Source: Minisyncoccota bacterium (GTDB lineage Bacteria > Patescibacteriota > Minisyncoccia > Phycocordibacterales > JABAAK01). Taken from it: a stretch of 64,000 nt of DNA. Below, piece by piece: positions 1 through 64,000 of this stretch. The notes beneath the pieces are model-generated. The model did no database searches. It worked only from the letters and a program-made list of their open reading frames with translations, and was not told where the DNA came from. Position numbers and translations under genes: made by a program. The number at the start of each line of letters is the position of its first letter. Position 1 is the stretch's first letter. The stretch spans positions 468,622 to 532,621 of the forward strand of contig OZ241963.1 in the NCBI GenBank assembly GCA_965204115.1. The letters run 5' to 3'.

Positions 1-2
1 CC

Positions 3-992
3 GGTGGTAAGACAACCAAAGAGTCAGTGCTGCTGCAAATGGTTGACGATCATCCTGTTGTCCCTCTTGTTCTTGAGTATCGGCATTATGAGAAATTGCG
101 GTCCACCTATGTTGATGCATTACCTGATTTTGTCGCTGATGACGGGCGAATACACACCACTCTGCAGCAAAACGGCACGGTGACCGGGCGGTTTTCTTCG
201 CGTGATCCGAATTTGCAGAATATACCGATTGGTGGGGAAGACGGTACCGCCATTCGTGATTTGTTTGTTGCCGCTGACGGGTGGGAGTTGGTGGCGATTG
301 ACTATTCGCAGGTTGAGCTGCGGTTGGCGGCCATTTTGTCGCAGGATAAGGCGCTGTTGGAGGTGTTTCGGCAGGGGGTTGATGTGCACCAAGCAGTTGC
401 GGCGCGGATGTTTTCCGTTTCGCGGGATGCTGTCACATCAGATCAGCGAAACAGCGCGAAGGCGATCAATTTTGGAGTGCTGTACGGTATGGGTTCGCAG
501 TCATTGAGCCGCTCGCTCAAGGTTTCGCTGACAGAAGCGGATGCATTCCTTGCTGATTATAAAAAAGCGTTTCCCGAGCTGTTTGACTACCTTGCCGCTA
601 TTAAGAAAGAAGTGTCGGAGACCGGGTTTGTGACGACAGCGTTCGGGCGTGTTCGCCCGATTGCCGGCATTCACTCCTCACTTGCGTATGTGAAGGCGCA
701 GGCGGAGCGGACTGCTGCAAACACTGTGATACAAGGAACCGCCGCTGACATTATTAAACTGGCGATGGTTGCTGTTGATGAGATGCTCACAAAAGAGGGG
801 TTGGAAAATGATGTGCGCATGCTCCTGCAGATACACGATGAATTGCTCTTTGAGGTTCGCCCTAAAGTTGCCGATGAGGCGGTCGCAAAGATTGTGGAAG
901 TTATGGAGTCGGTATACCCGAAAGACGGCAAGCCGATACGGCTGCTGGCAAGTGTGGGACGTGGGCAGAGTTGGGGGTCATTGGATAAGTGA
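3..992 (+). CDS. polA: DNA polymerase I, C-terminal polymerase domain; 5' end lies outside the window
   Basis: Family-A polymerase motifs are present: RDPNLQNIP (motif A region), DYSQVELRLAA, KAINFGVLYG and QIHDELLFE (motif C). The ORF runs off the 5' edge of the window. Confidence 0.9.
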   Translation, partial: GGKTTKESVLLQMVDDHPVVPLVLEYRHYEKLRSTYVDALPDFVADDGRIHTTLQQNGTVTGRFSSRDPNLQNIPIGGEDGTAIRDLFVAADGWELVAIDYSQVELRLAAILSQDKALLEVFRQGVDVHQAVAARMFSVSRDAVTSDQRNSAKAINFGVLYGMGSQSLSRSLKVSLTEADAFLADYKKAFPELFDYLAAIKKEVSETGFVTTAFGRVRPIAGIHSSLAYVKAQAERTAANTVIQGTAADIIKLAMVAVDEMLTKEGLENDVRMLLQIHDELLFEVRPKVADEAVAKIVEVMESVYPKDGKPIRLLASVGRGQSWGSLDK

Positions 993-1051
993 TTTTTTAT
1001 ACAATATCCTTATATTCAATGCTGTGCGAAGGGTTTTGGTATACTGTTGCT

Positions 1052-1753
1052 ATGCTATATGTGTTTTGCGGAGATCGGTTTGCGGCGCGGGAGTTGAGTA
1101 AGGAGTTTGTTGCTGCATGTCAGAAGAAGCGGGCAGGGGCGGAGTATATTTATCTGTCGCCTGCGGTTATACATCATTCACTGGAGGAGCTGCTGTTGGG
1201 ACAGGGGTTATTTGAACAGAAGTACATCGTGTTTTGTGATGAAATGATCAATGATTCTTCCGGGCAGCATTTGGTTGACAACCTTCCGCTCTATGCTGAG
1301 TCGCCCCACATGTTTGTGGTGTTTGAGCCATCGCTGGATGCGCGTGGTGAGAAGAAATTATCAAATGCCGGTGCGGTGGTTCAGCGCTGTCGGGAGCAGA
1401 AGGCGGCTTCGGAGGATGTGCGTCCGGTGTTTGCATTTATTGATGTGTTTTTGCGCAGAGATGCCGAGAAGTCATTTGTCGCGCTGCACTCCTTGTTGCA
1501 AAATGGCGGTTTGCCGTCTTCGGTGCTGAATATGCTGCTGTGGCAGTTGCGGATGCTCACCTTGGTTTCACAGTCGGCGAGTGCCACCGCTGCCGGCGTG
1601 AAGCCGTTTGTCTACACAAAAGCGCAGAAAGCGCTCGCGCGTATTGATGACCCGTTTGATTTGTTTGTGCGGGCTGAGGAGGTTGTTCGCACAGGGCGAT
1701 TGCGCGGCGCTACTGACGCGGAGATTGCGGAATATTTGGTTTTGAGCGTGTAG
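1052..1753 (+). CDS. holA: DNA polymerase III delta subunit-like (HolA-like)
   Basis: The N-terminus MLYVFCGDRFAARELSKEF...YIYLSP resembles HolA (iYllyGeD...). It is about 230 aa and sits beside polA and ruvA. The start was set at an internal Met of the 989..1753 ORF. Confidence 0.45.
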   Translation: MLYVFCGDRFAARELSKEFVAACQKKRAGAEYIYLSPAVIHHSLEELLLGQGLFEQKYIVFCDEMINDSSGQHLVDNLPLYAESPHMFVVFEPSLDARGEKKLSNAGAVVQRCREQKAASEDVRPVFAFIDVFLRRDAEKSFVALHSLLQNGGLPSSVLNMLLWQLRMLTLVSQSASATAAGVKPFVYTKAQKALARIDDPFDLFVRAEEVVRTGRLRGATDAEIAEYLVLSV

Positions 1754-1775
1754 GTTTCGGTGATATACTGAGGGC

Positions 1776-2348
1776 ATGATTGGAGCACTCACAGGCACAG
1801 TTCGGGATGCAGGGAAGGATATGGTTGTGGTGGAGACGGGTGGTGGAGTCGGGTATGCGGTGACGGTTTCAGCGGCGACGAAAAATAACATCCTTGCGCG
1901 GGAATCCTGCACCTTGTACACCCATACTGCGGTGCGGAAGGACACGATTGACCTGTTCGGTTTTCTTGAGCGGGAGGAGTACTCCGCTTTTTTGTTGCTC
2001 ATCTCTGTTTCCGGGGTCGGTCCGAAGAAAGCGTTTGCAGTGCTTGATATGATGCCGGTGCAGACACTGCTATCGGCCATTCAGAAAGAAGATGTTGCCA
2101 CACTGGTTTCGTTTGGGGTGGGGAAGAAGCAGGCGCAGCGTATGGTGCTTGATTTGCAAAAGAAAATTGAAGTTGATGGCGGCGACTTTGACTTGTCCGG
2201 TGATCTCATTGCGACACTAGTCGCGCTTGGGTATGAGAAGAAGGAGATTGCCGAGGTTCTGCGGGAGGTTTCCCTGCAGAGTGAGACAGTTGAGGATCAG
2301 GTGCAGGAATTTTTAAAGTTAATTCGAGAGGCGAAAGTCCGTAAATGA
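1776..2348 (+). CDS. ruvA: Holliday junction branch migration protein RuvA
   Basis: MIGALTGTV... N-terminal OB domain, helix-hairpin-helix region (VSGVGPKKA), and a C-terminal RuvB-binding domain. Length 190 aa. Confidence 0.85.
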   Translation: MIGALTGTVRDAGKDMVVVETGGGVGYAVTVSAATKNNILARESCTLYTHTAVRKDTIDLFGFLEREEYSAFLLLISVSGVGPKKAFAVLDMMPVQTLLSAIQKEDVATLVSFGVGKKQAQRMVLDLQKKIEVDGGDFDLSGDLIATLVALGYEKKEIAEVLREVSLQSETVEDQVQEFLKLIREAKVRK

Positions 2349-3358
2349 GTATGCAATTTTCTCGCTTGACCGTGTTATTTTTACTACTCTTCGTCAGTAG
2401 CGTTGCGTTGTTTTTTATCACCCTTTCTGACTCTCAACGACCTATTGTATCTTCCATGACGGAACAGTATCAACAGGAAGCAGTGCCGCAGGATTCGTAC
2501 ACGATATTTTTTGCCGGTGATGTAATGCTGGATCGAGGTGTTGCGTTTTATGTTGCGCGGTATGGTGATGATGACTGGCGGTTTCCGTGGCGGTTTGTGG
2601 TCGATCGCTTGCGTTTGTTTGACATTGTCTTTGTGAATCATGAGGGGGTGATGAGTTCTGTCGGGCAAGACGCCGGCGGTGTGCATTCTTTTAATTTTCC
2701 GATTGCCGCGCTTGATGGGCTACTGTTTGCCGGAGTTGATGTGGTGAGTTTGGCGAATAATCATATTTTTGACTGGGGTGCTGCCGCGCTGTGCGACACG
2801 GTGCGGCGTTTGCATGCACATGCTGTCGGCACTGTCGGTGCCGGGTGTTCGTACGATGAGGCGAACGCACCGCATATTCATTCATTTACTGACGGAACCA
2901 GTGTTGGGTTTCTCGGGTATACTCCGTTCTATCATCCGAACGGTGCTGCCGGACACAGATTCCCCGGCCTTTCTGAGTACACCCCGATTACTATGCGGCA
3001 GCGCGTTGCCGCTCTGCGCGAGCAGGTGGATGTTGTGGTGGTTTCTCTGCACTGGGGTGAGGAGTATCAGCCGAAATCAAATGCGGAGCAGCGGCGTGTT
3101 GGGCGTATACTTATTGATGCCGGTGCGGATATTGTTGTTGGACATCATCCGCATGTTGCCCAGGAGGTTGAGGAGTATAACGGGGGATGGATACTGTATA
3201 GTTTGGGTAATTTTATTTTTGATCAGTATTTTTCTCAAGAAACCATGGAAGGGCTTATTGCCATTGCTACCGTGCAGGGCAGGGCGGTTGTGTCTGTCGT
3301 CACCGAAAGGGTGTCCCTCAACCGGTATTATCAGCCAATGTTTGAGGATAAACAATGA
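2345..3358 (+). CDS. CapA/PgsA (PGA_cap) family metallophosphoesterase with an N-terminal signal anchor
   Basis: N-terminal TM segment followed by FFAGDVMLDRGV, NHEG, LANNH, GHHPHV and LGNFIFDQ, which are calcineurin-like metallophosphatase motifs of the CapA family. Confidence 0.7.
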   Translation: MSMQFSRLTVLFLLLFVSSVALFFITLSDSQRPIVSSMTEQYQQEAVPQDSYTIFFAGDVMLDRGVAFYVARYGDDDWRFPWRFVVDRLRLFDIVFVNHEGVMSSVGQDAGGVHSFNFPIAALDGLLFAGVDVVSLANNHIFDWGAAALCDTVRRLHAHAVGTVGAGCSYDEANAPHIHSFTDGTSVGFLGYTPFYHPNGAAGHRFPGLSEYTPITMRQRVAALREQVDVVVVSLHWGEEYQPKSNAEQRRVGRILIDAGADIVVGHHPHVAQEVEEYNGGWILYSLGNFIFDQYFSQETMEGLIAIATVQGRAVVSVVTERVSLNRYYQPMFEDKQ

Positions 3359-3392
3359 TTTTATACTGTTTGGCGTGGTATCTTGAAAGTAT

Positions 3393-4469
3393 ATGAAAGA
3401 CATGCAGCTCGGCACCCTCCTGCCGATATTCCTTTTCTTCATGCTGTTTGCAGGGATCCTCGTTATCTATCGGGAGGAGATAGAAAAAATGGAGTTGTTC
3501 GGGAAGTTGCATGTTACACCGGTCCCTGCGACATTTACCGGTCGTCCGGATATTCCTCCCCCTGTTCCTATTCCTACTGTTCCGGATTTGGGTCTGAATC
3601 CCAGTTCTCTGTCATCCTCTAATATCGGGAGTGCTCGCCTGCTGTCTTTTGGGAACGGGCGGGTTGTTGACACCACACTGCACAATATCCCGGTTGCGAA
3701 TCTCCGGGGTGGTGAGGGGTCGTTGCACACACTTCTACCTGATGTTGCTGATTACTATGCCCGAGCGTTTGTGGAAGAAGCATCCGATTTATACTCCCCG
3801 TCTCCTTATGTCGGCTCTGTTGTGTTTCTTGATCGAGCGTCTGGTGTTAAGGTGTCGGAACCTGATCGTGAGTATTTTGTTCTCCTTGTTTCCGATGTTC
3901 TGTCAACCCCTATTACCATTACAGACTGGAAGGTGTTTGATCGGGCGACAAAGAGGATACACCACATCCCCCGTGCTGTTAAGGTCTTCGGTTCCGGTGA
4001 TGTCTCTGCATCAGTTGTTGTACGTGCAGGGGATCGAATTTTTGTTTCCTCCGGATATTCCCCGGTGAAAACCTCGTTTCAGGTGAATAAGTGTTCCGGT
4101 TACCGTTCTCAATCTGTTGACTTTGTTCCGAGTATCAAAACATCCTGCACCGACCCTGTCCGCGAGTTTACGAGTCACGGAAAAGTCCCGTTCTCAGACG
4201 ATGTCTGTTACGACACCGTTTCCTCCCTCTCTCCCTGCACTACCGTCAAAACTGTTCCGCAGAGTGTTACCACCGCCTGTCGCGACTTTTTACAGCAAGT
4301 GCTCTCTGAGAAAGGTTGTGTCTCCCGACACCGCAATGATGTTGATTTTTTTACCGGTGAATGGCGCCTCTTTCTTAAATCAGACCGTGAGCTTTGGAAA
4401 AATCGTGACAATGTTCTCTACCTCCTGGACGAAAATGATCTCCTCGTCGCGACTATGGTGTATCGGTAG
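3393..4469 (+). CDS. Hypothetical membrane-anchored secreted protein
   Basis: Long ORF with an N-terminal TM helix (LLPIFLFFMLFAGILVIY) and a Pro-rich linker. No recognisable catalytic motif. Confidence 0.4.
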   Translation: MKDMQLGTLLPIFLFFMLFAGILVIYREEIEKMELFGKLHVTPVPATFTGRPDIPPPVPIPTVPDLGLNPSSLSSSNIGSARLLSFGNGRVVDTTLHNIPVANLRGGEGSLHTLLPDVADYYARAFVEEASDLYSPSPYVGSVVFLDRASGVKVSEPDREYFVLLVSDVLSTPITITDWKVFDRATKRIHHIPRAVKVFGSGDVSASVVVRAGDRIFVSSGYSPVKTSFQVNKCSGYRSQSVDFVPSIKTSCTDPVREFTSHGKVPFSDDVCYDTVSSLSPCTTVKTVPQSVTTACRDFLQQVLSEKGCVSRHRNDVDFFTGEWRLFLKSDRELWKNRDNVLYLLDENDLLVATMVYR

Positions 4470-4559
4470 TGTTTGCCTGTTGGTATATGAAAAAGGCGCA
4501 GCGGGATGGTATCCCTGCTGCGCCGATGTGTGTCATTAAGTGACACTGTTATTAGGCGA

Positions 4560-5261
4560 TTAAGCGGCTTGTGCGCGTGCTGCCATGCGTTCGGTTATTT
4601 CTATCACCTCTTTCGGGGTGGTGTTAGCGTCGATGTCCGTTTCTGCTTTGGAGACATAGTGAACCACCATCTCGATCTTTTCGAGTAATTTCTGCTCTGC
4701 TCCGCTCGCAGATATATCGAGGAGTTGTGTGTCCTCTATGTCTTCCAGAGACCGGACGACTTCTATCGGTGCTGATATTCCGTCGAGCCAGGTGCTTACC
4801 TTATCAAAATCCAGGTGTTCCTGGGAGCCTCGGAGTTCTTCAATCTTTTCTCGTGTACCCACCACTCCATTGCAGCAGCACATAAAAAGCAGGGCTACTC
4901 CGTGTCTGTCCAGAACTTCGTCAACAGCATCCATTGTCGGCCCGGCCATCCTGATTGTCGGGAACACTTTGTGGAGTAGTTCCATTATCCGTGTCCGATA
5001 CCTTTCGCCGCTTGTACTACCGACTGTGAATGGTATCTGTGCCGTATCGTCTCCAAAGAAGCTTGAGCGATCTCCTTTTTTAATCTCGTCCACTGCGGCC
5101 GCTAAGGCGCTGAAGAAGAGAATCGGTGCGAAGATGTGCTCTTTCACCGCTTTGAAGAGATCATCGGAAAACTCCGCGACGTCGGGCAGAATTTTCTTCA
5201 GTCGTTCAATGTGTGCTCCGGTTGTGTTAACCATGAGCGGGTTTTGTGTCGTTTGACACAT
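4560..5261 (-). CDS. Hypothetical protein containing a CCC motif, co-oriented with the downstream P-loop ATPase gene
   Basis: 233-aa ORF on the same strand as and adjacent to the ATPase at 5382..6299. Contains a Cys cluster (LFMCCCNGVVG). No family recognised. Confidence 0.35.
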   Translation of the reverse strand: MCQTTQNPLMVNTTGAHIERLKKILPDVAEFSDDLFKAVKEHIFAPILFFSALAAAVDEIKKGDRSSFFGDDTAQIPFTVGSTSGERYRTRIMELLHKVFPTIRMAGPTMDAVDEVLDRHGVALLFMCCCNGVVGTREKIEELRGSQEHLDFDKVSTWLDGISAPIEVVRSLEDIEDTQLLDISASGAEQKLLEKIEMVVHYVSKAETDIDANTTPKEVIEITERMAARAQAA

Positions 5262-5381
5262 AGTATTTTCCTCCTAAATAATAGTTGAAATGTACACGGT
5301 ACCAATGAACACAATTTCTATTGGCACCCCAATGGATAGACAAGGTCTACCAATTGGGATACGAACAGATTACACACCCTG

Positions 5382-6230
5382 TTATACACCCTGGAAAGAG
5401 TGGTTGCGTTTGTATTTCCGCTTTGTTCGTTCCAGCCGATTGCGTTGATTCAGCGGGACGATTGCTTCATACATACTCTCCAGTACAGTATGCCACACGG
5501 AAACCGGTTCAAAAGGGTTGCGCTTTATTGCGGTGTCTTCGGGGAGAAAGGCGGTCGGTGCGGTGCCGAGTTGCTCTGTGATAAATCTCCGATCCTCGTC
5601 ACTCGTCGCCTTGTTGCCTGCAAACACATACGGTGTTTCAAAAAACTCCATCAGGTCGGCAATTTGCTTTGCTGTTTTGACGCTGTGTAACGATGGTTCG
5701 CACACAACAACACCGACATCAATGCCGGTCACGATGCCGGTGGTCACGCCATCAGCACCCGCCTTTTCGTCCATCAGCACCACACTGTTTTCATCAACCT
5801 CAAGGAGCGGTAGGTAAATTTTCAACGGCGTCGTCAAAACATGGCTGCATGCCTTGCCGTACAGCACATCGTCGGTTTGCGATCCGGCCATCATGAGACG
5901 CATTCTATCTCCGATGGTGTGGGAATGTGATTGTGTATATGGGTCAACAGGATTCAGAGAAAACCCTTCGCCGTTTGATTTTTCTAAAAACACCTTACTG
6001 CAGGGATCCCCTTCGTCCAAATCAAACATGGACCGAATAGCATCAAGACCGTTCCCCAGGCATGGCGTGTCAGACGGCACAGCACCACCGGTGATATTGT
6101 AGGCGAAATCCATGTTGTGATCGGCATCAATAGCAAGCACTTCCTTACCTAATGCGTGCAAAAACAAGGCCATCTGTGTCGCAACCGATGACTTTCCACT
6201 CCCACCTTTTCCCAAAAACCCAATAATCAT
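5382..6230 (-). CDS. P-loop NTPase of the MinD/ParA/Mrp/CooC superfamily
   Basis: Deviant Walker A GKGGSGKSS close to the N-terminus, plus a DxD-like AIDADHN. The start was chosen at the internal Met MIIGFLG; the ORF as computed extends to 6299. Confidence 0.6.
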   Translation of the reverse strand: MIIGFLGKGGSGKSSVATQMALFLHALGKEVLAIDADHNMDFAYNITGGAVPSDTPCLGNGLDAIRSMFDLDEGDPCSKVFLEKSNGEGFSLNPVDPYTQSHSHTIGDRMRLMMAGSQTDDVLYGKACSHVLTTPLKIYLPLLEVDENSVVLMDEKAGADGVTTGIVTGIDVGVVVCEPSLHSVKTAKQIADLMEFFETPYVFAGNKATSDEDRRFITEQLGTAPTAFLPEDTAIKRNPFEPVSVWHTVLESMYEAIVPLNQRNRLERTKRKYKRNHSFQGV

Positions 6231-6455
6231 ACTACCTATAACGCACATACAGTATACACCACTCCGCTCTAATAATAGCGGTGGGTATGTTTGAAACACA
6301 CCCAGTGAAAGCAGGAAATGTGAAAAACTCTTATTTTATGGGATATTTTAAAAAAATCACTACGAACCTACTACGAAGAATGCCCTTATTCATGGGGCTT
6401 TTTCTAAAATTTTCTCTAAAATCAGCAAAAACCACTACGAATATTTGCAAAACTG

Positions 6456-6570
6456 TAATATAGATTTTTATATTGCAAGTTTGGTGCCTAAGTTGCAATA
6501 TAGATTTTTATATTGCAAGTTTGGTGCCTAAGTTGCAATATAGATTTTTATATTGCAACTTAAGTGCTAA
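6456..6570. repeat. Three tandem 40-bp units, each with a 26-bp perfect palindrome TTGCAATATA-N6-TATATTGCAA; likely an operator array upstream of fic
   Basis: Direct reading shows period 40 (tagattttta at 6461, 6501 and 6541). Copies 2 and 3 are exact. Copy 1 has one mismatch in its left arm. The array ends 22 bp before the fic start. Confidence 0.8.
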
Positions 6571-6591
6571 AATTGTACTATAATATATACT

Positions 6592-7767
6592 ATGTCAATA
6601 TCAAGCGCTAAAGGCGATAAAAAACCAGGAGGGTTTGTTGCAGGTTCATACACGAAGCATTTTTATGGAAAGGAATATGAATACGAAAGTTTCTATCCAA
6701 ATTCTGTGAATGTTCCGTATGCTCACAAGGATTTGCGCATACCCATTCTCCTTGAGGAGGCGGCGCAACATCTTGCTGAGTTGAATGCGTATTCTCACCT
6801 TGTTCCGGACATTGATTACTTTATTCAAATGCATGTACGAAATGAAGCGGTAAAATCCAGCAGAATTGAAGGGACGAATACTGGTATTGATGAGGCAGTA
6901 CTTGATGAGAAGGAGGTAAGTCCTGAACGAAGGGATGATTGGAAAGAGGTGCAAAATTATATTGAGGCGATGAACTACGGGGTGGACCGAATGGTCAAAC
7001 TCCCACTCTGCATGCGTCTTTTGTGTGGTATGCACAAGATACTTATGCAAGGCGTCCGAGGTGAGGGTAAGCAGCCGGGTGAAGTTAGATCAAAGCAAAA
7101 TTGGATTGGTGTCGATATTAAAACTGCTTCATTTATACCCCCGCACCAGGAAGTGGTTCCTGAACTATTGCAGGATTTGGAAATGTTTTGGAATGATAAA
7201 AATAATCTCACCATCCCAAACCTTATTAAGGTCGCCATATCACACTATCAATTCGAGACAATTCACCCTTTTAATGATGGGAATGGACGGATCGGTCGCA
7301 TACTTATTGTTATTCATCTTATGAGTATGGGGATTTTGGAAAAGCCGACGCTTTATCTGTCTGACTTTTTTGATCGTCATAAGGGTAAATACTATGATGC
7401 ACTCACATTTGTGCGTGAGCGAAATGATATTGATCAGTGGGTTTTATTTTTTCTCTCCGGCATCGTTGAAACTGCGAAAAAAGGGAAGGGTGTTTTGAGG
7501 GAGATCATTGATCTTCGCACAGGTTACGAAGAGAAACTTCTCACTTTTGGGCGGCGTGCAAAAACTGCAAAAGCGTTAATCTGGTTCGCTTTTTCCAGCC
7601 CTGTGTTTGATGTTGCTTCAGCGGCAGCATACCTTGATTTATCCCGCAGTACGGTAAATTCAATTGCCAAAGAAATGGTGGCGGCAGGTATTCTGAAAGA
7701 GTCAACCGGATTTTCGCGAAACAGGATATTCTCACTCCATGAATATGTAGATTTATTCAAGAAATGA
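6592..7767 (+). CDS. fic: Fic family protein (class II, with an N-terminal inhibitory motif)
   Basis: Canonical Fic motif HPFNDGNGRIGR. An N-terminal SSRIEG matches the (S/T)xxxE(G/N) alpha-inh motif. Length 391 aa. Confidence 0.85.
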   Translation: MSISSAKGDKKPGGFVAGSYTKHFYGKEYEYESFYPNSVNVPYAHKDLRIPILLEEAAQHLAELNAYSHLVPDIDYFIQMHVRNEAVKSSRIEGTNTGIDEAVLDEKEVSPERRDDWKEVQNYIEAMNYGVDRMVKLPLCMRLLCGMHKILMQGVRGEGKQPGEVRSKQNWIGVDIKTASFIPPHQEVVPELLQDLEMFWNDKNNLTIPNLIKVAISHYQFETIHPFNDGNGRIGRILIVIHLMSMGILEKPTLYLSDFFDRHKGKYYDALTFVRERNDIDQWVLFFLSGIVETAKKGKGVLREIIDLRTGYEEKLLTFGRRAKTAKALIWFAFSSPVFDVASAAAYLDLSRSTVNSIAKEMVAAGILKESTGFSRNRIFSLHEYVDLFKK

Positions 7768-7814
7768 ACTTTGCTCACCGGAGAGTGGGGCGTGTTTCAG
7801 GTTGTATTGGGAAG

Positions 7815-7887
7815 TCCGCCCACTAGGATTCGAACCTAGGACCACCGGCTTAAAAGGCCGTTGCTCTACCAACTGAGCTATGGGCGG
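7815..7887 (-). tRNA. tRNA-Lys (anticodon UUU)
   Basis: Reverse complement folds as a cloverleaf: acceptor CCGCCCA/TGGGCGG, D-arm GCTC-AGTTGGTA-GAGC, anticodon loop CTTTTAA, T-arm CTAGG-TTCGAAT-CCTAG, discriminator A. CCA is not encoded. Confidence 0.8.
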
Positions 7888-7979
7888 AATGAGCGGTATT
7901 TTGGAATACCACCTTTTGATTATAACATTACGACTGTTGGGTATTGCGTTGTTGCGCAGGGTGGGGTATAGTATTGGTA

Positions 7980-8255
7980 ATGGCTAATACAACAGCAGCA
8001 AAAAAGGCAATGCGGGTTTCTGCGAGGAAGCGGGTGTTTAACCTGCGTCGTTTGCGTGCGGTGCGATCGCTGATGAAAGAGGTAGTTACGAAGCATCGGC
8101 AAGGAGATGCCGCAGGTGCGCGTGAGCAGTATCAGGAGGCGCAGAAGGCGATTGACAAGGCGGCGAAGCGGGGAGTGATAAAGAAGCAGACAGCGTCGCG
8201 GCGGAAGGCGATGTTGGCGCGGATGATAAAGCCGGCAGCGGCAGAAAGTAAGTAA
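7980..8255 (+). CDS. rpsT: 30S ribosomal protein S20
   Basis: MANTTAAKKAMRVSARKRVFNLRRLRA... matches S20 (MANIKSAKKRA...). Basic, about 90 aa. Start set at the internal Met of the 7944 ORF. Confidence 0.8.
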   Translation: MANTTAAKKAMRVSARKRVFNLRRLRAVRSLMKEVVTKHRQGDAAGAREQYQEAQKAIDKAAKRGVIKKQTASRRKAMLARMIKPAAAESK

Positions 8256-8262
8256 CAGCACT

Positions 8263-8607
8263 ATGGAGATGATCACCATTGAACAATTCGCTGCGGTGAG
8301 GATGGTTGTCGGGCGGATTGTGTCTGCTGAGCAGATGCAGGGTTCCGATAAGATGTTGAAACTGTTGATTGATACCGGCGGTCCGCACAGTCGGACTGTT
8401 TTGTCCGGCATTGCGCAGCACTACACCCCTGAGGCACTTGTTGACCGAAAGTGCATTGTTGTGGTGAACCTGCAGCCGAAAGAGATGCTGGGTGCGGAGA
8501 GTAATGGTATGCTGTTGTGTGCCACCTACACTGATGGGCTTGGTGCTGAGAGTGTTCGTATTGTAGAGCCGGCACTCGGTATTCCGACCGGATCACCGCT
8601 CTCTTGA
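8263..8607 (+). CDS. Stand-alone tRNA-binding protein (CsaA/Trbp111/Myf-like OB domain)
   Basis: About 110 aa with VGRIVSAEQ...KLLIDTGG...VVVNLQPKEMLGAESNGMLL, typical of the EMAP/MetRS C-terminal tRNA-binding domain. Lies immediately upstream of metG. Confidence 0.7.
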   Translation: MEMITIEQFAAVRMVVGRIVSAEQMQGSDKMLKLLIDTGGPHSRTVLSGIAQHYTPEALVDRKCIVVVNLQPKEMLGAESNGMLLCATYTDGLGAESVRIVEPALGIPTGSPLS

Positions 8608-8655
8608 TGGTAGGCGGGTGTGGGGCATCTCAGGTTTGTGCGGTATTATGGGTAT

Positions 8656-10377
8656 ATGACAAATGCTGACAAACCGAGAAATGTGCTTGTTGCAATGGCG
8701 TGGCCGTATGCCAATGGCTCCTTGCACTTGGGGCATATCGCTTCGTTTGCGGGGGCGGATGTGTTGGCGCGGTACCACCGACTGAAAGGGGACAGGGTGT
8801 TGTTTGTTTCGGGGAGTGATTGCTACGGCACCCCTATCGCACTTGAGGCACTTGCGCAGGGTGTTACGCCTGAATCCATTGCTGAAAAATACCATACGGA
8901 GTTTTGCAGCACTTTCGGTGATGTTTCTTTTTCATTTGATTTATATACGAAAACCACCACGCCGGAGCATCAGAAGGTGGTGCAGGATATTTTTTTAACC
9001 CTCCATAAGGCAGGGGACATCTATACCAAAACTGAGAAAGCGTTGTACTCCCCGGCGCTGCAGCGATTTTTACCGGATCGGTTTGTGGAGGGAGCTTGCC
9101 CGTATTGCGGGTTTGATGGTGCGCGTGGGGATCAGTGTGATGGATGCGGGAAACTCCTTGATCCGCTCTTACTGAAAAATCCTCGGGCGAATCCGAAAAT
9201 ACTCAAAGAGAAGGATGTCTCTGATCACTCTCTGGAAGTGCGGGAATCAGAGCAGTTCTATTTAAAACTCACTGCGTTTCAGCAGCAGCTTGAGCAGTGG
9301 GTTGGTTCCGTGAGTGATGCATGGCGCGTGCAGGCGGCGCAGTTCACGAAAGGGTTTTTGAAACAAGGGCTGCACGACCGCGCAATTACCCGCGATACCG
9401 ACTGGGGAGTGCCGATACCACTTGACGGGTATGGAGGGAAGCGGATTTATGTTTGGTTTGAGGCGGTGTTGGGGTATCTTTCCGCGGCGCAGCACTGCAC
9501 GCAGAGTCGAGATGGTGCAGATGAGTGGAAGCAGTGGTTCCTCTCTGATGATGCGGTGCATTACTATGTGCATGGCAAGGACAATGTGCCGTTTCACAGC
9601 ATTATTCTGCCGGCGATACTCATGGGTGCAGGGGAATACCATTTGCCGGACAGGTTATTTTCTTCCGAATACCTGACCCTTGAAGGTGAGCAGTTTTCAA
9701 CCAGCCGTGGGCATGCGGTGTGGGTCCCTGATTTTTTGAAAGATTTTGACTCTGAGCTGCTGCGATACTATATGCTTGCGCAAGGTCCTGAGACCGCTGA
9801 TGCCGATTTTCGCTGGACGGAGTTCGGGCAGATGGTGAACGGGGAACTCATCGGCACTTTCGGCAATTTGGTGAACAGAATCTGCGCCTTTACGCAGAAA
9901 AATTTTCCTGACGGGGTTTCGTGCGACGGCACACTTAATGATTCCGCGAAACAGCTGCTTGCGTCTGTTGAAAAAGGGTTTTCGGTTGTCGGTGCGCATA
10001 TAGAAGCGGGGCAGTTTCGTCAAGGGTTTCGTGAGATTCTGAAAATTGCTGAATCGGCAAACCGTTTTGCGCATGATAGAGAGCCGTGGAAGCATTTGGA
10101 TGACACGCAGCGTGTACATACGGATGTGTCTGTATTACTGCACACCATCCACAATCTCGCGCTTTTGGCGCAGCCGTTCCTGCCGAAGACCTCTATGGTG
10201 ATACAGGGCTTTTTTGGCGTTGACCCTGTCGGGAGTGAATCCGGTATGTTGCACACCACTCCCGCATGGCGATACCGCACCCTGCTGCAAACCTTTGTGC
10301 TGCAGGGTGTTAAGCCGCTCTTTGCCAAGATTGAAGATGCGGCTATACAGGCGCAGGCGGAAAAGCTTACAAAATAA
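8656..10377 (+). CDS. metG: Methionyl-tRNA synthetase (catalytic core, with no fused C-terminal tRNA-binding domain)
   Basis: Class I HLGH motif (WPYANGSLHLGHIAS) and a zinc knuckle CPYCGFDGARGDQCDGCG. The track's KMSKS-region context was not checked residue by residue. About 570 aa. Confidence 0.9.
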   Translation: MTNADKPRNVLVAMAWPYANGSLHLGHIASFAGADVLARYHRLKGDRVLFVSGSDCYGTPIALEALAQGVTPESIAEKYHTEFCSTFGDVSFSFDLYTKTTTPEHQKVVQDIFLTLHKAGDIYTKTEKALYSPALQRFLPDRFVEGACPYCGFDGARGDQCDGCGKLLDPLLLKNPRANPKILKEKDVSDHSLEVRESEQFYLKLTAFQQQLEQWVGSVSDAWRVQAAQFTKGFLKQGLHDRAITRDTDWGVPIPLDGYGGKRIYVWFEAVLGYLSAAQHCTQSRDGADEWKQWFLSDDAVHYYVHGKDNVPFHSIILPAILMGAGEYHLPDRLFSSEYLTLEGEQFSTSRGHAVWVPDFLKDFDSELLRYYMLAQGPETADADFRWTEFGQMVNGELIGTFGNLVNRICAFTQKNFPDGVSCDGTLNDSAKQLLASVEKGFSVVGAHIEAGQFRQGFREILKIAESANRFAHDREPWKHLDDTQRVHTDVSVLLHTIHNLALLAQPFLPKTSMVIQGFFGVDPVGSESGMLHTTPAWRYRTLLQTFVLQGVKPLFAKIEDAAIQAQAEKLTK

Positions 10378-10457
10378 CCTATATTTACGGTATATATTGA
10401 TTTTTTCTCTATTTTTTGTATAATATACTCACCAATGTAAGTGTAAGGAGGCTTCTT

Positions 10458-10889
10458 ATGGTTTTACGAGCTGGTTTGCTGTTTCTGGTTCTGCTGGTTC
10501 TATCCGGGGTTTCAGGGTGTGCATTCTTCGGAGTTGGGGAAAGCGATGTCGCTATTACTCCATCCTCCTCTCCCGCCCCGCTCCCTTTGATTCCGTTGGC
10601 AGCACAGCCGGAAATTCGCATCACTCTTGTTAAGCAAGATGACTTCGGCGCGAATCTCCTGCTCGCGTCTGATTGGGCATTGAGGGAGGATGTGTGGGTA
10701 TACCTGCGTATATCCTCGGCAGACACGGACGGAGATATTTTTAAGGTGTTTGTTCCGGCTGGGGGGCGTGGTAGGCCTATCGCCTTCCCTCGAGAGCTAT
10801 TCTTATCAACGCCCACCTCGGTGCAGGTTTTCCCCTGCCAAGACGAGTGTTATAAGCCGGTGGGGGAGCCGGTGTCTTTGTTTAATTAA
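10458..10889 (+). CDS. Hypothetical lipoprotein
   Basis: Signal peptide with lipobox LLVLSGVSGC, then a 120-aa mature domain. Confidence 0.4.
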   Translation: MVLRAGLLFLVLLVLSGVSGCAFFGVGESDVAITPSSSPAPLPLIPLAAQPEIRITLVKQDDFGANLLLASDWALREDVWVYLRISSADTDGDIFKVFVPAGGRGRPIAFPRELFLSTPTSVQVFPCQDECYKPVGEPVSLFN

Positions 10890-10979
10890 CTTCAACCTTT
10901 TAGAGGATGTCCTTGTGACATCCTCTTTTTGTTTTTATACCGATTTTTTATCACCCTGCTTTCGTGGTATACTATCCCT

Positions 10980-11561
10980 ATGAAGAATTTAGTTATCCCA
11001 ACCGTTATAGAGCAGACAAGTACCGGGACGCGGGCGTATGATATTTACTCCCGATTGCTGAATGACCGGATTATTTTTCTCGGCGGTCCGATTGATGATC
11101 AGGTCGCCAACCTCATCGTGGCACAAATGCTTTTGCTGGACTCACAGAGCAAAGATAAGCCGATATATCTGTATATCAATTCGCCGGGTGGCTCAGTAAC
11201 GGCGGCTATGGCCATCCTTGATACGATGAATCATGTGAAGGCAGGTGTTTCAACGGTGTGTGTTGGATTGGCGGCTTCTGCAGGAGCGGTGATTCTTTCG
11301 GCAGGAGAACCGGGGCGTCGGTCGGCGCTGCGTAATGCTGAGGTTATGATACACCAGCCGCATGGCGGTGTTGAGGGGCAGGTGTCTGATATTACCATTG
11401 CGGCGAAGCGAATGCACGATGTTCGGGCGCGGTTAAACAAGATACTGGCAAAGAATACCGGTAAAACTGTGCAGCAGGTAGCGGAGGATGTGGAGCGGGA
11501 TAAATATATGATTGCCGACGAAGCTAAGAAATATGGGATAATAGACAAAATCCACGCTTGA
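10980..11561 (+). CDS. clpP: ATP-dependent Clp protease proteolytic subunit
   Basis: [23 protein letters not shown] (catalytic Ser), MIHQPHGG (His). Start at MKNLVIP. Confidence 0.9.
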
Positions 11562-11658
11562 TGGCATTGTACCGGACGGCAGTTTGCCCCCTTTTTTCTT
11601 TGGTATACTGTTTGTGGGCGAGAGCCCTCTTTATTTAATCAGAAAATAAAACATAGCT

Positions 11659-11934
11659 ATGAATAAGGCAAGTTTAGTAGAAAATTTGCAGACGGAACAT
11701 GATTTGACGAAGGCGCAAGCAGAGCAAGTTGCTGAGGGTCTTTTTGATTCCATCGTGAAAGAGGTTGCGAAAGGTGGAACTGTCTCAATTGCCGGTTTTG
11801 GAATCTTTGAGGCGAAGAAGCGAGCGGCACGAATGGGGCGAAATCCGAAGACCGGAGAAGCGATTCAGATCAAGGCATCAACCAATCCGAAATTCCGACC
11901 TGCGAAGGCATTTAAAGATGCTGTTAATTCGTAA
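11659..11934 (+). CDS. hup: DNA-binding protein HU
   Basis: 91 aa with the signature GFGIFEAKKRAARMGRNPKTGEAIQIKAS..PKFRPAKAFK. Confidence 0.85.
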   Translation: MNKASLVENLQTEHDLTKAQAEQVAEGLFDSIVKEVAKGGTVSIAGFGIFEAKKRAARMGRNPKTGEAIQIKASTNPKFRPAKAFKDAVNS

Positions 11935-11957
11935 AAGAAGGAGCATATATGCAAAAT

Positions 11958-11992
11958 AAACGGCAGTCGCACAGCGACTGCCGTTTATTTAT
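11958..11992 (+). terminator. Rho-independent terminator downstream of hup
   Basis: Perfect 13-bp inverted repeat AAACGGCAGTCGC-ACA-GCGACTGCCGTTT followed by a T-rich tract. Confidence 0.6.
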
Positions 11993-12008
11993 GCTGTATA
12001 CTATACCT

Positions 12009-12602
12009 ATGCAAGAGTATCAGCCGAAAGATTTTTCTCTGCCGACCATAGCAGGTATTTCTGACAAAACGATTGAGACCCACCTCGGGCTGTATACGGG
12101 GTATGTTACGAATCTCAACACCCAGTATCAAAAAATCAAGGAGCTTTGTCAGCAGGATGGGGACACTATGGCGGCTGTGTCGGCGATTACTCGAAGGATT
12201 CCGTTTGAGCTCGCCGGCGTTGTTAATCACGAGCAGTATTTCGGCGCACTCGAAAATGGGCCGGCACCGCTCAGCACCTCAAGCACATTCGGCGCACTGG
12301 TGCAGGAACAGTTCGGCTCGCTCGACGGGTTGAAGCAGGGAATACAGCAGACCGCCGCCGCGATGCGCGGAATCGGCTGGGTGATGGTTGTCTATGACAG
12401 CACCCGTAAAGCACTGCATATCTATTGGGTCGTTGACCATGAGTTAGGTAATGTCAATCTGCCGGCTGTGGTTGCGCTTGATATGTGGGAGCACTCGTAT
12501 ATGCTTGATTACCTGCCATCTGACAAAGGGAAGTATGTTGAGGCGTATCTGGAGGCAATCAACTGGCAGTATGTTGAGCGGCGGTTTGACATGCTTCAGT
12601 AG
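12009..12602 (+). CDS. sodA: Fe/Mn superoxide dismutase family protein (divergent)
   Basis: SOD motifs retained: ETH..YTGYVTNLN (His26 equivalent), VVNHEQYF (His81 equivalent), DMWEHSYMLDY (Asp/His ligands). The gateway His30 and His31 are replaced (HLGLYT versus HHxKHH). Start follows the hup terminator. Confidence 0.65.
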   Translation: MQEYQPKDFSLPTIAGISDKTIETHLGLYTGYVTNLNTQYQKIKELCQQDGDTMAAVSAITRRIPFELAGVVNHEQYFGALENGPAPLSTSSTFGALVQEQFGSLDGLKQGIQQTAAAMRGIGWVMVVYDSTRKALHIYWVVDHELGNVNLPAVVALDMWEHSYMLDYLPSDKGKYVEAYLEAINWQYVERRFDMLQ

Positions 12603-13294
12603 TGCTGCTGCTGATCCACTATTCTTTTTGCTGATATGGTGAGCGCATCGGTGCTTTTTTGTTGTGTCTCTTTGAGGTAAGCGTTTGTTATGGCAAAGCC
12701 GACAATGAACGCGGCGGAAGGGGGTATGTTTTCCTCCTTATTACCCCAAAACCACTTCTCAATGTCCTGTGCGGATTCGGTGCACTCTCCCTTCATTTTC
12801 TCCCAAAGCCGTCTTATTTCTCGGTCGGCCATTTGTGTCAGGTGTCGTTTCGTGCTCAGTATCATTTTTTCAACAACAAACCTTTCTGATAGCCCCTCAT
12901 TGACAACCTCTTCGAGCAGCCCGCAGTCCGCATCTAGCCCCCTGTGATGTGCGCGGGCAGTTGCATATATGCTGCGATAGAGGTGTTCGGTGATGGCATG
13001 CACTGCCGCATCGTCTGTGATGGCTATTTTTTCGTGCAGTTTTTCGGCATTTACAAAGAGGTATACCGTGTTTTGGTCGTATGGAAACCCGAGTATACTC
13101 TCGTCGGCTCGTGTTTTGTGCTGATTGACAGAAATCAGCACCTCGCATTCCGGCAGGTTGAGTTCGCGGTGCACCTCTCGGTAGACCTGTTCAACTGCCT
13201 GTGAAACAGCGTCCTGTGCCTCATTGCTGAGCGCTGCTGTTTCGCTTTTTAGAAAGCGCACTTCGTACATTATCTCCATGATACCAAATATCAC
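12596..13294 (-). CDS. Hypothetical protein
   Basis: 232-aa ORF with protein-like composition. No confident family assignment. Confidence 0.4.
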   Translation of the reverse strand: MIFGIMEIMYEVRFLKSETAALSNEAQDAVSQAVEQVYREVHRELNLPECEVLISVNQHKTRADESILGFPYDQNTVYLFVNAEKLHEKIAITDDAAVHAITEHLYRSIYATARAHHRGLDADCGLLEEVVNEGLSERFVVEKMILSTKRHLTQMADREIRRLWEKMKGECTESAQDIEKWFWGNKEENIPPSAAFIVGFAITNAYLKETQQKSTDALTISAKRIVDQQQHY

Positions 13295-13376
13295 GAAAGA
13301 TGTCCGCTGACAAGACGCTTGTCGAAATCGTTTCTGTGTGTCGTAGGAGGTGTAGGAACAATGTTATAGTATCACT

Positions 13377-16300
13377 ATGGATAAGTATGCTCGTTCTTTT
13401 CGGCAGGGGTTACGGCGTCCGATTTTGCTACTACTACTGCTTATTATGTCTTTTGTTTTTTATGCGACGACGCATGACACTTCTCGGGAAGGAGGTTCTA
13501 CTGTGTCGTATGCACAGTCGTCGACTTCTCGTGCCGCGTGGTTGGTAAAATCGTTTATTTGGAGTCGGGATGTGAATGCCTGGGCGCGGACGAACTGCAC
13601 TATGACAATCGGTGGGTTGGGTGCCACGGTGCTTGCTGCTTCAAGTCAGTCATATTGCAGCAACACCAGTTATGCAAACTTGAGTTTTCTGCAGTACTAC
13701 CATGACATTGATCCGGATGACACAACGCCGAACAATCGTTCTGATGATGTGTACGGCAAGATCAAAGGGCGTGCGTGGTCGCCGTTCTATGGAGTTATAT
13801 ACTTTGACCCCTCTGATTTTCCTTCCGCCGGTGCCGGTGCGTCCTGCTACGGGCTGACCGGGAATGATCGGCAGCCGCGGATAGAGCGACCCGAAGGCGG
13901 TAATGTGCGGATAGTCGGTTGTGCGTATGTGCCGCTTTTGCGTGATTATATTCTTTTCAACAGGTCCGGCGCGACGCATTCCGCTATGCCTTCTTCTTCC
14001 GAGTGGGGCGGGGTGCATGTTCTCACGGTGGAGAATGTTGCCAGTGCGTACCTCGTGCTGCGTGGTTGCGCGTGGTCAGCGTCAAATGGTTTTTGGGCAT
14101 TCGGATCGAACCAATCTTCTACCTCAGATGGCAAACAGAATTGTCTGCCGTCGGGACATAACACCAAGCTTAAAGCAGTGCTCCCTGAATCACGCATCGG
14201 CAGCCGCGGTGGTGTTTCGATTACAGTGAGTCCGACTCGCACCACCCTAAAAATCGGGCAGGAGGTTAGGTATCAGTACTTATGTCCTTCCGGGTATAAT
14301 ACCCCTACGCTTCGTATCGGCTCTCGGATTATTTCTACCGCCCTCGCACTTTTTCGTGGCTATCATAGTGAGATTTTCACTGACTCCGTGAGCGACCTCC
14401 TCCTTACCTGCACCGATGGCACTAATGTTTTCACCTCAGACCGCTCCTCTTCCGGTGCGATTGCTCCCTCGACTCAGAATTCTTTCTTTATTTCCTCATT
14501 TGCGGTTACTCCGTCTGTGCTCACTGAAGGCGGCTTTGTTTCATTCGGCGGCTTTGTGAGTAATCAGGGCAGTTTTGCGGATAGGGTTCCTGTTGACACT
14601 GCTACCGGGCACTGCGATAATACTCAGCGATATGGGTGTATTTACGGCGTTGCGAATGAAACGGTGATTGACGATAGTGATTCGTTGTATTATCAGTGGC
14701 GATGTGATGGGGTGGGCAATGCGGCACATTCAGGAATTTGTCAGATTCCGAAGGATTCTTCTCCTGCCGGTCTTTGTGATAATACTGTTCGCAATGGCTG
14801 CATGGTCGGCACTCCTAACGACGCTGCGGTTGTTGATATCCCTGCCTATTACCGTTGGCAGTGTGATGGTGTTAATGGTGGCAAGAACTCCGGTGCCTGT
14901 CAGTTTTCTACAAAGGCTGTTCTTGGTAATGAGGGCTACTGCACTATTACGAACAAGATTACCAAGCAGGAGATAAAGCGATTTGATGTTGACGGTATCA
15001 ATGTGGGTATCCCCGGTACTGATGTGGCAGTGCGGGATGCCGTGTATGATTTGCAGTGTCGGTATAAGAGGTTTAAGAGTGACGGAACTTTTGAAAAATG
15101 GCAGTCAGTTTCTGCCCCCCCTGTTACGGTGAAGGTTTTGCCGAGAAGTGTTTCTGAACGGAATGTTTCCGGTGCCGTTGACCCGCCGGTTTTTTCTGTT
15201 TCTAATGATACTGTTTCGGTGACCATCCCTCCCGGCGCTGCTATGGTGTATGTGTACCGTCTTAACCCTGCTTCTTCGAGCCAGGTTTCCCCAAGATCGT
15301 TGTACAAAATTTTTGTTGATCGTGATGCTGTTGAGCTGAGCAACAGTGAAACTGTTGATGAGCTGAAAGTGCGACTGTTTGAGTCTGCTGTGCGGAGTAG
15401 GGTAGTGGTGGTCGGTTCCCGCTCCGGAGGTATCACCAAATCTGCGGCCATCGGCAAGTCGCTGGTTGCTGCTGCACGAACCGTGAGCGGTGTATGGAGT
15501 CAGCAGACCGCATATACTTTCTCAGCTGATGGTTCCTGCGATGAATCGCTGCGCAATGGTTGCATTGTCGGTGCTGCCAATGATGAGGCGCTTGATGACT
15601 CCTCTACACACTATAGATGGCGATGTGATGGAATTGGTGGTGGGCGAGATTCTGTTGCTTGTGAAATACACAAGCCAATTGACGGCGGTTGGAGTGACTG
15701 GGCGTTATCTCCGGATGCTGTTCCTTGCGCAAATCCATTTACCCAGACAAGGGCTTGCAACAATCCGACACCGGCACACGGTGGTGTCGGATGTTCCGGC
15801 TCTTCAAGTCGTCCGAGTGTTGGGACGCAGTGTCGGTATAATGAGGTTTGCAGATATGGCTCTTGCGAGTTGTTGCCGTTCCTGTGTCCGGCAGGTTCTG
15901 TAGGTCCGAGTCCTGAGGTTACATATTGGGAGGTCGGAAGTCACAGATGTCTTTGGCGTGCGCCGAATAGGCAACCCACTCTCCCTGGTGCTTGGAGAGG
16001 GGATCGTTATACACTTCGTGCAAACACTGTTGTTAAAGGTGGCTATGAGGGATTTGGTTCGTTGGTGTTTGAGTGTCGAGGCTCCTATGATGATGTCAAG
16101 CGTTCTAATTGGAAGACGGTAGCCACCAATTGTGGTCCGGTTAGTACTGCTTGTGATACAGCGATACGCAACGGCTGCTTTGCCGGTACCGCTGTGGAAC
16201 TTGCCAGTTCTTCTACGCATTATAAATGGCGATGTGATGGGGTTGTTGGTGAGGTGTCTGTTGCCTGTGAGAAGCACTTGCCAGTTGACGGTGATTGGGG

Positions 16301-16676
16301 TGATTGGACACCGTCTGCGGATACCGTTGCTTGTGGAACTTCATTTGCTCAGACGAGGTCTTGTGATAGTCCGGCGCCGGCATATGGTGGTGTGGCGTGT
16401 TCCGGTTCTCCAAATCGCCGGGGTGTTGGGGAGCAGTGTTCGTCCGGTCGGGTTTGTGAGAACAATGTGTGTGTTTTGCAGTGTAGTAAAAAACGGATTG
16501 ATAGAACTTTAACCGGAGGTGGGGGTGCGATATGTCCATTCCAGGCCGAAGAGGTCCCTGTCGGACGAGGCACTTATACACTCAGGTCAAAAATTACTAA
16601 GTGGGGAACTGGTTCTATCGTGTTTGAGTGTAGAGATTCGGGGTGGGTTGAGGTGAGTAATGAATGTACCAGATAA
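13377..16676 (+). CDS. Large secreted Cys-rich repeat protein with two thrombospondin type-1 (TSP1) repeats
   Basis: N-terminal signal anchor. Six or more copies of a C-x5-(R/Q)(N/Y)GC-x-G...Y(Y/R)W(R/Q)CDG-x-G-x5-C module. Two segments match the TSP1 consensus: GGWSDW...C...TQTRAC.NPTPAHGGVGCSG and GDWGDW...C...AQTRSCDSPAPAYGGVACSG. Confidence 0.75.
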   Translation: MDKYARSFRQGLRRPILLLLLLIMSFVFYATTHDTSREGGSTVSYAQSSTSRAAWLVKSFIWSRDVNAWARTNCTMTIGGLGATVLAASSQSYCSNTSYANLSFLQYYHDIDPDDTTPNNRSDDVYGKIKGRAWSPFYGVIYFDPSDFPSAGAGASCYGLTGNDRQPRIERPEGGNVRIVGCAYVPLLRDYILFNRSGATHSAMPSSSEWGGVHVLTVENVASAYLVLRGCAWSASNGFWAFGSNQSSTSDGKQNCLPSGHNTKLKAVLPESRIGSRGGVSITVSPTRTTLKIGQEVRYQYLCPSGYNTPTLRIGSRIISTALALFRGYHSEIFTDSVSDLLLTCTDGTNVFTSDRSSSGAIAPSTQNSFFISSFAVTPSVLTEGGFVSFGGFVSNQGSFADRVPVDTATGHCDNTQRYGCIYGVANETVIDDSDSLYYQWRCDGVGNAAHSGICQIPKDSSPAGLCDNTVRNGCMVGTPNDAAVVDIPAYYRWQCDGVNGGKNSGACQFSTKAVLGNEGYCTITNKITKQEIKRFDVDGINVGIPGTDVAVRDAVYDLQCRYKRFKSDGTFEKWQSVSAPPVTVKVLPRSVSERNVSGAVDPPVFSVSNDTVSVTIPPGAAMVYVYRLNPASSSQVSPRSLYKIFVDRDAVELSNSETVDELKVRLFESAVRSRVVVVGSRSGGITKSAAIGKSLVAAARTVSGVWSQQTAYTFSADGSCDESLRNGCIVGAANDEALDDSSTHYRWRCDGIGGGRDSVACEIHKPIDGGWSDWALSPDAVPCANPFTQTRACNNPTPAHGGVGCSGSSSRPSVGTQCRYNEVCRYGSCELLPFLCPAGSVGPSPEVTYWEVGSHRCLWRAPNRQPTLPGAWRGDRYTLRANTVVKGGYEGFGSLVFECRGSYDDVKRSNWKTVATNCGPVSTACDTAIRNGCFAGTAVELASSSTHYKWRCDGVVGEVSVACEKHLPVDGDWGDWTPSADTVACGTSFAQTRSCDSPAPAYGGVACSGSPNRRGVGEQCSSGRVCENNVCVLQCSKKRIDRTLTGGGGAICPFQAEEVPVGRGTYTLRSKITKWGTGSIVFECRDSGWVEVSNECTR

Positions 16677-16714
16677 TGAATGTTTCCATTGACGCCTCGC
16701 AACCTTACTGCAGA

Positions 16715-16798
16715 GTAGTGTGCATTACTACGCACGCCACTCCCTCTCCTCGTAACAAAAATCTAAACATTTTTAAATTGCGGAGAGGGAGGGATTCG
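16715..16798. repeat. Direct repeat copy 1: tRNA-Ser 3' end (18 nt) plus about 65 bp of downstream flank; att-like
   Basis: Matches 16917..17000 over about 84 bp with 2 mismatches. Copy 1 is not attached to a tRNA body. Confidence 0.8.
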
Positions 16799-16916
16799 GC
16801 GTCAAGTTTCTAAACTCGCTATCGCTTGTTAAGAACTCCCTGCCCGGGCTCGGCGACAATTTCGTTTCGCTTCGCTCCACGAAATCGTAGACCGCCTGCG
16901 CCTTTCGAATCCCTCC

Positions 16917-17069
<153 letters not shown>

Positions 17070-17101
17070 AAAGTATATGATACCGCATCCTCCGTCTCGG
17101 G

Positions 17102-17674
17102 CTATATAATCATTGCAGTCAGGTAATCCATAGGAGTCGGTCCCAGATCCTCCTCTTTCGGAACCTCAAGTTTTGTGAGTGCGTGTTCTATATCCTGTAT
17201 GTTGACATCATAGATAGGGATTATTTCGTTGATGTTGACCACCCTTTCTATCTTAAGGATGAGGCGCGCGCGATTGCCCGGGTCGTCTATGATGTTAAAT
17301 CCTTTGATGCGGTCTGTTTCCACGAAGTCGTCGTCCATAAATAAGCCGATAGGGGTTATATTGAAGAGCATGTGTCTCGGCTCTTTCCGTATGGTGCCTA
17401 CGATGGTCACCGTCGCAAGGGCGAGCAGTGCGCCGAATATATAGTTTTTTATGATGATTGCCAGCAGTATTGCTCCTATACCGACGATAATGATGAGCAA
17501 CTCCTTGTCTTTCGTGTATGTTTTCTTTTCCTCAGTGAATTGCCACTTAACGAGAGATTCCATGTTTTCCGTTACGGAAGGTTTTTGATCGGGGGATTCT
17601 TGATTCTTTGTTTTTTCTGTTACTGTTTCTTGTTTCATACGCATATGTAGGCAGTATACACCGTTCATACACAC
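17102..17674 (-). CDS. Hypothetical membrane protein
   Basis: ORF with two predicted TM helices (LLIIIVGIGAILLAIIIKNYIFGALLALATVTIVG). No recognised domain. Confidence 0.4.
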   Translation of the reverse strand: MCMNGVYCLHMRMKQETVTEKTKNQESPDQKPSVTENMESLVKWQFTEEKKTYTKDKELLIIIVGIGAILLAIIIKNYIFGALLALATVTIVGTIRKEPRHMLFNITPIGLFMDDDFVETDRIKGFNIIDDPGNRARLILKIERVVNINEIIPIYDVNIQDIEHALTKLEVPKEEDLGPTPMDYLTAMII

Positions 17675-17715
17675 CAGCCGCTCGTTTTGTAATTGGTGGT
17701 ATACTGCTGTTATAT

Positions 17716-20700
17716 ATGTCGTTCTCTCGCTCTCTCTTTATCCTTTCCCTCATCCTTGGCGGGATGGTTTTCCTCCTCTTCGGCACTGCGCATGCGCGGG
17801 AGCGGCCCTCCTGGGATTCGTTCTCCTCGGAATATGCCGGTGTCGGTGTTGGGTATCGGGCAGGCGTGCGATTCTTTCGGGATGTCTCTGCTGATTTAGA
17901 GGGAGGAGACCCCACGCCGTCATTTTCTGTGAAAGTGGGGACCTCGCTTCCTGCGGGGCTGCAGCTCACCGGCACCGGCTATCTTGTTGGTGTGCCGACT
18001 GCCGCCGGAGTGTCGAAATTTACCATCGTGGCAAGCAATGCCTCCGGTATTGCGGAAAAACGGGTCACCTTACACATTCGTGAGCCATTCGGTGATACCA
18101 CCTATGGGCAGGGAGAGGTGCACAGCAGTATCCTTGATGCTCAAGTGTTTCTCAACAGCACCGATTGCCCGGTCGCGGCGTCAGGAGTAGGGTCACCAGG
18201 CAAGGAGGTTCTCTCATTCACTCCCGCCCTCAAGCAAGCCACCACCTGCTATCAACAGCTGCACTCTCTTCCCGCCACCGCCACCCTCACCCCGGCTCTC
18301 CTCCAACATTTCATCCAAACCTACACCGGTCGCTTTATTCCCGGAGATTTCACCCTGCCACCCGGTACCGTTCCGCTTTCTTCACCGCTCTGGAGTGATG
18401 ATCGTGTCACCTACACCACCTTTTCCAATGCACCCGTTACCCGCGACCTCTCTGATTCCCTTGTGCGCGGTTACCCCTCACCATCCTTTTCTGTGCAGGC
18501 AGGAACTGCTCTCCCGATTGGGCTTTCCCTCAGCGACTTCGGCATCATCTCCGGTACCCCCACCACTCCCACCACCGCTGATACCACCATTGTCGCCACC
18601 AATTCCTCCGGCAGCGCATCGTTTCGTATCGCCTGGACTGTGCGGGAAGGCGGGTACTCCCTCGGCTCCACCCACCCTGATGTTCGTCAGGCGCAGGTGT
18701 ACCTGAACGGCACTCCGTGTCCCATCGCCAGCACTGGCTCCGGTTCCCCCGGACAGGAGACCTCCTACTTCGGCACCAAGACCCGGCAGGCACTCAACTG
18801 CTACCAGCGGTTGCACAGCCTTCCTGTCACGAACACCATCACCCCAACGCTCCTCACACACCTGTCAAGACATTACACCCCTCCCGCTCTAAACAGACCT
18901 CAGGAGGTCTCCACACCTCTACAATCACCACTCGATCCGCCTCCTGCCCCTGCTGTTGTGCCCCAGGATGGTGTCTGCGATATCACTGTTTCGCAGGGAT
19001 GTGCCGTCGGCACCCCCGTTCAGCATGAACCCTCCTATATCTCCTTAGGAGAGCGCTGGCGCTGTCGTGGTGTCAACAACGGCTTCAGCTCTGACTGGTG
19101 TGTCCGCTGTGACGACGGCTATTCCTTTGACGGAAGAAACTGTTCCCGCAGCACCGCACAGGGTTCTCCCGGACTCCGCTGCTCCGGCACCACTGTCTCT
19201 TTCTGCCGCCTCCCTCGCTCTGCGCACGGCAATACCGTTGCCGGCGCCTGCTCCACAGGTCGCATTGGCTCTTGCGAATATGCCTGTCGTGACGGCATCT
19301 GGACTGCTGTGGCGAACAGCTGCACAAAACCAAGCCCGTGTGTCGGAAGCACTGTTGCCGGCTGTGTTCTGCAAGATACCCGACACGACACTCTCACCGA
19401 CGGCTCCTGTGCCGACGGCTCCACCGGCGCCTGCCGTTACCGCTGCACAAACAGTGTCTGGAAAGCTGTTTCTAACACTTGTGCTCGCGCCTGTGTTGAC
19501 GGTACTTTCTCCGGCTGCGCGGTGGACGCTGCTTCACACGATGCTGTCGGCGGCTCCTGTACTGCCGGCTATACCGGCTCGTGTGCGTACCGCTGCACTG
19601 ACGGCATCTGGAGCAGAGTTTCAAATACCTGCTCGGTGATACCTGTCGTGGAGAGTCAGAGGCGATCGTGTATCGAGGGCATTTTCTCCGGCTGTGCGCT
19701 GGACACCACCTCGCATAGTGCTGTTGACGGCTCCTGTGCCGTGGGCTATGTCGGCTCGTGCGCGTACCGCTGCGCTGACGGCTCTTGGAGTCAGGTTTCA
19801 AATACCTGTTCGGCAATATCTCCTGTGATGACTCAGGAGCAATTGCCCGGACCGTCTTTGGGCTGCTCGGCCAATGTTTTTTCTCACTGCGCTTTAGATG
19901 CTGTTTCTCACAGGGCGGTTGCCGGTTCGTGTGAGAGAGGGTACACCGGGTCCTGTCAGTATGCGTGTGGTAACGGGGAGTGGAATTTTGTTTCAAACAC
20001 CTGCACGCGACAGGCCTCCTTGGCCCAAAGAGTCATTACCCCGATAGTTTCCACCGTGTCGCGACTGGTCGGTGGCGGTGGCTCTACCAATGGCGAGGGA
20101 GGTGTTAGTAATGACGGGGGATATGTTAGGAAAAATACCGCATGCTTAGGCCAACAAAGTGTGGACGGTGTTTGCGACGGTCAGGGCGGGTGTTCTTCGG
20201 GGAAGAGGCGCGATCCGGGAGGGTCATACTGGACGCACGGCTCCTGTTCCGACGGCAATATTGAACGGTCGTACAGCTGTATAGGGCAGTGTGGCGGTTC
20301 AGACGCTTCATGCTCAGGCACTACGGTTTGTGATTTGGGGTGTAGTTATGGTTATGCACTTGATGGGGAAACCAGCAGCCCGCGGTGTAATAACTGCGCT
20401 TCGGACAGCGACTGTAGAACGGGAACTTTTTGCGAAAGGGGTCGGTGCATTATCGGTGTGGGAGCACGGGGGATTCCAACCTTCAGAATCGATCGTCTGG
20501 ATGAACTTCGTCAATGCGGGTGTGATACCTATGATGCGTTCTGTAGTAACAATCGCTGTACTTTCTGTTCTTGCAGCATCTTTGATGTCACGAAGAAGGA
20601 GTACAAATCAACCGGGAAATTGTGCAGTGTTACCTCTGATTGTTCAGGCGCTTCGGAAGTGGCGGGAGTTACCTGGGACAGCGAAGGGTGTCATTGTCAG

Positions 20701-22224
20701 CATTCACATGCGGACGGTTCTTTTCATGGAAATAACACACAGCATGGCACAGATGCTCAGGGTAACCGTGTTGACTCGGAGTGTACGGGTTGGTGCAGTC
20801 CCGGACCCTGCTATGAATCGGGCGGGATGTATGGCTGTCAAGTGGAGTGTGAGGACGGCATTGTAACGAAATCGAGCGGGTGCAAGAGCAGAGACGGTGC
20901 TTGGTGCGGCGGCGGCGGACTGGTGGGCACTCGCTGTTCTCGGGCCGCCGGCTCAGAAACACTCACGGCAAAAACACCTCCTAAGGTGGTTGACCGGACT
21001 AAAACTACCACAACAGGAACAGACACAGGAGGCGGCGCCGGCACAACGGGTGATGAGAGACGGCCTGATACGGGTAATGGCGGCACGATAGGCGGCACAG
21101 GCGGTGAAACAACCCTTGACTGCAGCAGCAGATCTTCCTGTCCGTGTCCGCAGAACGATTGGTGCTCCAGTGGTCAGGTGGGTACCTGTTCCTGTGTCCC
21201 CAACTCAGATGGAAGTCGCTGCATCCAAAGTCGTTCTTTGACCCCGTGTCCGCAAGGCCAAAACTGCAGCAACGGTTCATGTACAGGAGGAGGCGGCACA
21301 GGCGGTGAAACAACCCTTGACTGCAGCAGCAGATCTTCCTGTCCGTGTCCGCAGAACGATTGGTGCTCCAGTGGTCAGGTGGGTACCTGTTCCTGTGTCC
21401 CCAACTCAGATGGAAGTCGCTGCATCCAAAGTCGTTCTTTGACCCCATGTCCGCAAGGCCAAAACTGCAGTAATGGTTCATGCACCTCTTCCGGTGGCGG
21501 GAATGCCGATTGCCCGACGACGATAGAATCCTGCAGGTGCCATGGCATCAGTCTTTTCGGGGGATGTATCGGTACCTACTGGGAAAGAGTCAGGCTGTGT
21601 AATGGTGACGCACTCTCCAGAAAGTGTGGTAGTAGTACAACCAAAAAGAAAAAGGCCACTACTAAGGTTCGCGCTCCGGACAATCCCCCTAAAGGTCCGG
21701 AACCTATTCAAAACGTTCCCGCTCCAGAGAGGGCTGCCCAGAAAGCCCCTGTTCAAACGACTACCCAAAGGGCTCCTGTCCCTGTAGATGATACTCCTCC
21801 CTGCAGCTCTAATGAGTGTGGTTGTTCTAACACCGGGACATGGTGTCATGGGGGTTCATCAGAGAGGTCATGTTACTGCGCAGTGAGCAATGGGTCGTGT
21901 GTAAAGAAATATTCTACATCATCTTGCGCTAGTGGGGTCTGTAGCGGCGGGTCATGTACCTCAGCTGGCGATACTCCGAATAGTTATCCTCCAAAAAGTT
22001 ACTCGCCAAAAAGTTACTCTCCAAGAAGCTACAGTCCAAGAAGTTACTCTCCAAGAAGCTACAGTCCAAGAAGTTACTCTCCAAGAAGCTACAGTCCAAG
22101 AAGTTACTCTCCGAGAAGTTATCCCTCAGCGGATTACGGCGAGTGTTGCCACAGAGGGCACTGTCACACTAGGAGCAGGTCTTATGCAGACGGGGACCGG
22201 AGTTGCGAACACAAGAATGACTGA
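17716..22224 (+). CDS. Giant secreted Cys-rich surface protein with PG-binding-like and Ig-like domains, Cys modules and a SYSPR-repeat tail
   Basis: Signal peptide MSFSRSLFILSLILGGMVFLLFGTAHA. Two PG_binding_1-like segments (V..Q.YLN...GSPG.ET..FG..T..A..CYQ..H.LP.T..ITP). Six tandem C-x-DG-x-FSGCA-x-D...SH.AV.GSC..GY.GSC.YRC.DG.W modules. A duplicated 65-aa Cys unit. A C-terminal (SYSP[RK])n tail and a Cys/His tail. Confidence 0.75.
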   Translation: MSFSRSLFILSLILGGMVFLLFGTAHARERPSWDSFSSEYAGVGVGYRAGVRFFRDVSADLEGGDPTPSFSVKVGTSLPAGLQLTGTGYLVGVPTAAGVSKFTIVASNASGIAEKRVTLHIREPFGDTTYGQGEVHSSILDAQVFLNSTDCPVAASGVGSPGKEVLSFTPALKQATTCYQQLHSLPATATLTPALLQHFIQTYTGRFIPGDFTLPPGTVPLSSPLWSDDRVTYTTFSNAPVTRDLSDSLVRGYPSPSFSVQAGTALPIGLSLSDFGIISGTPTTPTTADTTIVATNSSGSASFRIAWTVREGGYSLGSTHPDVRQAQVYLNGTPCPIASTGSGSPGQETSYFGTKTRQALNCYQRLHSLPVTNTITPTLLTHLSRHYTPPALNRPQEVSTPLQSPLDPPPAPAVVPQDGVCDITVSQGCAVGTPVQHEPSYISLGERWRCRGVNNGFSSDWCVRCDDGYSFDGRNCSRSTAQGSPGLRCSGTTVSFCRLPRSAHGNTVAGACSTGRIGSCEYACRDGIWTAVANSCTKPSPCVGSTVAGCVLQDTRHDTLTDGSCADGSTGACRYRCTNSVWKAVSNTCARACVDGTFSGCAVDAASHDAVGGSCTAGYTGSCAYRCTDGIWSRVSNTCSVIPVVESQRRSCIEGIFSGCALDTTSHSAVDGSCAVGYVGSCAYRCADGSWSQVSNTCSAISPVMTQEQLPGPSLGCSANVFSHCALDAVSHRAVAGSCERGYTGSCQYACGNGEWNFVSNTCTRQASLAQRVITPIVSTVSRLVGGGGSTNGEGGVSNDGGYVRKNTACLGQQSVDGVCDGQGGCSSGKRRDPGGSYWTHGSCSDGNIERSYSCIGQCGGSDASCSGTTVCDLGCSYGYALDGETSSPRCNNCASDSDCRTGTFCERGRCIIGVGARGIPTFRIDRLDELRQCGCDTYDAFCSNNRCTFCSCSIFDVTKKEYKSTGKLCSVTSDCSGASEVAGVTWDSEGCHCQHSHADGSFHGNNTQHGTDAQGNRVDSECTGWCSPGPCYESGGMYGCQVECEDGIVTKSSGCKSRDGAWCGGGGLVGTRCSRAAGSETLTAKTPPKVVDRTKTTTTGTDTGGGAGTTGDERRPDTGNGGTIGGTGGETTLDCSSRSSCPCPQNDWCSSGQVGTCSCVPNSDGSRCIQSRSLTPCPQGQNCSNGSCTGGGGTGGETTLDCSSRSSCPCPQNDWCSSGQVGTCSCVPNSDGSRCIQSRSLTPCPQGQNCSNGSCTSSGGGNADCPTTIESCRCHGISLFGGCIGTYWERVRLCNGDALSRKCGSSTTKKKKATTKVRAPDNPPKGPEPIQNVPAPERAAQKAPVQTTTQRAPVPVDDTPPCSSNECGCSNTGTWCHGGSSERSCYCAVSNGSCVKKYSTSSCASGVCSGGSCTSAGDTPNSYPPKSYSPKSYSPRSYSPRSYSPRSYSPRSYSPRSYSPRSYSPRSYPSADYGECCHRGHCHTRSRSYADGDRSCEHKND
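21091..21482 (+). repeat. Near-exact tandem duplication (2 x about 196 bp) inside the giant gene
   Basis: ggcggtgaaacaacccttgactgcagcagcagatcttcctgtccgtgtccgcagaacgattgg... occurs twice back to back. It encodes TLDCSSRSSCPCPQNDWCSSGQVGTCSCVPNSDGSRCIQSRSLTPCPQGQNCSNGSC. Confidence 0.85.
22000..22125 (+). repeat. 15/30-bp in-frame microrepeat encoding (SYSPR)n
   Basis: agttactctccaagaagctacagtccaaga iterated, encoding SYSPRSYSPR about 8 times. Confidence 0.85.
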
Positions 22225-22520
22225 TCGCCTGGTGAGAACAACCCGCATACTGTGGGTTGTTTTGCCACAACACCGCTTCAGGGTTTGTGCGTCGGTCTGG
22301 CAGTGTGGGTATTGTTCATACACAGCGGCACATCCGTTCTATTTTCTGTATGGCAGCATGGTGATATATGAGACGGAGCATCTTTTCATATATCAACCTT
22401 TTCGTGACTTCTTTCCTGTTCACCTATAGTATTGTAAATTTGCTGGCGCACTTTTTTTCGCGGTATCTGTAGCAGGGTAGGATAGTTTTGTTTTTTGTTG
22501 TACTATATATGCTGTGGGCG

Positions 22521-22594
22521 GGGCGATTAGCTCAGTTGGCTAGAGCGTCTGGTTTACACCCAGAAGGTCGCAGGTTCGAGCCCTGCATCGCCCA
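22521..22594 (+). tRNA. tRNA-Val (anticodon UAC)
   Basis: GGGCGAT acceptor, D-arm GCTC-AGTTGGCTA-GAGC, anticodon stem-loop TCTGG-TTTACAC-CCAGA, T-arm GCAGG-TTCGAGC-CCTGC, 3' ATCGCCC-A. Confidence 0.85.
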
Positions 22595-22706
22595 CTAAAA
22601 AGCATTAGAAGTGTATGCTTGACATACACCTTTCGGCGGGTTGTCTTTGCGGCTGTATGGGGTGGGGTGGTGGGGCAGTGTTGTTCGTGCTGTATGATGG
22701 TGGTAT

Positions 22707-23438
22707 ATGGAGCCGGAGGTGCTGCATGAAGACGAGTATATCGTGGCTATTGATAAGCCGCACGGGTTGGTGGTGCATCGGGGCGTGGGCACGGATGAGA
22801 CGCTGGTTGATTGGATTCTTGATCGGTATCCGGAAATGCGGAGAGTGGGGGAGTCGGATTGTCAGTTGTTGCGGCCGGGGATCGTGCATCGGCTCGACAA
22901 GGATACCTCGGGGGTGATGGTGCTGGCGAGGCGGCAGGAGGCCTTTGCCGCCCTGAAGAAGCATTTTCAGAAAGGGAAAGTCGAGAAGGAGTACCATGCG
23001 TTTGTCTATGGAGAGCCGCGGGTCGCGCGCGGAACGGTCTCATTACCTATCGGGAAGAGCCGGTCTGATTTTCGGCGGTTTTCTGTGCGTCATACACGGG
23101 GGGAGCTGCGGCAGGCGCGGACGGAGTATGTGGTGGTCGGGTCGTGCACCGTGGGCGCTTCGTTTGTGCGTTTCTATCCGAAAACCGGGCGAACGCACCA
23201 GATACGGGTGCATGCTGAGTCAATGCACACGCCGATTGTATGCGATTCGTTGTATGCCGCTTCGCGGTCGCCGATGTTGGGGTTTTCCCGCCTGGCGCTG
23301 CACGCACGGCGGATATCGTTGCAAACACACTGGTACGATGAGACACTACACCTCGTCGCGCCGCATCCTGTTGATTTTTCAGAAGCGTTCTCTCTTTGTG
23401 ATGATGCGGTGCAGCAATCGGTTGCGTTTTTGGGGTAG
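22707..23438 (+). CDS. RluA-family pseudouridine synthase
   Basis: Catalytic motif HRLDKDTSGVMVLA plus HQIRVH, characteristic of the RluA/RluD family. Length 243 aa. Confidence 0.85.
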   Translation: MEPEVLHEDEYIVAIDKPHGLVVHRGVGTDETLVDWILDRYPEMRRVGESDCQLLRPGIVHRLDKDTSGVMVLARRQEAFAALKKHFQKGKVEKEYHAFVYGEPRVARGTVSLPIGKSRSDFRRFSVRHTRGELRQARTEYVVVGSCTVGASFVRFYPKTGRTHQIRVHAESMHTPIVCDSLYAASRSPMLGFSRLALHARRISLQTHWYDETLHLVAPHPVDFSEAFSLCDDAVQQSVAFLG

Positions 23439-23503
23439 TGGCGTTTTTGGTTCTCCACAATACGCATAATACTTGTTATGGTGAGGTGCTATAGTGCTTA
23501 TGT

Positions 23504-26062
23504 ATGTCTCCATTCTCGGCAGTGTGGCGTGTTTTCCTGCTTACCCTCGGTTTGACAGTGCTTATCAGCGTGGGTTTTCTCGGGGTGGCGGACGCGCAAG
23601 AGTCTACAACCCGCCGAAGCCCCTTGGATTTGGTAACAACCTGTGCCGCTGATGAATATGCCACCAGAACCAAAGAGGGCATCGTCTGCAAGGCGCCCAC
23701 AGACAACTGGGATAGTGAGGCCACCGCAGGCAGTCACTGCAGAACAGGACAGTTTCTGAAAGTTACCCCAACCGGCCTGCAGTGTTTTCCCTTCAGCGAC
23801 AAGACCAGCACCTACACCACCTACTGCTCCGACTGCTGCGGAGTTGAAGAATTTGCCGTCATCACTACCCTGGGGTTGCGTTGCGCGGGTGCCAGTTGTT
23901 CCAGTGACAGTGAGTGTGCTGGTAATGCCCACTGTGACCCCATCATCAACCGCTGTGTGCAGTGTGTCGGTGACAACTGCGGGGAGTGTGTCTGGGACAC
24001 TAACTACTCCTGTGATTCTGCGCAGCCGACAAAACGGGTCAAGCATTGTCGATTCTCCGGGGTTATACGGAATACGCAGTTCCTGACCTGTCCGCATAAC
24101 GGGACCTGTTCGGGTGGGGCGTGTGTGTGTGTGCCGAAAACTTCCGGGGGCTGGACTGCCGCGCCGTCGTGTGCCGCGCCGTCCTCCGTGCGGTGTGACA
24201 CAGCCATTCCCGATAAGTATGGCACCTGTCGGTACGGCACCACTGCGGCTTGTGAGACGATACAGTGTACCGGCACGCGACCGACGCGAACCTGCACCGG
24301 CAGGGGTACCTATTGCCCGACCGGTCAACAGTGTGGCGTGTATGGCTGCTATTCTCCGACAGGCACCTCCCCTTCTTCATACAGTCCTGCTTCGTATAGT
24401 AGTGCCCCTTCTTCATACACTCCTTCCTCCTACCCCCCCTCCTCCTATGTTGACTCCCCTCCTTCCTATCCTATTGTTGACCCCCCTCCTTCTATTGACT
24501 GCAGCAGCAAATCCTCTTGTGGGTGTTTACAAGACCAGTGTGTGGGTAATCAGGCGTACAGTTGCTCCTGTGTCGCTCGTTCGGGTCGCTGCGTTCTGAG
24601 TCGTACGCTGACCCCGTGTTCGCATGGTTGTAGTAACGGTTCATGTGATGATGACAGCCGAGGGAAGGGGGGAGGTGTAGGTGTTCGTGATCAAGGAGGC
24701 AGTTGTCCTTCGCCGAGCTACACCTGCGGTAATTGGAGCGGAGGATGTCTTACGGCGGGCAGTTTTGGCGGGTTGGTTACCGGGAACAGCAAGATACGGA
24801 GGTGTACCTGTGAATCTGAAGGCTGCTGTGATCAGGGGTCAGAGTGGTTAGAGCACGGGAATTGTAGTCAAGGCACATCAACGAATACGAAGAAGACATA
24901 CACCGGCACATGGTCAAGAGGGAGTTGTAGTTCCTCGAAAAAGATCTGTGGTATAGGAAACTTTGAGACTGAAACTTTCACCTGCTCTGTGACCTGTTCC
25001 GGAGGCGCCTGCGATCCGACTACAAAACCGAGCGGATCATACAGTGTTGAAGGAGGGTGTTGTAATGGTGGGGTAGGTATAGCATGTACTACTGATGTGC
25101 AAAGAAAACAATATGAAGACACAAGGAAGGGCGCAGAACTTGTCGTAGACACCCTCACAAGTAACCATTGTCATACGGGTGGTCGGTGTGTAACATGCTC
25201 TTCAATAGTCGGTGGACATGAGGACACCGGTCATGGTTGCGGCCCTCATAATAGTGACAGCTCTGCTACCCCCCCGTCCTACCCGCCGAATAGTTACCCT
25301 TCAGATAGTGAAGATAGTGATACTCCTCCCTGCAGCCCTAATGAGTGTGGTTGTTCTAACACCGGGACATGGTGTCATGGGGGTTCATCAGAGAGGTCAT
25401 GTTATTGCGCAGTGAGCAACGGGTCGTGTGTAAGGAAATATTCTACATCATCTTGCGCTAGTGGGGTCTGTAGCGGCGGGTCATGTACCTCAGCCGGTAA
25501 TACTCCGAATAGTTATCCTCCAAAAAGTTACTCGCCAAAAAGCTACAGTCCAAAAAGTTACTCTCCGAGAAGTTACAGTCCAAGAAGTTACTCTCCGAGA
25601 AGTTACCCTTCAGATAGTGATACTCCTCCCTGCAGCCCTAATGAGTGTGGTTGTTCTAACACCGGGACATGGTGTCATGGGGGTTCATCAGAGAGGTCAT
25701 GTTATTGCGCAGTGAGCAACGGGTCGTGTGTAAGGAAATATTCTACATCATCTTGCGCTAGTGGGGTCTGTAGCGGCGGGTCATGTACCTCAGCCGGTAA
25801 TACTCCGAATAGTTATCCTCCAAAAAGTTACTCGCCAAAAAGCTACAGTCCAAAAAGTTACTCTCCGAGAAGTTACAGTCCAAGAAGTTACTCTCCGAGA
25901 AGTTACTCCAAGAAGCCGAGAAGTTACAGTCCAAGAAGTTACTCTCCGAGAAGTTATTCCTCATCATCAGCGAGCCTCCATTGTCATTGGGGTGGTAAGT
26001 GCAGAACCTGCGGAGAAGGTCAAGGACACGAGGATACTGGTCACAGTGGTTGCAGTCATTAG
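23504..26062 (+). CDS. Giant secreted Cys-rich protein, paralogous to the C-terminal half of 17716..22224
   Basis: Signal peptide. Many Cys-rich modules. Two tandem copies of TPPCSPNECGCSNTGTWCHGGSSERSCYCAVSNGSCVRKYSTSSCASGVCSGGSCTSAG followed by SY(S/P)P(K/R) repeats. His/Cys tails HCH.GG.C.TC...GHEDTGH.GC. Confidence 0.75.
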   Translation: MSPFSAVWRVFLLTLGLTVLISVGFLGVADAQESTTRRSPLDLVTTCAADEYATRTKEGIVCKAPTDNWDSEATAGSHCRTGQFLKVTPTGLQCFPFSDKTSTYTTYCSDCCGVEEFAVITTLGLRCAGASCSSDSECAGNAHCDPIINRCVQCVGDNCGECVWDTNYSCDSAQPTKRVKHCRFSGVIRNTQFLTCPHNGTCSGGACVCVPKTSGGWTAAPSCAAPSSVRCDTAIPDKYGTCRYGTTAACETIQCTGTRPTRTCTGRGTYCPTGQQCGVYGCYSPTGTSPSSYSPASYSSAPSSYTPSSYPPSSYVDSPPSYPIVDPPPSIDCSSKSSCGCLQDQCVGNQAYSCSCVARSGRCVLSRTLTPCSHGCSNGSCDDDSRGKGGGVGVRDQGGSCPSPSYTCGNWSGGCLTAGSFGGLVTGNSKIRRCTCESEGCCDQGSEWLEHGNCSQGTSTNTKKTYTGTWSRGSCSSSKKICGIGNFETETFTCSVTCSGGACDPTTKPSGSYSVEGGCCNGGVGIACTTDVQRKQYEDTRKGAELVVDTLTSNHCHTGGRCVTCSSIVGGHEDTGHGCGPHNSDSSATPPSYPPNSYPSDSEDSDTPPCSPNECGCSNTGTWCHGGSSERSCYCAVSNGSCVRKYSTSSCASGVCSGGSCTSAGNTPNSYPPKSYSPKSYSPKSYSPRSYSPRSYSPRSYPSDSDTPPCSPNECGCSNTGTWCHGGSSERSCYCAVSNGSCVRKYSTSSCASGVCSGGSCTSAGNTPNSYPPKSYSPKSYSPKSYSPRSYSPRSYSPRSYSKKPRSYSPRSYSPRSYSSSSASLHCHWGGKCRTCGEGQGHEDTGHSGCSH
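25307..25915 (+). repeat. Tandem duplication of an about 300-bp cassette (2 copies, above 95% identical); a third about 90%-identical copy lies in the neighbouring gene at about 21791..22100
   Basis: The stretch gatactcctccctgcagccctaatgagtgtggttgttctaacaccgggacatggtgtcatggggg...agttactctccgagaagttac is repeated with a period of about 300-309 bp. The homologous stretch in gene 17716..22224 differs at a few positions. Confidence 0.85.
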
Positions 26063-26161
26063 CGTCGTTATGGACATAGCGTACTCGGAAGGCACGATTG
26101 TTTCTGTGACTAATATGGGTTTTTGCGATAAGGCATCAGACCGATTACAGTGCAAAAATAA

Positions 26162-26190
26162 AAACAACCCGCGATATTGCGGGTTGTTTG
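26162..26190. terminator. Bidirectional terminator hairpin between convergent genes
   Basis: ACAACCCGC-GATATT-GCGGGTTGT with A/T-rich flanks. Lies between the stop of 23504..26062 (+) and the stop of 26198..28063 (-). Confidence 0.6.
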
Positions 26191-26197
26191 TGTAATG

Positions 26198-28063
26198 CTA
26201 CTTCGGGAGCCAGGTGTCGACCCACTTGAAGCGGTTGGGGGCCTGCTCCCTGGTTAACTCACGAGTTATTGATAGCCAGTAAAGAGCATAGAATTCGGCG
26301 GCATTTTCAGACATGTCGTTTCTGTAGTATGGGTCTTGATCAAGGATCAGATGTTCTCCGACTTCTGCCCGATCTTTCCTTGTTGCCTCTATAAATGCCT
26401 TGCCTTCTGCTGTCTCTTCCCAGTCAAACACACTGCCGCTGCCGTCTATGGAAACCACGGCGTGCTGATGTGCGTGGGTGATTTCATGCACAAGTATTAC
26501 TCGAAAAGTGAGTTCGTTAAAATCCTTAAGTGCCCAAAGCGTCCAAACTATTCCATCGCCGTACCATCCGCCGGATCTCATCGGAGTTGACAGTTCTCTG
26601 GCATCAACATACAGCAGGTCGTGCACCACCGTGACTTTGCTTAACACCTTTCGCGCTGTATCCGGCCATCGGTGTCCCACCAGTATGTTTCCCGGGGTGT
26701 TTTGCACATCTTTGGGGAAATTCATCTTTACCCCATTTGCCAGTGTTGTCGGGCGGGAGCGGTGCACCAGCACCTCTTTGGGCTCAAAGCCCTCCTTCTC
26801 CACACGCAAGTGTAGTGCCTCTCCTCCGACATTGCGGAAGATGTATCGTCCGTCTCGATCGGTGATGATTCGTTTCCCGGATACCGGTCCTGACAGTGCG
26901 GTGACGGTTGCTCCCGGTACCGGATATACGCGGGAGCGGTAAAAATGTTTGGCACTTATCGGCTGTTGGGGAATATACACAAATCCGGCGAGGTCTTGCG
27001 CACCGGGGCGGGCGGTGTCTCTCGTGATTATCTCCGGCGGTGGTTCCAGTATGTGCAGTGTTTCTGCATGCACATACTGCTTGGCCATTTTCACTCCGTT
27101 CTTGCTTGCGCTTTCCCTGCCGACAATAAGGGTGAATTTGCCGCGGTCGTTGGGCTGTATCCGATATTTGCCGATATAGGTTGCGGGAGTTTTGCCGGGT
27201 TTGGTGTCACCAGGGGCATAATACTTCCCTGTGGCATCAAGCGGCACGATGTTGTGCCGAATATCCCTGCCGTCAATACGGTAATACAGTTTCGGACGAG
27301 CGTTGATGCCATCTGAAACTGCCTGCTCCATTTCCTCAGAGAACATTATCTTGGTGTAGACAAGTGTCCCTGGTGGTATGGCGTCAGTTATTGGTTTCGT
27401 TAATCGTCCGTCGCTGTAATAGCCGACCGATTTAACCGTTGGAGCTGAAGGTTTCCCGAGCCGCAGCTTCTCCTTGTGCGTGTAAAACGCCGGGAGTGCG
27501 TTGCCCTCAAGGTCAACACTCAATTTGCCGATAGCAAACACAAATTCGCCAGTATCTTTCGGTTGTACGGTATATTTACAGATAAAGGATGTCGTTGTCT
27601 TTCTCGGTTTCGCATCGCCGGAAGAAAAATCTTCACCCTTCGCGCCGAAATCCGCGATATTGAAACGGGTGGTTTTCCCGTTTATCCTGCGATACAGGAT
27701 GGGACGGGATTGCTTGCCATCAGCAACAACCAGCTTCATGCTCTCAGAGAACTCCACCTTGATATAGATGGTTTTCCCTGCAGGTACCGCTCCGGTCAAT
27801 GGTTTTGTTAACTTCCAGTCGCTGTAATAGTTGACTGATTTGACTGTCGGAGCGCCTTTCACTTTTTGCAACATCGGCGCGCCGGGTGCGGTGTCTGGCA
27901 TTTTCAAGCTGCCGACTGTCTCCGCAGCGTCTTCTTTTATTCCGACCGGGTTTTCTATCTCTTCGTCGCCGCAGCCGGTGATATGTATAGCAAATACAAT
28001 AATTGCGCACATCACTGCCACAATATGGATCAGGGATACCTGATCCAACCTTTTCCTTCTCAT
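26198..28063 (-). CDS. Secreted lipoprotein zinc metallopeptidase (HExxH) with two duplicated N-terminal beta domains and a CarboxypepD_reg-like domain
   Basis: Lipobox HITGC. Internal duplication VKSV(N/G)YYSD..LTKP...(about 120 aa, two copies). Segment TVTALSGPVSGKRIITDRDGRYIFRNV. C-terminal VILVHEITHAHQH (HExxH) followed by EFYALYW. Confidence 0.6.
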   Translation of the reverse strand: MRRKRLDQVSLIHIVAVMCAIIVFAIHITGCGDEEIENPVGIKEDAAETVGSLKMPDTAPGAPMLQKVKGAPTVKSVNYYSDWKLTKPLTGAVPAGKTIYIKVEFSESMKLVVADGKQSRPILYRRINGKTTRFNIADFGAKGEDFSSGDAKPRKTTTSFICKYTVQPKDTGEFVFAIGKLSVDLEGNALPAFYTHKEKLRLGKPSAPTVKSVGYYSDGRLTKPITDAIPPGTLVYTKIMFSEEMEQAVSDGINARPKLYYRIDGRDIRHNIVPLDATGKYYAPGDTKPGKTPATYIGKYRIQPNDRGKFTLIVGRESASKNGVKMAKQYVHAETLHILEPPPEIITRDTARPGAQDLAGFVYIPQQPISAKHFYRSRVYPVPGATVTALSGPVSGKRIITDRDGRYIFRNVGGEALHLRVEKEGFEPKEVLVHRSRPTTLANGVKMNFPKDVQNTPGNILVGHRWPDTARKVLSKVTVVHDLLYVDARELSTPMRSGGWYGDGIVWTLWALKDFNELTFRVILVHEITHAHQHAVVSIDGSGSVFDWEETAEGKAFIEATRKDRAEVGEHLILDQDPYYRNDMSENAAEFYALYWLSITRELTREQAPNRFKWVDTWLPK

Positions 28064-28378
28064 TCTGGTTTCCTCCTCAAAATAGCGTTACAAGACCTTT
28101 TTAGGGTCTTTTTTGTTAAGGCTCAAACTACAGTTATTATACAATACTGTAGCAAATATGCAAGTTACCGTAGGCACTTGCTGAGCGATATTATCTGACT
28201 TTACCCCGCTCTTCTGGCACCAGTATACCGCACCCCTTTCTCGCTGCCAATACCGATTTCTTGTTTTTGCAGTAGTCGGTTTGGTGCGGAAGGGGGTGGG
28301 ATAGGTTGGGGTGAGGGGCTCTTTGATTATTGTGTTGCATTTTCCGCCGTGTATTTTTTCAGGGTTGTATACTGGGAA

Positions 28379-31300
28379 TATGGTTGTGCGTTGTTTTTTC
28401 TATCTCTTTCTTTTTTTTGGACTATTCTTATCACCGGTTGCCATCGCGGAAGGTGCTGTTGTTTCCGGTGCCGCTCCGGGGGAGATGAAAGATGTGTTGG
28501 TGGATTGCCTGTCACTGGCGGATGAGCGGGATGCCTGCTATGCGACTGCTTGCGAGTATGAGCCCGGGTACTTGTGTGCGGAAGATGTGCTTGATGTGGT
28601 GGTAGAGATTGCCGGTCCGGAGCGAGCGATGGGGGTGCTGCACGAGATAATGGCGAGCCCTGTGTTTGCTATTACCTCTGACGGGCATCTGTTATCGCAT
28701 ATTGTCGGTCGAGCGACATCGCGCGTGTTCGGCTCTTCAGGGAACAATTTCTTGCGCTGTCCTTCTGACTTTAACAACGGTTGTTTTCACGGTTTTTTTG
28801 AGGACACCCTTCCGAAATCGGATTCGCCGGTGGATGTGGTTGTTTCTATTTGCGAGAATATGCCTCCTGACACACCGTTGAAAGAAAAATCCTATTGCTA
28901 TCACGGTGCGGGGCATGTGTTTATGATGCAGGTGAGCCATGATCTTGATGCTGCAATTGATCTTTGCCTGCAGGTGCCTGAGAATTGGTCGGAGAGTTGT
29001 TGGCAGGGGGTTTTTATGGAGAATGCCGGTGAGCGGGAGTGGGAATTGAAGCGGAAGAATTTTCGGGAAGATGAGCCATTGTATCCGTGTACCGCTGTTG
29101 AAGATCGTTTTAAGACCGAGTGCTATGTCAATCACCACGGATATCTTATCCGGCACTATAGCGAGTCATGGGATGAACTTGTTGCTGTATGTCTCGGTGC
29201 GGAGGATTTCACGCATGCCTGTCTCGGTGGCTTGGGGCTCATGCTCGGCAGTGATTTTTGGACTACCATCGTCGCTCAAGGGACACCTGTTGAAGGTAGG
29301 CCCCACACGGAGCAGGTGGTTTTTCTCTGTAATCAGTTTCCCTATGATTACATAGATGTTTGTTACTCCAATCTTATCCCTTCGTTTCTTAATTTTGACG
29401 GCACGGATATTCGAAATGCCTCAGGGGTGTGTGCTCTTGCCGATGCAGAGCATCGGCATGCTTGCTTCGAGCGCATCGGCTCTTACCTGAGTAATTTAGT
29501 TTCCGATGAGTCGGAAAAGATTGCTGTATGCCATAGTGTTCCGAGAGAATATCGTGATGCGTGTTTGGGTGTGCGTTCGGAAGAGTTTGATGGATATGTA
29601 GATAGGGAGGTGTCCGAGGGCACTGCGGCTAATGGTTCCGGTTCATTTTTCTCTAGAGCAGTTCAGTTTCTTTCCGCGTTATTTGGCCGTTTAGCAACGG
29701 CTTTTACGCGACCGGTGCATGCACATTCTGGTGGTAGTGATGAGCAGGATCTGTCTCGGTATGCGCACCCTGAATTGCATCAAGGTCTTGAGGTGTGTTT
29801 ATCGTTGCAGGAGGGGAGGGATATGTGTTATTTGTCTCTGTGTGATGGTGCTGTTGGGTTTCTTTGTGCGGAGGATGTACTGCATACCGCCACGGTCGGT
29901 TTTGGTCCCGAGGTGGCGATGCAGGTGTTGGAGGAGATGATAGCAAGCCCCCTTTTTTCATTCAATGCGGCGAACGAAGGGCACAGCTTGGCGCATGCTA
30001 TTGGGAGAATAACTGCACAGCACTTCGGTGGCACCGGCGATGCCTTTTTGCGATGTCCCACTGCACTTGATTATGGCTGCCAGCATGGGTTTCTTGAGGA
30101 TGCGTTGATTAGAGTTGACTCTCCCGCGGAGGCGGTGACGAATATTTGTGAAAGTTTGCCGGCAGTGCCGACGATAGGTCGACCGAATTGCTACCATGGT
30201 TCGGGGCATGGAGTGATGATGAATGCGAGCTATGACCTTGCTGAGGCACTTGCTGTGTGTGATCAGGTTCCCGATCCTTTGAGTTGTTTTACCGGAGTTG
30301 CTATGGAGAATGTGAGTGGGAAGACCTCCGGTAGAATACAGGAACTATATGCAGAGCATGACAGTTTTGAAAAAGATAACCCGCTGGCGCCCTGTGACAC
30401 ACTGACTGACACACTTCATCGCAGGGCGTGTTATCGACAGCACATGCCGTATTTGGCATCTTATTTCAGCCATGACCTGCAGGATGTGGTGGATGCCTGT
30501 CTTGGTGCGGGTGATCCTGTTGATATTCGTGATTGTGTGTTTGGCTTCGGTGCGTATGGTATCTATGACGGCATTCAGGAGAGTTTTCTTCACGGTTTTG
30601 AGGGTGATTTTATGGACAAAATAATTATTATGTGCAATCAGTTTCCTGAGGAATACCGCATGCATTGCTACACACCGGCGATTGATCAGTCGACTGTTTT
30701 TTATCGGGTGAAAAGGGCTTCTGATTTTTGTTATAAGATTGACGCGCGATACATGCGGGAGTGTTTCAATGTCATCGGCGATCGTTTGAGGAGTTTAGTT
30801 GTTGATCGTGACGAGACAGAAGCAGAGTGCTCTTCAGTTCCTGAGGAGTATCGGATTGAGTGTACTGATCCGCATCGGCATCAAGGGGAAGATGTCTCTG
30901 TTGATACGCCTTTTGGCGTGATAGCGGTTGAGCAGGCATCCGATTCTTTATTTGCGTGGGTTAAGCAGCTTCTTTCTGACATTGTTGCGGATGTATTCAG
31001 TGTGCTTGGTATGTTTGCTCGCCCTGTTTCCGCGCAAAGTGTTGCTGTGCCTTTAGCTGAAGGGGTGGAAAAATGTTTGGAGCAAGGGGGTGAGGTGGCG
31101 TGTTATGCTTCGCTGTGTGCATATGAGTCAGGGTATTTGTGCGCGGAGAGTATTTTGGAGGTGGTGACGAAAGGGTGGGGTCCTGAGGTTGCTATGGAAA
31201 TACTGATGAATATGATACAGAGCCCACTTTTCTCTTTTAGTCCGTCATCAGAGGGGCATAACTTAGCTCATACCGTTGGTCGGGTTACAGCGCAATGGTT

Positions 31301-33419
31301 TGGATCTGATGGAGTGTCATTTATCAGATGCCCGACTGATCTTGCGTATGGCTGTCACCATGGGTTTTTTGAGGTTGCACTTGTCGCATCGGAAGGCGAC
31401 CCTGCCGCCGCGGTTCACAGCATCTGTGAGCATATGCCGGATAAGCCGGAGTTGGGGAAGGTGAGTTGCTATCATGGTGCCGGTCACGGGATAATGATGC
31501 ATGAGAGCCATGACTTAGATAGAGCACTTGCGGTGTGCGATCAGTTGTCTCACGGGCGGAATATTTGCTATGATGGTGTTTTTATGGAGCATATTAACGC
31601 AAGGCATGGTCTCGGATCGGAGAATAATCAGTTTGATGTTCATAATCCCCTTGCGCCGTGTAATGTTGTTGCAGAGAAGTATCGGCATGATTGCTTCTAT
31701 CGGCATGGGAACTATCTGTTCCCCTATTTCGGGTATTTATTGGAGGATGTTATTGAGGCGTGTCTCGGTGCCGGTGAGCACATTGAGGTGTGCTTGACTG
31801 CTGTTAGCGGCTCTTTGTTTCTTCCCAGTTTTCAGGAGCGGGTGTTTCCCGGTATGCGAGGTTCATTAGCGGATAAGGCGACGACGATATGCGGTGTGTT
31901 TCCTGATGGGTACAAGCGTGTCTGTTATGTTGTTTTTGCCGGAGAGGCGACTATTTTTCATGGAGCGAAAGAGGCATCAACTCTTTGCTCTGATGTTGAT
32001 AAGGTATATCAATCGTTATGCCTGAGAGAGGTTAATAGGAGAGTTAATGATTTGGCGGCAACTGATTACGAGCGAATTGCGATGTGTGCTGCTGTTTCTG
32101 AAGAGTACCAGCATGTATGCTTGTCTGAAGGTGATTTTGATCGTCGTTCTGATCAGGCTGAGGAGACAGCAAGTTCCACCCCCCCCTCTTTTTTACACGA
32201 CTTATTTGCTTATGTGGATAGTGTTGTGCGCTCATTTTTTTCCGCGGTTGTCGCTATAAAGCGTCCTATCAAGAATGTATCTCATGCTGATTGTGATGCC
32301 TCTCCTGTATGGCGATATGTGGGTGATTTTGTGTATGGAGGTGTTGGGGATCGTGACTATTTCGGGGATGCCGTCTCTTTATTCGGCACTACGCTTGCGG
32401 TTGGTGCGTTTGGAGATGATGCTGGTGATATTGACACTGGGGCGGTGTATTTGTTTGAGTTGGGGGGTGGCGCCCTCGGAGATCCGTTACTTAAAATTTC
32501 CGGCGAGCAAGCAGGAGAGGGATTGCTTAATGTCGGTTTGGAGGCGAGAGATCGTCTTGGCAGAGGTTTGTCACTTCAGGGCAATACTCTTGCGGTGGGC
32601 GCGTATTATGATTCAGAAAAGAAGGGGGCAGTATATCTGTTTGAGTCGGATGCTGAAGGTGTTTGGAGTCAGTCGCTCAAGATATCTGACAATGAAGGTG
32701 GTAAAGGATTACTTCCGATTTCTCTGAGTCGTGCCGCTCATTTTGGCGCATCTGTGTCGTTGCACGGTAACAGATTGGCAGTCGGCGCATATTTGTCTGA
32801 TGACGGTATGGGTGCGGTGTATCTGTTTGAGAGGGATGCTGACGGTATTTGGTCATACCTGTTGAAGTTGTCCGGGACAGTTGTTCCGCATGAGCGGGAT
32901 GCTGCGTTTGGGCGATCTGTTTCCCTGTATGGTGATTTTTTGGCAGTCGGCGCACCTCGGAGTGGCCCTGGAGATACCGGGGCGGTATATCTTTTTAATC
33001 GCGATGCATCTGGCACATGGGATCTTGTGTTAGAATTTTCTGTCACTGGTGCGGGAGTTGACTTGTCAGAGGGTCTGGATGAGAATGATCATTTCGGAAC
33101 CTCAGTTTTTCTTCGTGATACTGTTCTTGCGGTCGGTGCGTATGGAGATGATAGTGAAATTGCTGATACCGGAGCAGTGTACTTATTTGAGAAGAGTGTC
33201 GGCAGTAACTGGGAGCAATCGTTGAAGATATCTAATGCCAGTGAGTTATTCATCGTGCCTCTTGAGGAGGGCGGGATGTTCGGGAGTGCTGTCTCGTTTT
33301 CCGATGAGGTGTTAGTTGTCGGTGGATACCTGTATGATAGCGGGGGCACTGAAAGAGGTGTGGTTTATTTATTTGAAAATGAGTTGCAAAATACTTGTTC
33401 TGCTCAATATCGCCTATGA
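28379..33419 (+). CDS. Giant secreted protein: three copies of a novel Cys/His-rich module of about 400 aa, followed by a C-terminal FG-GAP beta-propeller
   Basis: Signal peptide. Module hallmarks recur three times: (E/G)RDACY..LC.YE.GYLCAE.VL, GH.L.H.VGR, FLRCP.D...GCFHGFFE, CYHG.GHG.MM, C..GVFMEN, DNPLAPC, ACLGAG. The C-terminal roughly 370 aa carry seven FG-GAP-like blades (FG.SVSL.G..LAVGA...D.GAVYLFE). Confidence 0.7.
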
Positions 33420-34651
33420 TTATGTTAAGCCGTGTAAAAAGAAAAAGTGTGCCATTTGTTATTGCGGTCATTTTTTTGATTATTCTTTTCACACTTGCTT
33501 TTTTGTTTGTGGGGGCAACAGAGGATCAAAGGGGTGGTCATTCAGCAATGATGCGTTCTGTAAGTCGGTGTTTAGAGCGGGATGGTGAGCGAGATGCGTG
33601 CCTTGCATCTTTGTGTGAACATGAAGTTGGCTATTTGTGTGCTGAACATGTTGTTGATATGGCGACTAAGGTTGGTGGACCTGAGGCGGGAATGGATGCT
33701 TTGCGGCAGATATTGGAGGGTCCTGTTTTCGGAATTGACTCAAACGGGCATCAGTTGGCACATATTGTGGGCAGGGCATCTTCGTTGCACTGGGGATTCT
33801 CCGGTGATGTTTTTAATCGGTGTCCTATTGATTTTGACTATGGTTGTTTGCATGGTTTTTTTGAGATTGCCATGACCAAAGTTGACTCCCCGACGGATGT
33901 ACTTGTTAGTATTTGTGAAAATGCATCTAACGGTCCGAAGTTTGATAAAGTGAATTGCTATCACGGCGGCGGACATGGTGTCATGATGAATGAGAGTTAC
34001 AACCTTGATAAGGCGCTCTCAGTATGTGATTCTTTGCCGGCTGATTTCATGCGTCGGGATTGTTGGGGAGGTGTCTTTATGGAGAATAATAATAGGTTTC
34101 GAAATGGTTTGGTGGCGGATGAACAGAGCACATTCCGCTCGGACAATCCGCGCGCGCCTTGTGACTCTGTGGCAGATAAGTATCGGCATTCGTGCTGGAT
34201 ACTTCATGCTGATTATCTGATTAACGCCTACAGCACTTCATTGGATGATTTGATTGATGTTTGTCTTGGGGCCGGTGATTATGTTGAGGGATGTTTGCAT
34301 GGTGTCGCCAGGATATTTTCCGCTGAACGGCAGGATGTTATACTCCGCGGATCTGATATTGAGATAGAGGGAGACTTTGTCGATCGCACTTTCCAGTTAT
34401 GCGATAAGTTTCCCGATGATTATGTGCAGTCATGCCATTTTTTTGTTGTTGAGCATTTTATATTTCCGTATAAACTTCGCACTGGCTTTGATCAGGCACA
34501 TAAATATTGCATGCTCGTTGATTCTGATCGGGGTGAATGTTTTGAAAGAATAGGAATTCGTCTCAGCGATTTGATGGATGATGACGCGCGAGTGGCTATG
34601 TGTGAGGCTGTTCCACCTGAATGGCGCGATAGGTGTTCCGATGCTCGGTAA
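33416..34651 (+). CDS. Secreted protein with a single Cys/His-rich module; paralog of the 28379 modules
   Basis: N-terminal TM or signal segment. Same motif set: ERDACLASLCEHEVGYLCAEHV, GHQLAHIVGR, FNRCPIDFDYGCLHGFFE, CYHGGGHGVMM, GVFMEN. Overlaps the upstream stop by 4 bp. Confidence 0.6.
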   Translation: MIMLSRVKRKSVPFVIAVIFLIILFTLAFLFVGATEDQRGGHSAMMRSVSRCLERDGERDACLASLCEHEVGYLCAEHVVDMATKVGGPEAGMDALRQILEGPVFGIDSNGHQLAHIVGRASSLHWGFSGDVFNRCPIDFDYGCLHGFFEIAMTKVDSPTDVLVSICENASNGPKFDKVNCYHGGGHGVMMNESYNLDKALSVCDSLPADFMRRDCWGGVFMENNNRFRNGLVADEQSTFRSDNPRAPCDSVADKYRHSCWILHADYLINAYSTSLDDLIDVCLGAGDYVEGCLHGVARIFSAERQDVILRGSDIEIEGDFVDRTFQLCDKFPDDYVQSCHFFVVEHFIFPYKLRTGFDQAHKYCMLVDSDRGECFERIGIRLSDLMDDDARVAMCEAVPPEWRDRCSDAR

Positions 34652-34707
34652 TAGGTTGCAGTGTTTTACTGAAATTGATGTTGTGTCATACTGTTACTAT
34701 TGTGCTT

Positions 34708-36216
34708 ATGAGAAAAGAGTTGTTGGCAGTTATTTTTTTGCTTTTCCTGTGTGTGGCGTTGAGTGTATTTTTTGTGCTTGATTTCGGTTTTGATGGCGCT
34801 GATCGCGCTTCACCGGATGTGGCTTTGACGCCTGCTATGGATTCAGAGAAGTTGTTGTATGACGATGCGTTTATGGATGAGATGCTGCAGTTGTATTCAC
34901 TGCGGTCGTTGACCGCTTCGCTGAGCCGTCTTGGGTCTGTGAAAGGGATTGATTGTCATGATCGCGCGCATGAGCTGGGGCGGCGGGCGTATGAGACGGT
35001 CGGTTCTGAGGCGTTTAAGAGTTGTGGCATTGAGTGTCATTCCGGCTGTCGGCATGGTGCTACCGAGGCGTTTTTTGCTGATAAGGGGACCTCCGATTTA
35101 ATCAGTGGCATGGGGGTTCTCTGCGGAGATGAGATGGGCAATAAGTTTCATATGCACCAATGTATTCATGGTATTGGGCACGGACTGATGGCGTGGTATG
35201 ATTATGATTTGCATAAGGCGTTGCAGGCGTGTGATTTGATAGAGCACCCGTTTCATCAGGGCTCTTGTTATTCTGGTGTGTTTATGGAGAATATCGTGGG
35301 CAGTATTGTTCGTGACAAATCGGTTCCTGATGGGGAGGTGTACCATCATACAGATTTTTTGAGTGATGATCCGCACTACCCATGTAATGCGATTGCTGAT
35401 CGGTACAAGTGGCAGTGTTACTGGGGTCAGACGGATCGCATGCTTCAGCTTTCTGGAAATATTAACTTATTAGGGGATTTTTGCGCCGAGTCACCGGAGT
35501 TTGTTCATGGTGCTTGTTTTCATAGTATGGGGCGAACCACCTCCGGTTTTTTTTCTCGTGACATAGGGCAGAGCTTTGCAGTGTGTGACGCGGTTCCTGA
35601 TGCTGCAAACAGAAATATCTGTATGGGGGGTGTGTTGTCTGATCTTTTTTGGGATCAAACACATGCCGATCGAGCGGTGGCTTTTTGTGAGATGTCATTA
35701 AACACTTCGTTTGAAGAGCGATGTTATGAAAACCTGATTATCAGGGCTTCTGAGACTGTTTCCGATGTGGATATGCGGTGGTTCTGTGAGAAGTTGCCTG
35801 ATGCCTACTATGAACAATGTGCGCATCAGGAGACACCGCGGGCATTTCCTATTTCTACACAGGGCGATATCTCGCCTGTCGCCGTGGAGAAAACCGATAC
35901 CGCGGTTATTCGGTATGTGGATGGCAGGTATGTTCCTGATGCGGTTCATATCTCAGTCGGGCAGGAGGTGGTGTGGGTGAATGAGGATGGTAAACGGTTG
36001 TTTTGGCCTGCGTCTAATATCCACCCGACGCATACTGCGTACCCGGGGTCTGCTATTCAGAAGTGTGGTACTGATGAGCAGGGGGGTATTTTTGATGCAT
36101 GTGAAGGGTTGCCGCGTGGCGCGGAGTATTCATTTGTGTTTACCGAGGTGGGGCAGTGGCGGTTTCACGATCATATCAATCCGCGGGCAGCGGGTACGGT
36201 GATTGTTTCTGAGTGA
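34708..36216 (+). CDS. Secreted protein: Cys/His-rich module (divergent) plus a C-terminal His-cluster beta domain
   Basis: Signal peptide. Module variant CHDRAHELGRRAYE...CHSGCRHGATEAFF...CIHGIGHGLMA...GVFMEN. C-terminal 110 aa: WPASNIHPTHTAYPGS...CGTDE...FHDHINPRAAGTVIVSE. Confidence 0.65.
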   Translation: MRKELLAVIFLLFLCVALSVFFVLDFGFDGADRASPDVALTPAMDSEKLLYDDAFMDEMLQLYSLRSLTASLSRLGSVKGIDCHDRAHELGRRAYETVGSEAFKSCGIECHSGCRHGATEAFFADKGTSDLISGMGVLCGDEMGNKFHMHQCIHGIGHGLMAWYDYDLHKALQACDLIEHPFHQGSCYSGVFMENIVGSIVRDKSVPDGEVYHHTDFLSDDPHYPCNAIADRYKWQCYWGQTDRMLQLSGNINLLGDFCAESPEFVHGACFHSMGRTTSGFFSRDIGQSFAVCDAVPDAANRNICMGGVLSDLFWDQTHADRAVAFCEMSLNTSFEERCYENLIIRASETVSDVDMRWFCEKLPDAYYEQCAHQETPRAFPISTQGDISPVAVEKTDTAVIRYVDGRYVPDAVHISVGQEVVWVNEDGKRLFWPASNIHPTHTAYPGSAIQKCGTDEQGGIFDACEGLPRGAEYSFVFTEVGQWRFHDHINPRAAGTVIVSE

Positions 36217-36293
36217 TTTTCACCGTTCTGTTGCATGTGGTACAGTGTGGTCAGAAATTGACGCTGTGTCAGTTGTGTATTTTGGTGTAAAAA

Positions 36294-38495
36294 GTGATTT
36301 CCCGAGATGTTTTCGGGAAGGAGGAATGCAGAGTGAGTAGATTGACGGAGATTATAACGGTGATGATTGTGTTTATTGTTTCAGTGGTGCTATTTTCGCC
36401 ATACACCCACGGCGATATTCGATTTGAGGAAGTTTCACACCACGCAGGGATTGTGCGAGTTGGTGAGAGTTGGGGGAATGCTTGGGGTGACTTTAACGGA
36501 GATGGATACCTTGACTTGTGGGCAACGAATCATCGGCATAAGCCGTGTCTCTATCAGAATAACGGTGACGGTACTTTCACGAATGTCATTGACGAGGTTT
36601 GGAACGCGAATCCATCTGCGGACACCCATGGTGTCGCGTGGGCGGATTTTGACAACGATGGTGACCAAGACCTCATTGTTCTGTCAGGCGGTACTGGTGG
36701 TCTTAATAACAGGGCTCGTGATAACAATGCTAATCATTTGTATGTAAATACTGACGGGCAGTTGGTGGAGCGAGCTGCTCATCTCGGCGTGGATTATCCG
36801 CTTTTGCGGGGGAGGACGCCGCTGTGGCTTGATTGGAATGGGGACGGTTTGCTTGATGTTCTATTAACCGGTGTTGCCCGAAAGGATGCATCCGGAGCGC
36901 TTGTCAGATCAACCCTCTTCAGTCAGGTGGATGGACGGTTTAAAGATGTGAACAGTATTTCAGGATTCTCTCTGGAGGAGAGTGTGGAATTTGCGCAACT
37001 AACGCACCTGACCGGTGAAGAGGGATTACACCTCATTTGCGGTTCTCATTCCCATATATATCCCGCTGCTGTGTACGACTTGTCGGGTGCGCTCTTGCAT
37101 AACATAACAGGTGCTTTGAATTTGCAGGGTGGCTTTGTTGTTCAGGATGCCGCAATTGCGGATATGAACGGCGATCTGCTGCCGGACATATTTCTTGCAC
37201 GGGGTATTTATCCGTCCAGTGTTCGTCAGCCGAGTGCGCGTAGGTTGGAACTTAATATTCAGAGCACCTTAGGGGTGCTTCCCCAATCTATCCTTGAGGA
37301 GAAGGGTGTCAGTTTCAGATCTGACGGCGCGGTGTTTTTTGAGGTTTATTCGGAATGGAAGCCGCGTCGTGATTTGGTTAAGATCGGCTCGGGTGGGCAT
37401 CCGGTAACATCTTTTGACAGTGGCATCTTTGCCGGTGTTATGCCGGACCTTAAGGCAGCGTCTTTTAAAGTTCGGCTGTCGCCGAGTAATCCGAGAGCCC
37501 AGGGGTTGCAGGCGCGTCGGGAAAATGAAAAGTTTGGGATTTACATAGGGTACAATGCCCGCACAAAAAAGTGGGAAATCCTTTATCGCAATCTGCCCGC
37601 GACAACATTGGTTGAGGCGGGCAATCCCATAACAGATGTGGAACCATTCAATTTCTTCCCTTCGGTTAATATGCATGGTGATTTGCTGATGCACAAGGGG
37701 AATGATTTTGAGGTGCTGTCTCCGTTGGGTGAAGCAGGGTTTCCGGATTGTCATTCTGTTGCGGCGGGGGACTTTGATAACGATATGGATGTTGATCTGT
37801 ATCTTGTCCGCTCAAGTACGGGTGAAAACCTCCCGAACTGTCTGTATGAGAATAATGGTGTCGGATATTTTATCCGAGTCAGGAATGCTGGCGGAGCGGC
37901 GGCGAATGTGGATGGCAGAGGTCAAAGTGTTACTGTTGCTGATTATGACCGGGACGGCTTCCTTGATCTTTTTGTGACCAACGGGAGAGGGGCGTACCCT
38001 TTCAGTGAAGGCCCCGACCAACTTTTCCGTAACCGTGGTAACAGCAACAACTGGCTTCAGATTGATTTAGAGGGATCTGTTTCCAACAGAGACGGTATCG
38101 GCGCGAAGGTTCTCGTCGTGACACCTGACGGAAAAACACAAGCGCGAGAAAACGGCGGCGGCATCCACTGGGCGCAGCAAGATCAGAAGCGTATTCATTT
38201 CGGGCTTGCGCAGAATGACAGCATTGTTGAGCTGACCGTTTTTTGGCCGAGCGGTATTGTGCAGAGGTTGCGGAATGTGGCGGTAAACCAGGTGCTGCGT
38301 ATTATTGAGACCGATGTTCAGGAGTCCCTCCACGGTGATGTTAATCAAGATGGGGTCGTCAATGTTTTGGATCTTGTTATTGTGGCGAAGCACTTCGGTG
38401 AAAGTCCTCTCGCTGATGTGTCGGCTGATGTGAACAAAGACGGGGCAGTGAATATTCTGGACCTCGTTGCCATCGCAAATGTAATGAGCAAATAA
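36294..38495 (+). CDS. FG-GAP repeat / ASPIC-UnbV (CRTAC1-like) protein with a C-terminal type-I dockerin
   Basis: Multiple FG-GAP Ca-binding loops (FNGDGYLDL, ADFDNDGDQDLIV, LDWNGDGLLDV, GDFDNDMDVDLYLV, ADYDRDGFLDLFVTNG). ASPIC/UnbV signature NRGN..NWLQIDLEG..SNRDGIGAKV...HFGL....ELTVFWPSG. C-terminal DVNQDGVVNVLDLVIVAKHFG and DVNKDGAVNILDLVAIANVM form a dockerin duplicate. Confidence 0.7.
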   Translation: MISRDVFGKEECRVSRLTEIITVMIVFIVSVVLFSPYTHGDIRFEEVSHHAGIVRVGESWGNAWGDFNGDGYLDLWATNHRHKPCLYQNNGDGTFTNVIDEVWNANPSADTHGVAWADFDNDGDQDLIVLSGGTGGLNNRARDNNANHLYVNTDGQLVERAAHLGVDYPLLRGRTPLWLDWNGDGLLDVLLTGVARKDASGALVRSTLFSQVDGRFKDVNSISGFSLEESVEFAQLTHLTGEEGLHLICGSHSHIYPAAVYDLSGALLHNITGALNLQGGFVVQDAAIADMNGDLLPDIFLARGIYPSSVRQPSARRLELNIQSTLGVLPQSILEEKGVSFRSDGAVFFEVYSEWKPRRDLVKIGSGGHPVTSFDSGIFAGVMPDLKAASFKVRLSPSNPRAQGLQARRENEKFGIYIGYNARTKKWEILYRNLPATTLVEAGNPITDVEPFNFFPSVNMHGDLLMHKGNDFEVLSPLGEAGFPDCHSVAAGDFDNDMDVDLYLVRSSTGENLPNCLYENNGVGYFIRVRNAGGAAANVDGRGQSVTVADYDRDGFLDLFVTNGRGAYPFSEGPDQLFRNRGNSNNWLQIDLEGSVSNRDGIGAKVLVVTPDGKTQARENGGGIHWAQQDQKRIHFGLAQNDSIVELTVFWPSGIVQRLRNVAVNQVLRIIETDVQESLHGDVNQDGVVNVLDLVIVAKHFGESPLADVSADVNKDGAVNILDLVAIANVMSK

Positions 38496-38504
38496 CAGTG
38501 TTTA

Positions 38505-38537
38505 CCCGCAGGCAATGTCTGCGGGTCTACTTTTTTG
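38505..38537 (+). terminator. Rho-independent terminator after 36294..38495
   Basis: CCCGCAGGCAATGTCTGCGGG hairpin followed by CTACTTTTTT. Confidence 0.65.
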
Positions 38538-38612
38538 TGGTGTGGCGATTGTTTCTGAGTGATTTCCACACAGTTTATTGCTCTTGCCCGTTGCGGTGTA
38601 TACTTGGTGTGT

Positions 38613-40019
38613 ATGGTTACTGAGAGGGTTTTTATTTTGTCTTTCTTGCTTGCATCTTTTTTTGCTGTTTCTTTGCTTTCTGCTGGTGTTGTGTATGCGC
38701 ATGGGGGTGAGGAGCATGCTGGGTTGGCGTCTGAGGTGAATGTGTGTCATTCGTTGTCGGAGGCGGAGCGAAGAGCATGTTATTCGGCGACCTGTGAAGG
38801 TGGTGTGACGGATGAGTGTCTGGAGGATATTGTTGATGCGGCGGTGGATGGTTCCGGTTTGAGGTTTGCTAATGCTGTGATGGCTGACTTGGAGAGTGCT
38901 GGGCTGTTAGATGATGCTGGCGTGTCTTTGTACGGACTTGCGCAACGAATAGGGGAGGTGATGGCACAGCAATATGTTGATGGCTTAGGGCCTATGACTT
39001 TTATGGATTGTGAGGTTGACCATCATTACGGGTGTCATTATGGGTATTTTGAGAAAGTGCTCTCTGCAGATGGTGTTTCGCTGGACATCATTTCAGCTGT
39101 TATTTGTGATGTGGATACTTCTCAGCAGGATGTGTGTTATCATCGGATGGGGCATATGTTTTTGAAACACCATAACTACTCGCTCTCTCCTGCGCTCTCT
39201 CAGTGCGATGCGTTGCCGAGCGCATTTCGAGCATACTGTTGGGATGGGGTGTTTATGGAGAATGTGAATGAATTTTTCTTCTCCAGGCGTGAGGGAGGTG
39301 ATGGGTTTATCAGTGATGAGCGGCCATTTGCCCCGTGTGATGCTATTGATGAGCGGTATCGTGAGCAGTGTTTTAAGAATCATGGTAGGTATCTGATTTA
39401 TTGGTTTGAGGATGCCCCTTTTGATGTGTTGGATGTTTGTGGTGACATTGAGGTCGGTGAATACGACGAGGTGTGTCGGCACTCAATTCGGGATGCCTCT
39501 TCCGGTGTGGATAGTCACCATACGCATGACGATATGGATACTATGCGTGGTGATGGGGTGGCGGATTCACGGTCATGGTTTCAGAAGCTGATTGACTTTG
39601 TTGTTGGGTTGTTTTCTGGTGGAGGTTCATCGGATCGGGTTGGTTCAGATGGTGAGGCATTTTCACGCATGTTTCCTGATGGTGTTGCACCGAGTGAGGT
39701 GGACCATAGTGTTATGATTTCCTATGAGAATGGGCAGTTTGTGCCGAATGAGGTGCGTATCGCGCCCGGGCAGGCGGTGCTGTGGATGAATAATGATCAG
39801 GTGTTTTGGCCTGCGGGGGATTTGCACCCGACGCACCGTGAATATCCCGGATCAAATATTACGAAGTGTCATACTGATGAGCGGTCAATGATTTTTGACG
39901 CATGTGAGGCGATGGGTCCCGGCGCGGCGTATGCTTTTCGGTTTAATGAAGTCGGTGAGTGGAAATTCCACGACCATATTAATCCAAAAGCGACGGGTAC
40001 GGTGATTGTGTCTCGCTGA
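38613..40019 (+). CDS. Secreted protein: Cys/His-rich module plus a C-terminal His-cluster beta domain; paralog of 34708..36216
   Basis: Signal peptide FILSFLLASFFAVSLLSAGVVYA. Motifs ERRACYSATCEGG, DCEVDHHYGCHYGYFE, CYHRMGHMFL, GVFMEN, FAPCD. C-terminus WPAGDLHPTHREYPGSNITKCHTDE...FHDHINPKATGTVIVSR. Confidence 0.65.
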   Translation: MVTERVFILSFLLASFFAVSLLSAGVVYAHGGEEHAGLASEVNVCHSLSEAERRACYSATCEGGVTDECLEDIVDAAVDGSGLRFANAVMADLESAGLLDDAGVSLYGLAQRIGEVMAQQYVDGLGPMTFMDCEVDHHYGCHYGYFEKVLSADGVSLDIISAVICDVDTSQQDVCYHRMGHMFLKHHNYSLSPALSQCDALPSAFRAYCWDGVFMENVNEFFFSRREGGDGFISDERPFAPCDAIDERYREQCFKNHGRYLIYWFEDAPFDVLDVCGDIEVGEYDEVCRHSIRDASSGVDSHHTHDDMDTMRGDGVADSRSWFQKLIDFVVGLFSGGGSSDRVGSDGEAFSRMFPDGVAPSEVDHSVMISYENGQFVPNEVRIAPGQAVLWMNNDQVFWPAGDLHPTHREYPGSNITKCHTDERSMIFDACEAMGPGAAYAFRFNEVGEWKFHDHINPKATGTVIVSR

Positions 40020-40135
40020 TGGTTGGTGTTTGTGTCTTGTTGCTTTTCTTGCGGTTATTTTTTGTATTTTTTCTGGGGCTGTGTGTTTTAGCGTGTTATA
40101 CTGACATTAGATTTTTTGAAAGGAGGGTTCTACCA

Positions 40136-40237
40136 ATGGCTGAAATTTTTGTTGGTGCTGTTGTTGCCGTGTCACTCATTGTGTTGACGGTGGTTGTTGC
40201 GCAACAGTTGGTTTCTTCCGGCGGCAGGGTGCAGTAG
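40136..40237 (+). CDS. Small hydrophobic peptide, 33 aa; possible
   Basis: A GGAGGG Shine-Dalgarno sits 8 nt upstream of ATG. The product MAEIFVGAVVAVSLIVLTVVVAQQLVSSGGRVQ is a single TM helix. A terminator follows. Confidence 0.3.
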   Translation: MAEIFVGAVVAVSLIVLTVVVAQQLVSSGGRVQ

Positions 40238-40261
40238 AAAGGTGGTGATCCCACATCTTAA

Positions 40262-40300
40262 AGAGCGGCTCTTTTGAGCCGCCTTTTATTTATTTTGTTG
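40262..40300 (+). terminator. Terminator hairpin GCGGCTC-TTTT-GAGCCGC plus T-tract (copy 1 of a duplicated sequence)
   Basis: Seen directly. Follows the plus-strand operon. The identical 18-bp hairpin recurs at 41934..41953. Confidence 0.6.
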
Positions 40301-40313
40301 ACAAAATGGCTTT

Positions 40314-40432
40314 TGCAAATAAAATGCAAAAATATCCTTATTTTAAGGGATATTTTTTTTATTTGCAAACCGCTGTGCAAATAAAATGTGAAAATATCCT
40401 TATTTTAAGGGATATTTTTTTTATTTGTAAAT
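40314..40432. repeat. Two tandem 56-bp nested palindromes with a 63-bp period
   Basis: TTTGCAAATAAAATG(C/T)(A/G)AAAATATCCTTATTTTAAGGGATATTTTTTTTATTTG(C/T)AAA occurs twice. Outer arms TTTGCAAATAAAA / TTTTATTTGCAAA. Inner arms ATATCCTTA / TAAGGGATAT. Confidence 0.8.
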
Positions 40433-40440
40433 ACAGGGTT

Positions 40441-41874
40441 TTATATCAAACGCTTGGATGGAAGGGTGTATAGTGTGCTCTTTTTGCTTCCGTCAGGGCT
40501 GATTCTTTTTAATAGGCCCTTTGCAACCCAGTTCGCGAGTGTGCGTGACATTTCATCTGTCTGAGTGATGCCGGTAATTTCTCGTGCTTTTGCGTTGTCA
40601 ATATGCATTGCATGAGCAAGGTGATTGCGTATCTTTTTCCATTCGCTTGAACACTTTTCATTTTTCAGCACTAGTTTTACGCAGTAGTGCAGGTCTGGGT
40701 ATGTTATGAAAAGAGGCGGGTAGAGATTGTTTTTCTCCATCTCTCCTCGCATTGCTTTGACACTCTCGTTGCGGTCAAGGTTGGGTGGTTCCGGAAAATC
40801 TCTGAGCGTTTTGATTATAAGATCATTTCGGAACCCCATCGCTCGCTCGTTGCCGATGTTGTGTTTTGTTATGTTAAATGGAAATAATCCTGGGTTGGTA
40901 ATTTCGATTCTGTTGGGGAATATGTTAATTTCTATGTCTTGTTTTATGTGGTAGTCGCGGTGTATGATTGCATTGGTTATGCCTTCCTTGACTGCGCGCT
41001 CAGGTAAGGCGAATGATGTCTTGAACCCTGCGCGGATTTCAATTCCTGTGTTTAGAATCTGTAATACCTGCCTCTGTGTTTCTTGTATTACCTGTGTAAT
41101 TGCCCCTTGAATAATTTGTGGCACTCCAGTAAAGTTTGGCGTTTCCCCGAGCACTTCTTCATTTGTTGTGTACACTGCGATTTTTACGGCACATTTTGTT
41201 TCCATAAGGTTGGTTGGGTGTTCGGCGAACAGTAGCACAGCAGCTCGTGTTGGTTTTAGTGTTCCTGTGCGCTCACCCTTTCTCGCCAGTCCTTTTGATT
41301 CCAGAACATGACCGATGCCTTCACCCTTTTCCCTTAGTTTATTCTTTTTTGCCCATTGTTGGTAGTGTGTGGTTTCAAGTAAATCAATGGATACTCGGTC
41401 AACCAATTCTGCTTCTGCCCGCTTAAATCCTTTCGCATAACTGAGCTGTAGGGCTTCATGCGGTGCCAACTCTTTGTTACCTTTGTTGAGACGGATGAAC
41501 ATCCTTTTGTTTACACTGTGAAGTGATTCTTGCGCTTTTGGTATGCGTAGCAGAGCAATGGTTTTATCGTTTGGCGCATGAACTTTTTCACATCGGGTAG
41601 GTATTTGCGGTATGACTTTGCCTAAGCAGCGAATTATTTCGTCAAAATTTTCTTTATTCTCCTCAATGCCAAATATTCGGCCGTGTCCTTTTAGTGTTGT
41701 TTTTTCAGGGTCACTGACCCCTAAGATAATGGTGCCGCCGTCGGCGTTGGCCATTGCCACCGATGCCTGTAAAACAGATTTGACGGTCTTGGAGTCATTG
41801 CCGAGTCGCTTGAATTCAATTTCGTTGCTCTCTTCGGGGATTTCTAATATTTGTTTTATCGATATCGGTTTCAT
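40441..41874 (-). CDS. AlbA_2 (Schlafen-like 'divergent AAA') domain protein with a C-terminal HATPase_c_4/wHTH region; putative nucleic-acid-binding regulator or defence factor
   Basis: N-terminus EIEFKRLGNDSKTVKSVLQASVAMANADGGTIILGVSD matches the AlbA_2 signature. Length 477 aa. The C-terminal region has a helix-turn-helix character (AKAREITGITQTDEMSRTLANWVAKGLLKR). Confidence 0.7.
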   Translation of the reverse strand: MKPISIKQILEIPEESNEIEFKRLGNDSKTVKSVLQASVAMANADGGTIILGVSDPEKTTLKGHGRIFGIEENKENFDEIIRCLGKVIPQIPTRCEKVHAPNDKTIALLRIPKAQESLHSVNKRMFIRLNKGNKELAPHEALQLSYAKGFKRAEAELVDRVSIDLLETTHYQQWAKKNKLREKGEGIGHVLESKGLARKGERTGTLKPTRAAVLLFAEHPTNLMETKCAVKIAVYTTNEEVLGETPNFTGVPQIIQGAITQVIQETQRQVLQILNTGIEIRAGFKTSFALPERAVKEGITNAIIHRDYHIKQDIEINIFPNRIEITNPGLFPFNITKHNIGNERAMGFRNDLIIKTLRDFPEPPNLDRNESVKAMRGEMEKNNLYPPLFITYPDLHYCVKLVLKNEKCSSEWKKIRNHLAHAMHIDNAKAREITGITQTDEMSRTLANWVAKGLLKRISPDGSKKSTLYTLPSKRLI

Positions 41875-41931
41875 AGCAGTACTATATCATTAAATGAAAT
41901 GGTTTGTGTGGAGGGGGTGTCCTGCATTTTA

Positions 41932-41968
41932 GGGGCGGCTCTTTTGAGCCGCTTTTTATTTTTGTTTG
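41932..41968 (+). repeat. Second copy of the terminator-hairpin sequence GGGGCGGCTCTTTTGAGCCGCTTTTTATTTTTG, with no plus-strand gene to terminate
   Basis: Same 18-bp hairpin core and T-tract as 40262..40300. Together they flank the AlbA_2 gene and the tandem palindromes. Confidence 0.6.
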
Positions 41969-42501
41969 TGGTTGCGGTTGAAGGCGGCGATGTAGTTGTC
42001 TATGAGGGTGCGGGTGGATTGTTGGACGGTCATGCCGAGGTTGTAGCAGGTGAGTTGGCGTTCTTTGTCCCCGGTGTCTTGCTGGCTGAGGATGTTGTTT
42101 AGCTTTCCGGATGAGTCCTGTAGGTTGGAGAACATTTTGTTTATAAATTCGGTGAATCGCTCTTTCTCTTCGTGTAGTTCTTCGTGCTGTTCTATATGGT
42201 TCTCTATCTTTGCTGTCAGGAGTGTTGTCCTCTCCATTATGTTGTTGCAGCGCTGGCGGCAACTGTTGCCGTAGGTGGTGGCCTCAAAGTCGCGTATCCT
42301 CGGGTCAATGAGAAGCTCGTTTGCAAAGATGTTTTTCAGTTCGTCAAGGAGGGTGCTCATTGCATCGGCTGCTGTTACTTGTTCTTGTTCGGGCGGTTCC
42401 TGTTCGGTTTTTACCCTTCTCAGTTTTGCTAATAGTTTTTTGATCATACGATTGCAGTATACTCTGTTTTTGTGTGGGTAGTGTGCTTCGGTGTATGGCA
42501 C
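41956..42501 (-). CDS. Hypothetical coiled-coil protein
   Basis: 181-aa ORF. The true start may be the internal MIKKLLAKL. Charged and helical. Confidence 0.35.
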   Translation of the reverse strand: MPYTEAHYPHKNRVYCNRMIKKLLAKLRRVKTEQEPPEQEQVTAADAMSTLLDELKNIFANELLIDPRIRDFEATTYGNSCRQRCNNIMERTTLLTAKIENHIEQHEELHEEKERFTEFINKMFSNLQDSSGKLNNILSQQDTGDKERQLTCYNLGMTVQQSTRTLIDNYIAAFNRNHKQK

Positions 42502-42513
42502 AATGAGGAGTGT

Positions 42514-44451
42514 ATGAGGTTGCGCGATGTTTCACGATTATTGTATTTTGATACTAAGAGGAAGGTGGTTGACAAGAAAGCCGAGCTTACCGAGCATCAG
42601 GCAGATGCCGGTTCGCAGTGGTCCGGTGAGGTTGTGCGACCGCCGCAGTCACGGTATCTCGTGTATTTGGCGGTGGGTACTTTCTTGTTTTTTATTACTG
42701 CTATTGTGACCACATATTTTATTCGGTATGCGGGTATTGATAGGACGGTTTCTCCGGAGAAGATTACGATCGCGACGCAGGGCGCGGCTGTGGCGGATGG
42801 CGGCGCGGCGGTGCCGCTGACGATACGGATTGCGAATCGGAATTCGGTTCCGATAGAAGGGGCGTTGTTGTACATTACGTATCCTTCGGGGACTTACAAG
42901 CAGGGAGATGATGGTGTTGTGTTATTGGAGAATGCGGATAAAGAGTTGCTTTTGGGGGAAGTGGAGCGGGGCGGGATAGTGAATCGGCATATCACACCGG
43001 TTTTTTATGGGGAAAGTGGTGCTACTAAGGAAATCTCCTACTTGTTGGAGTATACCATTCCGGGGGTTGCGAAGCGGCAGACACGACGAGGGTCGCATGA
43101 GGTGTTGCTTCGTACCGCTCCGGTTTTGGTGAGCAAGCCGGAGTATACCGGTGTCGTTGCAGGGAAAGAGGTAACTTTTTCGTTTACTGTGCAGTCAAAT
43201 GCGTCTGCTGTATTGCCGATGGTGTATGTGGACTTGCGGTATCCTGTTGGCTTTACCCCTCGGCGCTATTCGCCGAATCCGGCGAATGTGAGTGCTACCG
43301 AGTGGCGGTTTCCCGGTTTGCAGCCGGGTGCTAAGGAGACCATTACCGTAACCGGGACAATTCGCGGCGGAAGTCAGGCGCTGCAGGCGATTTCTGCGCG
43401 GGCTCGTGTTGCGCCGTATGCGGGTGATCTTACTGATGCGGTTGTTGTTGATGCCGAGGAGGATGAGGTTGCTGTCGCTGATTCGTTTTTTGCTGTGCAG
43501 TTGCGGCTGAACGGGAAGCAGGCGGATCGGATTGTGGTGTCTCCCGGTGATATCGTGCGGGGGAGTATTCGCTGGGTTAATCAGGACTCGTCGCAGCTGC
43601 GTAATGTTGTGCTCACGGCAACCCTTGCCGGAACCGGGCTCGATGAGAGCAGTATCACTCCCGAGGACGGTGGCTTCTTTGATGAGGTTCGGCGGTCGAT
43701 TGTGTGGGATAGGGAGAGTGATTCGTCGTTCTCTTCGGTGCGTGTCGGGGGAAGCGGCACTGCTTCCTTCAGTTTTCGTGTCCTGCCGGATTTAGTTGAG
43801 TTTGCGCAATCGCAGAAGTATATCCAGGTATCTGTTTCTGCAGAGGCGCACCGAACGCATGTCGGGGCAGTGGAGCGTGTTGAGGATATTGTGGTCGGTC
43901 GGGCGGATGTGCGCGGTGTGCTGCGGGTTGTGGGGAGTACCTTGTATTCAACCAGCTCCGTTCGGAACTCCGGCCCGTTGCCACCGCAGGTCGGCAAGGA
44001 GACTACCTATGTCTTGAAGTACTTTTTGAAAAATAGCGGCAATGATCTTTCTCAGGTTGAGCTCATGGTGCCGTTGGGTCGGGGTGTTGTATTGACGGAT
44101 ATTACCTCCGGCGTCGCGTTGAGCGAATGGGAGTATGACGAGTATCAGCATGCTGTGATGGTGCGGTTGCCGTCACTGACGGCGAGCGGTTCCCGATCCA
44201 GCCGCTCTGTTGAGTTTCAGGTTGCGGTTACGCCGCAACGGCAGGATGTCGATCGGCATATTGTTTTGGCGAAGCGGGCGACCTATCGTGCGTCAGATGT
44301 GTATGTGGGGGAGCCGCTTGAGGGGAGTGTTGGGCAGCTGACGACAGAAATTTTTGCTGAGTATGTGAAAGACACGGAGACCGTTGACTATCAGCAGGAG
44401 GTTGAGGGAGACAGGCGGGGGCGGGTGGATATGATTGATATTGTGCAGTAG
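42514..44451 (+). CDS. Hypothetical membrane-anchored protein with beta-sandwich repeats
   Basis: TM helix YLVYLAVGTFLFFITAIVTTYFI, then about 580 aa of repetitive beta-rich sequence (CARDB/DUF11-like in character). No motifs recognised. Confidence 0.5.
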   Translation: MRLRDVSRLLYFDTKRKVVDKKAELTEHQADAGSQWSGEVVRPPQSRYLVYLAVGTFLFFITAIVTTYFIRYAGIDRTVSPEKITIATQGAAVADGGAAVPLTIRIANRNSVPIEGALLYITYPSGTYKQGDDGVVLLENADKELLLGEVERGGIVNRHITPVFYGESGATKEISYLLEYTIPGVAKRQTRRGSHEVLLRTAPVLVSKPEYTGVVAGKEVTFSFTVQSNASAVLPMVYVDLRYPVGFTPRRYSPNPANVSATEWRFPGLQPGAKETITVTGTIRGGSQALQAISARARVAPYAGDLTDAVVVDAEEDEVAVADSFFAVQLRLNGKQADRIVVSPGDIVRGSIRWVNQDSSQLRNVVLTATLAGTGLDESSITPEDGGFFDEVRRSIVWDRESDSSFSSVRVGGSGTASFSFRVLPDLVEFAQSQKYIQVSVSAEAHRTHVGAVERVEDIVVGRADVRGVLRVVGSTLYSTSSVRNSGPLPPQVGKETTYVLKYFLKNSGNDLSQVELMVPLGRGVVLTDITSGVALSEWEYDEYQHAVMVRLPSLTASGSRSSRSVEFQVAVTPQRQDVDRHIVLAKRATYRASDVYVGEPLEGSVGQLTTEIFAEYVKDTETVDYQQEVEGDRRGRVDMIDIVQ

Positions 44452-44752
44452 GGTGTGAGTTACTATAAACATTTTTTTGTCCTGTAAATGCAGGATATTT
44501 TAATTAAAGTCCTTGTTTTATAGGGTTTTATTTTGTTTATAGTAAGTTTTTACTGTATGGTTTGTTTTGTCCTTTGTTTGTGGTATTTTTTGACGACTGT
44601 TGATTTTTATATTGATTTTGCTTGTTATTTTTTGTGATAGTGTTTCGGCGTTACTATGAGTATAATTTTGTCTTTTGTTTATAGGGTATTTTTTCTATCG
44701 TATGTTTTTGTCTTATTTTTCCTTGCTATTTTTTACCTTATAGTATATACTG

Positions 44753-45751
44753 TTGCTGATGAAGAAAATAGGAAGCACAAAACAAAAGATGTTGGATCTC
44801 TTGCGTGATCAATGTCTTTCTCCACTTGATTTACAACAGGCACTTGGTATCAGTGCTTCTGTGGTGCATGGACATCTGCGGTTCTTGTTGCGCGAAGGTT
44901 TTGTTGAGAAAGTTGGAAGTGCGCCGCGAGTTTGTTATATAGTGCGTAAAGAAAGTGCGGCTGATGCTGTTAATGAGCATTTTGTGTTTCAGGATTCATT
45001 GGGGAAATTGCATCATGGTATGGATGGGTTTCGTCTGTGGTCTCAGCAAGGTTTGAAGAAGATGTCTTTTGAAGAGAAGATCGCTTTGTATGCTGACCGG
45101 ATTTCAGTGATGCAGTCGAACAGAAAGGGTTTTTTCTTTGATTTGACTGGCAAGTTACAGAAAGTCAAAGATGTCGGGGAAGATGTATACCTCAAAGAGT
45201 TGGCATCTCTTTCCCTGCGTACCTTGCAGGACTTTGGTAGAACCAAAATGGGGGTGTATATGGATGTTGTAAAGGGTATTGGCACTAGTACTGCAGCAGT
45301 TATGGATATTATGGATATGATTTTGGATTTTTCTGTTCCGCTTATTATTGCATACGCTAAAAAACATCAAGTAAATGCTGTTGGCTTTATCTCTCCCACA
45401 CGCAAACGACAGAATCAAATTATGACTTTTTTGGAAAAACGGTTTCGTAAAGGACCACTTCGTGTAGCTGCTGTGGATATAAAAAAAATTCGTGGTCCTA
45501 TTTTTCGTGAGCAGAAAACTATTCGTGATTTGCGGGATAGGATTCATAATGCAAATCGTACTTTTCAGATCTCTCCGTATTCACATGTTCATAACTATAA
45601 AAGGATATTACTCGTTGATGACTTTGTTGGGTCTGGCACAACGCTCAATCAGGTTGCGAAGATGTTACGACAGTCGGGTTTTGCCGGAGAGGTTTTTGGG
45701 CTTGGCGTTGTCGGTGAAGAGCGCGGCTATAGCATTGAGAAAGTTTCTTGA
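44753..45751 (+). CDS. Winged-HTH plus phosphoribosyltransferase (PRTase, ComF-like) fusion protein
   Basis: N-terminal wHTH (LDLQQALGISASVVHGHLRFLLREGFVEK). C-terminal PRPP-binding motif ILLVDDFVGSGTTL. Confidence 0.6.
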   Translation: MLMKKIGSTKQKMLDLLRDQCLSPLDLQQALGISASVVHGHLRFLLREGFVEKVGSAPRVCYIVRKESAADAVNEHFVFQDSLGKLHHGMDGFRLWSQQGLKKMSFEEKIALYADRISVMQSNRKGFFFDLTGKLQKVKDVGEDVYLKELASLSLRTLQDFGRTKMGVYMDVVKGIGTSTAAVMDIMDMILDFSVPLIIAYAKKHQVNAVGFISPTRKRQNQIMTFLEKRFRKGPLRVAAVDIKKIRGPIFREQKTIRDLRDRIHNANRTFQISPYSHVHNYKRILLVDDFVGSGTTLNQVAKMLRQSGFAGEVFGLGVVGEERGYSIEKVS

Positions 45752-45824
45752 TTTTTCTCATTGGCAAAAAAGGGTGTGTTTGGGGTGTTTGTGTCTGTAG
45801 AAAAGGTGGTACAATAAGGACAGT

Positions 45825-46871
45825 ATGAAGCATAAGGGCGTTACTGTACAAATCACTTCCGGTACCATTGTGCTGGTGCTGTTCTATCTGCTGGTCGCGT
45901 GGTTTTTGTATGAAATACGGGATGTCCTACTGATTGTTATCTCGGCGATTATTTTTTCTATGGCGTTGGCACCCGGGAAGCGGTTTTTTGCGCGGTTTAA
46001 GGTGCCGGAGCCGATTGCAGTGGTGCTGTTGTATGCAATTGTCTTTTTGGTGTTCTCCTACTTTTTATATTCACTGTTGCCGGTTGTGCTGCAGCAGTAT
46101 CAGGTGTTTGTGGAGACCCTGCCGAGCACTATTGATTTAATTAAAAACGCGACTGAGGGAACTATTTTTGACGGCGTTATTGCCACGCAGTCTATTCAGG
46201 CGTTGGTGAGTTCGCCGCAGCAGATAACTGAGACCGTTCAGCGACTGTTGCAGGTCGGCGGTGTCGGCATTTTTTCTCTGTTCGGTGGCTTAGTGAATCT
46301 CACGCTCTTTTTTCTCCTCACCTTTTTGTTCGCGGTTAATCCGAAGTCGTTGGACACCTTTCTCTTTGTTATGACGCCGCCGAAATATCGGGAGTATGTG
46401 AAGGACTTGTGGGGCAGGGTGCAGGTGAAGATAGGGCACTGGTTTCAGGGGCAGGCGCTGTTGATGGTCATCATTGGGGTGCTTACCTACCTTGCGCTGG
46501 TTATTCTCGGTGTGCCGAACGCGCTCTTTTTGTCGGTGTTCGCGGGGCTGATGGAGATTATCCCTATCTTCGGTCCCATATTCGGTGCCGTGCCGGCGGT
46601 GCTGATGGCGTGGACCTCCGGCAGTTTGACCACGGTGTTTTTTGTGGTGGCGCTGTTCATTATCATTCAGCAGCTTGAGAACAATCTGATTTATCCGCTG
46701 GTGGTGAGTAAGGTGGTCGGCATCTCTTCTATTCTTATCATTCTTGCTGCGGTGGTTGGCGGGGCAATTGCCGGATTTGTCGGTGTGGTGATAGCGGTGC
46801 CGTTGGCAGGTGTTTTGCAGGAGTTTTTTGCTGATGTGCGGGATGGGAAGCTGGAGAAGCTGCGTGGATAG
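45825..46871 (+). CDS. AI-2E family transporter (UPF0118/PerM)
   Basis: 348 aa with about eight TM segments. The layout is typical of AI-2E, including a conserved GL.E.IP-like segment (FAGLMEIIPIFGP). Confidence 0.7.
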   Translation: MKHKGVTVQITSGTIVLVLFYLLVAWFLYEIRDVLLIVISAIIFSMALAPGKRFFARFKVPEPIAVVLLYAIVFLVFSYFLYSLLPVVLQQYQVFVETLPSTIDLIKNATEGTIFDGVIATQSIQALVSSPQQITETVQRLLQVGGVGIFSLFGGLVNLTLFFLLTFLFAVNPKSLDTFLFVMTPPKYREYVKDLWGRVQVKIGHWFQGQALLMVIIGVLTYLALVILGVPNALFLSVFAGLMEIIPIFGPIFGAVPAVLMAWTSGSLTTVFFVVALFIIIQQLENNLIYPLVVSKVVGISSILIILAAVVGGAIAGFVGVVIAVPLAGVLQEFFADVRDGKLEKLRG

Positions 46872-46915
46872 GGGATAGGGTTGTGGTTTTCGTTTGCCCT
46901 GCTATACTGTTTACT

Positions 46916-47392
46916 ATGGCAAACAAAAATGAAGAAAAAGTATATGAGGTGAGTTTTCATCTTGTCCCGACCATTGATCCGGACAAGGTGTCGGCGGTGT
47001 TTGATCGGGTGAAGGGAGTTATCGCGGAGAAAGGGGAGGTGTTGAGTGAGGAGCAGCCGGAGAAGCGTGATCTCGCGTACACAGTTCGGCACACTGTGCG
47101 GCAGCGGGATGGTTCTTACAATCGATATGACGAGGCGTATTTCGGCTCAGTGAAGTTTCGGGCTTTGCGGGGCGATGCGGGGCGGATTGAACTGACACTC
47201 ACTCAGGATGAAGAGGTGCTGCGGTTTTTGCTGCTTGAGACCGCGGAGGAGGATACCCGCATCGGGGAAGTGCTGCCGGGTGATGAGCCGGAGGAGCAGC
47301 CGGAGGACGAAGCGGCGAATGAGCAGGAGGCCGGTGAAAGCGGTATTGCTGAGCAGCCGGCGGAGGATGACGGGGGTGGCGAAAAAGCTTAA
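46916..47392 (+). CDS. rpsF: 30S ribosomal protein S6 with a long acidic C-terminal tail
   Basis: YEVSFHLVP...RDLAYTV...AYFGSVKFRA matches S6. Start at MANKNEE. The tail is Glu/Asp-rich. Confidence 0.8.
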   Translation: MANKNEEKVYEVSFHLVPTIDPDKVSAVFDRVKGVIAEKGEVLSEEQPEKRDLAYTVRHTVRQRDGSYNRYDEAYFGSVKFRALRGDAGRIELTLTQDEEVLRFLLLETAEEDTRIGEVLPGDEPEEQPEDEAANEQEAGESGIAEQPAEDDGGGEKA

Positions 47393-47429
47393 TGAGTGTT
47401 ATACTGGCGGCACATAACCGGATAGGAGT

Positions 47430-47927
47430 ATGAATATCAACAAGGTAATGGTTTATGGCAATCTTACGCGCGACCCTGAGTTGCGTCAGTTGCCGAGCGG
47501 TACGAATATTGCTACTTTAGGCATTGCGACGAATCGGTATTACAACAATCAGCAGGGTGAGCGGCAGGAGGAGGTGGAGTTTCATAATGTGGTGCTGTTC
47601 GGGCGGTTGGCAGACCTTGCGCAGCAGTATCTCACCAGAGGCGGCGGTGTGTTCATTGAAGGGCGGCTGCGGACGAGCAGTTGGGATGATAAGGAGACGG
47701 GGCAGAAGCGGTATCGTACGGAGATTATCGGCGAGCAGATGCAGTTCGGTCCGCGGCGGGACGGTGGTGGTCAGCCGGGAGCGCCGGCTCCGCAGCGGTC
47801 AAGTGCACAGCCGGCGGCCCAAGGTGCAGCACAGGGTGCAGTGCAGAGTGCCGCTCCGGCAGCAGCGCCGGTGAAGACGCCAAACTATCCAGAGTCGACT
47901 ATCAACCCCGATGATATTCCATTTTAA
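47430..47927 (+). CDS. ssb: Single-stranded DNA-binding protein
   Basis: OB fold MNINKVMVYGNLTRDPELR...FHNVVLFGRLA...RTEII, Gly/Gln-rich linker, and the canonical C-terminal DDIPF. Confidence 0.9.
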   Translation: MNINKVMVYGNLTRDPELRQLPSGTNIATLGIATNRYYNNQQGERQEEVEFHNVVLFGRLADLAQQYLTRGGGVFIEGRLRTSSWDDKETGQKRYRTEIIGEQMQFGPRRDGGGQPGAPAPQRSSAQPAAQGAAQGAVQSAAPAAAPVKTPNYPESTINPDDIPF

Positions 47928-47944
47928 ATACTAAAAGTAATTAT

Positions 47945-48163
47945 ATGAAAAAGAAAGAAGACAATCAGCAGTGCTATTTTACCAAGCATAACATTTCCCA
48001 TGTTGACTATCGTGATGTACATCTGTTAGAGCGGTTTATTAACCCGCACGGGAAAGTGATGCCCCGTCGGCGAAGCGGACTGTGTGCGAAGTACCAGCGA
48101 AAAGTAAAGAAGGCAATCAAGAATGCTCGCTATATGGCACTGATGCCGTATATTAAGAAGTAA
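47945..48163 (+). CDS. rpsR: 30S ribosomal protein S18
   Basis: CYFTKHNISHVDYRDVHLLERFI...GKVMPRRRSGLCAKYQRKVKKAIKNARYMALMPY. Confidence 0.9.
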   Translation: MKKKEDNQQCYFTKHNISHVDYRDVHLLERFINPHGKVMPRRRSGLCAKYQRKVKKAIKNARYMALMPYIKK

Positions 48164-48235
48164 CTCTGAGTTCTTCAGTTGGAAATTCACAGGATAGGGT
48201 TGTGCTTTTTTGGTGCTGATGTTAGGATGTAGGTA

Positions 48236-48445
48236 ATGAGTAGTACTGCCACCACAGAAAAAAAAGTTGTTGAGAAGTCCGGTGATGAGTACACTATTAC
48301 CTATTGCAAGGAGGCCCTTCGACTTTTGGAGGACTTGACCAAGTCGTATAATCTTTCACGAAAGGAAACTCTCGGGTTTGCGTTATCTGTTTTGAGGCGG
48401 TTGAAGGAGGATGGGAGTGTTAGCTTAAGGCAGGAGCGGTTATGA
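48236..48445 (+). CDS. Hypothetical small protein
   Basis: 69-aa ORF. Its stop overlaps the start of the next ORF (ATGA). Confidence 0.3.
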   Translation: MSSTATTEKKVVEKSGDEYTITYCKEALRLLEDLTKSYNLSRKETLGFALSVLRRLKEDGSVSLRQERL

Positions 48446-48696
48446 AGGGGCAGAATAAAAATCAGGAGCGGTTGGAATATCCGTTGGCTGACATAGAGAA
48501 TGTTCTTCTCTCTGAGGGGACTCGTCAGAGGATTATCAAAGTTGTTACAACTTCAACTGAGGTTGAAGAGAAGTTTAAAGAATTGTGTGAGCGGGAGGTT
48601 GAGTATCAGACACTGAAGGCGACTGTGAAAAATTGGCGGTATTGGATACCGATTATTGCCACCGCTGTTCTTGCACTTGTCGGGATAGCAACCTAA
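48442..48696 (+). CDS. Hypothetical small protein with a C-terminal TM helix
   Basis: 84 aa, coiled-coil then WIPIIATAVLALVGIAT. Confidence 0.3.
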   Translation: MKGQNKNQERLEYPLADIENVLLSEGTRQRIIKVVTTSTEVEEKFKELCEREVEYQTLKATVKNWRYWIPIIATAVLALVGIAT

Positions 48697-48699
48697 ACA

Positions 48700-49272
48700 T
48701 CACTTCTTCGACACACGCTCCACATATTCGCCGGTGGTGGTGTTGATGCGGATGCGGTCGCCGGTTTCTATGAAGAGGGGAGTGTCGATGATTGCGCCGG
48801 TTTCTACGGTTACCTTTTTGTTTCCGCCCTGGGCGGTGTTGCCGCGGATGGATGGGGGTGCTTCGGTGACAGTGAGGTCAACCTTGATGGGGAGTTGCAG
48901 GGTGATGATGTCGTTGCTTTCCTTGAGGGCGGTGACTTTTGTGCCGGAAGGGATGAGATGTATATTGTCCGTAGGTGTGGCAGGGATGGTTATTCGCTCT
49001 GATGGCTTGTCTTCCGGATGTATGACCACCTCCTCATTGCGGAGGTAGACAAAGATATAGTTTTCCTTGGTGAGGAATACCGCTTCAAACTTGTCTGATG
49101 CATGGAGTGTTTTTGCCGTTACCGCTCCGGTTTGGAGGTTTTTTATACGCACCTGATTCGCACCTTTTTGCCGGCTTTTCTTAGAAAAAGTGGACTCAAC
49201 GGCTTCGTATATCGTGCCGTTCATCTTGAAGTATGTGCCGGGTTGTATGTCTGTGTAGTCAAGAGTTGCCAT
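48700..49272 (-). CDS. efp: Elongation factor P
   Basis: MATLDYTDIQPGTYFKMNGTIYEAVESTFSKKSRQKGANQVRIKNLQTG... Three-domain EF-P, 190 aa. Confidence 0.9.
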   Translation of the reverse strand: MATLDYTDIQPGTYFKMNGTIYEAVESTFSKKSRQKGANQVRIKNLQTGAVTAKTLHASDKFEAVFLTKENYIFVYLRNEEVVIHPEDKPSERITIPATPTDNIHLIPSGTKVTALKESNDIITLQLPIKVDLTVTEAPPSIRGNTAQGGNKKVTVETGAIIDTPLFIETGDRIRINTTTGEYVERVSKK

Positions 49273-49340
49273 AGAAACAGTGTATAGTATTGAAGGAAGT
49301 GTTTCCCTAATTTTTGTCTATCTAAGCAGGAGGTTTTTGT

Positions 49341-49728
49341 AGTGCAACAACAAGATATGATATTGTTTCGCGGTGTTGTGGAGTGGCGCAGGATTAATGA
49401 GTCCCTTGACAGTGATCCGTGTACTCACATAATGCTGCGTGTTTCCGGTGCGGACTGTGATGTCGTTTCGATGCTGAATAATATCACTTTTATTCACCCT
49501 ACCATTCTGATTTCTATCAGCTTGATCGGAGAGGGGAGTGCTGATACTTGTGAGCGGGTTGCTTGTGTGGTTACAAATTTTTTCAGAGAAAGTAAGTATT
49601 ATCGCCACTCTTCTGTTTTTCTTCTGGAAGGTGATCAGTTCAAGCGGGTGATTCCTGAGTGTGCGGAAGGCGAAGAGGAAGATCCAAAGACCTGTATTCC
49701 TTCTCATATTTTCGTTTCGAATAGATGA
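49341..49728 (+). CDS. Hypothetical protein
   Basis: GTG start 8 nt after AGGAGG. 128 aa. The overlapping minus-strand ORF is less protein-like. Confidence 0.35.
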
Positions 49729-49759
49729 TTCTTTTTTATTGCCTGTGAGGTGTTATGCT

Positions 49760-50842
49760 TCACAGGTAATTTTCATCTTTTGTGCTTAATCCATCAAGCA
49801 TTGCACGGACTTTCTTCTCTAGATCCCTGTTTACTTCCTTGTTTTCACGCAGGAAGGTGCGTGCCGCGTCGTACCCCCTGCCGAGTTTGTGGTCGCCGTA
49901 GCTGTATGAGGCGGCCCTCTTTTCCACCAGGTCGTATTTTTCGCCGAGCGCGAGTAGTTCGCCCTCGCGCGTGATGCCCTCGTTGTACATTAGGTCAAAT
50001 TCGGCGGTACGGTACGGTGCCCCCACCTTATTCTTCACCACCTTCACCCGCACGCGGCCGCCCATCACCTCGTCCCCCTTCTTGATTTGCTGAATGCGGC
50101 GGACATCAAGCCGCAGTGAGCTATAAAACTTCAGTGCTTTCCCGCCGGAGGTCGTCTCAGGACTGCCGAACATCACCCCGATCTTCATGCGGATTTGGTT
50201 GATAAAAATAACGACTGCGGACGATCGGGCGGTGATCGCGGTCAACTTTCGGAGCGCTTGTGACATCAATCGTGCCTGTCGTCCGACATGCTGATCGCCC
50301 ATATCGCCCTCTATCTCCGCGCGCGGTGTGAGTGCTGCTACTGAATCAACGACGATGACATCCACCGTATTTGTGCGGACGAGCGAGTCAACGATGTCCA
50401 GTGCCTGTTCTCCGGTGTCCGGCTGGGATACCAGTAAGTCGTCAAGTTGCACGCCGATTTTCTTCGCGTAGCTCGGGTCGAGGGCGTGTTCCGCGTCTAC
50501 AAATGCGCAGATACCGTTCTGTTTCTGTGCTTCGGCGATGTTGTGCAGGGCGAGCGTGGTTTTTCCGGACGATTCCGGTCCGAATATCTCAATAACCCGT
50601 CCCCGCGGCACACCGCCGATGCCGATAGCGGCATCAAGTCCGAGCGAGCCGGTCGGAATTGCCTCTATTTTTTCACCCGGCTGCTCTCCCATGCGCATAA
50701 TGGACTCCTCACCGAATTTTGTTTTAATATCCGCAAGTGCGTTGTGCAGCGAGTCCGTGTTTTTCGCGTTGCCGGCTTTTGTCTTCTTCGCGGCTGTCTT
50801 CTTCGCTTTCTTGGTCGCTGTTGTTTTCTTAGTTTTTGTCAT
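49760..50842 (-). CDS. recA: Recombinase RecA with a Lys-rich N-terminal extension
   Basis: [12 protein letters not shown] Walker [18 protein letters not shown] and the L2 loop. N-terminal approximately 50 aa [27 protein letters not shown].... Confidence 0.95.
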
Positions 50843-51170
50843 AAGGTTGTATGGAAAGAGGGAGGTGAATAATGCGTTTATGTTTTTGTCGATTGTGCGC
50901 GTATAGCTTCACTATAGTATACCCTGCCGGTAAAACCAAATCCTTCTCAAAGAACCCCTTCTCATCCGGGTATATTCGTTGGTCGTTGATGCTGAGGTAA
51001 ATGCTGTTTTCGGTGAAGCCGCGCAGGGTGAAGGCGTGGGGGAGATGCTGGTGCGGCTCCGGGAAGAGCACCTCCAGTGTCGGACCGAACAAGAACGGCT
51101 GCGCCCGGAAAAAAGCATAGGTGCTGACGATGATGACGAGGGCGATGGCGGTTATAGTGCTTACACGCAT
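50829..51170 (-). CDS. Hypothetical signal-anchored protein
   Basis: 113 aa with N-terminal [18 protein letters not shown]. Overlaps the recA start by 14 bp, which suggests an operon. Confidence 0.4.
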
Positions 51171-51173
51171 AGG

Positions 51174-53393
51174 CTAGTGGTCGGTACTGTCAAATGAGTC
51201 AACCCCGCCGCCGGTGTCCTCCATGCCTTCCGGATCTTCTTCTACCAGTATCTCGCGGGGCTTGGAGCCGATTTGCGGCCCGACGATGCCGTTTTCCTCC
51301 AGCATGTCAATCAGGCGGGCTGCGCGGGAGTAGCCGATTTTGAGTTTCCTCTGGAGGAGGGAAGTGGACGCCTTCCTTGCCTCGGCGACGATCTGCAATG
51401 CTTCGGGGTAGAGTTCATCCTCCTCATCACCCCCGCCGAAATCAGTGCTTCCGGTGCTCCCCTTACTCTCGTTGATGTCAATAATGTCTTCCGCGACTCC
51501 GTTGTGCTTGAGGAGGTGCTGCACCACCTTCTTCACCTCCTTGTCGGTAACAAACGCTGATTGCGCGCGGGTTGGCTTTTTGCTCTCAGACGAGGAGAAG
51601 AGGAGGTCGCCCGCGCCGATGAGGTTTTCCGCGCCTGTCGCGTCGAGGATGGTGCGGGAATCAATACTTGAGGCCACCTGCAGCGCCACCCGCACCGGAA
51701 TGTTCGCCTTTACGACGCCGGTAATGATGTTGACGGACGGCCGCTGTGTCGAGATGATGAGGTGAATGCCGACCGCGCGGCTCTTCTGAGCGATACGCAC
51801 GATGTTTGCCTCTATCTCCCGCGGAAAGCTTTGCATTAAGTCGGCCAGCTCGTCAATAACGACGACCAGGTGTGGCATGCGCTCTTCTTCGCTCCTAATG
51901 GTTTCGTTGTAGGAGTTGATGTCCCGCGCGCGGCGTGCCTCCAGCACCTCATAGCGGCGTTCCATCTCTGAGGTGATCCACACGAGTGCCTGCAGCGCCT
52001 TTTTCGGATCGGTGATCGGATCGGTGTACAGGTGGGGTATTCCTTTGTAGAGCGTGAGCTCCACCCGCTTCGGGTCGATGAATATAAAGCGGAGGTCATG
52101 CGGGCCGTAGTTGAATAGGAGCGAGAGGATGAAGTTGTGAATGAGGACGCTCTTGCCGGATCCCGTCGTGCCGGCGACCAGAATGTGCGGCATTTTCTCC
52201 AAACTCTTGGCGAATATTGCGCCGTTGATGGTTTTCCCGATGACGAGCCCCAGCGTGTTCTTTACTTTTGCGAATTCTTTTGATTTCAGGAGTGTTTGCA
52301 GCCCGACCACTGCCCGTGCTGAGTTTGGCACCTCAATACCCACGAGCGATTGCCCCGGTATCGGCACCTCAATGCGGATGGGGTGTGCGGCGAGTGCTAA
52401 TTCAAGGTTTTGCTGCAGCCCGGTTATTTTAGAGAGGCGGACCCCTTCCGCAGGGCGGACAGCGTAGCGGGTGAAGGACGGTCCGACCGTCACCTCCTCA
52501 ACCTCCACGCGGATTTTGAAGTTTTGGAGTGTGCGCTGTATGGCAAGTGCCTGTGCTTTCGTGTTGCTCGCTGCCTGCCCCTTGCCTTTTTCTGCGTTCA
52601 GGAGTGCCAATGGGGGAGGGATGTAGGGTGGGATATCCTCATCTGTTTCGTCGTCTACCCGCAACGCGACATCCGTGTCGCGTTGCTCCTCCTCGTCGTA
52701 TTCTTCGTCTTCATCCTCCTCCTCATCATATTCTTCTTCCTCGTCTTCGTCGTAGTCATCGTCATCGTCATCTTTATCATCCTCCTCGTCTTCGTCGTCA
52801 TCATCATCGTCTCCCTCTTCACCTTCCTCATCATCGTCCTCCTCATCATCGTCTTCCATAAAGTCCAGGTCATTGAGCCACTCCCAGATAGCGAGCGGAG
52901 AGAATATCTTGAGGATATACAGTGCACCGAGGAGTATTAGCGGCATCAGCACATACGAGAAAACCCCCAGTACATCCTGCAGGGTGCTGAAGAGTGTTGA
53001 GCCGAGCGTTCCGCCCGCGGTTTCGTCTGCTCCCGCCGCGAAAAGCGCTCCCATACTGACGATAGTGATTGCACTCCCGATAATGATCCGTATATACGAC
53101 AGCGGCTCTTTCGCAATGCAGAGATAGAGCCCGATGGTGGTGAGGAGTATGATGAGGATAACGAAGTTCCAGCCAAGTAGTGCGGGAGTGCCGTCAGCGG
53201 CGATGAGCAGAAGGTCGCGCACCCAAGTACCGAACGAGCCGGCGCTGTTGGCTATAACCAGTATGCAGAACAGTGCCGCAAGGAGGCAGAACACCCCGAT
53301 GCCGATAGCCCGAACCCGCGGTGAAGTATCAGCGTACCACTCCGTAGACCGCTGTAGCAGGGAATCCTCATTCTTTTTTTTCTTTTGTGCCAT
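51174..53393 (-). CDS. ftsK: DNA translocase FtsK/SpoIIIE with an about 60-residue poly-Asp/Glu linker
   Basis: N-terminal TM helices. Motor domain with GTTGSGKS Walker A, IVVIDELADLM and a gamma (winged-helix) C-terminus. The linker reads DDDEEDDDEEGEEGDDDDDDEDEEDDKDDDDDDYDEDEEEEYDEEEDEDEEYDEEE. Confidence 0.9.
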   Translation of the reverse strand: MAQKKKKNEDSLLQRSTEWYADTSPRVRAIGIGVFCLLAALFCILVIANSAGSFGTWVRDLLLIAADGTPALLGWNFVILIILLTTIGLYLCIAKEPLSYIRIIIGSAITIVSMGALFAAGADETAGGTLGSTLFSTLQDVLGVFSYVLMPLILLGALYILKIFSPLAIWEWLNDLDFMEDDDEEDDDEEGEEGDDDDDDEDEEDDKDDDDDDYDEDEEEEYDEEEDEDEEYDEEEQRDTDVALRVDDETDEDIPPYIPPPLALLNAEKGKGQAASNTKAQALAIQRTLQNFKIRVEVEEVTVGPSFTRYAVRPAEGVRLSKITGLQQNLELALAAHPIRIEVPIPGQSLVGIEVPNSARAVVGLQTLLKSKEFAKVKNTLGLVIGKTINGAIFAKSLEKMPHILVAGTTGSGKSVLIHNFILSLLFNYGPHDLRFIFIDPKRVELTLYKGIPHLYTDPITDPKKALQALVWITSEMERRYEVLEARRARDINSYNETIRSEEERMPHLVVVIDELADLMQSFPREIEANIVRIAQKSRAVGIHLIISTQRPSVNIITGVVKANIPVRVALQVASSIDSRTILDATGAENLIGAGDLLFSSSESKKPTRAQSAFVTDKEVKKVVQHLLKHNGVAEDIIDINESKGSTGSTDFGGGDEEDELYPEALQIVAEARKASTSLLQRKLKIGYSRAARLIDMLEENGIVGPQIGSKPREILVEEDPEGMEDTGGGVDSFDSTDH

Positions 53394-53590
53394 ATATACG
53401 GTTGGCAGGGTTAAACCCACGCTTACATCATTTAGTATTACATAGTTTTTACCTCCTCTGTTTTCCTCGATTTTCTCGGGCGGTGCAGTATTTGCTCGAA
53501 CGCAGTTTCAGGGTCGTTCTCAGGGGATTGGAGGTGTCGTTCAGTATCATTTTGTGTGGGGCAAGACTGGGTATTGCGTTTTCTGTTCTA

Positions 53591-54193
53591 TTATGATATG
53601 CTATTAGTATCATTATGGAGAGAACCCTTGCGGTGTTTTGTCGCCGCTGGGGGTCTTTCTTTTTTAAACTCCAAGAGATTTCTTTGAGATCCTAAGTAGA
53701 GTATTGGTATGTTCAATTCACGCAGGAGGTAAGAGAGACCGCATTCATTTCTGGTTTTCTTCACCTCGTTGCAGGGAGTGAGTAATATGCGGAATACTCC
53801 CTTGTCCCGATAGTATCTCACCATTCGTGCATAGTCTCCATCAGCAGTCACCACAATAAACTGATCAAACTCATTATCCATGAAGTCCTCATTGACTTTT
53901 TGCACTAAATCAGCATCAACATTTCCTTTTGGCTCCCCGCCGTCGCCGTATGAAACATTTTTAAACACGAGTGAATAGCCGATATCACGCAGGAATTTGT
54001 AGAGTGTGTCTTCATTCTCTTTCACATACCCGAGGAATATGAAACATCTTTTTGCACCGTATTTATCCTGCAGCCATTTAAAAAATCGGGCGTAGTCCAA
54101 ATCCCATCCAAGTGATTTGATTCCTTTATACAAATTGTTCCCGTCTATGTAGACTGAAACCCCCCTTTCCTTCTTTTTCTCACCCTCTTTCAT
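53591..54193 (-). CDS. NYN (LabA-like) domain protein
   Basis: VYIDGNNLY...FIVVTADGDYA..., a PIN-like NYN domain. Start set at MKEGEKKK within the longer ORF. Confidence 0.65.
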   Translation of the reverse strand: MKEGEKKKERGVSVYIDGNNLYKGIKSLGWDLDYARFFKWLQDKYGAKRCFIFLGYVKENEDTLYKFLRDIGYSLVFKNVSYGDGGEPKGNVDADLVQKVNEDFMDNEFDQFIVVTADGDYARMVRYYRDKGVFRILLTPCNEVKKTRNECGLSYLLRELNIPILYLGSQRNLLEFKKERPPAATKHRKGSLHNDTNSIS

Positions 54194-54447
54194 TTCCCGC
54201 TTATTATACCACTGACCCCCCCACACAACACCACAATGCCGCCTGTTTCGCGTGGCGGAGGGTAGGGGACTGGACAAAACGTTTAATCCATTATCCACAA
54301 CCCCTTTTGACAGAGGGAATAAGTCCTATACAATACAGTCATCGTGCAGTGTTACACAGTGTTATATGCTCGTGTATCGTTTGTACGACACAGAAAATTA
54401 TTAATTTTTTGTTAATTTTGTTAATTTAGTAAAATTCTTAATCGATT

Positions 54448-57400
54448 ATGAGTATTACAAATAAAGTAACCATAGGGTTAGTTTCTCTTGCTTTCATCGT
54501 TTCTCTTATCGCTGTCGGTTCTGCAACCGCGGCGGAGGAATGTGATGATGCCTGTTATCAGGCAAAGATTGCGGATCTTCTTGAACAAATCAAGAACCTG
54601 CAGTCTTCGAGTAGTAGTAGTTCACGGACTGCATACTCCTCGTCCACGACGAGTACCGGAAGCAATGCAGCATGTTCATACACATGGACACGAAACCTCT
54701 CCATAGGATCTACTGGTGATGACGTCCGCCAGTTACAACGATTCCTCAATGGTAACCCTCAAACTCAAGTAGCCGCGTCGGGTGTTGGTTCTCCCGGCAA
54801 TGAAACCAGCTACTATGGACCTGCAACCGCTCGAGCGGTAAGCAAGTTCCAAGAGATGTATGCTGCACAAATCTTGACCCCGCTCGGTCTGACAAAGGGT
54901 ACTGGAGGTTTTTACACCTCAACACGAACACAGGCGAACAAAGTATGCCAGTCAGGCACGGGTAGCAGTTCTGTTTCGGTCAATAGGGCCGGAACACGAT
55001 CAGCGACCACAGCTGCGGTTGTGCGGGTAACGGGTGACGCCCTTGCAGTAACGCCTGGAAATCCAATTAGTGACTCGTATGTTGTGCTTGGCGCGCAACG
55101 AGCACCGTTCACCTCGGTCGTATTGACCGCGGGAACTGATGATGTTCGCATACAAGGCATTCGCATCAAGCGATTCGGCCTTTCTTCATCTGACAACTTC
55201 GACAGCATTGCGTTAGTTGATGCGAACGGTGTGCAAGTTGGCTCCTCTCGATCATTGAACAGTCGGGATGAAGTCAGTTTGGGCAGCAACTTTGTTGTGC
55301 CGGCAAACCGATCAGTAACCCTGGCGATTGTCGCCAATATGATTACTGACGACGCGGACTTCAACTCAGGATCCATTGCGGGTCTTGAAGTTGCTGAAGT
55401 ATCTGCCAACACCCGAGTACAGGGCACCTTCCCGATTCGCGGAGCGGCCCATGTTCTCTCAAGCAGTGTTGACCTGCAGAAAGTTGAAGTTGAAGTGGGT
55501 GGCGGTGGCGGTAGCGTTGAGTTCAATGAGAGCACAGAAGTTGCCTCGATTGACATTGATCTGAGTACCGTAACTGCTGGTGGTGATGATGCCGACAAGG
55601 AAGATGCGTACCTTCGCTCTATCATTCTTGAGCAGGTTGGTAGCGCGGATATTCGAGAAATCGGCGATCTTGAAGTGTTTGTGGATGATGAGACCGTCAA
55701 CCATGTCATCACGGTTGATCGTGACCACTTTATCATCAACTTTGGTGGTAAAGGTGTGTTGATTGAAGAGGGTGATGATGTGGAGATAGTCGTTGAGACG
55801 ACCACCGACCGTGGGTACGAAGAGACCATTCAGTTTGCTGTTGGTAGTCCTTCCGACATCTACATTCTTGGCGCGAGCTACGGCTACGGTCTACCGGTTT
55901 GTTTTGCAGGTGATGATGGTAGCAACACTGGTGGTGACACTGGCGGTGTTGCGTGTGATGGCAGACAGAATGGTAGTGAGACTTGGAAAACCAAGACGAA
56001 CCCCACAAACAAGACGCTCTCGGCAGAGATTTCTTCCGGAGTGGTTGGGAGCGGGAGTCGTCTGAAGCGATTTGAGGATGAGGTTCGATACGGTAACGAC
56101 ATCATCCTCGGTGCATTGTCTGTTGAATTTGAGGGTGAGGATGTGCTGATGGAAGACCTCGTCTTCAAGGTTGAGCTTGATAACTATGACTGGACAAGTG
56201 CTGAAGACAACGCATGGGAAAGTGCTGAAGAAGACACCGTGCGCTTTGACAGCGTGCGTCTGCGAGTAGACGGCGAAGATGTGGCCTACGCTAATGACAG
56301 CGTTGACTTCGACGAGCCGGCTTGTGCTGGTCGTTACAGCAACGATAAGGCCTGTGATGACACTACCACTCCTCCTGCCAGTGATGACGGTCGCCTGACC
56401 GTTGAGTTTGACGGCAGTTTCACGGTTGATGTCCGTGAGGATCGCGAGGTTATCTTTGAGATTGTTGCCGACCTTGACGAGGCGTGGAGTCACTTTGAAG
56501 GTACTAATGTTGAATTCACCCTTACCGATGTGGGTACCGCTGAAGGGTTGAATTCTGAGCGTGACTACACCGCAACCGGTGAGTTCTTCGCGTCTGACCG
56601 TGACTTTGAGGATGTGAGCATTGAAGGTAATGAAGTCACCTTCACGATCAGTGACGACGGCGTGGACGGCGAAAGCTTCGTCAAAGGTGCTAATAGCGTT
56701 GTCTTTGGTACGCTGGAGATTGACGCGAAAGGCGCGATTGACGACATAGAGATGCGTAATCTTTATGTGAGCTTCACAGTTCCTGCTGACACTGGCGACA
56801 CTGCGGATACCCAGAAGACAGGTAATCTGGAACACCTTGATCACTGTCGTATTCTTGACGCTGGTGGTGATGAGATTGCGGACAGCCGTGGCGTGAGTGG
56901 GAAGAATGAGAGCGTAATTCCTGATCCAGCAAGTGCGCCTACTACGTATACACAGGATGCCTTGGTAACCGATCGAGCGCGATTCCGATTTAACAGCTAT
57001 GTTGTTGAGGCGGGTGAGCGCGAGCGCGTTGATATCGTCTGTGATATTAATGACAGGGCGACGCCTGCCGATGAGTATCAGATTATTGTGAATTCAAGCG
57101 CGACTGAATTGAGAGACCAAGACCGCGTAGAGTACCGAATTGGTCGCAGTGACGAAGAGAAAAAGCTTACCAATGCGGATAACTCTTCGCTCATTACCGT
57201 TGACAGTCATGGTATCCTCAAGATCGCGACAGCCAACCCTGATGATAATATAGCCCTGATGGCAGTGGCAACCGGTAGAAGTGGTGCTGATAACATCGCG
57301 GTGCTTGAGATTGAGCTTGAAGCAGACAAGGAGGATATAGAGATTGTTGATGTCTACCTTGGACTTCCGGGAACCCTTGGCGGAGGAACTTCTCTCGGTT

Positions 57401-58398
57401 CTTCTCACGATGCTGCGGGTACGACTGAAGGTAGGGAAGCGTTAGAGAAGGTGTTTGACCGCTTCACCCTGAAGCTCGGCAACACTACTGCTGATGCGGA
57501 TGACTATACTGCAGAAAAGACCTTTACCAGTACTGAATATGTCAACCGAGCCACTGCCGGTAGTGGTGGTGTTGCTCTGGCTGACATTTCAAGTCTGCGC
57601 CTTGTCAAGTTTGATGGTGTGAATGAGACGGTGCAGGACGGTGATGATAATGCCAGGAAGTTTGACCTGACGGTTGACTTTAACGGTATTGACAAGAACG
57701 ACGGTGTTGCCGGTGAGTTCCTCACAGCTGCCAAGTTGTATGTTGTGTGGGAAGGTGATGATAGTGGAACCACCAACCTCACCGTATACCCGGTGGCGAG
57801 TGGTGGTACTATAGATGGTGATGTTACCAAAGCGCTGGCGTTCCCGACGGTGCCTATTGTCTCCTCAACCTCCGGAACCGGTGATGAAGGTAGCGGAAAG
57901 CTTTATGAGTTTACCGTTGCCGCTGATGACGAAGGTGATGTGTACCTCGGTCAAGTCGCACTTAAGGTGGATCTTGATAATGGTGTGACGGTGGCTCACA
58001 CTGGTGCTGACAATGACATTGAGGTTCGCCGAGGCACCTCGAAGAGTGGAAAGTTGGTTGCAAGTGTTGAGATAGGATCTGTTGATGAGATTGTGTTTGA
58101 TGCAGTTGAAGAAATTGGTGCTGGCGAGAGTCAGGTTTACTCTGTGTGGGCTAACACTATCACGCCACACGCAACCAATAATAATCAAAGCATCAAGGTT
58201 CAATTGCTTGTTGATAATACGAATCCAGGAGGCGCATCAATTGGTCGAACGTTTGATAGTCTTAGTATCGCCAACTTTATTTGGTCGCCGAACACCTTGG
58301 ACAAAGATGGATCTAAAGCTTCCGACAACACTGATTGGTTCTCCGGATGGGGCATCTTTGAATCGTTTGATGTTAGCAGGTGGACAACTGACGTATAG
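54448..58398 (+). CDS. Giant secreted acidic protein with an N-terminal coiled-coil and a PG_binding_1-like domain
   Basis: Signal peptide. DDVRQLQRFLNGNPQTQVAASGVGSPGNETSYYGPATARAVSKFQEMY is a peptidoglycan-binding-like fold. The following roughly 1100 aa are D/E/T/V-rich beta repeats. Confidence 0.7.
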   Translation: MSITNKVTIGLVSLAFIVSLIAVGSATAAEECDDACYQAKIADLLEQIKNLQSSSSSSSRTAYSSSTTSTGSNAACSYTWTRNLSIGSTGDDVRQLQRFLNGNPQTQVAASGVGSPGNETSYYGPATARAVSKFQEMYAAQILTPLGLTKGTGGFYTSTRTQANKVCQSGTGSSSVSVNRAGTRSATTAAVVRVTGDALAVTPGNPISDSYVVLGAQRAPFTSVVLTAGTDDVRIQGIRIKRFGLSSSDNFDSIALVDANGVQVGSSRSLNSRDEVSLGSNFVVPANRSVTLAIVANMITDDADFNSGSIAGLEVAEVSANTRVQGTFPIRGAAHVLSSSVDLQKVEVEVGGGGGSVEFNESTEVASIDIDLSTVTAGGDDADKEDAYLRSIILEQVGSADIREIGDLEVFVDDETVNHVITVDRDHFIINFGGKGVLIEEGDDVEIVVETTTDRGYEETIQFAVGSPSDIYILGASYGYGLPVCFAGDDGSNTGGDTGGVACDGRQNGSETWKTKTNPTNKTLSAEISSGVVGSGSRLKRFEDEVRYGNDIILGALSVEFEGEDVLMEDLVFKVELDNYDWTSAEDNAWESAEEDTVRFDSVRLRVDGEDVAYANDSVDFDEPACAGRYSNDKACDDTTTPPASDDGRLTVEFDGSFTVDVREDREVIFEIVADLDEAWSHFEGTNVEFTLTDVGTAEGLNSERDYTATGEFFASDRDFEDVSIEGNEVTFTISDDGVDGESFVKGANSVVFGTLEIDAKGAIDDIEMRNLYVSFTVPADTGDTADTQKTGNLEHLDHCRILDAGGDEIADSRGVSGKNESVIPDPASAPTTYTQDALVTDRARFRFNSYVVEAGERERVDIVCDINDRATPADEYQIIVNSSATELRDQDRVEYRIGRSDEEKKLTNADNSSLITVDSHGILKIATANPDDNIALMAVATGRSGADNIAVLEIELEADKEDIEIVDVYLGLPGTLGGGTSLGSSHDAAGTTEGREALEKVFDRFTLKLGNTTADADDYTAEKTFTSTEYVNRATAGSGGVALADISSLRLVKFDGVNETVQDGDDNARKFDLTVDFNGIDKNDGVAGEFLTAAKLYVVWEGDDSGTTNLTVYPVASGGTIDGDVTKALAFPTVPIVSSTSGTGDEGSGKLYEFTVAADDEGDVYLGQVALKVDLDNGVTVAHTGADNDIEVRRGTSKSGKLVASVEIGSVDEIVFDAVEEIGAGESQVYSVWANTITPHATNNNQSIKVQLLVDNTNPGGASIGRTFDSLSIANFIWSPNTLDKDGSKASDNTDWFSGWGIFESFDVSRWTTDV

Positions 58399-58472
58399 TA
58401 ACAGAGAGCTGACATAGCAACGACAACACAAAATTTGTTCTTACCTAAAAAATAAGAACAAAGAACCCAAAA

Positions 58473-58512
58473 CCCCCCACCCCCTTCATTGCGGGTGGGG
58501 GCTTTGGTTTTG
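58473..58512 (+). terminator. Rho-independent terminator after the giant gene
   Basis: CCCCCACCCC-CTTCATTGC-GGGTGGGGG hairpin plus CTTTGGTTTTG. Confidence 0.6.
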
Positions 58513-58597
58513 TATATTATAGCCGTAGTATTTACTTGAATTCGTGCTTGATTATTTGGCGTTTGTGTTATTCCTCCGCTTTGTGTATAGTGATTGT

Positions 58598-59287
58598 ATG
58601 AGTAAACAGAGAAGAAATATGAAGTACTGGAAGGGGATTGTGGCAGCTAAGGATGCAAAAAATGAAAAATTGGAGGAAAGGGTTCAATCTCTTTCAGAGG
58701 ATAATGAGTCACTTTACAAGGAGTGTTCGGATAAAGATGGTGAGATAAATTCCCTCAGAGATAGTGTTGCGTCAAAAGATACTAAGATTGAGGAACTGGT
58801 TGCTGAAAATAATTTTTTGAAAGAGGAGGCAGACAGTTTTCAGACGAAAAGATTAGCCGATGCTTTCGAAAAGGCTGGTGTTGAGTATGAGGGGGACTCT
58901 AAGAGGTGGCTTCATGTCACTGCGTTTATGTTGCTGCTTGCTTTTGCTGTTGCCTTACTTTGTTTTCATTATTCTATTGTGTATAGCATTAATTGGGAGG
59001 GTAGGCTGTACTTACTGCCTGTTTCTGGTGTGGTGGTTTACGCCCTCTATTTTTGTGCCAGGCAGTATTCTTTATACAGAAACTTGTGTATTGACATGAA
59101 GCATAGGCAGGTTTTGGCGCAGAGTTATTACAATATACTCAGAAGTACGGAGGATGAGGAGATCCGACCTATACTTGCCAGCAAAGTCGTTGAGTTTATA
59201 ACAACACCCCCGCACACAAAAGAAGACAAGATGGGAACCCCACTTGAAATCATTACGGACATCGCGAGCAAAGGTATGAGTAAATAA
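58598..59287 (+). CDS. Hypothetical coiled-coil membrane protein
   Basis: N-terminal coiled-coil of about 100 aa, then two TM helices. Confidence 0.4.
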   Translation: MSKQRRNMKYWKGIVAAKDAKNEKLEERVQSLSEDNESLYKECSDKDGEINSLRDSVASKDTKIEELVAENNFLKEEADSFQTKRLADAFEKAGVEYEGDSKRWLHVTAFMLLLAFAVALLCFHYSIVYSINWEGRLYLLPVSGVVVYALYFCARQYSLYRNLCIDMKHRQVLAQSYYNILRSTEDEEIRPILASKVVEFITTPPHTKEDKMGTPLEIITDIASKGMSK

Positions 59288-59321
59288 TGCGGCTTCGTGG
59301 AGTGTGTTATACTTCCTGCAC

Positions 59322-59633
59322 ATGAGTAACAGGCTGAAAAGTGCATTGCTTTTTATTGGGGCTGCGTTTCTCTTGTTTGCGCTTGTCGATGGTTTGCCGT
59401 ATGGGTACTTTACGCTGTTGCGGTTTGTTGTGTGTGCTGTGTCGGTCGGCGTTGCGGCGTTTTCGTATAAGATGGAGAAGATGTGGGTGGTTTGGCTGTT
59501 TGGTTTTGTCGCTGTGCTGTTCAATCCGTTGATACCGATACACCTCACTCGTGAGATATGGGTTGTTATAGATGTCGCCATTGCAGCACTCTTTGTCGCC
59601 TCGGCATTCTTACTGCGATCAAAAGATAAGTAG
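59322..59633 (+). CDS. Hypothetical small membrane protein
   Basis: Three predicted TM helices. 104 aa. Confidence 0.4.
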   Translation: MSNRLKSALLFIGAAFLLFALVDGLPYGYFTLLRFVVCAVSVGVAAFSYKMEKMWVVWLFGFVAVLFNPLIPIHLTREIWVVIDVAIAALFVASAFLLRSKDK

Positions 59634-59750
59634 CGTCTAAGGTGTGTTGGCGGGGTTTCAAGCGTGGTTTTATTAGGCAGATATCCTCTTTTGGGGTGCT
59701 TGGGGTTGAGGTGAAATAAAGGGATTATACTGTTTATAGAAACACATTAT

Positions 59751-60941
59751 ATGAGCAAAATAGAATTTATAAATAAAGAAAACTTGCAGTGGGCACGTCA
59801 GCGATCTGGGTTTGATTTTCCTCACATATACAAGAAAGCTGCTTGGAGTCCTGATACAGAGAAAATACAAAAGTGGGAGAGTGGAGAGGGTTTTCCGACT
59901 ATAAGTGAGTTGCGAAAACTTGGAGAGGTATACAAGCGTCCGTGGGTGCTTTTTATACTCAAGGAGAATGTGAATCGTCTCGGCTTTAAACCTCTGGAAT
60001 TCAGAAAGATATTTGGTGTGGGGCAGGCGATGACGCTTGCACCGCCAGCCCTGTTTGAGTTTTTGAATGAATTAAAAAACAGGCAGGATTTTTTAATAGA
60101 ATTTGCTGCAGATCTTGACCTGGAGGACAATTCGTTGGTCGGTTCGTGTCAAGGTGTGAATGATAAGAAAACCGTTGCAAGAAAAATTATTTCCCATACC
60201 GGAATTGATATGGCTACTTTTCGGGAAAAGCAGACACGGCGGGAGGGATTTAATTATCTGGTGGAATGCCTCGAAAGAAAAAATATTTTTGTTTCGCTGA
60301 CTGGCTTTCATCATCGCAAAGACATTCCTCTTGAGCAGATGCGAGGAGTTTTATTGAATTCTGATGTGGCGCCGATTATTGGGATTAACGCAAAGAATGA
60401 ATCCTATGGGGCGAAAATTTTTACCATCTTTCATGAGCTTGTGCATTTATTCAGAGGAGATTCGTTTAATGGAGGTGCGGAGATTACAAAAATTAATTTT
60501 CGCAACAAGGTAGACGCTAAGAATGATAAGGAGTCTTTTTGTGATAGTGTTGCTGCGTTTATTCTTGTGCCAGACGATGAGCTAAGGAATATTGATGGTC
60601 CTATTGGAAAGGAATTAATTGAGCAAGAGTGTAAGAGGTTAAAGGTTAACCATCAGCCGTTGTTGTATAGGATGCAAGATTTTGGGCTGTTGGATCGGAA
60701 GGAGGTTGGTGAACTGTTGCGTAAACTTAAAGAAGACAAGATAGATTCACTCAAGAAGTCCCAAGACGAAGGGAAGGAAGGTGGTCCTGACGGAGGGTTT
60801 CTCAAAATGCTGCAAAATGGTAGGGCATTTGTGCATGCTGTTAATGCGGTGTACTCTCAAGGAAGGATAACCTTTACGCAGGCGCTTAATGTTCTTGGCG
60901 TAAAAGCGAAAACCTATAAGAAGTTCGCCGCCAGCATATGA
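59751..60941 (+). CDS. XRE-type HTH plus ImmA/IrrE family metallopeptidase (DUF955)
   Basis: N-terminal HTH region. HEXXH motif IFHELVHLF with a downstream Asp/Glu. Confidence 0.75.
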   Translation: MSKIEFINKENLQWARQRSGFDFPHIYKKAAWSPDTEKIQKWESGEGFPTISELRKLGEVYKRPWVLFILKENVNRLGFKPLEFRKIFGVGQAMTLAPPALFEFLNELKNRQDFLIEFAADLDLEDNSLVGSCQGVNDKKTVARKIISHTGIDMATFREKQTRREGFNYLVECLERKNIFVSLTGFHHRKDIPLEQMRGVLLNSDVAPIIGINAKNESYGAKIFTIFHELVHLFRGDSFNGGAEITKINFRNKVDAKNDKESFCDSVAAFILVPDDELRNIDGPIGKELIEQECKRLKVNHQPLLYRMQDFGLLDRKEVGELLRKLKEDKIDSLKKSQDEGKEGGPDGGFLKMLQNGRAFVHAVNAVYSQGRITFTQALNVLGVKAKTYKKFAASI

Positions 60942-61459
60942 GTACTGGATTGGAAAAATATTGTCTTGACACAAACTGCTTTATTGAGCCGTGGAATAGT
61001 TTTTATTCTTACAAATCACATAAGTCGTACTGGGAAGATTTTGTACTGCCAGAGATCACGGCTGGTCGTCTTATTGTGCTGGACGAGGTTTACCAGGAGC
61101 TTTCGCGAAAGGGGGATGATTTGTTTAAGTGGTTGAAAGGGCATAAGATCAAGGACAGTGGTGTAGTTATAGAGACAGACGTGGATCTCGCTTTACAAGT
61201 GCAAGATCTTTTGGAGAAGTACCCGAGACTGGTTGATAGTAGGAGAGGTCGGTCAGCCGCTGATCCTTTTTTGGTAGAGTATGCGAAGGGAAACGCTGTT
61301 CCTCTCATTACTCTTGAGATGCCGAGTGGTAACCTGGATAAACCAAAGATTCCTGATGTTTGTAAAGCGGAATCAGCTGAGTGTATTAGTTTTTATGAGT
61401 ATATTGACAGGGTGGGTATCTCATTTAAGGTTGAGCAGAGTAAAAAGAAGGGAAGGTAG
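60938..61459 (+). CDS. DUF4411-like PIN-domain protein; partner of the ImmA/IrrE gene
   Basis: N-terminal CLDTNCFIEPW (the PIN Asp is first in a D-T-N motif) and acidic residues D/E downstream. Start overlaps the upstream stop (ATGA). Confidence 0.55.
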   Translation: MSTGLEKYCLDTNCFIEPWNSFYSYKSHKSYWEDFVLPEITAGRLIVLDEVYQELSRKGDDLFKWLKGHKIKDSGVVIETDVDLALQVQDLLEKYPRLVDSRRGRSAADPFLVEYAKGNAVPLITLEMPSGNLDKPKIPDVCKAESAECISFYEYIDRVGISFKVEQSKKKGR

Positions 61460-61552
61460 TAGACTTTAGAATATCCTTGAGTGTGGGTGGTGGGAAGTGT
61501 TGGTTTTCCACGGGGGTAGGGGGGTTTGTGGGGTGTGTTATACTTTTAGCAT

Positions 61553-62701
61553 ATGGAAGGAAAAAAGATTGGGGCAATTGTTATTATTTTAATTATTTTG
61601 GCGGTGGGATACTCTTTGTTGCGGGGAGGCGATCCGACGGGTGACGATGATGGTGTTATTACCATCGGGTTTATCGGTCCGTTGACGGGGGATGCGGTGA
61701 GTTATGGTGAGCCGATCAGTAATAGTGTGCGTATGGCGGTTGATGTTGTTAACGAGGCCGGTGGTGTGAATGGTCGGATGATTGAGGTTGTTTATGAGGA
61801 TGGTCGGTGTACGAGTGAGGATGCCCTGAACGCGGCGCAAAAATTGGTGAATATTGACGGTGTGAAAATGATTATTGGTGGTGTGTGTAGCGGAGAGACC
61901 TTTGCTCTGCTGCCGGTTGCTGAAGAGGCGGGGGTGGTTGTTATCTCGCCGTCGTCAACGAGTCCTGATTTGACCGGGATCAGTCCGTATTTCTTCCGAA
62001 ACGCTCCGTCTGATGATGAAGGCGGCAGACGGCTTGCGCAGCTTGCGACGAAGGACTATACAAAGATTGCGCTTATTTCTGAGGAGACCGATTATGCACA
62101 GGGATTTGCGCGGGTGTTTCGGGAATCCGTGTTTCTGAACGATGGGGAGGTTGTCGCTGACGAGAACTTTGCGCCGGAGACCTCTGACTTCAGGAGTATT
62201 TTGACAAAAATCAAGGCAGCAGCGCCGGAAGCGATATTTGTGAACCCGCAGACAGAGATAGCCGGGGGTACTATCGTCAAACAGGCGCGAGAGCTCGGCA
62301 TCACGGCATCACTCTTTGGGTCTAATGTGACCGGTGGTGCTCGGTCAGCGGAGATTGCCGGAGATCACACAGAAGGACTGGTGTTTGTTGATGCGCCGGG
62401 GCTCAGTCCGGATAACCCGAAGGCGGTCGCATTTCTTGATGGGTATCGCACGCGTTATGGCGGTGAGCCGGGTATAGAGTTCTATGCCGGTTCAGCGCAT
62501 GATATTGTTTCCATTTTCGCGCAGGCGATAGAGATGGCCGGCTCAGCAGACGACACTGAGGTACTTCGTGATTATATCAGCACTATGGGGAACTTTAACG
62601 GTGTTGTCGGCAGTTACCGCTTCCGACCTGACGGCGATCCTGAAGGTATTGAGTTTATTGTGAAGCGAATTGAAGGAGGAGAGGTTGTGGTGGTGGAATA
62701 G
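61553..62701 (+). CDS. ABC transporter substrate-binding protein, branched-chain amino acid (LivJ/K, Peripla_BP_6) family
   Basis: Signal anchor. ITIGFIGPLTGDAVSYGEP...VNEAGGVNGR..EVVYEDGRC... is a typical Leu/Ile/Val-binding protein N-terminus. Confidence 0.8.
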   Translation: MEGKKIGAIVIILIILAVGYSLLRGGDPTGDDDGVITIGFIGPLTGDAVSYGEPISNSVRMAVDVVNEAGGVNGRMIEVVYEDGRCTSEDALNAAQKLVNIDGVKMIIGGVCSGETFALLPVAEEAGVVVISPSSTSPDLTGISPYFFRNAPSDDEGGRRLAQLATKDYTKIALISEETDYAQGFARVFRESVFLNDGEVVADENFAPETSDFRSILTKIKAAAPEAIFVNPQTEIAGGTIVKQARELGITASLFGSNVTGGARSAEIAGDHTEGLVFVDAPGLSPDNPKAVAFLDGYRTRYGGEPGIEFYAGSAHDIVSIFAQAIEMAGSADDTEVLRDYISTMGNFNGVVGSYRFRPDGDPEGIEFIVKRIEGGEVVVVE

Positions 62702-62728
62702 GGCACTCTTTTTCTCGTGTTATAAAAA

Positions 62729-62762
62729 TCACCAAGCGCACAGCTTGGTGGTTTTTGTTTTA
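62729..62762 (+). terminator. Rho-independent terminator
   Basis: CACCAAGC-GCAC-AGCTTGGTG followed by GTTTTTGTTTT. Confidence 0.65.
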
Positions 62763-62867
62763 TGGGGACACCTCCTTGACTTTTGTCGGTACTCTCGGTA
62801 CTGTATAGGTAGTGCCTGGTGATATGTGTTTTTGGTTAGTTCATAACCATAAATGGAGGTTGACGAT

Positions 62868-63251
62868 ATGAGTCGGAGAAAAGCTGGACAGATGATCAGT
62901 GTGTTTACCATGTTGCTTGTTACCCTTCTCGCCGTGGCACTGCGCAGTGATAGTGTTGTGCATAGTCTTTTTGGTGTTTCGGCGATCGGAGTGCTTGCGT
63001 TTCTTTGCGGGTTTTTCTTGCTTAAGACGTTCTTCTCGTTTGGGGAGGTGTGTAAAAGATCACTCCATGGACTTTTAAAGGCGGGATATGTCCTTTGTTT
63101 TGCGCTCATCCTTATGATCCTTGCTGTTACTTGCGTCGGGGAATCTCCGGATCGCAATTCTGGTTTTTTGGTTGCGACGCTTTCTTTTGCCGGCGGCATG
63201 TTGATACATGAGGTGTCGCAGACTGATATTCATGGTGGTGGGTGGGTGTAG
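62868..63251 (+). CDS. Hypothetical membrane protein
   Basis: GGAGG 7 nt upstream of ATG. About four TM helices. 127 aa. Confidence 0.35.
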   Translation: MSRRKAGQMISVFTMLLVTLLAVALRSDSVVHSLFGVSAIGVLAFLCGFFLLKTFFSFGEVCKRSLHGLLKAGYVLCFALILMILAVTCVGESPDRNSGFLVATLSFAGGMLIHEVSQTDIHGGGWV

Positions 63252-63261
63252 CCACTTTTTT

Positions 63262-63296
63262 GCGGCAAGCGCTTTGCTTGCCGCTTCTTTTTTGTG
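63262..63296 (+). terminator. Rho-independent terminator
   Basis: GCGGCAAGC-GCTTT-GCTTGCCGC followed by TTCTTTTTTGTG. Confidence 0.65.
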
Positions 63297-63654
63297 CTTG
63301 ATGGTATAAGAAAAACCCGCACCTTAGTGCGGATTTTTATTTTTCTCTCTTATTTTTCTCATGACACCTTTTGTTATTCGTTTTTTTACCCAAAGGTGTC
63401 GTATTTCAAAGATTGCTCTGAAGCAGGTTCTCTTAATGATATATTTAATGCCCAAGTGCTCCACCTCAAAGCACACTTTGTCTATAGCTCTATACATTTT
63501 TTCTATCACTCTCATCTCTCACCTCCTGTCTATGTTATACCATATATATATTTTTTTGCAAGTAATTCTGGCGATGCCCTGCATATATACAGTAAAAAGG
63601 GCTTCCTCGAGAGAGGATAGCCCTTTTTGCTGAAAAACCTTTAGAATAAATGGT

Positions 63655-63996
63655 TTATTGGTTGCTTTTTGCAAGCAAGGCAGCAAGTTCTGCCTGCAAA
63701 CGAAGTAACTTCTGCTCAATTCGTTTTATCTTCTCAGCATTCCCTTGTTGATTAGAATTCCGTAAAGCAGCAATTTCTTTACCCAGCTGATCTACCTCAC
63801 CTCTAATTCGCTCTCTCTCAACTCCGTCATCCTGCTGCTCTATATGACGACCATGTTCCTCAACGGGACATCCACGAATCGGCGAGGTTTCTGCAACATC
63901 AGAACCATCCTCCTTCGTAAAGCCAATCTCGGTTTTCGGCATAATGTTGCGGGTGGTTTGTCCTTCGTTGCCGTCCTCCAGCGTAAACCATACCAA
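63655..63996 (-). CDS. Hypothetical coiled-coil protein; 5' end sits at the window edge
   Basis: 113-aa ORF, acidic N-terminus with a C-terminal coiled-coil. The start lies 4 bp from the window end, so the N-terminus is uncertain. Confidence 0.3.
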   Translation of the reverse strand: MVWFTLEDGNEGQTTRNIMPKTEIGFTKEDGSDVAETSPIRGCPVEEHGRHIEQQDDGVERERIRGEVDQLGKEIAALRNSNQQGNAEKIKRIEQKLLRLQAELAALLAKSNQ

Positions 63997-64000
63997 GCCG

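Follow-up and report, generated by a model that had tools for sequence, protein, structure and literature searches.

A 40-bp-phased palindromic array upstream of a SoFic-type fic gene as a candidate self-repression operator

A gene for a SoFic-type class II Fic protein is preceded by three inverted-repeat units set at a 40-bp period, the last of which runs into the predicted fic promoter. We read the locus as a one-gene, self-regulated SoFic-type module in which Fic dimers would cooperatively repress their own promoter, a reading to which sequence comparison, a structural model and analogy with characterized relatives together lend a probability of roughly 70%. The gene itself is ordinary, being a common SoFic-type Fic enzyme gene, and in this small genome it is probably a horizontally acquired single-gene module. 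The repeats, judging from the sequences compared here and from the behaviour of related proteins, are most likely sites for the DNA-binding tail of Fic itself.

Results

[quoted passage not shown]

The coding region contains the following elements:

[quoted passage not shown]
6856..6873, + strand: inhibitory-helix motif SSRIEG, residues 89-94, including Glu93, opposite SoFic SSEIEN
7264..7299, + strand: catalytic Fic motif HPFNDGNGRIGR, residues 225-236, fitting HxFx(D/E)GNGRxxR
7603..7734, + strand: C-terminal wHTH, residues ~338-381, placed from the model and from alignment to the SoFic C-terminal domain

Pfam recognizes both Fic_N (E = 5.4e-26) and Fic (E = 1.6e-18), a sequence search of the PDB matched SoFic over residues 50-388 (E ~1e-30), and PDLC03963, the PADLOC model for the SoFic anti-phage defence system, returned a full-length, single-gene match that covers positions 5-359 of the 361 in the profile (E = 1.8e-110). 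The NCBIfam SoFic equivalog NF046030 scored 151.3 bits, below its curated cut-off of 550; as far as sequence comparison goes, the protein is a family relative of SoFic and not a strict orthologue. Foldseek comparison of the predicted structure identified SoFic (3ZCN/3EQX, TM-score 0.66-0.70) and 7CB8 (0.72), together with CccR (7XUX, TM-score 0.52) and CbFic2 (8CIL); by phmmer the relationship to CccR is remote (E = 1.4e-19).

An initial annotation of this DNA had described the Fic active site as intact and had noted a class II inhibitory motif inside the protein; both descriptions hold on alignment to SoFic. The catalytic motif aligns with SoFic HPFIDGNGRTGR, and its residues are invariant or nearly so in two alignments (A1 and A2). 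Class II membership was defined by the pattern [S/T]xxxE[G/N] lying N-terminal to the Fic core on the same chain, a pattern that SSRIEG follows; S89, S90, I92, E93 and G94 are invariant in both alignments, and the corresponding SoFic segment contains the inhibitory glutamate E73 (bioRxiv 10.64898/2026.07.09.737422). At the C-terminus, residues 280-370 of the AlphaFold2 model have pLDDT values of 80-91 and run in the order strand, helix, helix, strand, with weak Foldseek matches of the wHTH to MarR-type wHTH proteins. The proposed recognition helix lies around LSRSTVNSIAKEM, and TGFSRNRIF would form the wing. The initial annotation had overlooked this domain and suggested that the regulator might act in trans.

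The upstream array consists of conserved 34-bp units separated by free linkers

Upstream of fic, the sequence divides into these elements, the operator units being putative:

6449..6482, no strand: operator unit 1 (distal), a 34-bp imperfect palindrome
6483..6488, again 6523-6528, no strand: 6-nt linker GGTGCC, in columns that vary among relatives and appear unconstrained
6489..6522, no strand: operator unit 2, TAAG-TTGCAATATA-GATTTT-TATATTGCAA-GTTT
6529..6562, no strand: operator unit 3 (promoter-proximal)
6569..6582, no strand: degenerate extra half-site AAAATTGTACTATA, in register, 20 bp past the last core
6576..6584, + strand: predicted -10 region, TACTAT (6576-6581) overlapping TATAAT (6579-6584)

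Three copies of a 26-bp palindrome are present, as first described, but only two are perfect: TTGCAATATA-N6-TATATTGCAA occurs intact at 6493-6518 (unit 2) and 6533-6558 (unit 3), while the copy at 6453-6478 (unit 1) has CTGTAATATA as its left arm, with two mismatches that leave a degenerate half-site, CTGTAA in place of TTGCAA. The start-to-start distance was correctly given as 40 bp, exactly, for all three copies. The 64-kb window (the whole stretch of DNA analysed, within a contig of ~0.66 Mb) contains no further copy even when up to three mismatches are allowed, and the number expected in shuffled sequence is 0; a REP-like dispersed repeat would be expected in many copies at unrelated loci. 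With Tandem Repeats Finder, 2.5 copies of a 40-bp unit are recognized at 6457-6558, 100% identical, an identity that points to recent duplication or gene conversion as part of the origin of the present copy number. The extra half-site is a third copy of repeat family D1 (82% identical).

Across 15 units from five loci, the conserved unit proves wider than first described: it is a 34-bp block, AAAnTTGCAAyATrGAAATtTATATTGCAAGTTT, and the 6 nt after it form a linker with almost no information (~0-0.5 bit); conservation of the block against a free linker suggests selection within the units. The array can also be parsed as a TTGCAA core every 20 bp, with flanks of alternating orientation. In viral contigs, 12 isolated matches to a relaxed one-dyad pattern were obtained, and none was accompanied by an array or by fic; these matches give no link to phage.

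The array overlaps the predicted promoter of fic

From the end of the last palindrome (6558) to the ATG at 6592 the gap is 33 bp, and not the 22 bp first reported. The right half-site of unit 3, TTGCAA at 6553-6558, doubles as a -35-like hexamer in a promoter geometry that reads TTGCAA-N17-TACTAT, and the extra half-site overlaps the -10, so that the inverted repeats cover fic's own -35/-10 in the manner of CccR; their earlier description as operator-like is supported. In the equivalent position, extended -10 boxes resembling TGnTATAAT are found in relatives. The predicted -10 ends just 7 nt upstream of the ATG, and the interval contains no Shine-Dalgarno sequence; for these two reasons the fic mRNA is probably leaderless, or nearly so. 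A second promoter-like site, TTGCAA-N18-TATATT, occurs at 6445-6474, upstream of units 2 and 3.

No conserved partner gene accompanies fic

Upstream lies a divergently transcribed gene:

5382-6299, - strand: gene for a ParA/MinD-like P-loop ATPase, 360 bp upstream

Downstream, 46 bp separate the fic stop codon from tRNA-Lys, the only hit above threshold in the Rfam search. Neither side of fic has a plausible small antitoxin ORF, and inspection of the fic loci of relatives found no conserved neighbouring regulator or antitoxin, in agreement with what had been remarked of this locus. An AS1-type or class I FicT/FicA toxin-antitoxin pair was considered and rejected, there being no adjacent small ORF and no conserved neighbour.

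The array follows fic across genomic contexts

Four CPR loci have 40-bp tandem units immediately 5' of fic, with cores of TTGCAA or TTGTAA/TTACAA. In L001, where Fic is 92% identical, the neighbours, including the ParA-like gene, are unchanged and the array is kept; in L003, L004 and L005, where Fic is 71-73% identical, the neighbours are different and the array is again kept. Alignment shows unit 2 in register in all four. Copy number and integrity differ among close relatives, and in L001 the proximal unit is displaced by 1 bp. The relatives that carry a name are Kaiserbacteria, Nealsonbacteria, Uhrbacteria and Patescibacteria.

Genomes scanned for sets of four TTRYAA cores spaced 20 bp apart gave at least 120 matches. 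Among the matches listed, at least seven Bacteroidota genomes encode a Fic protein (44-49% identical) directly 3' of a TTRYAA array, with 5-7 cores in steps of exactly 20 bp. Most of the listed matches are unrelated direct tandem repeats of 10 or 20 bp, and the four-core pattern alone is unspecific.

The operator motif differs by lineage, and its classes, TTGCAA and TGACATA among them, track signatures in the Fic recognition helix; in L003, the motifs of the two paralogues are unrelated. Compared at equal body identity, helix similarity is 0.41 for pairs with operator words in common versus 0.32 (p = 7e-9), a modest effect in an association that is confounded by phylogeny.

These observations bear on the earlier proposal that a regulator encoded elsewhere binds the palindromes in trans, leaving the Fic wHTH for another task, such as target or chromosome localization. 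CbFic2 has high affinity for random DNA, so that sequence specificity is not a given for a wHTH of this family (PMC10628234), a point in favour of that proposal. The array, however, follows fic across contexts and phyla with no conserved neighbour, such that a trans regulator would have had to be co-transferred each time; the motif classes follow the helix of Fic; and the site has no other copy in the window. Self-repression is favoured because CccR and SoFic bind their own promoters, and a trans regulator appears improbable.

An RNA element is a less likely reading of the inverted repeats

The same inverted repeats could form strong hairpins, which raises the question of an RNA element that affects termination, stability or translation of the fic mRNA. 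The promoter-like site at 6445-6474 could drive transcription through units 2 and 3, L004 has TTTACA-N16-TATTAT 5' of its array, and Rfam gives matches over the array to miRNA-precursor hairpin families, all of them sub-threshold, which we attribute to this hairpin potential. In L005, symmetric changes (TTGTAA...TTACAA) would keep pairing, although a binding site for a dimer predicts symmetric changes equally. Units 1 and 2 of L004, by contrast, have a right arm of TTATTA versus TTGCAA, which retains the period and loses the pairing, and arm position 7 shows the same conserved C/A asymmetry in L003, L004 and L005. No Rfam family reaches threshold over the array, the best -10 lies downstream of it, adjacent to the ATG, and the documented activity of relatives is binding to own-promoter DNA. 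We therefore judge an RNA element to be very unlikely.

The 40-bp period recurs while the motif changes

The family was sampled as 54 unbiased, non-duplicate metagenomic homologues (40-66% identity). Over the region from -160 to -1, 181 of the 325 exact 7-mer direct repeats have a lag of 40-42 bp, and inverted matches concentrate near 20, 60 and 100 bp. Three or more 7-mers at lag 40-42 occur at 22 of the 54 loci, about half of the homologues having no clear 40-42-bp repeat at the criteria used; by the same criterion the control regions (two coding, one far-upstream and one downstream) gave 1/54, 0/54, 0/49 and 0/46. Because the 40-42-bp lag recurs across the family while the motif sequence changes, the phasing looks selected and no accident, in keeping with the significance first attached to it. 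The SoFic promoter of S. oneidensis (bioRxiv 10.64898/2026.07.09.737422) has an ATGTCGA motif without a regular 40-bp layout, indicating that this layout is common, yet not universal. The literature searched did not contain a family-wide, multi-dyad operator layout at 40-41 bp.

These counts also weigh on whether the repeats are a neutral, recent duplication of the promoter by slippage, with an accidental 40-bp spacing. Such an origin would suit the identity of the 2.5 copies, the homology of the third unit's tail to the -10 region within family D1, and the variation in copy number and integrity between close relatives, the 1-bp displacement in L001 included. It is very hard to reconcile, however, with a period found in 22 independent homologues with unrelated motifs in two phyla and absent from the controls, or with a conserved block beside a free linker inside the units, and we regard it as highly improbable. 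A role for the repeats as iterons or centromere-like sites serving the ParA/MinD-like ATPase is very improbable: parS sites and iterons are typically tandem repeats, and the ATPase gene lies upstream here and next to the array in L001, but L003, L004, L005 and the listed Bacteroidota loci keep the array with fic and no ParA-like neighbour, the array adjoins the fic start codon rather than the ATPase gene, and the ATPase matches ParA models weakly and mostly below cut-offs.

Discussion

A proposed model for self-repression by Fic

In the self-repression model, Fic would be a class II AMP-transferase restrained by the internal inhibitory glutamate of SSRIEG, and, by analogy with its structural relatives, it would dimerize. 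One dimer would occupy each 34-bp unit, its two wHTHs touching two TTGCAA half-sites 20 bp apart, and three units at a 40-bp period would place the dimers on roughly one face of the DNA, where they could bind cooperatively. Occupancy of unit 3, over the -35-like TTGCAA, and of the half-site over the -10 would switch off transcription of fic and of its probably leaderless mRNA. Negative autoregulation of this kind would hold a potentially toxic enzyme at a low and buffered level. The geometry of one dimer per 34-bp unit is extrapolated, as the CccR half-sites lie 36 bp apart centre to centre, against 20 bp here, and the ATGTCGA motifs of the SoFic promoter follow no regular spacing. By homology only, the enzyme may AMPylate a core cellular target (EF-Tu in the case of SoFic), as a toxin or in abortive-infection defence.

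More tentatively, a scaffold of paired half-sites fixed at 40-41 bp throughout the SoFic family, with rapidly diverging sequence specificity, might also govern how the toxin dimerizes or oligomerizes on DNA and so couple autorepression to the control of AMPylation. We raise this rather doubtful extension because SoFic AMPylation requires dimerization and DNA-induced dimerization stimulates CbFic2. Were it true, each paralogue would, through its diverging specificity, have an operator of its own, and several SoFic modules could coexist without cross-talk.

SoFic-type genes are among the commonest defence or toxin genes of environmental bacteria, ranking second in groundwater genomes, behind restriction-modification only (PMC12259885), and the study of how they are silenced is just beginning. 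The rule that emerges here is an inverted pair of half-sites at a distance of 20 bp, which recurs at 40-41-bp intervals as far as the start codon and whose motif depends on the lineage. It offers exact DNA probes for tests of autoregulation, operator prediction for each homologue from its sequence, and a naturally occurring collection of repressor-operator pairs that may be orthogonal. It also makes an unseen trans regulator unnecessary as an explanation.

Comparison with known systems

CccR of Yersinia pseudotuberculosis (PDB 7XUX) resembles the present module in joining a Fic domain to a C-terminal HTH, in having inverted repeats near its own -35/-10, and in being a single-gene module. Its autorepression operates via inverted repeats at the -35/-10 of the promoter, uses the C-terminal HTH and requires dimerization (PMC9755527). 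CccR has one 10-bp repeat pair with 26 bp between, whereas the array described here has at least three units, with half-sites 20 bp apart and a 40-bp period. CccR also has toxin activity, as a T6SS effector against FtsZ, and its back-to-back dimer differs from that of SoFic (PMC9755527).

SoFic of Shewanella oneidensis (PDB 3EQX/3ZCN) has the same N-terminal helix with Fic_N, class II inhibitory motif and C-terminal wHTH, although identity is just ~25% and the target of SoFic is EF-Tu; its dimer specifically binds the 100 bp 5' of its own start codon (bioRxiv 10.64898/2026.07.09.737422). CbFic2 of Coxiella burnetii (PDB 8CIL) is likewise a class II Fic, and combines DUF4172 with a C-terminal wHTH. 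Its DNA binding is coupled to dimerization, and random DNA is bound and stimulates (de)AMPylation of histone H3, with no specific operator described (PMC10628234). EcSofic, a SoFic-family toxin for whose toxicity dimerization and the C-terminal domain matter, has a 47-aa AS1 antitoxin gene immediately downstream (PMC12249575), where the present locus has none and leads into tRNA-Lys.

The arrangement is also like that of type II toxin-antitoxin operators, such as the palindrome pair of yefM-yoeB, in which multiple palindromes overlap a toxin promoter. Those palindromes are bound cooperatively in autorepression, and the DNA binder is a separate antitoxin. In the module described here, by comparison, the predicted inhibitory element and the DNA-binding domain both reside within the toxin polypeptide.

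The repeat array upstream of fic

The sequence 5' of fic contains TTGCAATATA-N6-TATATTGCAA palindromes spaced at exactly 40 bp, as the initial annotation had described; two of its three 26-bp copies are perfect on direct reading of the region, whereas the left arm of the third is CTGTAATATA, with two mismatches. The array, which had been placed 22 bp from fic, lies 33 bp from the ATG.

6449..6482: 34-bp unit, with the imperfect palindrome (6453-6478)
6489..6522: 34-bp unit, with a perfect palindrome (6493-6518)
6529..6562: 34-bp unit, with a perfect palindrome (6533-6558)
6473, 6493, 6513, 6533, 6553: self-complementary core TTGCAA
6453, 6573: degenerate TTGCAA cores
6592..7767, + strand: fic

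Tandem Repeats Finder reports 6457-6558 as 2.5 copies of a 40-bp unit at 100% identity, and the family reaches past the palindromes, in that CTTAAGTGCTAAAATTGTACTATA, after the third palindrome, is 82% identical to the inter-palindrome segment. A series of 14-nt elements (TATATTGCAAGTTT), one per 20 bp and alternating in orientation, describes the array best. Allowing up to three mismatches, no further palindrome was found in the 64-kb window, nor any in shuffled sequence. When 15 units from five related loci were aligned in register, a 34-bp block (AAAnTTGCAAyATrGAAATtTATATTGCAAGTTT) proved conserved, while the 6-nt linker between blocks carried ~0-0.5 bit of information. This pattern indicates that the functional unit is probably the palindrome plus 4 nt on either flank, with a 40-bp period.

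A 17-nt spacer separates the proximal TTGCAA (6553-6558) from TACTAT (6576-6581), itself overlapping TATAAT (6579-6584); in relatives, extended -10 boxes resembling TGnTATAAT occupy the equivalent position. We infer from this arrangement that these elements form the fic promoter. The ATG lies 7 nt past TATAAT with no Shine-Dalgarno sequence between, and the mRNA is predicted to be leaderless or near-leaderless. A second, weaker promoter-like candidate from the consensus scan lies at 6445-6474. The perfect palindromes could suit an RNA hairpin element; they lie upstream of this predicted start, and such a role is less likely.

Surroundings of fic

The gene and its upstream region (~6231-7800) form a low-GC island (37-42%, against ~50% in the flanks) that ends 46 bp before a tRNA gene. 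Low GC and tRNA adjacency are consistent with horizontal acquisition of fic and its operator as a self-contained cassette.

4560-5261, - strand: 233-aa protein, no family match, adjoining the ATPase
5382-6299, - strand: divergent P-loop ATPase, weak match to ParA/MinD/CbiA models; true start likely the internal MIIGFLGKGGSGKS
~6325-6352: block AAAAACTCTTATTTTATGGGATATTTTA
6359, 6370, 6434 (within 6359-6441): 8-mer ACTACGAA, just 5' of the array
6382-6398, + strand: terminator-like hairpin and T-run
6399-6422: 12-bp tandem TTTCTCTAAAAT, two copies, past the hairpin
7814-7887, - strand: tRNA-Lys(UUU)

The 8-mer occurs nowhere else in the 64-kb window and could bind another factor or belong to the control region of the ATPase gene. 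The AAAAACTCTTATTTTATGGGATATTTTA block is kept in the 92%-identical relative L001 (~1287-1312) and, among different neighbors, in L004 (~5640-5672); the region could encode a small transcript or mark the outer edge of a mobile cassette.

The Fic protein

The 391-aa product has Fic_N and Fic domains (Pfam), and residues ~50-388 align to S. oneidensis SoFic, including its C-terminal domain (E ~1e-30, PDB sequence search). The catalytic motif HPFNDGNGRIGR (residues 225-236) falls opposite SoFic HPFIDGNGRTGR, and SSRIEG (residues 89-94), the inhibitory motif, opposite SSEIEN, in line with the intact active site and internal inhibitory motif of the initial annotation; the corresponding SoFic residues are H198, the catalytic histidine, and E73, the inhibitory glutamate (bioRxiv 10.64898/2026.07.09.737422). 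A match to PADLOC's SoFic defence model spans the whole model (E = 1.8e-110), but the protein reaches 151 bits against the NCBIfam SoFic equivalog cut-off of 550, a score that points to a family relative rather than an orthologue. Foldseek places the predicted model near SoFic (TM 0.66-0.70) and M. marinum Fic (7CB8, 0.72), and groups it with CccR (7XUX) and CbFic2 (8CIL). With at least 8000 homologues at E <= 1e-10, many of them 60-70% identical and from Patescibacteria, Nitrospirota and Actinomycetota, this fic is unremarkable within a very common gene family.

Conservation of the layout

In L001 the ParA-like ATPase still adjoins fic and the array is partly decayed. Three relatives of 71-73% identity (L003, L004 and L005, on 0.65-0.85-Mb contigs) have entirely different neighbors, yet all carry 40-bp tandem units of equal architecture directly 5' of fic; a ParA centromere, which the neighbor might suggest, is accordingly less likely. 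In L005 the cores read TTGTAA/TTACAA, a symmetric change across both arms. L003 also holds a second, divergent Fic paralogue (4575-5830; 368 aa, 33% identical), transcribed away from the first, with TACCCGA/TCGGGTA half-sites at 5723, 5745, 5764, 5776, 5795 and 5817; two SoFic-like modules thus stand back to back with unrelated operator motifs.

A cross-phylum scan for runs of four TTRYAA cores spaced 20 bp apart (one genome per species) listed mostly unrelated direct tandem repeats, together with at least seven arrays of 5-7 cores in exact 20-bp steps, reaching the start codon of a 44-49%-identical Fic directly downstream; among the matches listed, these belong to Flavobacterium, Salegentibacter, Christiangramia and Lentimicrobium, all Bacteroidota. 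One array of the kind seen at Bacteroidota fic, with five TTGCAA/TTACAA cores in 20-bp steps (Flavobacterium sp. SM2513 chromosome, L012 6201-6286), is followed by ~1 kb without a long ORF, no Fic ORF among it, and may be a remnant of a lost fic gene. Several Bacillaceae loci (L016, L021, L069, L082 and others, in Saliterribacillus and Gracilibacillus genomes) carry extended arrays of 20-bp direct tandem repeats, each TTGCAA-initial, such as TTGCAACTTTCGTGATTTCC, unrelated to Fic.

A protein-based metagenome scan added 80 fic loci (40-66% identity) with the same layout and different motifs, including TTCTGACATA, AAAGTAAACTTA, TTATTTAAATA, CTAAAATA and TGAAAATATAA. The -160..-1 regions of 54 unbiased, non-duplicate loci contain 325 exact 7-mer direct repeats, 181 of them at lag 40-42; at least three of the latter occur in 22 of 54 upstream regions, against 1/54 and 0/54 coding, 0/49 far-upstream and 0/46 downstream controls; inverted matches concentrate near 20, 60 and 100 bp. 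By autocorrelation, 38 of 66 loci have a best lag of 40-42 bp at unit identity >=0.6, as do no coding-region controls, and about half of homologues are without a clear 40-42-bp repeat under the criteria used. The identity of the window's units could reflect neutral duplication, but recurring lags with differing motifs and near-zero controls make this less likely and argue that 40-bp phasing is a selected family property rather than the accident of one duplication.

A candidate binder

No conserved regulator or antitoxin gene adjoins fic in the window or in L001, L003, L004 and L005, and the 46 bp between its stop codon and tRNA-Lys contain no plausible ORF, in agreement with the initial annotation, whose observation on fic and its repeats was largely right. 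It had gone on to propose a regulator acting in trans, as the missing neighbor would allow. [quoted passage not shown]

Operator classes and recognition-helix signatures
TGACATA: NTA[SAT]xL
AAAGTAAA: K[SA]AN[DS]L
TTAAATAA: P[TS][AV]YKL
CTAAAATA: PASAYKLI
Bacteroidota TTGCAA: [QNK]RTAY[SN]LI
Candidate phyla radiation TTGCAA: SR[SA][TS][VA]N

In the 55-70% bin, with rest-of-protein identity equal, helix similarity is 0.41 for pairs sharing repeated operator words versus 0.32 (p = 7e-9), a modest effect that shared ancestry confounds. Alongside experiments on CccR and SoFic, the match points to the protein's own wHTH as the binder. One Fic dimer would occupy each 34-bp unit, its two wHTH domains on two TTGCAA half-sites that 20 bp (~68 Å, two helical turns) would set on one DNA face; three units at a 40-bp period may permit cooperative occupancy. 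With the proximal unit and the -10-overlapping degenerate half-site occupied, RNA polymerase would be shut out, and the AMP-transferase, autoinhibited yet potentially toxic, would be under negative autoregulation.

Comparison with characterised Fic proteins

CccR, a Fic protein with a C-terminal HTH, represses its own promoter, binding AGATAATCAT-N26-ATGATAATCT near the -35/-10, and depends on the HTH domain and dimerisation (PMC9755527). The SoFic dimer, not the monomer, binds specifically to the 100 bp 5' of its own start codon, and SoFic AMPylates EF-Tu (bioRxiv 10.64898/2026.07.09.737422). DNA binding is also documented for CbFic2, whose activity rises when DNA brings about its dimerisation (PMC10628234). 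In E. coli, the wild-type Sofic protein is toxic and has a 47-aa antitoxin, AS1, downstream (PMC12249575). Among defence families in bacterial genomes from groundwater, SoFic ranks second in prevalence (PMC12259885); a target and any defence role for the window's Fic would be putative.

In the S. oneidensis promoter, fragment F3 (preprint Table S2; -254 to -188 from the start codon) has TGTATAG/CTATACA at -254, -234, -214 and -194, the 20-bp alternating layout of the window array; the strongest SoFic binding is to fragment F1 (bioRxiv 10.64898/2026.07.09.737422), whose ATGTCGA motifs, unlike the 40-bp layout, are irregularly spaced. CccR half-sites lie 36 bp apart, compared with 20 bp for TTGCAA within the window's units. 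The multi-dyad layout is thus not universal. In the literature searched, we found no account of such a multi-dyad operator architecture, 40-41 bp in period, family-wide and with lineage-specific motifs; it represents a modestly interesting, directly testable addition to these systems.

What the first reader, a model, noticed from the sequence alone, without database searches (positions are those of the whole stretch)
15660..16450. Thrombospondin type-1 repeats in a bacterial secreted protein
Two segments (about 15672..15860 and 16257..16440) fit the TSP1 consensus W-x-x-W ... C ... R-x-C-x-x-P-x-P-x-x-G-G-x-x-C-x-G. They read GGWSDWALSPDAVPCANPFTQTRACNNPTPAHGGVGCSG and GDWGDWTPSADTVACGTSFAQTRSCDSPAPAYGGVACSG. 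TSP1 is chiefly a eukaryotic extracellular-matrix and adhesion module, and bacterial instances are rare. The same protein carries six or more copies of an unrecognised 4-Cys module (C-x5-RNGC-x-G...Y.W.CDG...C), which also occurs once in the 17716 gene.
Basis: partly seen in the sequence, partly recalled or inferred. Interest (0 to 1): 0.6.

Follow-up and report, generated by a model that had tools for sequence, protein, structure and literature searches.

The report
Divergent thrombospondin repeats in bacterial adhesin
Two real but divergent thrombospondin type-1 repeats sit in a large, disulfide-rich surface protein of an ultra-small (Patescibacteria) bacterium; such repeats turn out to be fairly common in uncultured bacteria, so this is a new member of a known kind.

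Summary
The ORF 13377..16676 (+, 1099 aa) holds two thrombospondin type-1 repeats (TSRs) at aa 769-830 and 971-1032 (nt 15681-15866 and 16287-16472).

**TSR identity.** Each segment alone hits human thrombospondin-1 TSR2-3 (1LSL) at E 3e-9 and 3e-10. A profile of 12 relatives reaches E 7e-15. The segments are about 50% identical to Pfam-positive TSRs of a related bacterial protein. Pfam's own TSP_1 model misses them, because the third Trp, Cys1 and one Arg of the ladder are lost and a Cys hairpin is added.

**The 4-Cys module.** It matches nothing in Pfam, NCBIfam or the PDB. It is found in about 965 protein clusters.

**Architecture.**
- N-terminal signal or anchor segment.
- A string of Ig/FN3-like beta-sandwich domains.
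- Two tandem cassettes, each 4-Cys, then TSR, then a 4-Cys beta domain I call "X".

Every module has an even number of Cys. The most likely function is a cell-surface adhesin of a Kaiserbacteria-like symbiont; its closest relatives come from sponge microbiomes.

**Rarity.** Bacterial TSRs are not rare. One scan found 113 loci in species-representative genomes, and 9 of 10 sampled ORFs pass Pfam's TSP_1 threshold.

Interest is moderate to low.

The parts
13377..16676 (+). Whole gene: 1099-aa modular, Cys-rich extracytoplasmic protein (= P0001)
   Evidence: ORF. It has 27 homologues, almost all from small Patescibacteria-type contigs. No Pfam hit on the whole protein.
13377..13514 (+). N-terminal signal peptide or membrane anchor (aa 1-46): basic n-region, hydrophobic stretch aa ~12-33, conserved 'A-Q-S-S' just after it
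   Evidence: This is the only strongly hydrophobic 19-residue window in the protein (KD 1.95 at aa 15). The layout is conserved in the homologues. Cleavage was not tested.
13515..14591 (+). N core (aa 47-405), family-defining region with repeated G-x-A-W-S...G-x-I-x-F motifs; predicted beta-sandwich domains
   Evidence: Conserved in all family members. AF2 model pLDDT 72 overall. Foldseek hits are multi-Ig/FN3 ectodomains and bacterial adhesins.
14604..14750 (+). 4-Cys module copy 1 (aa 410-458)
   Evidence: hmmsearch i-E 4e-28
14766..14909 (+). 4-Cys module copy 2 (aa 464-511)
   Evidence: hmmsearch i-E 8e-29
14913..15521 (+). M core (aa 513-715), second family-defining region; directly contiguous with the N core in the simpler relatives
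   Evidence: BLASTP segments. Best-predicted part of model 2, pLDDT 85-94. Ig/FN3-like hits.
15528..15671 (+). 4-Cys module copy 3 (aa 718-765), start of cassette 1
   Evidence: hmmsearch i-E 1.3e-28
15681..15866 (+). TSR 1 plus C-terminal Cys hairpin (aa 769-830; 6 Cys)
   Evidence: HMM built from Pfam-positive TSRs gives i-E 1.1e-11. phmmer against 1LSL gives E 3.3e-9. 52% identity to P0016 TSRs.
15882..16136 (+). Domain X copy 1 (aa 836-920; 4 Cys; ends ...FECxxxxW...C)
   Evidence: HMM i-E 2.6e-22. No Pfam match.
16143..16277 (+). 4-Cys module copy 4 (aa 923-967), start of cassette 2
   Evidence: hmmsearch i-E 1.3e-23. Modelled at pLDDT ~80-85 as a small beta module.
16287..16472 (+). TSR 2 plus C-terminal Cys hairpin (aa 971-1032; 6 Cys)
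   Evidence: i-E 5.2e-11. phmmer against 1LSL gives E 2.8e-10. The AF2 model has an irregular strand A followed by two regular strands. Top Foldseek hits are TSR proteins.
16476..16670 (+). Domain X copy 2 (aa 1034-1098; 4 Cys), five long beta strands
   Evidence: HMM i-E 5.6e-21. AF2 pLDDT 90-96.
18967..19101 (+). Single 4-Cys module in the neighbouring Cys-rich ORF 17608..22224
   Evidence: hmmsearch i-E 2.2e-8. BLASTP 48% identity to copy 2.
19168..20010 (+). Five repeats in the neighbouring ORF whose C-terminal halves (C-x-DG-x-W-x(2)-V-x-N-x-C) weakly resemble domain X
   Evidence: Domain X HMM gives whole-ORF E 7.6e-8, but individual repeats only reach i-E 0.002-0.2. This is a weak lead.

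Best explanation
The gene encodes an extracytoplasmic, disulfide-stabilised, beads-on-a-string surface protein of a Patescibacteria (Kaiserbacteria-like) bacterium. It is most likely an adhesin used to hold on to a partner cell or to host matrix.

**Layout, from N to C terminus.**
- An N-terminal hydrophobic segment exports or anchors the protein.
- A conserved core of Ig/FN3-like beta-sandwich domains (regions N and M) forms the stalk.
- The distal end is two tandem copies of a three-part cassette: a 4-Cys module, then a TSR with an extra Cys hairpin, then a 4-Cys beta domain 'X'.

**The TSRs.** They are genuine homologues of thrombospondin type-1 repeats, of a bacterial subtype. They keep W-x-x-W, the strand-B motif Q-T-R-x-C, the C-x-x-P-x-P-x-x-G-G-x-x-C-x-G turn and the strand-C Arg. 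They have lost the third Trp, Cys1 (and with it the canonical C1-C5 disulfide) and one ladder Arg.

**Shown and inferred.** Shown here: TSR homology, module boundaries and copy numbers, family distribution, and the predicted folds. Inferred: export, disulfide bonding, and the binding role. By analogy with eukaryotic TSRs, the ligand would be a glycan or an anionic polymer on another cell surface.
For: **TSR homology.**
- Each segment alone hits human thrombospondin-1 TSR2-3 at E 3.3e-9 and 2.8e-10, and nearly all other hits are TSR proteins.
- A profile of 12 family TSRs gives E 7e-15 against 1LSL and 3R6B, and also hits UNC5, ADAMTS13, properdin and C6.
- The segments are 50-52% identical to TSRs of P0016, which pass Pfam TSP_1 at 75 bits.

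**Structure.**
- The AF2 model of aa 918-1099 has pLDDT 84. The TSR shows an irregular first strand followed by two regular strands.
- The top Foldseek PDB hits are C6, thrombospondin-1 TSRs (probability 0.94-0.98), properdin and UNC5D.

**The cassette is conserved.** The order 4-Cys, TSR, X recurs at the C-terminus of P0002-P0010.

**Extracytoplasmic location.** There is one N-terminal hydrophobic segment, and every module has an even Cys count, in order N, 4-Cys 1, 4-Cys 2, M, 4-Cys 3, TSR 1, X 1, 4-Cys 4, TSR 2, X 2: 8, 4, 4, 2, 4, 6, 4, 4, 6, 4.

**Stalk.** The model of aa 40-720 gives 64 PDB hits at E<=1e-3. All are chains of Ig/FN3 domains and include the bacterial adhesins SiiE and GhpA. 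No enzyme fold appears.

**Variable tips on a constant core.** Relatives carry FG-GAP, LRR or long 4-Cys arrays on the same N/M core.

**Organism.** MetRS, ClpP and SOD are neighbours. The nearest named MetRS are from Kaiserbacteria and Patescibacteria. The closest full-length homologue is in Kaiserbacteria APA_bin_25, a MAG series from the sponge Aplysina aerophoba (PMC11706023).
Against: - Pfam TSP_1 and its sister models do not reach threshold. There is no hit on the whole protein, and the best E is 0.21 on isolated segments.
- Model coordinates could not be inspected, so the Trp/Arg stacking and the disulfide pairing are not verified.
- There is no direct evidence for export, surface display or any ligand.
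- The N-terminal region of model 2 is partly low-confidence, with pLDDT below 50 for 128 residues.
Confidence: 0.6

Rival explanations
1. It is a eukaryote-mimicking effector. The TSRs imitate the sponge host's own extracellular-matrix or immune proteins, which are rich in TSRs, in order to evade phagocytosis or to dock onto host matrix. They would not serve bacterium-to-bacterium attachment.
For: The nearest full-length relatives come from sponge-associated MAG sets. P0016, which has 4-Cys arrays plus canonical TSRs, lies on a contig with ankyrin-repeat and reprolysin genes, which are typical 'eukaryote-like' symbiont genes. The window's TSR 1 is about 40% identical to human thrombospondin-1 TSR3 (my count, 19 of 45 aligned positions in the alignment printed).
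Against: TSRs of the same bacterial flavour occur in many groundwater, lake and sediment Patescibacteria, and in Bdellovibrionota, Myxococcota and Omnitrophota, none of which have an animal host. The window organism's habitat is not known.
Confidence: 0.15
2. It is a structural envelope or appendage component, such as an S-layer-like coat, a fibril or a pilus-associated protein, with the Cys-rich modules acting as rigid spacers. In this reading it is not a specific adhesin.
For: The model is a long string of beta-sandwich domains with no recognisable binding or catalytic domain. The gene lies among several other very Cys-rich large ORFs at 17608.., 23504.. and 28311.., some of which carry a PG_binding_1 domain.
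Against: The distal modules vary strongly between close relatives while the core stays fixed. That pattern is typical of ligand-facing tips and not of structural spacers. Where TSRs have been studied, they are binding modules (established knowledge).
Confidence: 0.2
3. The TSRs are a recent horizontal transfer from an animal host, or the region is eukaryotic contamination or a chimeric assembly.
For: TSRs are best known from animals and apicomplexans. Thrombospondin-1 is the best PDB match.
Against: - The gene is one uninterrupted 1099-codon ORF among bacterial housekeeping genes and tRNAs, and its GC content matches its flanks.
- At least 12 other Patescibacteria genomes carry the same N/M core with the same TSR subtype, at 47-60% identity.
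- Bacterial TSRs share their own consensus (GGW[ST]xW ... QTRxCxNPxP..GG..C.G), and 63 of 166 lack Cys1 as this protein does.
Confidence: 0.04
4. The resemblance to TSRs is a chance similarity between Cys/Gly/Pro-rich sequences.
For: No Pfam TSP_1 hit. The domain is short and compositionally biased.
Against: Independent searches give E values of 1e-9 to 1e-15, and the hit lists consist almost only of TSR proteins. The conserved positions coincide with the structural core of solved TSRs.
Confidence: 0.01

Closest known systems
Thrombospondin type-1 repeat (TSR; Pfam TSP_1 PF00090, clan with TSP1_spondin, TSP1_ADAMTS and TSP1_CCN), for example human thrombospondin-1 TSR2-3 (PDB 1LSL)
   Same: - About 50 residues long.
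- D-G-G-W-S-x-W at the start.
- A Cys-Gly at the A-B turn.
- Strand B ends in R-x-C.
- N-P-x-P-x-x-G-G-x-x-C-x-G loop.
- An Arg on strand C, followed by two more Cys.
- Significant sequence similarity (E 1e-9 to 1e-15).
- The predicted three-strand layout.
   Different: - The third Trp is replaced (Leu in TSR 1, absent in TSR 2).
- Cys1 is replaced by Asp, so the canonical C1-C5 disulfide cannot form.
- The first ladder Arg is Gln (Q-T-R).
- An extra Cys sits in an added C-terminal beta hairpin (C-x5-C-x4-C).
- The O-fucosylation consensus C-x-x-S/T-C-x-x-G is gone.
- The segments score below Pfam's threshold.
Pfam-positive bacterial TSR proteins, for example P0016 (12 4-Cys modules by eye in the sequence, 10 by HMM, plus 7 TSRs) and ORFs in loci L004, L028, L044, L045 and L057
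   Same: They share the bacterial TSR consensus. The TSRs are placed in large secreted multi-module proteins, in some cases directly after arrays of the same 4-Cys module.
   Different: Those copies keep Cys1 and often the full W/R set, and they pass Pfam's TSP_1 threshold at 30-178 bits. They lack the N/M core and domain X of the window protein's family.
Giant bacterial Ig/FN3-repeat adhesins (Salmonella SiiE, Aureispira grappling-hook protein GhpA)
   Same: The predicted N/M core is a chain of beta-sandwich domains. These proteins are among the Foldseek hits, with E 3e-5 to 4e-4.
   Different: There is no detectable sequence similarity. The window protein is much shorter, lacks their Ca-binding motifs as far as tested, and carries disulfide-rich tip modules.
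Sushi/CCP and hormone-receptor-motif-like modules (a lead for domain X only)
   Same: Four Cys and a C-x(2-3)-S-G-W-x(5-7)-C ending. The only PDB sequence hits are a Cys-rich ectodomain stretch of adhesion GPCR ADGRF1 with the same ending.
   Different: The E value of 0.24 is not significant. There is no Pfam Sushi or HRM hit. The predicted strands are longer than in CCP modules. Membership is not supported.

Membership tests
Thrombospondin type-1 repeat (TSR / TSP_1) superfamily | Statistically significant sequence homology to structurally defined TSRs | tested here: met
   phmmer of each segment against PDB sequences gives 1LSL at E 3.3e-9 and 2.8e-10. The profile gives E 7e-15. An HMM built from Pfam-positive TSRs gives i-E 1e-11 and 5e-11.
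Thrombospondin type-1 repeat (TSR / TSP_1) superfamily | Score at or above the gathering threshold of Pfam PF00090 or its sister models.
   No hit on the whole protein at E<=1. No TSP_1 hit on the isolated segments. Among 12 family TSRs, the best TSP_1 E is 0.21, found in 4 members.
Thrombospondin type-1 repeat (TSR / TSP_1) superfamily | W-x-x-W(-x-x-W) motif on strand A | tested here: met
   W-S-D-W and W-G-D-W are present, and both Trp are invariant in the family alignment. The optional third Trp is absent (alignments).
Thrombospondin type-1 repeat (TSR / TSP_1) superfamily | Arg residues on strand B (R-x-R) that stack with the Trp (the Trp/Arg ladder) | tested here: inconclusive
   Only one strand-B Arg is kept (Q-T-R, with Q, T and R invariant), plus a nearly invariant Arg on strand C.
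Thrombospondin type-1 repeat (TSR / TSP_1) superfamily | Six Cys in the canonical group-1 pattern (C1-C5, C2-C6, C3-C4) | tested here: not met
   Cys1 aligns to Asp in both copies. There are still six Cys per module, because an extra Cys lies in a C-terminal hairpin. Of 166 bacterial TSRs sampled, 63 also lack Cys1. Cys patterns are known to vary between TSR groups, so this marks a subtype and does not exclude membership.
Thrombospondin type-1 repeat (TSR / TSP_1) superfamily | Elongated three-strand fold: a rippled strand A plus two regular antiparallel strands | tested here: inconclusive
Thrombospondin type-1 repeat (TSR / TSP_1) superfamily | C-mannosylation of W-x-x-W and O-fucosylation of C-x-x-S/T-C-x-x-G (eukaryotic TSRs) | not testable with these tools
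   The O-fucose consensus is absent because Cys1 is missing (this follows from the sequence). No such modification systems are known in bacteria (general knowledge).
Any curated family for the 4-Cys module (C-D-x3-R-N-G-C-x2-G ... Y-x-W-R-C-D-G ... C) | A match to a Pfam, NCBIfam or PDB sequence | tested here: not met
   No Pfam family is shared by more than 2 of 58 copies. Proteins with up to 25 copies give no Pfam match. No NCBIfam match. The best PDB hit has E 0.048 and is spurious. The module is unrelated to the TSR by hhalign. The module itself is widespread: 965 clusters at E<=1e-3.
Sushi/CCP (considered for domain X) | A Pfam Sushi match, or a significant match to a solved CCP module | tested here: not met
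   No Pfam hit for any of 11 copies at E<=10. The only PDB hits are ADGRF1 at E 0.24-0.71.
Bacterial Ig/FN3-repeat surface adhesins | An exported protein built from tandem beta-sandwich domains | tested here: met
   There are 64 Foldseek PDB hits at E<=1e-3, all to multi-Ig/FN3 chains and including SiiE and GhpA. Adhesion itself was not tested.

The most novel reading that the evidence does not exclude
TSRs, together with the undescribed 4-Cys module and domain X, may be a widespread prokaryotic cell-attachment toolkit. It would be used especially by bacteria that live on or prey on other cells: Patescibacteria epibionts, Bdellovibrionota, Myxococcota, Omnitrophota and sponge symbionts. On this reading the TSR is an ancient bacterial adhesion module, and possibly the source of the eukaryotic one, not a eukaryotic invention occasionally borrowed by bacteria. 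The conserved cassette 4-Cys, TSR, X would be a specific recognition head that determines partner choice in Kaiserbacteria-like symbionts.
Probability: 0.15. Interest if true: 0.7.

Novelty: new member of a known kind. Interest (0 to 1): 0.35.

Why it matters
**Annotation.** Standard domain models miss a whole bacterial subtype of TSR: two Trp, one Arg, no Cys1, and an added Cys hairpin. A profile built from alignment A1 would recover these copies.

**Biology.** The result adds to the picture that ultra-small Patescibacteria invest much of a genome of about 0.66 Mb in large, disulfide-rich, modular surface proteins. Four such genes lie within 20 kb here. These are the obvious candidates for partner or host attachment, which is the central open question for these organisms.

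**The 4-Cys module.** It is found in about 965 protein clusters, with up to 45 copies per protein, and has no curated family. It is a concrete candidate for a new domain entry.

None of this overturns current understanding. TSP_1 hits in bacteria are already produced by Pfam.

Tried and rejected
- **Pfam on the protein and the isolated segments.** No TSP_1 hit. Only weak, sub-threshold ADAMTS_CR_2 and Dickkopf_N noise appeared.
- **The look-up of encoding contigs for the window protein.** Not on record.
- **Word-indexed homologue search with the 48-aa 4-Cys profile.** It produced only 30 candidates and 2 hits, so a search was effectively wasted. The exhaustive representative search worked instead.
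- **Is the 4-Cys module a degenerate TSR?** Rejected by hhalign, probability 0.3%.
- **Is domain X a Sushi/CCP or HRM module?** Not supported.
- **Is the N/M core an enzyme or a lectin?** Only Ig/FN3-type chains were found.
- **Paralogues of the N/M core elsewhere in the window.** None; only the 4-Cys module is shared with ORF 17608...
- **Literature searches.** Searches for bacterial or Patescibacteria TSRs found nothing relevant in the held library.


Full report
**What is at the coordinates**

The finding lies in one long ORF, window 13377..16676 on the + strand, 1099 aa. GGWSDW...GCSG is aa 770-808 (nt 15684-15800). GDWGDW...ACSG is aa 972-1010 (nt 16290-16406).

The gene sits among ordinary bacterial genes: methionyl-tRNA synthetase, ClpP, Fe/Mn superoxide dismutase, a DUF2268 protease and a pseudouridine synthase. 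Three tRNA genes are nearby. GC content is the same as in the flanks.

The protein is identical to a database entry from a 661,662-bp contig. Its homologues come almost entirely from contigs of 0.5-0.85 Mb. The nearest named MetRS relatives are 'Candidatus Kaiserbacteria' and 'Patescibacteria group'. The organism is therefore an ultra-small Patescibacteria (Paceibacterota, Kaiserbacteria-like) bacterium.

**Are the two segments thrombospondin type-1 repeats?**

Pfam says nothing. There is no family at E<=1 on the whole protein. There is no TSP_1 hit on the isolated segments. Among 12 homologous segments, only a few sub-threshold TSP_1 hits appear, the best at E 0.21.

Four independent lines show that the homology is real.
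- The homologue P0016 contains seven repeats that pass Pfam TSP_1 (75 bits against a cutoff of 21.6). The window's segments are 50-52% identical to them, with pairwise E of 2e-12 to 4e-12 for the best alignments.
- An HMM built only from those seven Pfam-positive repeats finds exactly two places in a six-frame translation of the whole window. They are the two segments, at i-E 1.1e-11 and 5.2e-11.
- Each window segment on its own, run with phmmer against all PDB sequences, has human thrombospondin-1 TSR2-3 (1LSL, 3R6B, 7YYK) as best hit, at E 3.3e-9 and 2.8e-10. The rest of the list is UNC5B/D, properdin, ADAMTS13 and complement C6-C8, and nothing else of note.
- A profile of 12 family copies (alignment A1) raises this to E 7e-15.

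**How these TSRs differ from the textbook repeat**

From the alignments:
- **Kept.** W-x-x-W; the Cys-Gly of the A-B turn (C2); Q-T-R-x-C on strand B (C3); N-P-x-P-x-x-G-G-x-x-C-x-G (C4); an Arg on strand C; and two further Cys.
- **Lost.** The third Trp, which is Leu in copy 1 and skipped in copy 2. Cys1, which is Asp in both, so no C1-C5 disulfide and no O-fucosylation consensus. The first ladder Arg, which is Gln.
- **Gained.** A C-terminal beta hairpin with one extra Cys (C-x5-C-x4-C), which brings the module back to six Cys.

This explains why Pfam's model misses them. The subtype is not peculiar to this gene. Of 166 TSR modules that I extracted from other bacterial loci, 71 have the canonical C1/C2 arrangement and 63 lack C1 in the same way.

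**How rare are bacterial TSRs?**

They are not rare. One scan of species-representative genomes (GTDB) used just two peptide patterns taken from A1. It returned 202 pattern matches, of which 113 were confirmed by tblastn.

By my reading of the record titles, about 43 of the 80 loci kept are Patescibacteria: Paceibacterota, Nomura-, Moran-, Yanofsky-, Buchanan- and Staskawiczbacteria, and records labelled Saccharibacteria. The rest include Bdellovibrionota, Myxococcota, Omnitrophota, Rickettsiales, Azotimanducaceae and other Gammaproteobacteria, Thermodesulfovibrionia, Planctomycetales and one DPANN archaeon.

The patterns came from Patescibacteria sequences, so the proportions are biased. The breadth is not. 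Ten ORFs sampled from these loci were scanned with Pfam, and nine pass the TSP_1 gathering score, at 30 to 178 bits. Bacterial TSP_1 domains are thus already visible to standard annotation. I found no paper on them in the held library.

**The 4-Cys module**

Y-x-W-R-C-D-G-x2-G-G-x2-S-x2-C, about 48 aa. An HMM search with all filters off finds four copies in this protein, not six or more. They are aa 410-458, 464-511, 718-765 and 923-967 (i-E 1e-23 to 1e-29). One copy lies in the neighbouring ORF 17608..22224 (i-E 2e-8).

The relatives carry up to 11 copies. A profile of 58 diverse copies (A2) was scored against 1.84 billion representative proteins. It gives 965 proteins at E<=1e-3, 387 at E<=1e-10 and 103 at E<=1e-30, with up to 45 copies in one protein.

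The module matches no Pfam family, no NCBIfam model and no PDB sequence. It is unrelated to the TSR by profile-profile comparison. In the model it is a small beta module at pLDDT about 80-85.

It co-occurs with TSRs outside Patescibacteria too, for example in Azotimanducaceae loci L004, L016 and L053 and in Omnitrophota locus L048.

**Whole architecture**

BLASTP against the 26 homologues shows two conserved core regions: N (aa ~47-405) and M (aa ~513-715). They are contiguous in the simplest family members (P0015, P0017, P0018, P0021). In this subfamily they are separated by inserted 4-Cys modules, and in P0002-P0012 also by FG-GAP repeats.

An AF2 model of aa 40-720 has mean pLDDT 72, with region M at 85-94. 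It gives 64 PDB matches at E<=1e-3. All are chains of Ig/FN3-type beta-sandwich domains. They include receptor tyrosine phosphatase ectodomains, cytokine receptors, alpha-2-macroglobulin MG domains, the Salmonella giant adhesin SiiE and the Aureispira grappling-hook protein GhpA. No enzyme fold appears.

After M come two tandem cassettes, 48% identical to each other. Each is a 4-Cys module, then a TSR with hairpin, then a further 4-Cys domain that I call X (aa 836-920 and 1034-1098).

Domain X is predicted with pLDDT 90-96 as five long strands. It is conserved at the C-terminus of P0002-P0010. It has no Pfam match. Its only PDB sequence hits are insignificant matches (E 0.24-0.71) to a Cys-rich ectodomain stretch of adhesion GPCR ADGRF1 that shares its C-x-x-S-G-W-x6-C ending. 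That is a Sushi/HRM-like flavour, a lead only.

Five repeats in the neighbouring ORF weakly match the same ending.

**Location and likely function**

The only strongly hydrophobic stretch is aa ~12-33. It is preceded by basic residues and followed by a conserved A-Q-S-S motif in the relatives. All 46 Cys lie downstream of it. Every module has an even number of them, in order N, 4-Cys 1, 4-Cys 2, M, 4-Cys 3, TSR 1, X 1, 4-Cys 4, TSR 2, X 2: 8, 4, 4, 2, 4, 6, 4, 4, 6, 4. That is what one expects of an exported protein with intramodule disulfides. Export and disulfide formation are inferred, not shown.

Three features fit a surface adhesin whose tip determines what it binds:
- a constant beta-sandwich stalk;
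- distal modules that differ between close relatives (FG-GAP, LRR, 4-Cys arrays, TSR-X cassettes);
- TSRs, which in every studied case are binding modules for glycosaminoglycans and cell-surface receptors (established knowledge of thrombospondin, properdin, TRAP/CSP and UNC5).

The closest full-length homologue (55% identity over 96% of the length, P0010/P0028) is in Kaiserbacteria MAG APA_bin_25. The APA_bin series comes from the sponge Aplysina aerophoba (PMC11706023). A sponge-associated lifestyle is therefore plausible for the window organism but is not established. Whether the ligand is on a bacterial partner or in host matrix cannot be decided here.

**Rivals**

- **Host mimicry aimed at the sponge.** This is possible. 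P0016's contig also carries ankyrin and reprolysin genes. It does not explain the many TSRs in groundwater Patescibacteria.
- **A purely structural envelope role.** This is possible, but it fits the variable tips poorly.
- **Recent transfer from an animal, contamination, or chance similarity.** These are effectively excluded by the gene context, by the conserved family in at least 12 Patescibacteria genomes, by the distinct bacterial TSR consensus, and by the E values.

**Verdict**

The rarity claim and the copy number of the 4-Cys module are not.

The thing itself is a divergent, Pfam-invisible member of an already catalogued but little-discussed class, bacterial TSR-containing surface proteins. 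It is embedded in a Patescibacteria-specific adhesin family. Its two companion modules, 4-Cys and X, have no curated family.

Noticed in passing
window 13377-33419: Four large Cys-rich ORFs lie within 20 kb of each other: 13377..16676 (4.2% Cys), 17608..22224 (7.3%), 23504..26062 (10.1%) and 28311..33419 (3.8%, with FG-GAP repeats). This looks like a surface-protein island in a genome of about 0.66 Mb.
   Followed up: partly
window 21989-22121, 25503-25606, 25803-25956: S-Y-S-P-[KR] pentapeptide arrays (15-bp tandem repeats, 7-9 copies) lie near the C-termini of ORFs 17608..22224 and 23504..26062. They look like extensin-type Pro/Ser/Tyr spacers.
   Followed up: no
window 25312-25906 and 21090-21482: There is a perfect 300-bp tandem duplication (2 copies, 100% match) and a 201-bp one (98%) inside the Cys-rich genes. 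A Cys-rich module of about 55 aa (PPCSxNECGCSNTGTWCHGGSSERSCYCAVSNGSCV.KYSTSSCASGVCSGGSCTSAG) is nearly identical between ORF 17608.. and ORF 23504... This suggests recent duplication or gene conversion.
   Followed up: no
window 17608-22224: The neighbouring 1538-aa ORF carries a PG_binding_1 domain (aa 356-416, 27.9 bits against a cutoff of 23). This suggests peptidoglycan attachment of at least one of the Cys-rich proteins.
   Followed up: no
L001:8001-18643: P0016 has 12 4-Cys modules by eye in the sequence (10 by HMM) plus 7 canonical TSRs. It is followed directly by two ~1200-aa reprolysin-type (M12B) metalloprotease genes. That is an ADAMTS-like pairing of reprolysin and TSRs, but split over separate genes. 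Ankyrin-repeat and restriction-modification genes are on the same contig.
   Followed up: no
L030:6001-6132: One TSR-encoding locus comes from a record labelled Candidatus Pacearchaeota archaeon (DPANN). It may be an archaeal instance or a binning error.
   Followed up: no
L025:3088-5511: A Bacteriovoracaceae ORF of 808 aa consists of about 12 back-to-back TSRs of the single-Cys subtype (R-H-G-G-W-S-x-W ... Q-x-R-x-C-N-x-P-x-P-x-N-G-G).
   Followed up: no
window 13515-14591 (aa 47-405): The N core contains four copies of a short motif, G-[RC]-A-[WY]-[SV]-x3-G-x-[IW]-x-F (for example GRAWSPFYGVIYF, GCAYVPLLRDYILF, GCAWSASNGFWAF). The motif is conserved across the family and may be a repeated beta hairpin. 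It is not in Pfam.
   Followed up: partly
window 8620-10377 and relatives' contigs: The MetRS homologues and the adhesin homologues come from contigs of identical length in several relatives (491,860; 92,606; 847,186; 647,271; 59,165; 54,452; 731,333 bp). The two genes therefore lie on the same contigs, and possibly in the same neighbourhood, across the clade.
   Followed up: no
window 16982-17069 (-) and 22521-22595 (+): tRNA-Ser(TGA) and tRNA-Val(TAC) flank the 17608..22224 gene. tRNA-Lys(TTT) lies at 7814-7887.
   Followed up: no

Follow-up and report, generated by a model that had tools for sequence, protein, structure and literature searches.

A 10-Cys module and Tyr/Ser/Pro arrays shared by two secreted proteins of different families in a Kaiserbacteria-like genome

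An attached life on other cells is presumed for Patescibacteria (CPR), but most of the molecules that make this contact are unknown. Large Cys-rich extracellular proteins have been described in the CPR bacterium Candidatus Peribacter riflensis, for which the part of the report drawn on here notes strain variation and proposes a role in attachment (Anantharaman et al. 2016, PMC4736985). In this study, we analysed two genes in a window (the whole 64-kb stretch of DNA under study) from an ultra-small, small-genome, Kaiserbacteria-like member of the Patescibacteria; the best named matches of its MetRS are to Kaiserbacteria/Patescibacteria, and one relative locus belongs to a Ca. Kaiserbacteria MAG. 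As far as the Peribacter proteins are described in that part of the report, genes 1 and 2 resemble them in large size, signal peptide, a Cys content of ~7-10%, clustering with FG-GAP proteins and a small symbiont-like genome (PMC4736985), but the class of the organism differs, Peribacter belonging to Peregrinibacteria. A 10-Cys module, Tyr/Ser/Pro arrays and inter-gene cassette identity are unmentioned in the same part (PMC4736985). With a CPR genome, a signal peptide, a length of about or above 1000 aa, Cys of about or above 7% and clustering with exported proteins as its marks, the class of large Cys-rich extracellular CPR proteins takes in both genes, and it is a descriptive class, not a homology family. 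Because such large, variable proteins were already described in CPR, the advance made here is incremental; what the locus offers is a concrete and very rare building block that has been shuffled and multiplied across surface proteins with no other kinship.

Secreted surface proteins with identical tandem repeats in frame, for which length variation is expected via unequal recombination, are also found among the Gram-positive alpha C/Rib and SD-repeat proteins, which vary through intragenic recombination, and in the size-variable Vlp/Vsa of mycoplasmas. Unlike these, genes 1 and 2 have no LPXTG, no lipoprotein anchor and no domains in common with them, and, unlike the Gram-positive and mycoplasma repeat proteins, one cassette is common to two non-homologous genes. 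Sortase anchoring, which calls for an LPXTG-like motif near the C-terminus and, after it, a hydrophobic segment and a basic tail, was rejected for both products, which have no C-terminal LPXTG, no hydrophobic stretch beyond the signal peptide, and polar Cys/His C-termini.

Organization of the two genes and their neighbourhood

The features of the locus are collected in Table 1. The ORF of gene 1 opens with TTG at 17608, and the signal peptide results from the ATG at 17716; the predicted Sec-type signal peptides are MSFSRSLFILSLILGGMVFLLFGTAHA before RERP in gene 1 and MSPFSAVWRVFLLTLGLTVLISVGFLGVADA before QEST in gene 2. Cys makes up 7.5% of the first product (112 of 1502 residues) and 9.9% of the second (84 of 852). 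The He_PIG match of gene 1 passes the gathering cut-off of 24 with the segment scanned alone and is missed in the full-length scan. Distant matches of gene 1 all carry PF05345. A second He_PIG-like segment at ~18388-18675 and an earlier PG_binding_1-like copy at ~18103-18390 both lie below Pfam detection. Within the run of ~59-aa Cys modules of gene 1, whose pattern also occurs in homologues of both the gene-1 and gene-2 families, the repeat at 19492-19843 has an identity of 74%.

The N-terminal domain, or head, of gene 2 is conserved at 43-54% identity across 11 homologues with 20+ invariant Cys; Pfam and NCBIfam gave no match for it, a PDB profile search with the head alignment gave nothing significant, and Pfam detected neither PG_binding_1 nor He_PIG in the gene. 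The AF2 model of this head is of low confidence (pLDDT 56) and was left out of the fold search. NCBIfam gave no match for either gene, and, judged from their N-termini, genes 1 and 2 belong to different families. The preliminary description had presented two giant proteins with PG-binding and Ig-like N-terminal regions and Cys/His-rich C-termini; large is the better word for products of this length, the N-terminal assignment holds for gene 1 and fails for gene 2, whose different Cys-rich domain takes that place, and the C-termini are as described, with an additional internal copy in gene 2 that is 64% identical to its C-terminal tail.

Both genes are situated in an island whose genes encode large secreted proteins. 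The product of the convergent partner gene comprises two ~135-aa repeats, CarboxypepD_reg and a C-terminal gluzincin-like domain (HEITHAHQH...ENAAE...APNRFKW), of which Pfam recognized CarboxypepD_reg only and NCBIfam nothing. A homologue of this HExxH lipoprotein gene, again convergent, lies directly downstream in 7 of 8 gene-2-family loci. At P0015, the single further gene-1-family locus examined, the two families were not adjacent. The conserved pairing of the gene-2 family with a putative metallopeptidase and the module described below both provide testable handles on host attachment and on strain-level variation in CPR genomes.

Table 1. Coordinates of the features in the window (positions of the whole stretch)
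Feature	Position	Strand	Basis
Gene 1, encoding a secreted mosaic protein rich in Cys (1502 aa)	17716..22224	+	ORF scan
Gene 1 predicted signal peptide, aa 1-27, ...GTAHA before RERP	17716..17796	+	read from sequence
He_PIG (putative Ig), gene 1 aa 63-116	17902..18063	+	PF05345, E 4e-8, 34 bits
PG_binding_1, gene 1 aa 319-381	18670..18858	+	PF01471, E 7e-7, 29.8 bits, cut-off 23
Run of ~59-aa Cys modules, C..G..GSC.Y.C.DG.W..SN.C, gene 1	19123..20265	+	motif positions
Unit A (58-aa 10-Cys module) tandem pair, gene 1 (21112-21285, 21313-21486)	21090..21486	+	201-nt period
Unit B (59-60-aa 10-Cys module), single gene 1 copy; high-identity tract from 21789	21793..21969	+	
Array SYPPK-SYSPK-(SYSPR)7, 9 units, gene 1	21982..22116	+	
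Gene 1 Cys/His-rich C-terminal tail, ECCHRGHCHTRSRSYADGDRSCEHKND	22141..22221	+	
Gene 2, encoding a secreted mosaic protein rich in Cys (852 aa)	23504..26062	+	ORF scan
N-terminal Cys-rich domain defining the gene-2 family, ...EYATxTxxGIxCK...TTLGLRC...	23594..24352	+	homologue alignment
Degenerate Tyr/Ser/Pro linker, SSYSPASYSSAPSSYTPSSYPPSSY..., just upstream of unit A, gene 2	24353..24490	+	
Unit A, single gene 2 copy	24491..24655	+	
Internal Cys/His motif HCHTGGRCVTC...GHEDTGHGC, gene 2	25166..25261	+	
Unit B + SYSP(K/R) array as a perfect 300-nt tandem duplicate, gene 2	25312..25906	+	100% identity, score 1190
Gene 2 unit B copies	25322-25498, 25622-25798	+	
Gene 2 arrays	25511-25600 (6 units), 25811-25900, plus 25922-25951	+	
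Extra SYSPR units (25922-25951) and Cys/His-rich C-terminal tail HCHWGGKCRTCGEGQGHEDTGHSGCSH, gene 2	25922..26059	+	
Hairpin, 11-bp stem, between convergent stop codons, terminator-like	26162..26189	.	consensus match only
Convergent partner gene, lipoprotein-like product, lipobox ITGC	26198..28063	-	

The 10-Cys module and its arrays

Units A and B are divergent copies of one module family, with 10 of 10 Cys invariant, Gly/Ser positions also kept and cross-matches at E 1e-6 to 1e-7, rather than the two separate kinds of 58 and 60 aa that had been distinguished before. The tandem copies of unit A in gene 1 are 94-98% identical in nucleotides, with the differences concentrated towards the 3' end of each unit (TRF lists this array as ending at 21482), while unit A of gene 1 and that of gene 2 share 56% aa and 66% nt identity. 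The SYSP[RK] arrays have a DNA period of 15 nt and a super-period of 30 nt. The AF2 model of the module (pLDDT 82) consists of all-beta hairpins; Pfam gave no match, and a PDB profile search with the module alignment gave nothing significant.

The module is very rare. When 1.84 billion representative proteins were searched exhaustively with an HMM, only 5 contained it. Of the 6 proteins in which the module is known, 5 have it beside short Tyr/Ser/Pro repeats, as in P0034 with four [module + (SSYSP)n] units, P0036 with (PSYPSYPTYGGGG)n ahead of the module, and P0010, where PASYS arrays precede the module. The unit B peptide CGCSNTGTWCHGG had 0 matches in a degenerate DNA scan of JGI metagenomes. 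A scan for any (xYxPx)4 array returned 68 loci, mostly short non-coding-like microsatellites, and the module was absent from all of them, so that the scan offered no hint of function; the literature on surface pentapeptide repeats rich in Tyr and on links between Kaiserbacteria and sponges yielded nothing specific. The pentapeptide-repeat proteins of PF00805 (A[D/N]LXX beta-helix) have the 5-residue period in common with the arrays, but neither their motif nor their expected structure is related to that of the arrays, and this family was rejected as a candidate with no Pfam match.

Exchange and duplication of the cassette

Near-identity between the two genes is restricted to unit B and the adjoining SYSP[RK] array. 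This block is 91% identical in nucleotides over 304-346 nt, unit B is 95% identical in amino acids, and the module core differs at 8 positions in ~225 nt (~96.5% identical). The edges of the block are sharp, and the flanks are not alignable between gene 1 and gene 2. Over 288-295 nt, the two block copies of gene 2 do not differ at a single position. Homologues of gene 1 (P0014-19) and of gene 2 (P0002-12) share the N-terminal parts only, their C-terminal halves being unrelated, and unit B was found in none of them. Since the core is ~96.5% identical within sharp boundaries and unalignable flanks, and homologues are without the cassette, the data support that one cassette was recently transferred or converted within the genome, between two surface-protein genes that are unrelated in all other respects.

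If the near-identity instead reflected an old domain common to both genes and kept alike by strong purifying selection, the cassettes would be static and no recent conversion would have taken place, and the 10 invariant Cys and conserved Gly/Ser of a Cys-rich fold, which accepts few changes, speak for such constraint. However, synonymous sites are nearly identical too, with only 5 synonymous differences in ~75 codons between unit B of the two genes and 0 between the gene 2 copies, and the low-complexity array is co-conserved at the nucleotide level. A dS between the unit B copies well under that of paralogues across the genome is already indicated. Unit A, of the same family and in the same genes, has diverged far more, and no homologue among the 1.84 billion representatives has a close unit B, which makes this explanation highly improbable.

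Copy number and length have changed in frame, as seen in the perfect 300-nt tandem, in the 201-nt tandem and in array lengths of 9 against 6 units. It might be argued that the perfect tandem, and perhaps the inter-gene identity, arose from mis-assembly or chimeric repeat joining in a metagenome-assembled genome, and a 100% identical 300-nt tandem is indeed a structure that short-read assemblers resolve poorly. Yet the reading frames are unbroken across all repeats, and a single repeat that was collapsed would not explain why the gene 1 and gene 2 copies have arrays of unequal length and 8 differences in the core. In addition, identical proteins have been deposited in public protein data from one 661,662-bp contig (P0013 for gene 1, with all 1502 aa identical, and P0001 for gene 2), and equivalent tandems at 99% are seen in other, independent long contigs, one of which is circular (647 kb, 465x). 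We therefore regard an artefact as very unlikely. In the related circular 647-kb genome, module+array tandem units are 99% identical and mosaic paralogue identity is 98.5%, then 84%, then lower, while P0035 has 390-nt units at 99%; that the cassette dynamics of genes 1 and 2 are mirrored in a related genome is thus also supported.

Near-identical short segments in surface-protein genes may also point to programmed hypervariation, by a diversity-generating retroelement (DGR), by silent cassettes of the pilS/vls type or by phase variation through microsatellite frameshifts, and CPR genomes carry DGRs. A DGR requires a pair of template and variable repeats with adenine-specific mismatches and a reverse transcriptase nearby; here the mismatches are transitions in both directions, not adenine-specific, and no reverse transcriptase was found among the window ORFs scanned. 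Silent-cassette systems such as pilE/pilS and vlsE have one expression site and several promoterless partial donor cassettes, whereas in the 64 kb copies occur only inside two full-length genes with signal peptides, with no extra promoterless copies. At contingency loci slippage can switch expression because the repeat is situated in a promoter or because the length of its unit is not divisible by 3. The repeats at this locus all lie inside the CDS and are unable to switch frame because their periods (15, 30, 201 and 300 nt) are all multiples of 3. On the evidence of the 64 kb, programmed hypervariation is extremely unlikely.

The preliminary description had proposed near-identical shared cassettes subject to gene conversion or exchange, in-frame length variation of the arrays, and a variable adhesin system. 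The first of these stands for the 60-aa unit and its array, which BLASTN recovers at E 1e-125 to 1e-140 and for which a recent event is supported, but it does not extend to the 58-aa unit, which is far less alike between the genes. That array length has changed in frame was borne out, while the adhesin system was overstated as a description, with no silent-cassette repertoire found in the 64 kb.

Possible roles of the stalk

As the best reading, and on balance a probable one, we propose that recombination shuffles cassettes for a C-terminal stalk or for adhesion among the surface proteins of a Kaiserbacteria-like epibiont. Both products would be mosaic proteins, rich in disulfides, that are exported by Sec and reside at the cell surface or in the extracellular matrix, each with an N-terminal head inherited vertically and a C-terminal stalk evolving fast. 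The head of gene 1 (He_PIG and PG_binding_1) probably attaches non-covalently to peptidoglycan, while that of gene 2, of ~250 aa with >20 Cys, belongs to a gene coupled to the convergent HExxH lipoprotein gene. The stalk would consist of the lineage-restricted ~57-aa 10-Cys beta-hairpin module alternating with Tyr/Ser/Pro arrays, here the cationic (SYSP[RK])n. The ~340-nt module+array block was copied recently from one of the two non-homologous genes to the other, either through non-allelic gene conversion or through illegitimate or homologous recombination, and then tandemly duplicated within gene 2; recA lies within the window at 49760-50842. The arrays and the 201/300-nt units may shift copy number in frame via unequal crossing-over or slippage, and the likely outcome would be variation in length, valency and charge of the exposed stalk or adhesive region that contacts a host cell or surface.

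The sequences show the anatomy, the recent exchange and duplication, how rare the module is and how it goes with the arrays, and like dynamics in a relative; we infer a surface location, adhesion or glycan/polyanion binding, and any selective value that the variation may have. Neither product has a cell-wall sorting signal or a membrane anchor, and the gene 2 protein, which also has no recognisable wall-binding domain, may for this reason be released rather than surface-bound. The charge of the arrays varies, being neutral in the SSYSP repeats of P0034, and a role in polyanion binding is weakened because array charge is not conserved.

Alternatively, the module and array could form a structural, cross-linking or mineral/metal-interacting matrix element (cement, sheath or S-layer-like) that is neither adhesive nor a stalk, with Tyr residues serving for cross-links or carrying modifications and with metal bound by the Cys/His tails. 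The Tyr/Pro/Ser/Lys/Arg-rich composition with its 5-residue period, the recurrence of CxHxxH...HxxxH...CxH motifs in gene 1, gene 2, P0002, P0010 and P0034, and the SY[ST]PR tails found at the C-termini of unrelated secreted proteins in a few of the 68 array loci are consistent with such an element, and the array composition resembles that of extensins, mussel foot proteins and silaffins. However, this resemblance is one of composition, the window yielded no gene for a tyrosinase, peroxidase or hydroxylase, and the His motif is weakly conserved, with 3 invariant His in the alignment. We consider a matrix role unlikely.

In peritrophin and insect intestinal mucin, CBM14 chitin-binding domains alternate with Pro/Thr/Ser mucin linkers. 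It is conceivable, if distinctly unlikely, that the 10-Cys module and Tyr/Ser/Pro array constitute an unrecognised lineage-specific 'holdfast' unit of ultra-small epibionts, in which a disulfide-knotted, CBM14-like module binds glycans, a modified cationic Tyr-rich array serves as adhesive or cement, the gene-2 family is matured or released by its conserved, convergent gluzincin lipoprotein partner, and cassette exchange tunes host range. The array would then be modified by Tyr O-glycosylation, hydroxylation or cross-linking, as in mussel-foot or silaffin peptides. CBM14/peritrophin-A (PF01607) has a six-Cys pattern, the module has 10 Cys, and neither Pfam nor the PDB sequences gave a match for it.

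Returning to the shuffled stalk that we favour, its SYSP[RK] array is likely extended or rich in beta-turns and, by analogy, would be a candidate for O-modification. Periodic Tyr-Ser-Pro with a basic residue is shared with the RNA polymerase II CTD (YSPTSPS), SPXX/SPKK and extensins, but the array differs from CTD, SPKK and extensins in being a pentamer, not a heptamer, as well as extracellular and bacterial, so that the composition is similar and there is no homology. In P0002, a homologue of gene 2, the (PAYTP)n repeat is annotated as PF02095 Extensin_1.

Two secreted Cys-rich proteins and a shared ten-cysteine module

Gene 1 and gene 2, which encode two otherwise unrelated secreted Cys-rich proteins, were confirmed as open reading frames together with the repeats reported for them in the preliminary description, including the SYSP[RK] pentapeptide arrays with their 15-nt period. 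Both products carry at the N-terminus a signal peptide of typical Sec type as their sole hydrophobic segment, and contain 112 (7.5%, gene 1) and 84 (9.9%, gene 2) Cys residues. The PG-binding and Ig-like N-terminal regions ascribed to the pair were found above Pfam thresholds in gene 1 only (PG_binding_1 and He_PIG), gene 2 having neither.

Features of the window and partner homologues at related loci
Feature	Position	Strand	Basis
Fic/DOC protein	6592-7767	+	
Secreted Cys-rich protein, 1099 aa	13377-16676	+	
Gene 1, 1502 aa (ATG start; ORF opens at TTG 17608)	17716-22224	+	ORF
201-nt tandem pair, gene 1	21090-21482	+	DNA repeat tools, blastn
Arrays, 15-nt period with 30-nt super-period	21982-22116, 25511-25600, 25811-25951	+	DNA repeat tools, blastn
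Cys/His motif, gene 1	22141-22221		
tRNA-Val, between genes 1 and 2	22521-22595		
RluA-type pseudouridine synthase, between genes 1 and 2	22707-23438		
Gene 2, 852 aa	23504-26062	+	ORF
Cys/His motif, gene 2	25166-25261, 25979-26059		
Perfect 300-nt tandem pair, gene 2	25312-25906	+	DNA repeat tools, blastn
Partner, downstream of gene 2	26198-28063	-	
Run of large exported proteins	28311-44451		
FG-GAP/ASPIC/dockerin protein	36294-38495		
Schlafen AlbA_2/HATPase_c_4 protein	40441-41874	-	
DUF11 protein	42472-44451		
Second large PG_binding_1 protein, 1316 aa	54448-58398	+	
M78/IrrE-like protein	59751-60941	+	
Partner homologues	L001 13690-15354; L005 10620-12239; L003 11047-11916; L004 11178-12173; L077 7138-8586; L002 9533-10099		

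The two units shared by these proteins, unit A (58 aa) and unit B (59-60 aa), match each other in tblastn (E 1e-6 to 1e-7), and all of their ten Cys are invariant (alignments A4 and A5); they are therefore divergent versions of one 10-Cys module, ~57 aa long. A HMMER search of 1.84 billion representative proteins with the module profile (E<=1e-3) returned only five proteins, namely the two window proteins and P0034, P0035 and P0036; one further copy lies in the protein P0010. Short Tyr/Ser/Pro repeats adjoin the module in five of the six carriers: in gene 2 degenerate SSYSP/SSYTP precedes unit A, SYPP precedes unit B and SYSP[KR] follows it, as SYSP[KR] also does in gene 1; P0034 has four [module + (SSYSP)n] blocks in succession; and (PSYPSYPTYGGGG)n in P0036 and PASYS-type arrays in P0010 each precede the module. 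Among the carriers, the Tyr-x-Pro periodicity of the arrays is conserved and their charge varies. When JGI metagenomic DNA was scanned with a degenerate pattern covering any (xYxPx)4 array, 68 loci were retrieved, and the module was in none of them. In the same scan, SY[ST]PR tails were occasionally seen on unrelated secreted proteins, such as those of L052 (~8350-9900) and L023 (~7275-8025), whose C-termini carry (SYSPR)n or (SYTPR)n, which suggests that basic Tyr-Pro pentapeptide tails have arisen repeatedly in exported bacterial proteins.

Exchange of the module and array cassette

Both shared units had been described as near-identical between the genes and attributed to gene conversion or cassette exchange. 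This holds for unit B with its array, since in the blastn comparison the gene-1 tract 21789-22128 (~340 nt) matches each gene-2 copy at 91% identity (E 1e-125 to 1e-140), but was overstated for unit A, with 56% amino acid and 66% nucleotide identity. Only 8 of ~225 nt differ in the module core (alignment A3 and codon comparison), five synonymously and three non-synonymously, all of them transitions; near-identity maintained by purifying selection alone is thus contradicted, the synonymous sites being near-identical too. The tract begins abruptly at GATACTCCTCCC and ends just past the array, its flanks cannot be aligned between the two genes, and array length differs between copies (9 versus 6 units). 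An assembly artefact is an unlikely source of the perfect 300-nt tandem or of the identity between the genes. The evolutionary reading in the preliminary description was largely right.

The gene-2 homologues P0002-P0012 have only the N-terminal 200-300 aa in common, a domain in which over 20 Cys are invariant and identity is 43-54%, beyond which their mosaics of Cys modules are unrelated. In the gene-1 homologues P0014-P0019, similarity is likewise confined to the N-terminal ~560 aa, which comprise He_PIG, PG-binding and some of the Cys modules, and FG-GAP or other modules follow. Since unit B is absent from both sets of homologues, the near-identical block was transferred between two non-orthologous genes within this lineage, with later duplication in gene 2. 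The window carries recA.

A second case is provided by the P0010 and P0034 genes, which lie on one circular contig of 647,271 bp whose MetRS is 75% identical to that of the window. Over their first 538 nt these gene-2-family paralogues of a related genome (L001 10001-13645 and L005 6001-10560) agree at 98.5%, after which identity falls to 84% and then much lower, and the partner genes downstream of them match at 91% at one end and at 73% elsewhere, a mosaic consistent with gene conversion. The C-terminal module and array units of the paralogues recur in tandem at 99% identity (periods 231-264 nt and 243 nt), and P0035 has 390-nt units at 99% identity; homogenisation and amplification by recombination therefore seem typical of these genes in general. 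Diversity-generating retroelement (DGR), silent-cassette and frameshift phase variation were also considered, and each lacked its defining features in the window.

The best-supported account is that of conserved heads, one of the two putatively binding peptidoglycan, joined to fast-evolving C-terminal stalks in which disulfide-locked modules would alternate with extended Tyr/Ser/Pro spacers. Non-allelic gene conversion and unequal crossing-over would then change stalk length, valency and charge in frame. By analogy, and from the expected CPR lifestyle, the stalks may serve in adhesion or host contact. Alternatively, they may have a matrix function, whether structural, cross-linking or metal-binding, as suggested by the recurrent CxHxxH...HxxxH...CxH motifs and the amino acid composition. 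The motif, C-x-H-x(1-2)-H ... H-x(1-3)-H ... C-x-H, is loosely kept across both gene families; it recurs in gene 1, in gene 2 (two copies of the form HCHxGGxCxTC...GHEDTGHxGC) and in P0002, P0010 and P0034, and might bind metal.

Partner gene and surface-protein island

In seven of the eight loci examined (the window, L001, L005, L003, L004, L077 and L002; the exception being L076, with P0004), a homologue of the partner directly and convergently follows the gene-2-family gene, and the other flanking genes vary among loci. The partner resembles a lipoprotein and contains a CarboxypepD_reg domain; the motifs of its C-terminal domain (HE[IL]xHA[HR]QH ... ENAAE ... APNR[FYM][KR]W) look gluzincin-like. 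Between the gene 2 and partner stop codons there is a strong hairpin. The conserved arrangement suggests a functional couple, perhaps acting in processing or release.

The window is bacterial chromosome encoding PolA, MetRS, ClpP, SOD, RecA and FtsK. The best named MetRS matches are from Candidatus Kaiserbacteria and Patescibacteria, with ENA relatives reaching 91%, and a Ca. Kaiserbacteria MAG carries a gene-2 relative. Large exported proteins (Cys-rich, FG-GAP, dockerin, DUF11 and PG-binding) are abundant at 13-44 kb and 54-58 kb, and genes 1 and 2 form a surface-protein island with the run that follows the partner. PMC4736985 describes 'large, very cysteine-rich extracellular proteins' of CPR Peribacteria as clustered, FG-GAP-associated and strain-variable, with a proposed attachment role, and the island matches that description. 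Thus this kind of protein is already known in CPR bacteria, and what is new here is the module and array cassette and its exchange between genes.

The run also includes several ORFs without a family and an FG-GAP_2 protein of 1702 aa, within which there are three repeats of ~450 aa. The secreted 1099-aa protein upstream of gene 1, without a Pfam match, has two kinds of module, one (GGWSDW...C...R.C.NP.P..GG..C.G) resembling thrombospondin type-1 repeats and the other, C(D/N)xxxxNGC.(V/A)G...D......Y.W.C.G..GG....C, also present in several copies; both types are seen in P0010, P0034 and gene 1 as well. The second large PG_binding_1 protein may be paralogous to the head of gene 1. The scattered Fic/DOC, AlbA_2/HATPase_c_4 and M78/IrrE-like genes are possibly of defence or toxin-antitoxin type; L001 has an AlbA_2/HATPase_c_4 gene too, close to P0010.
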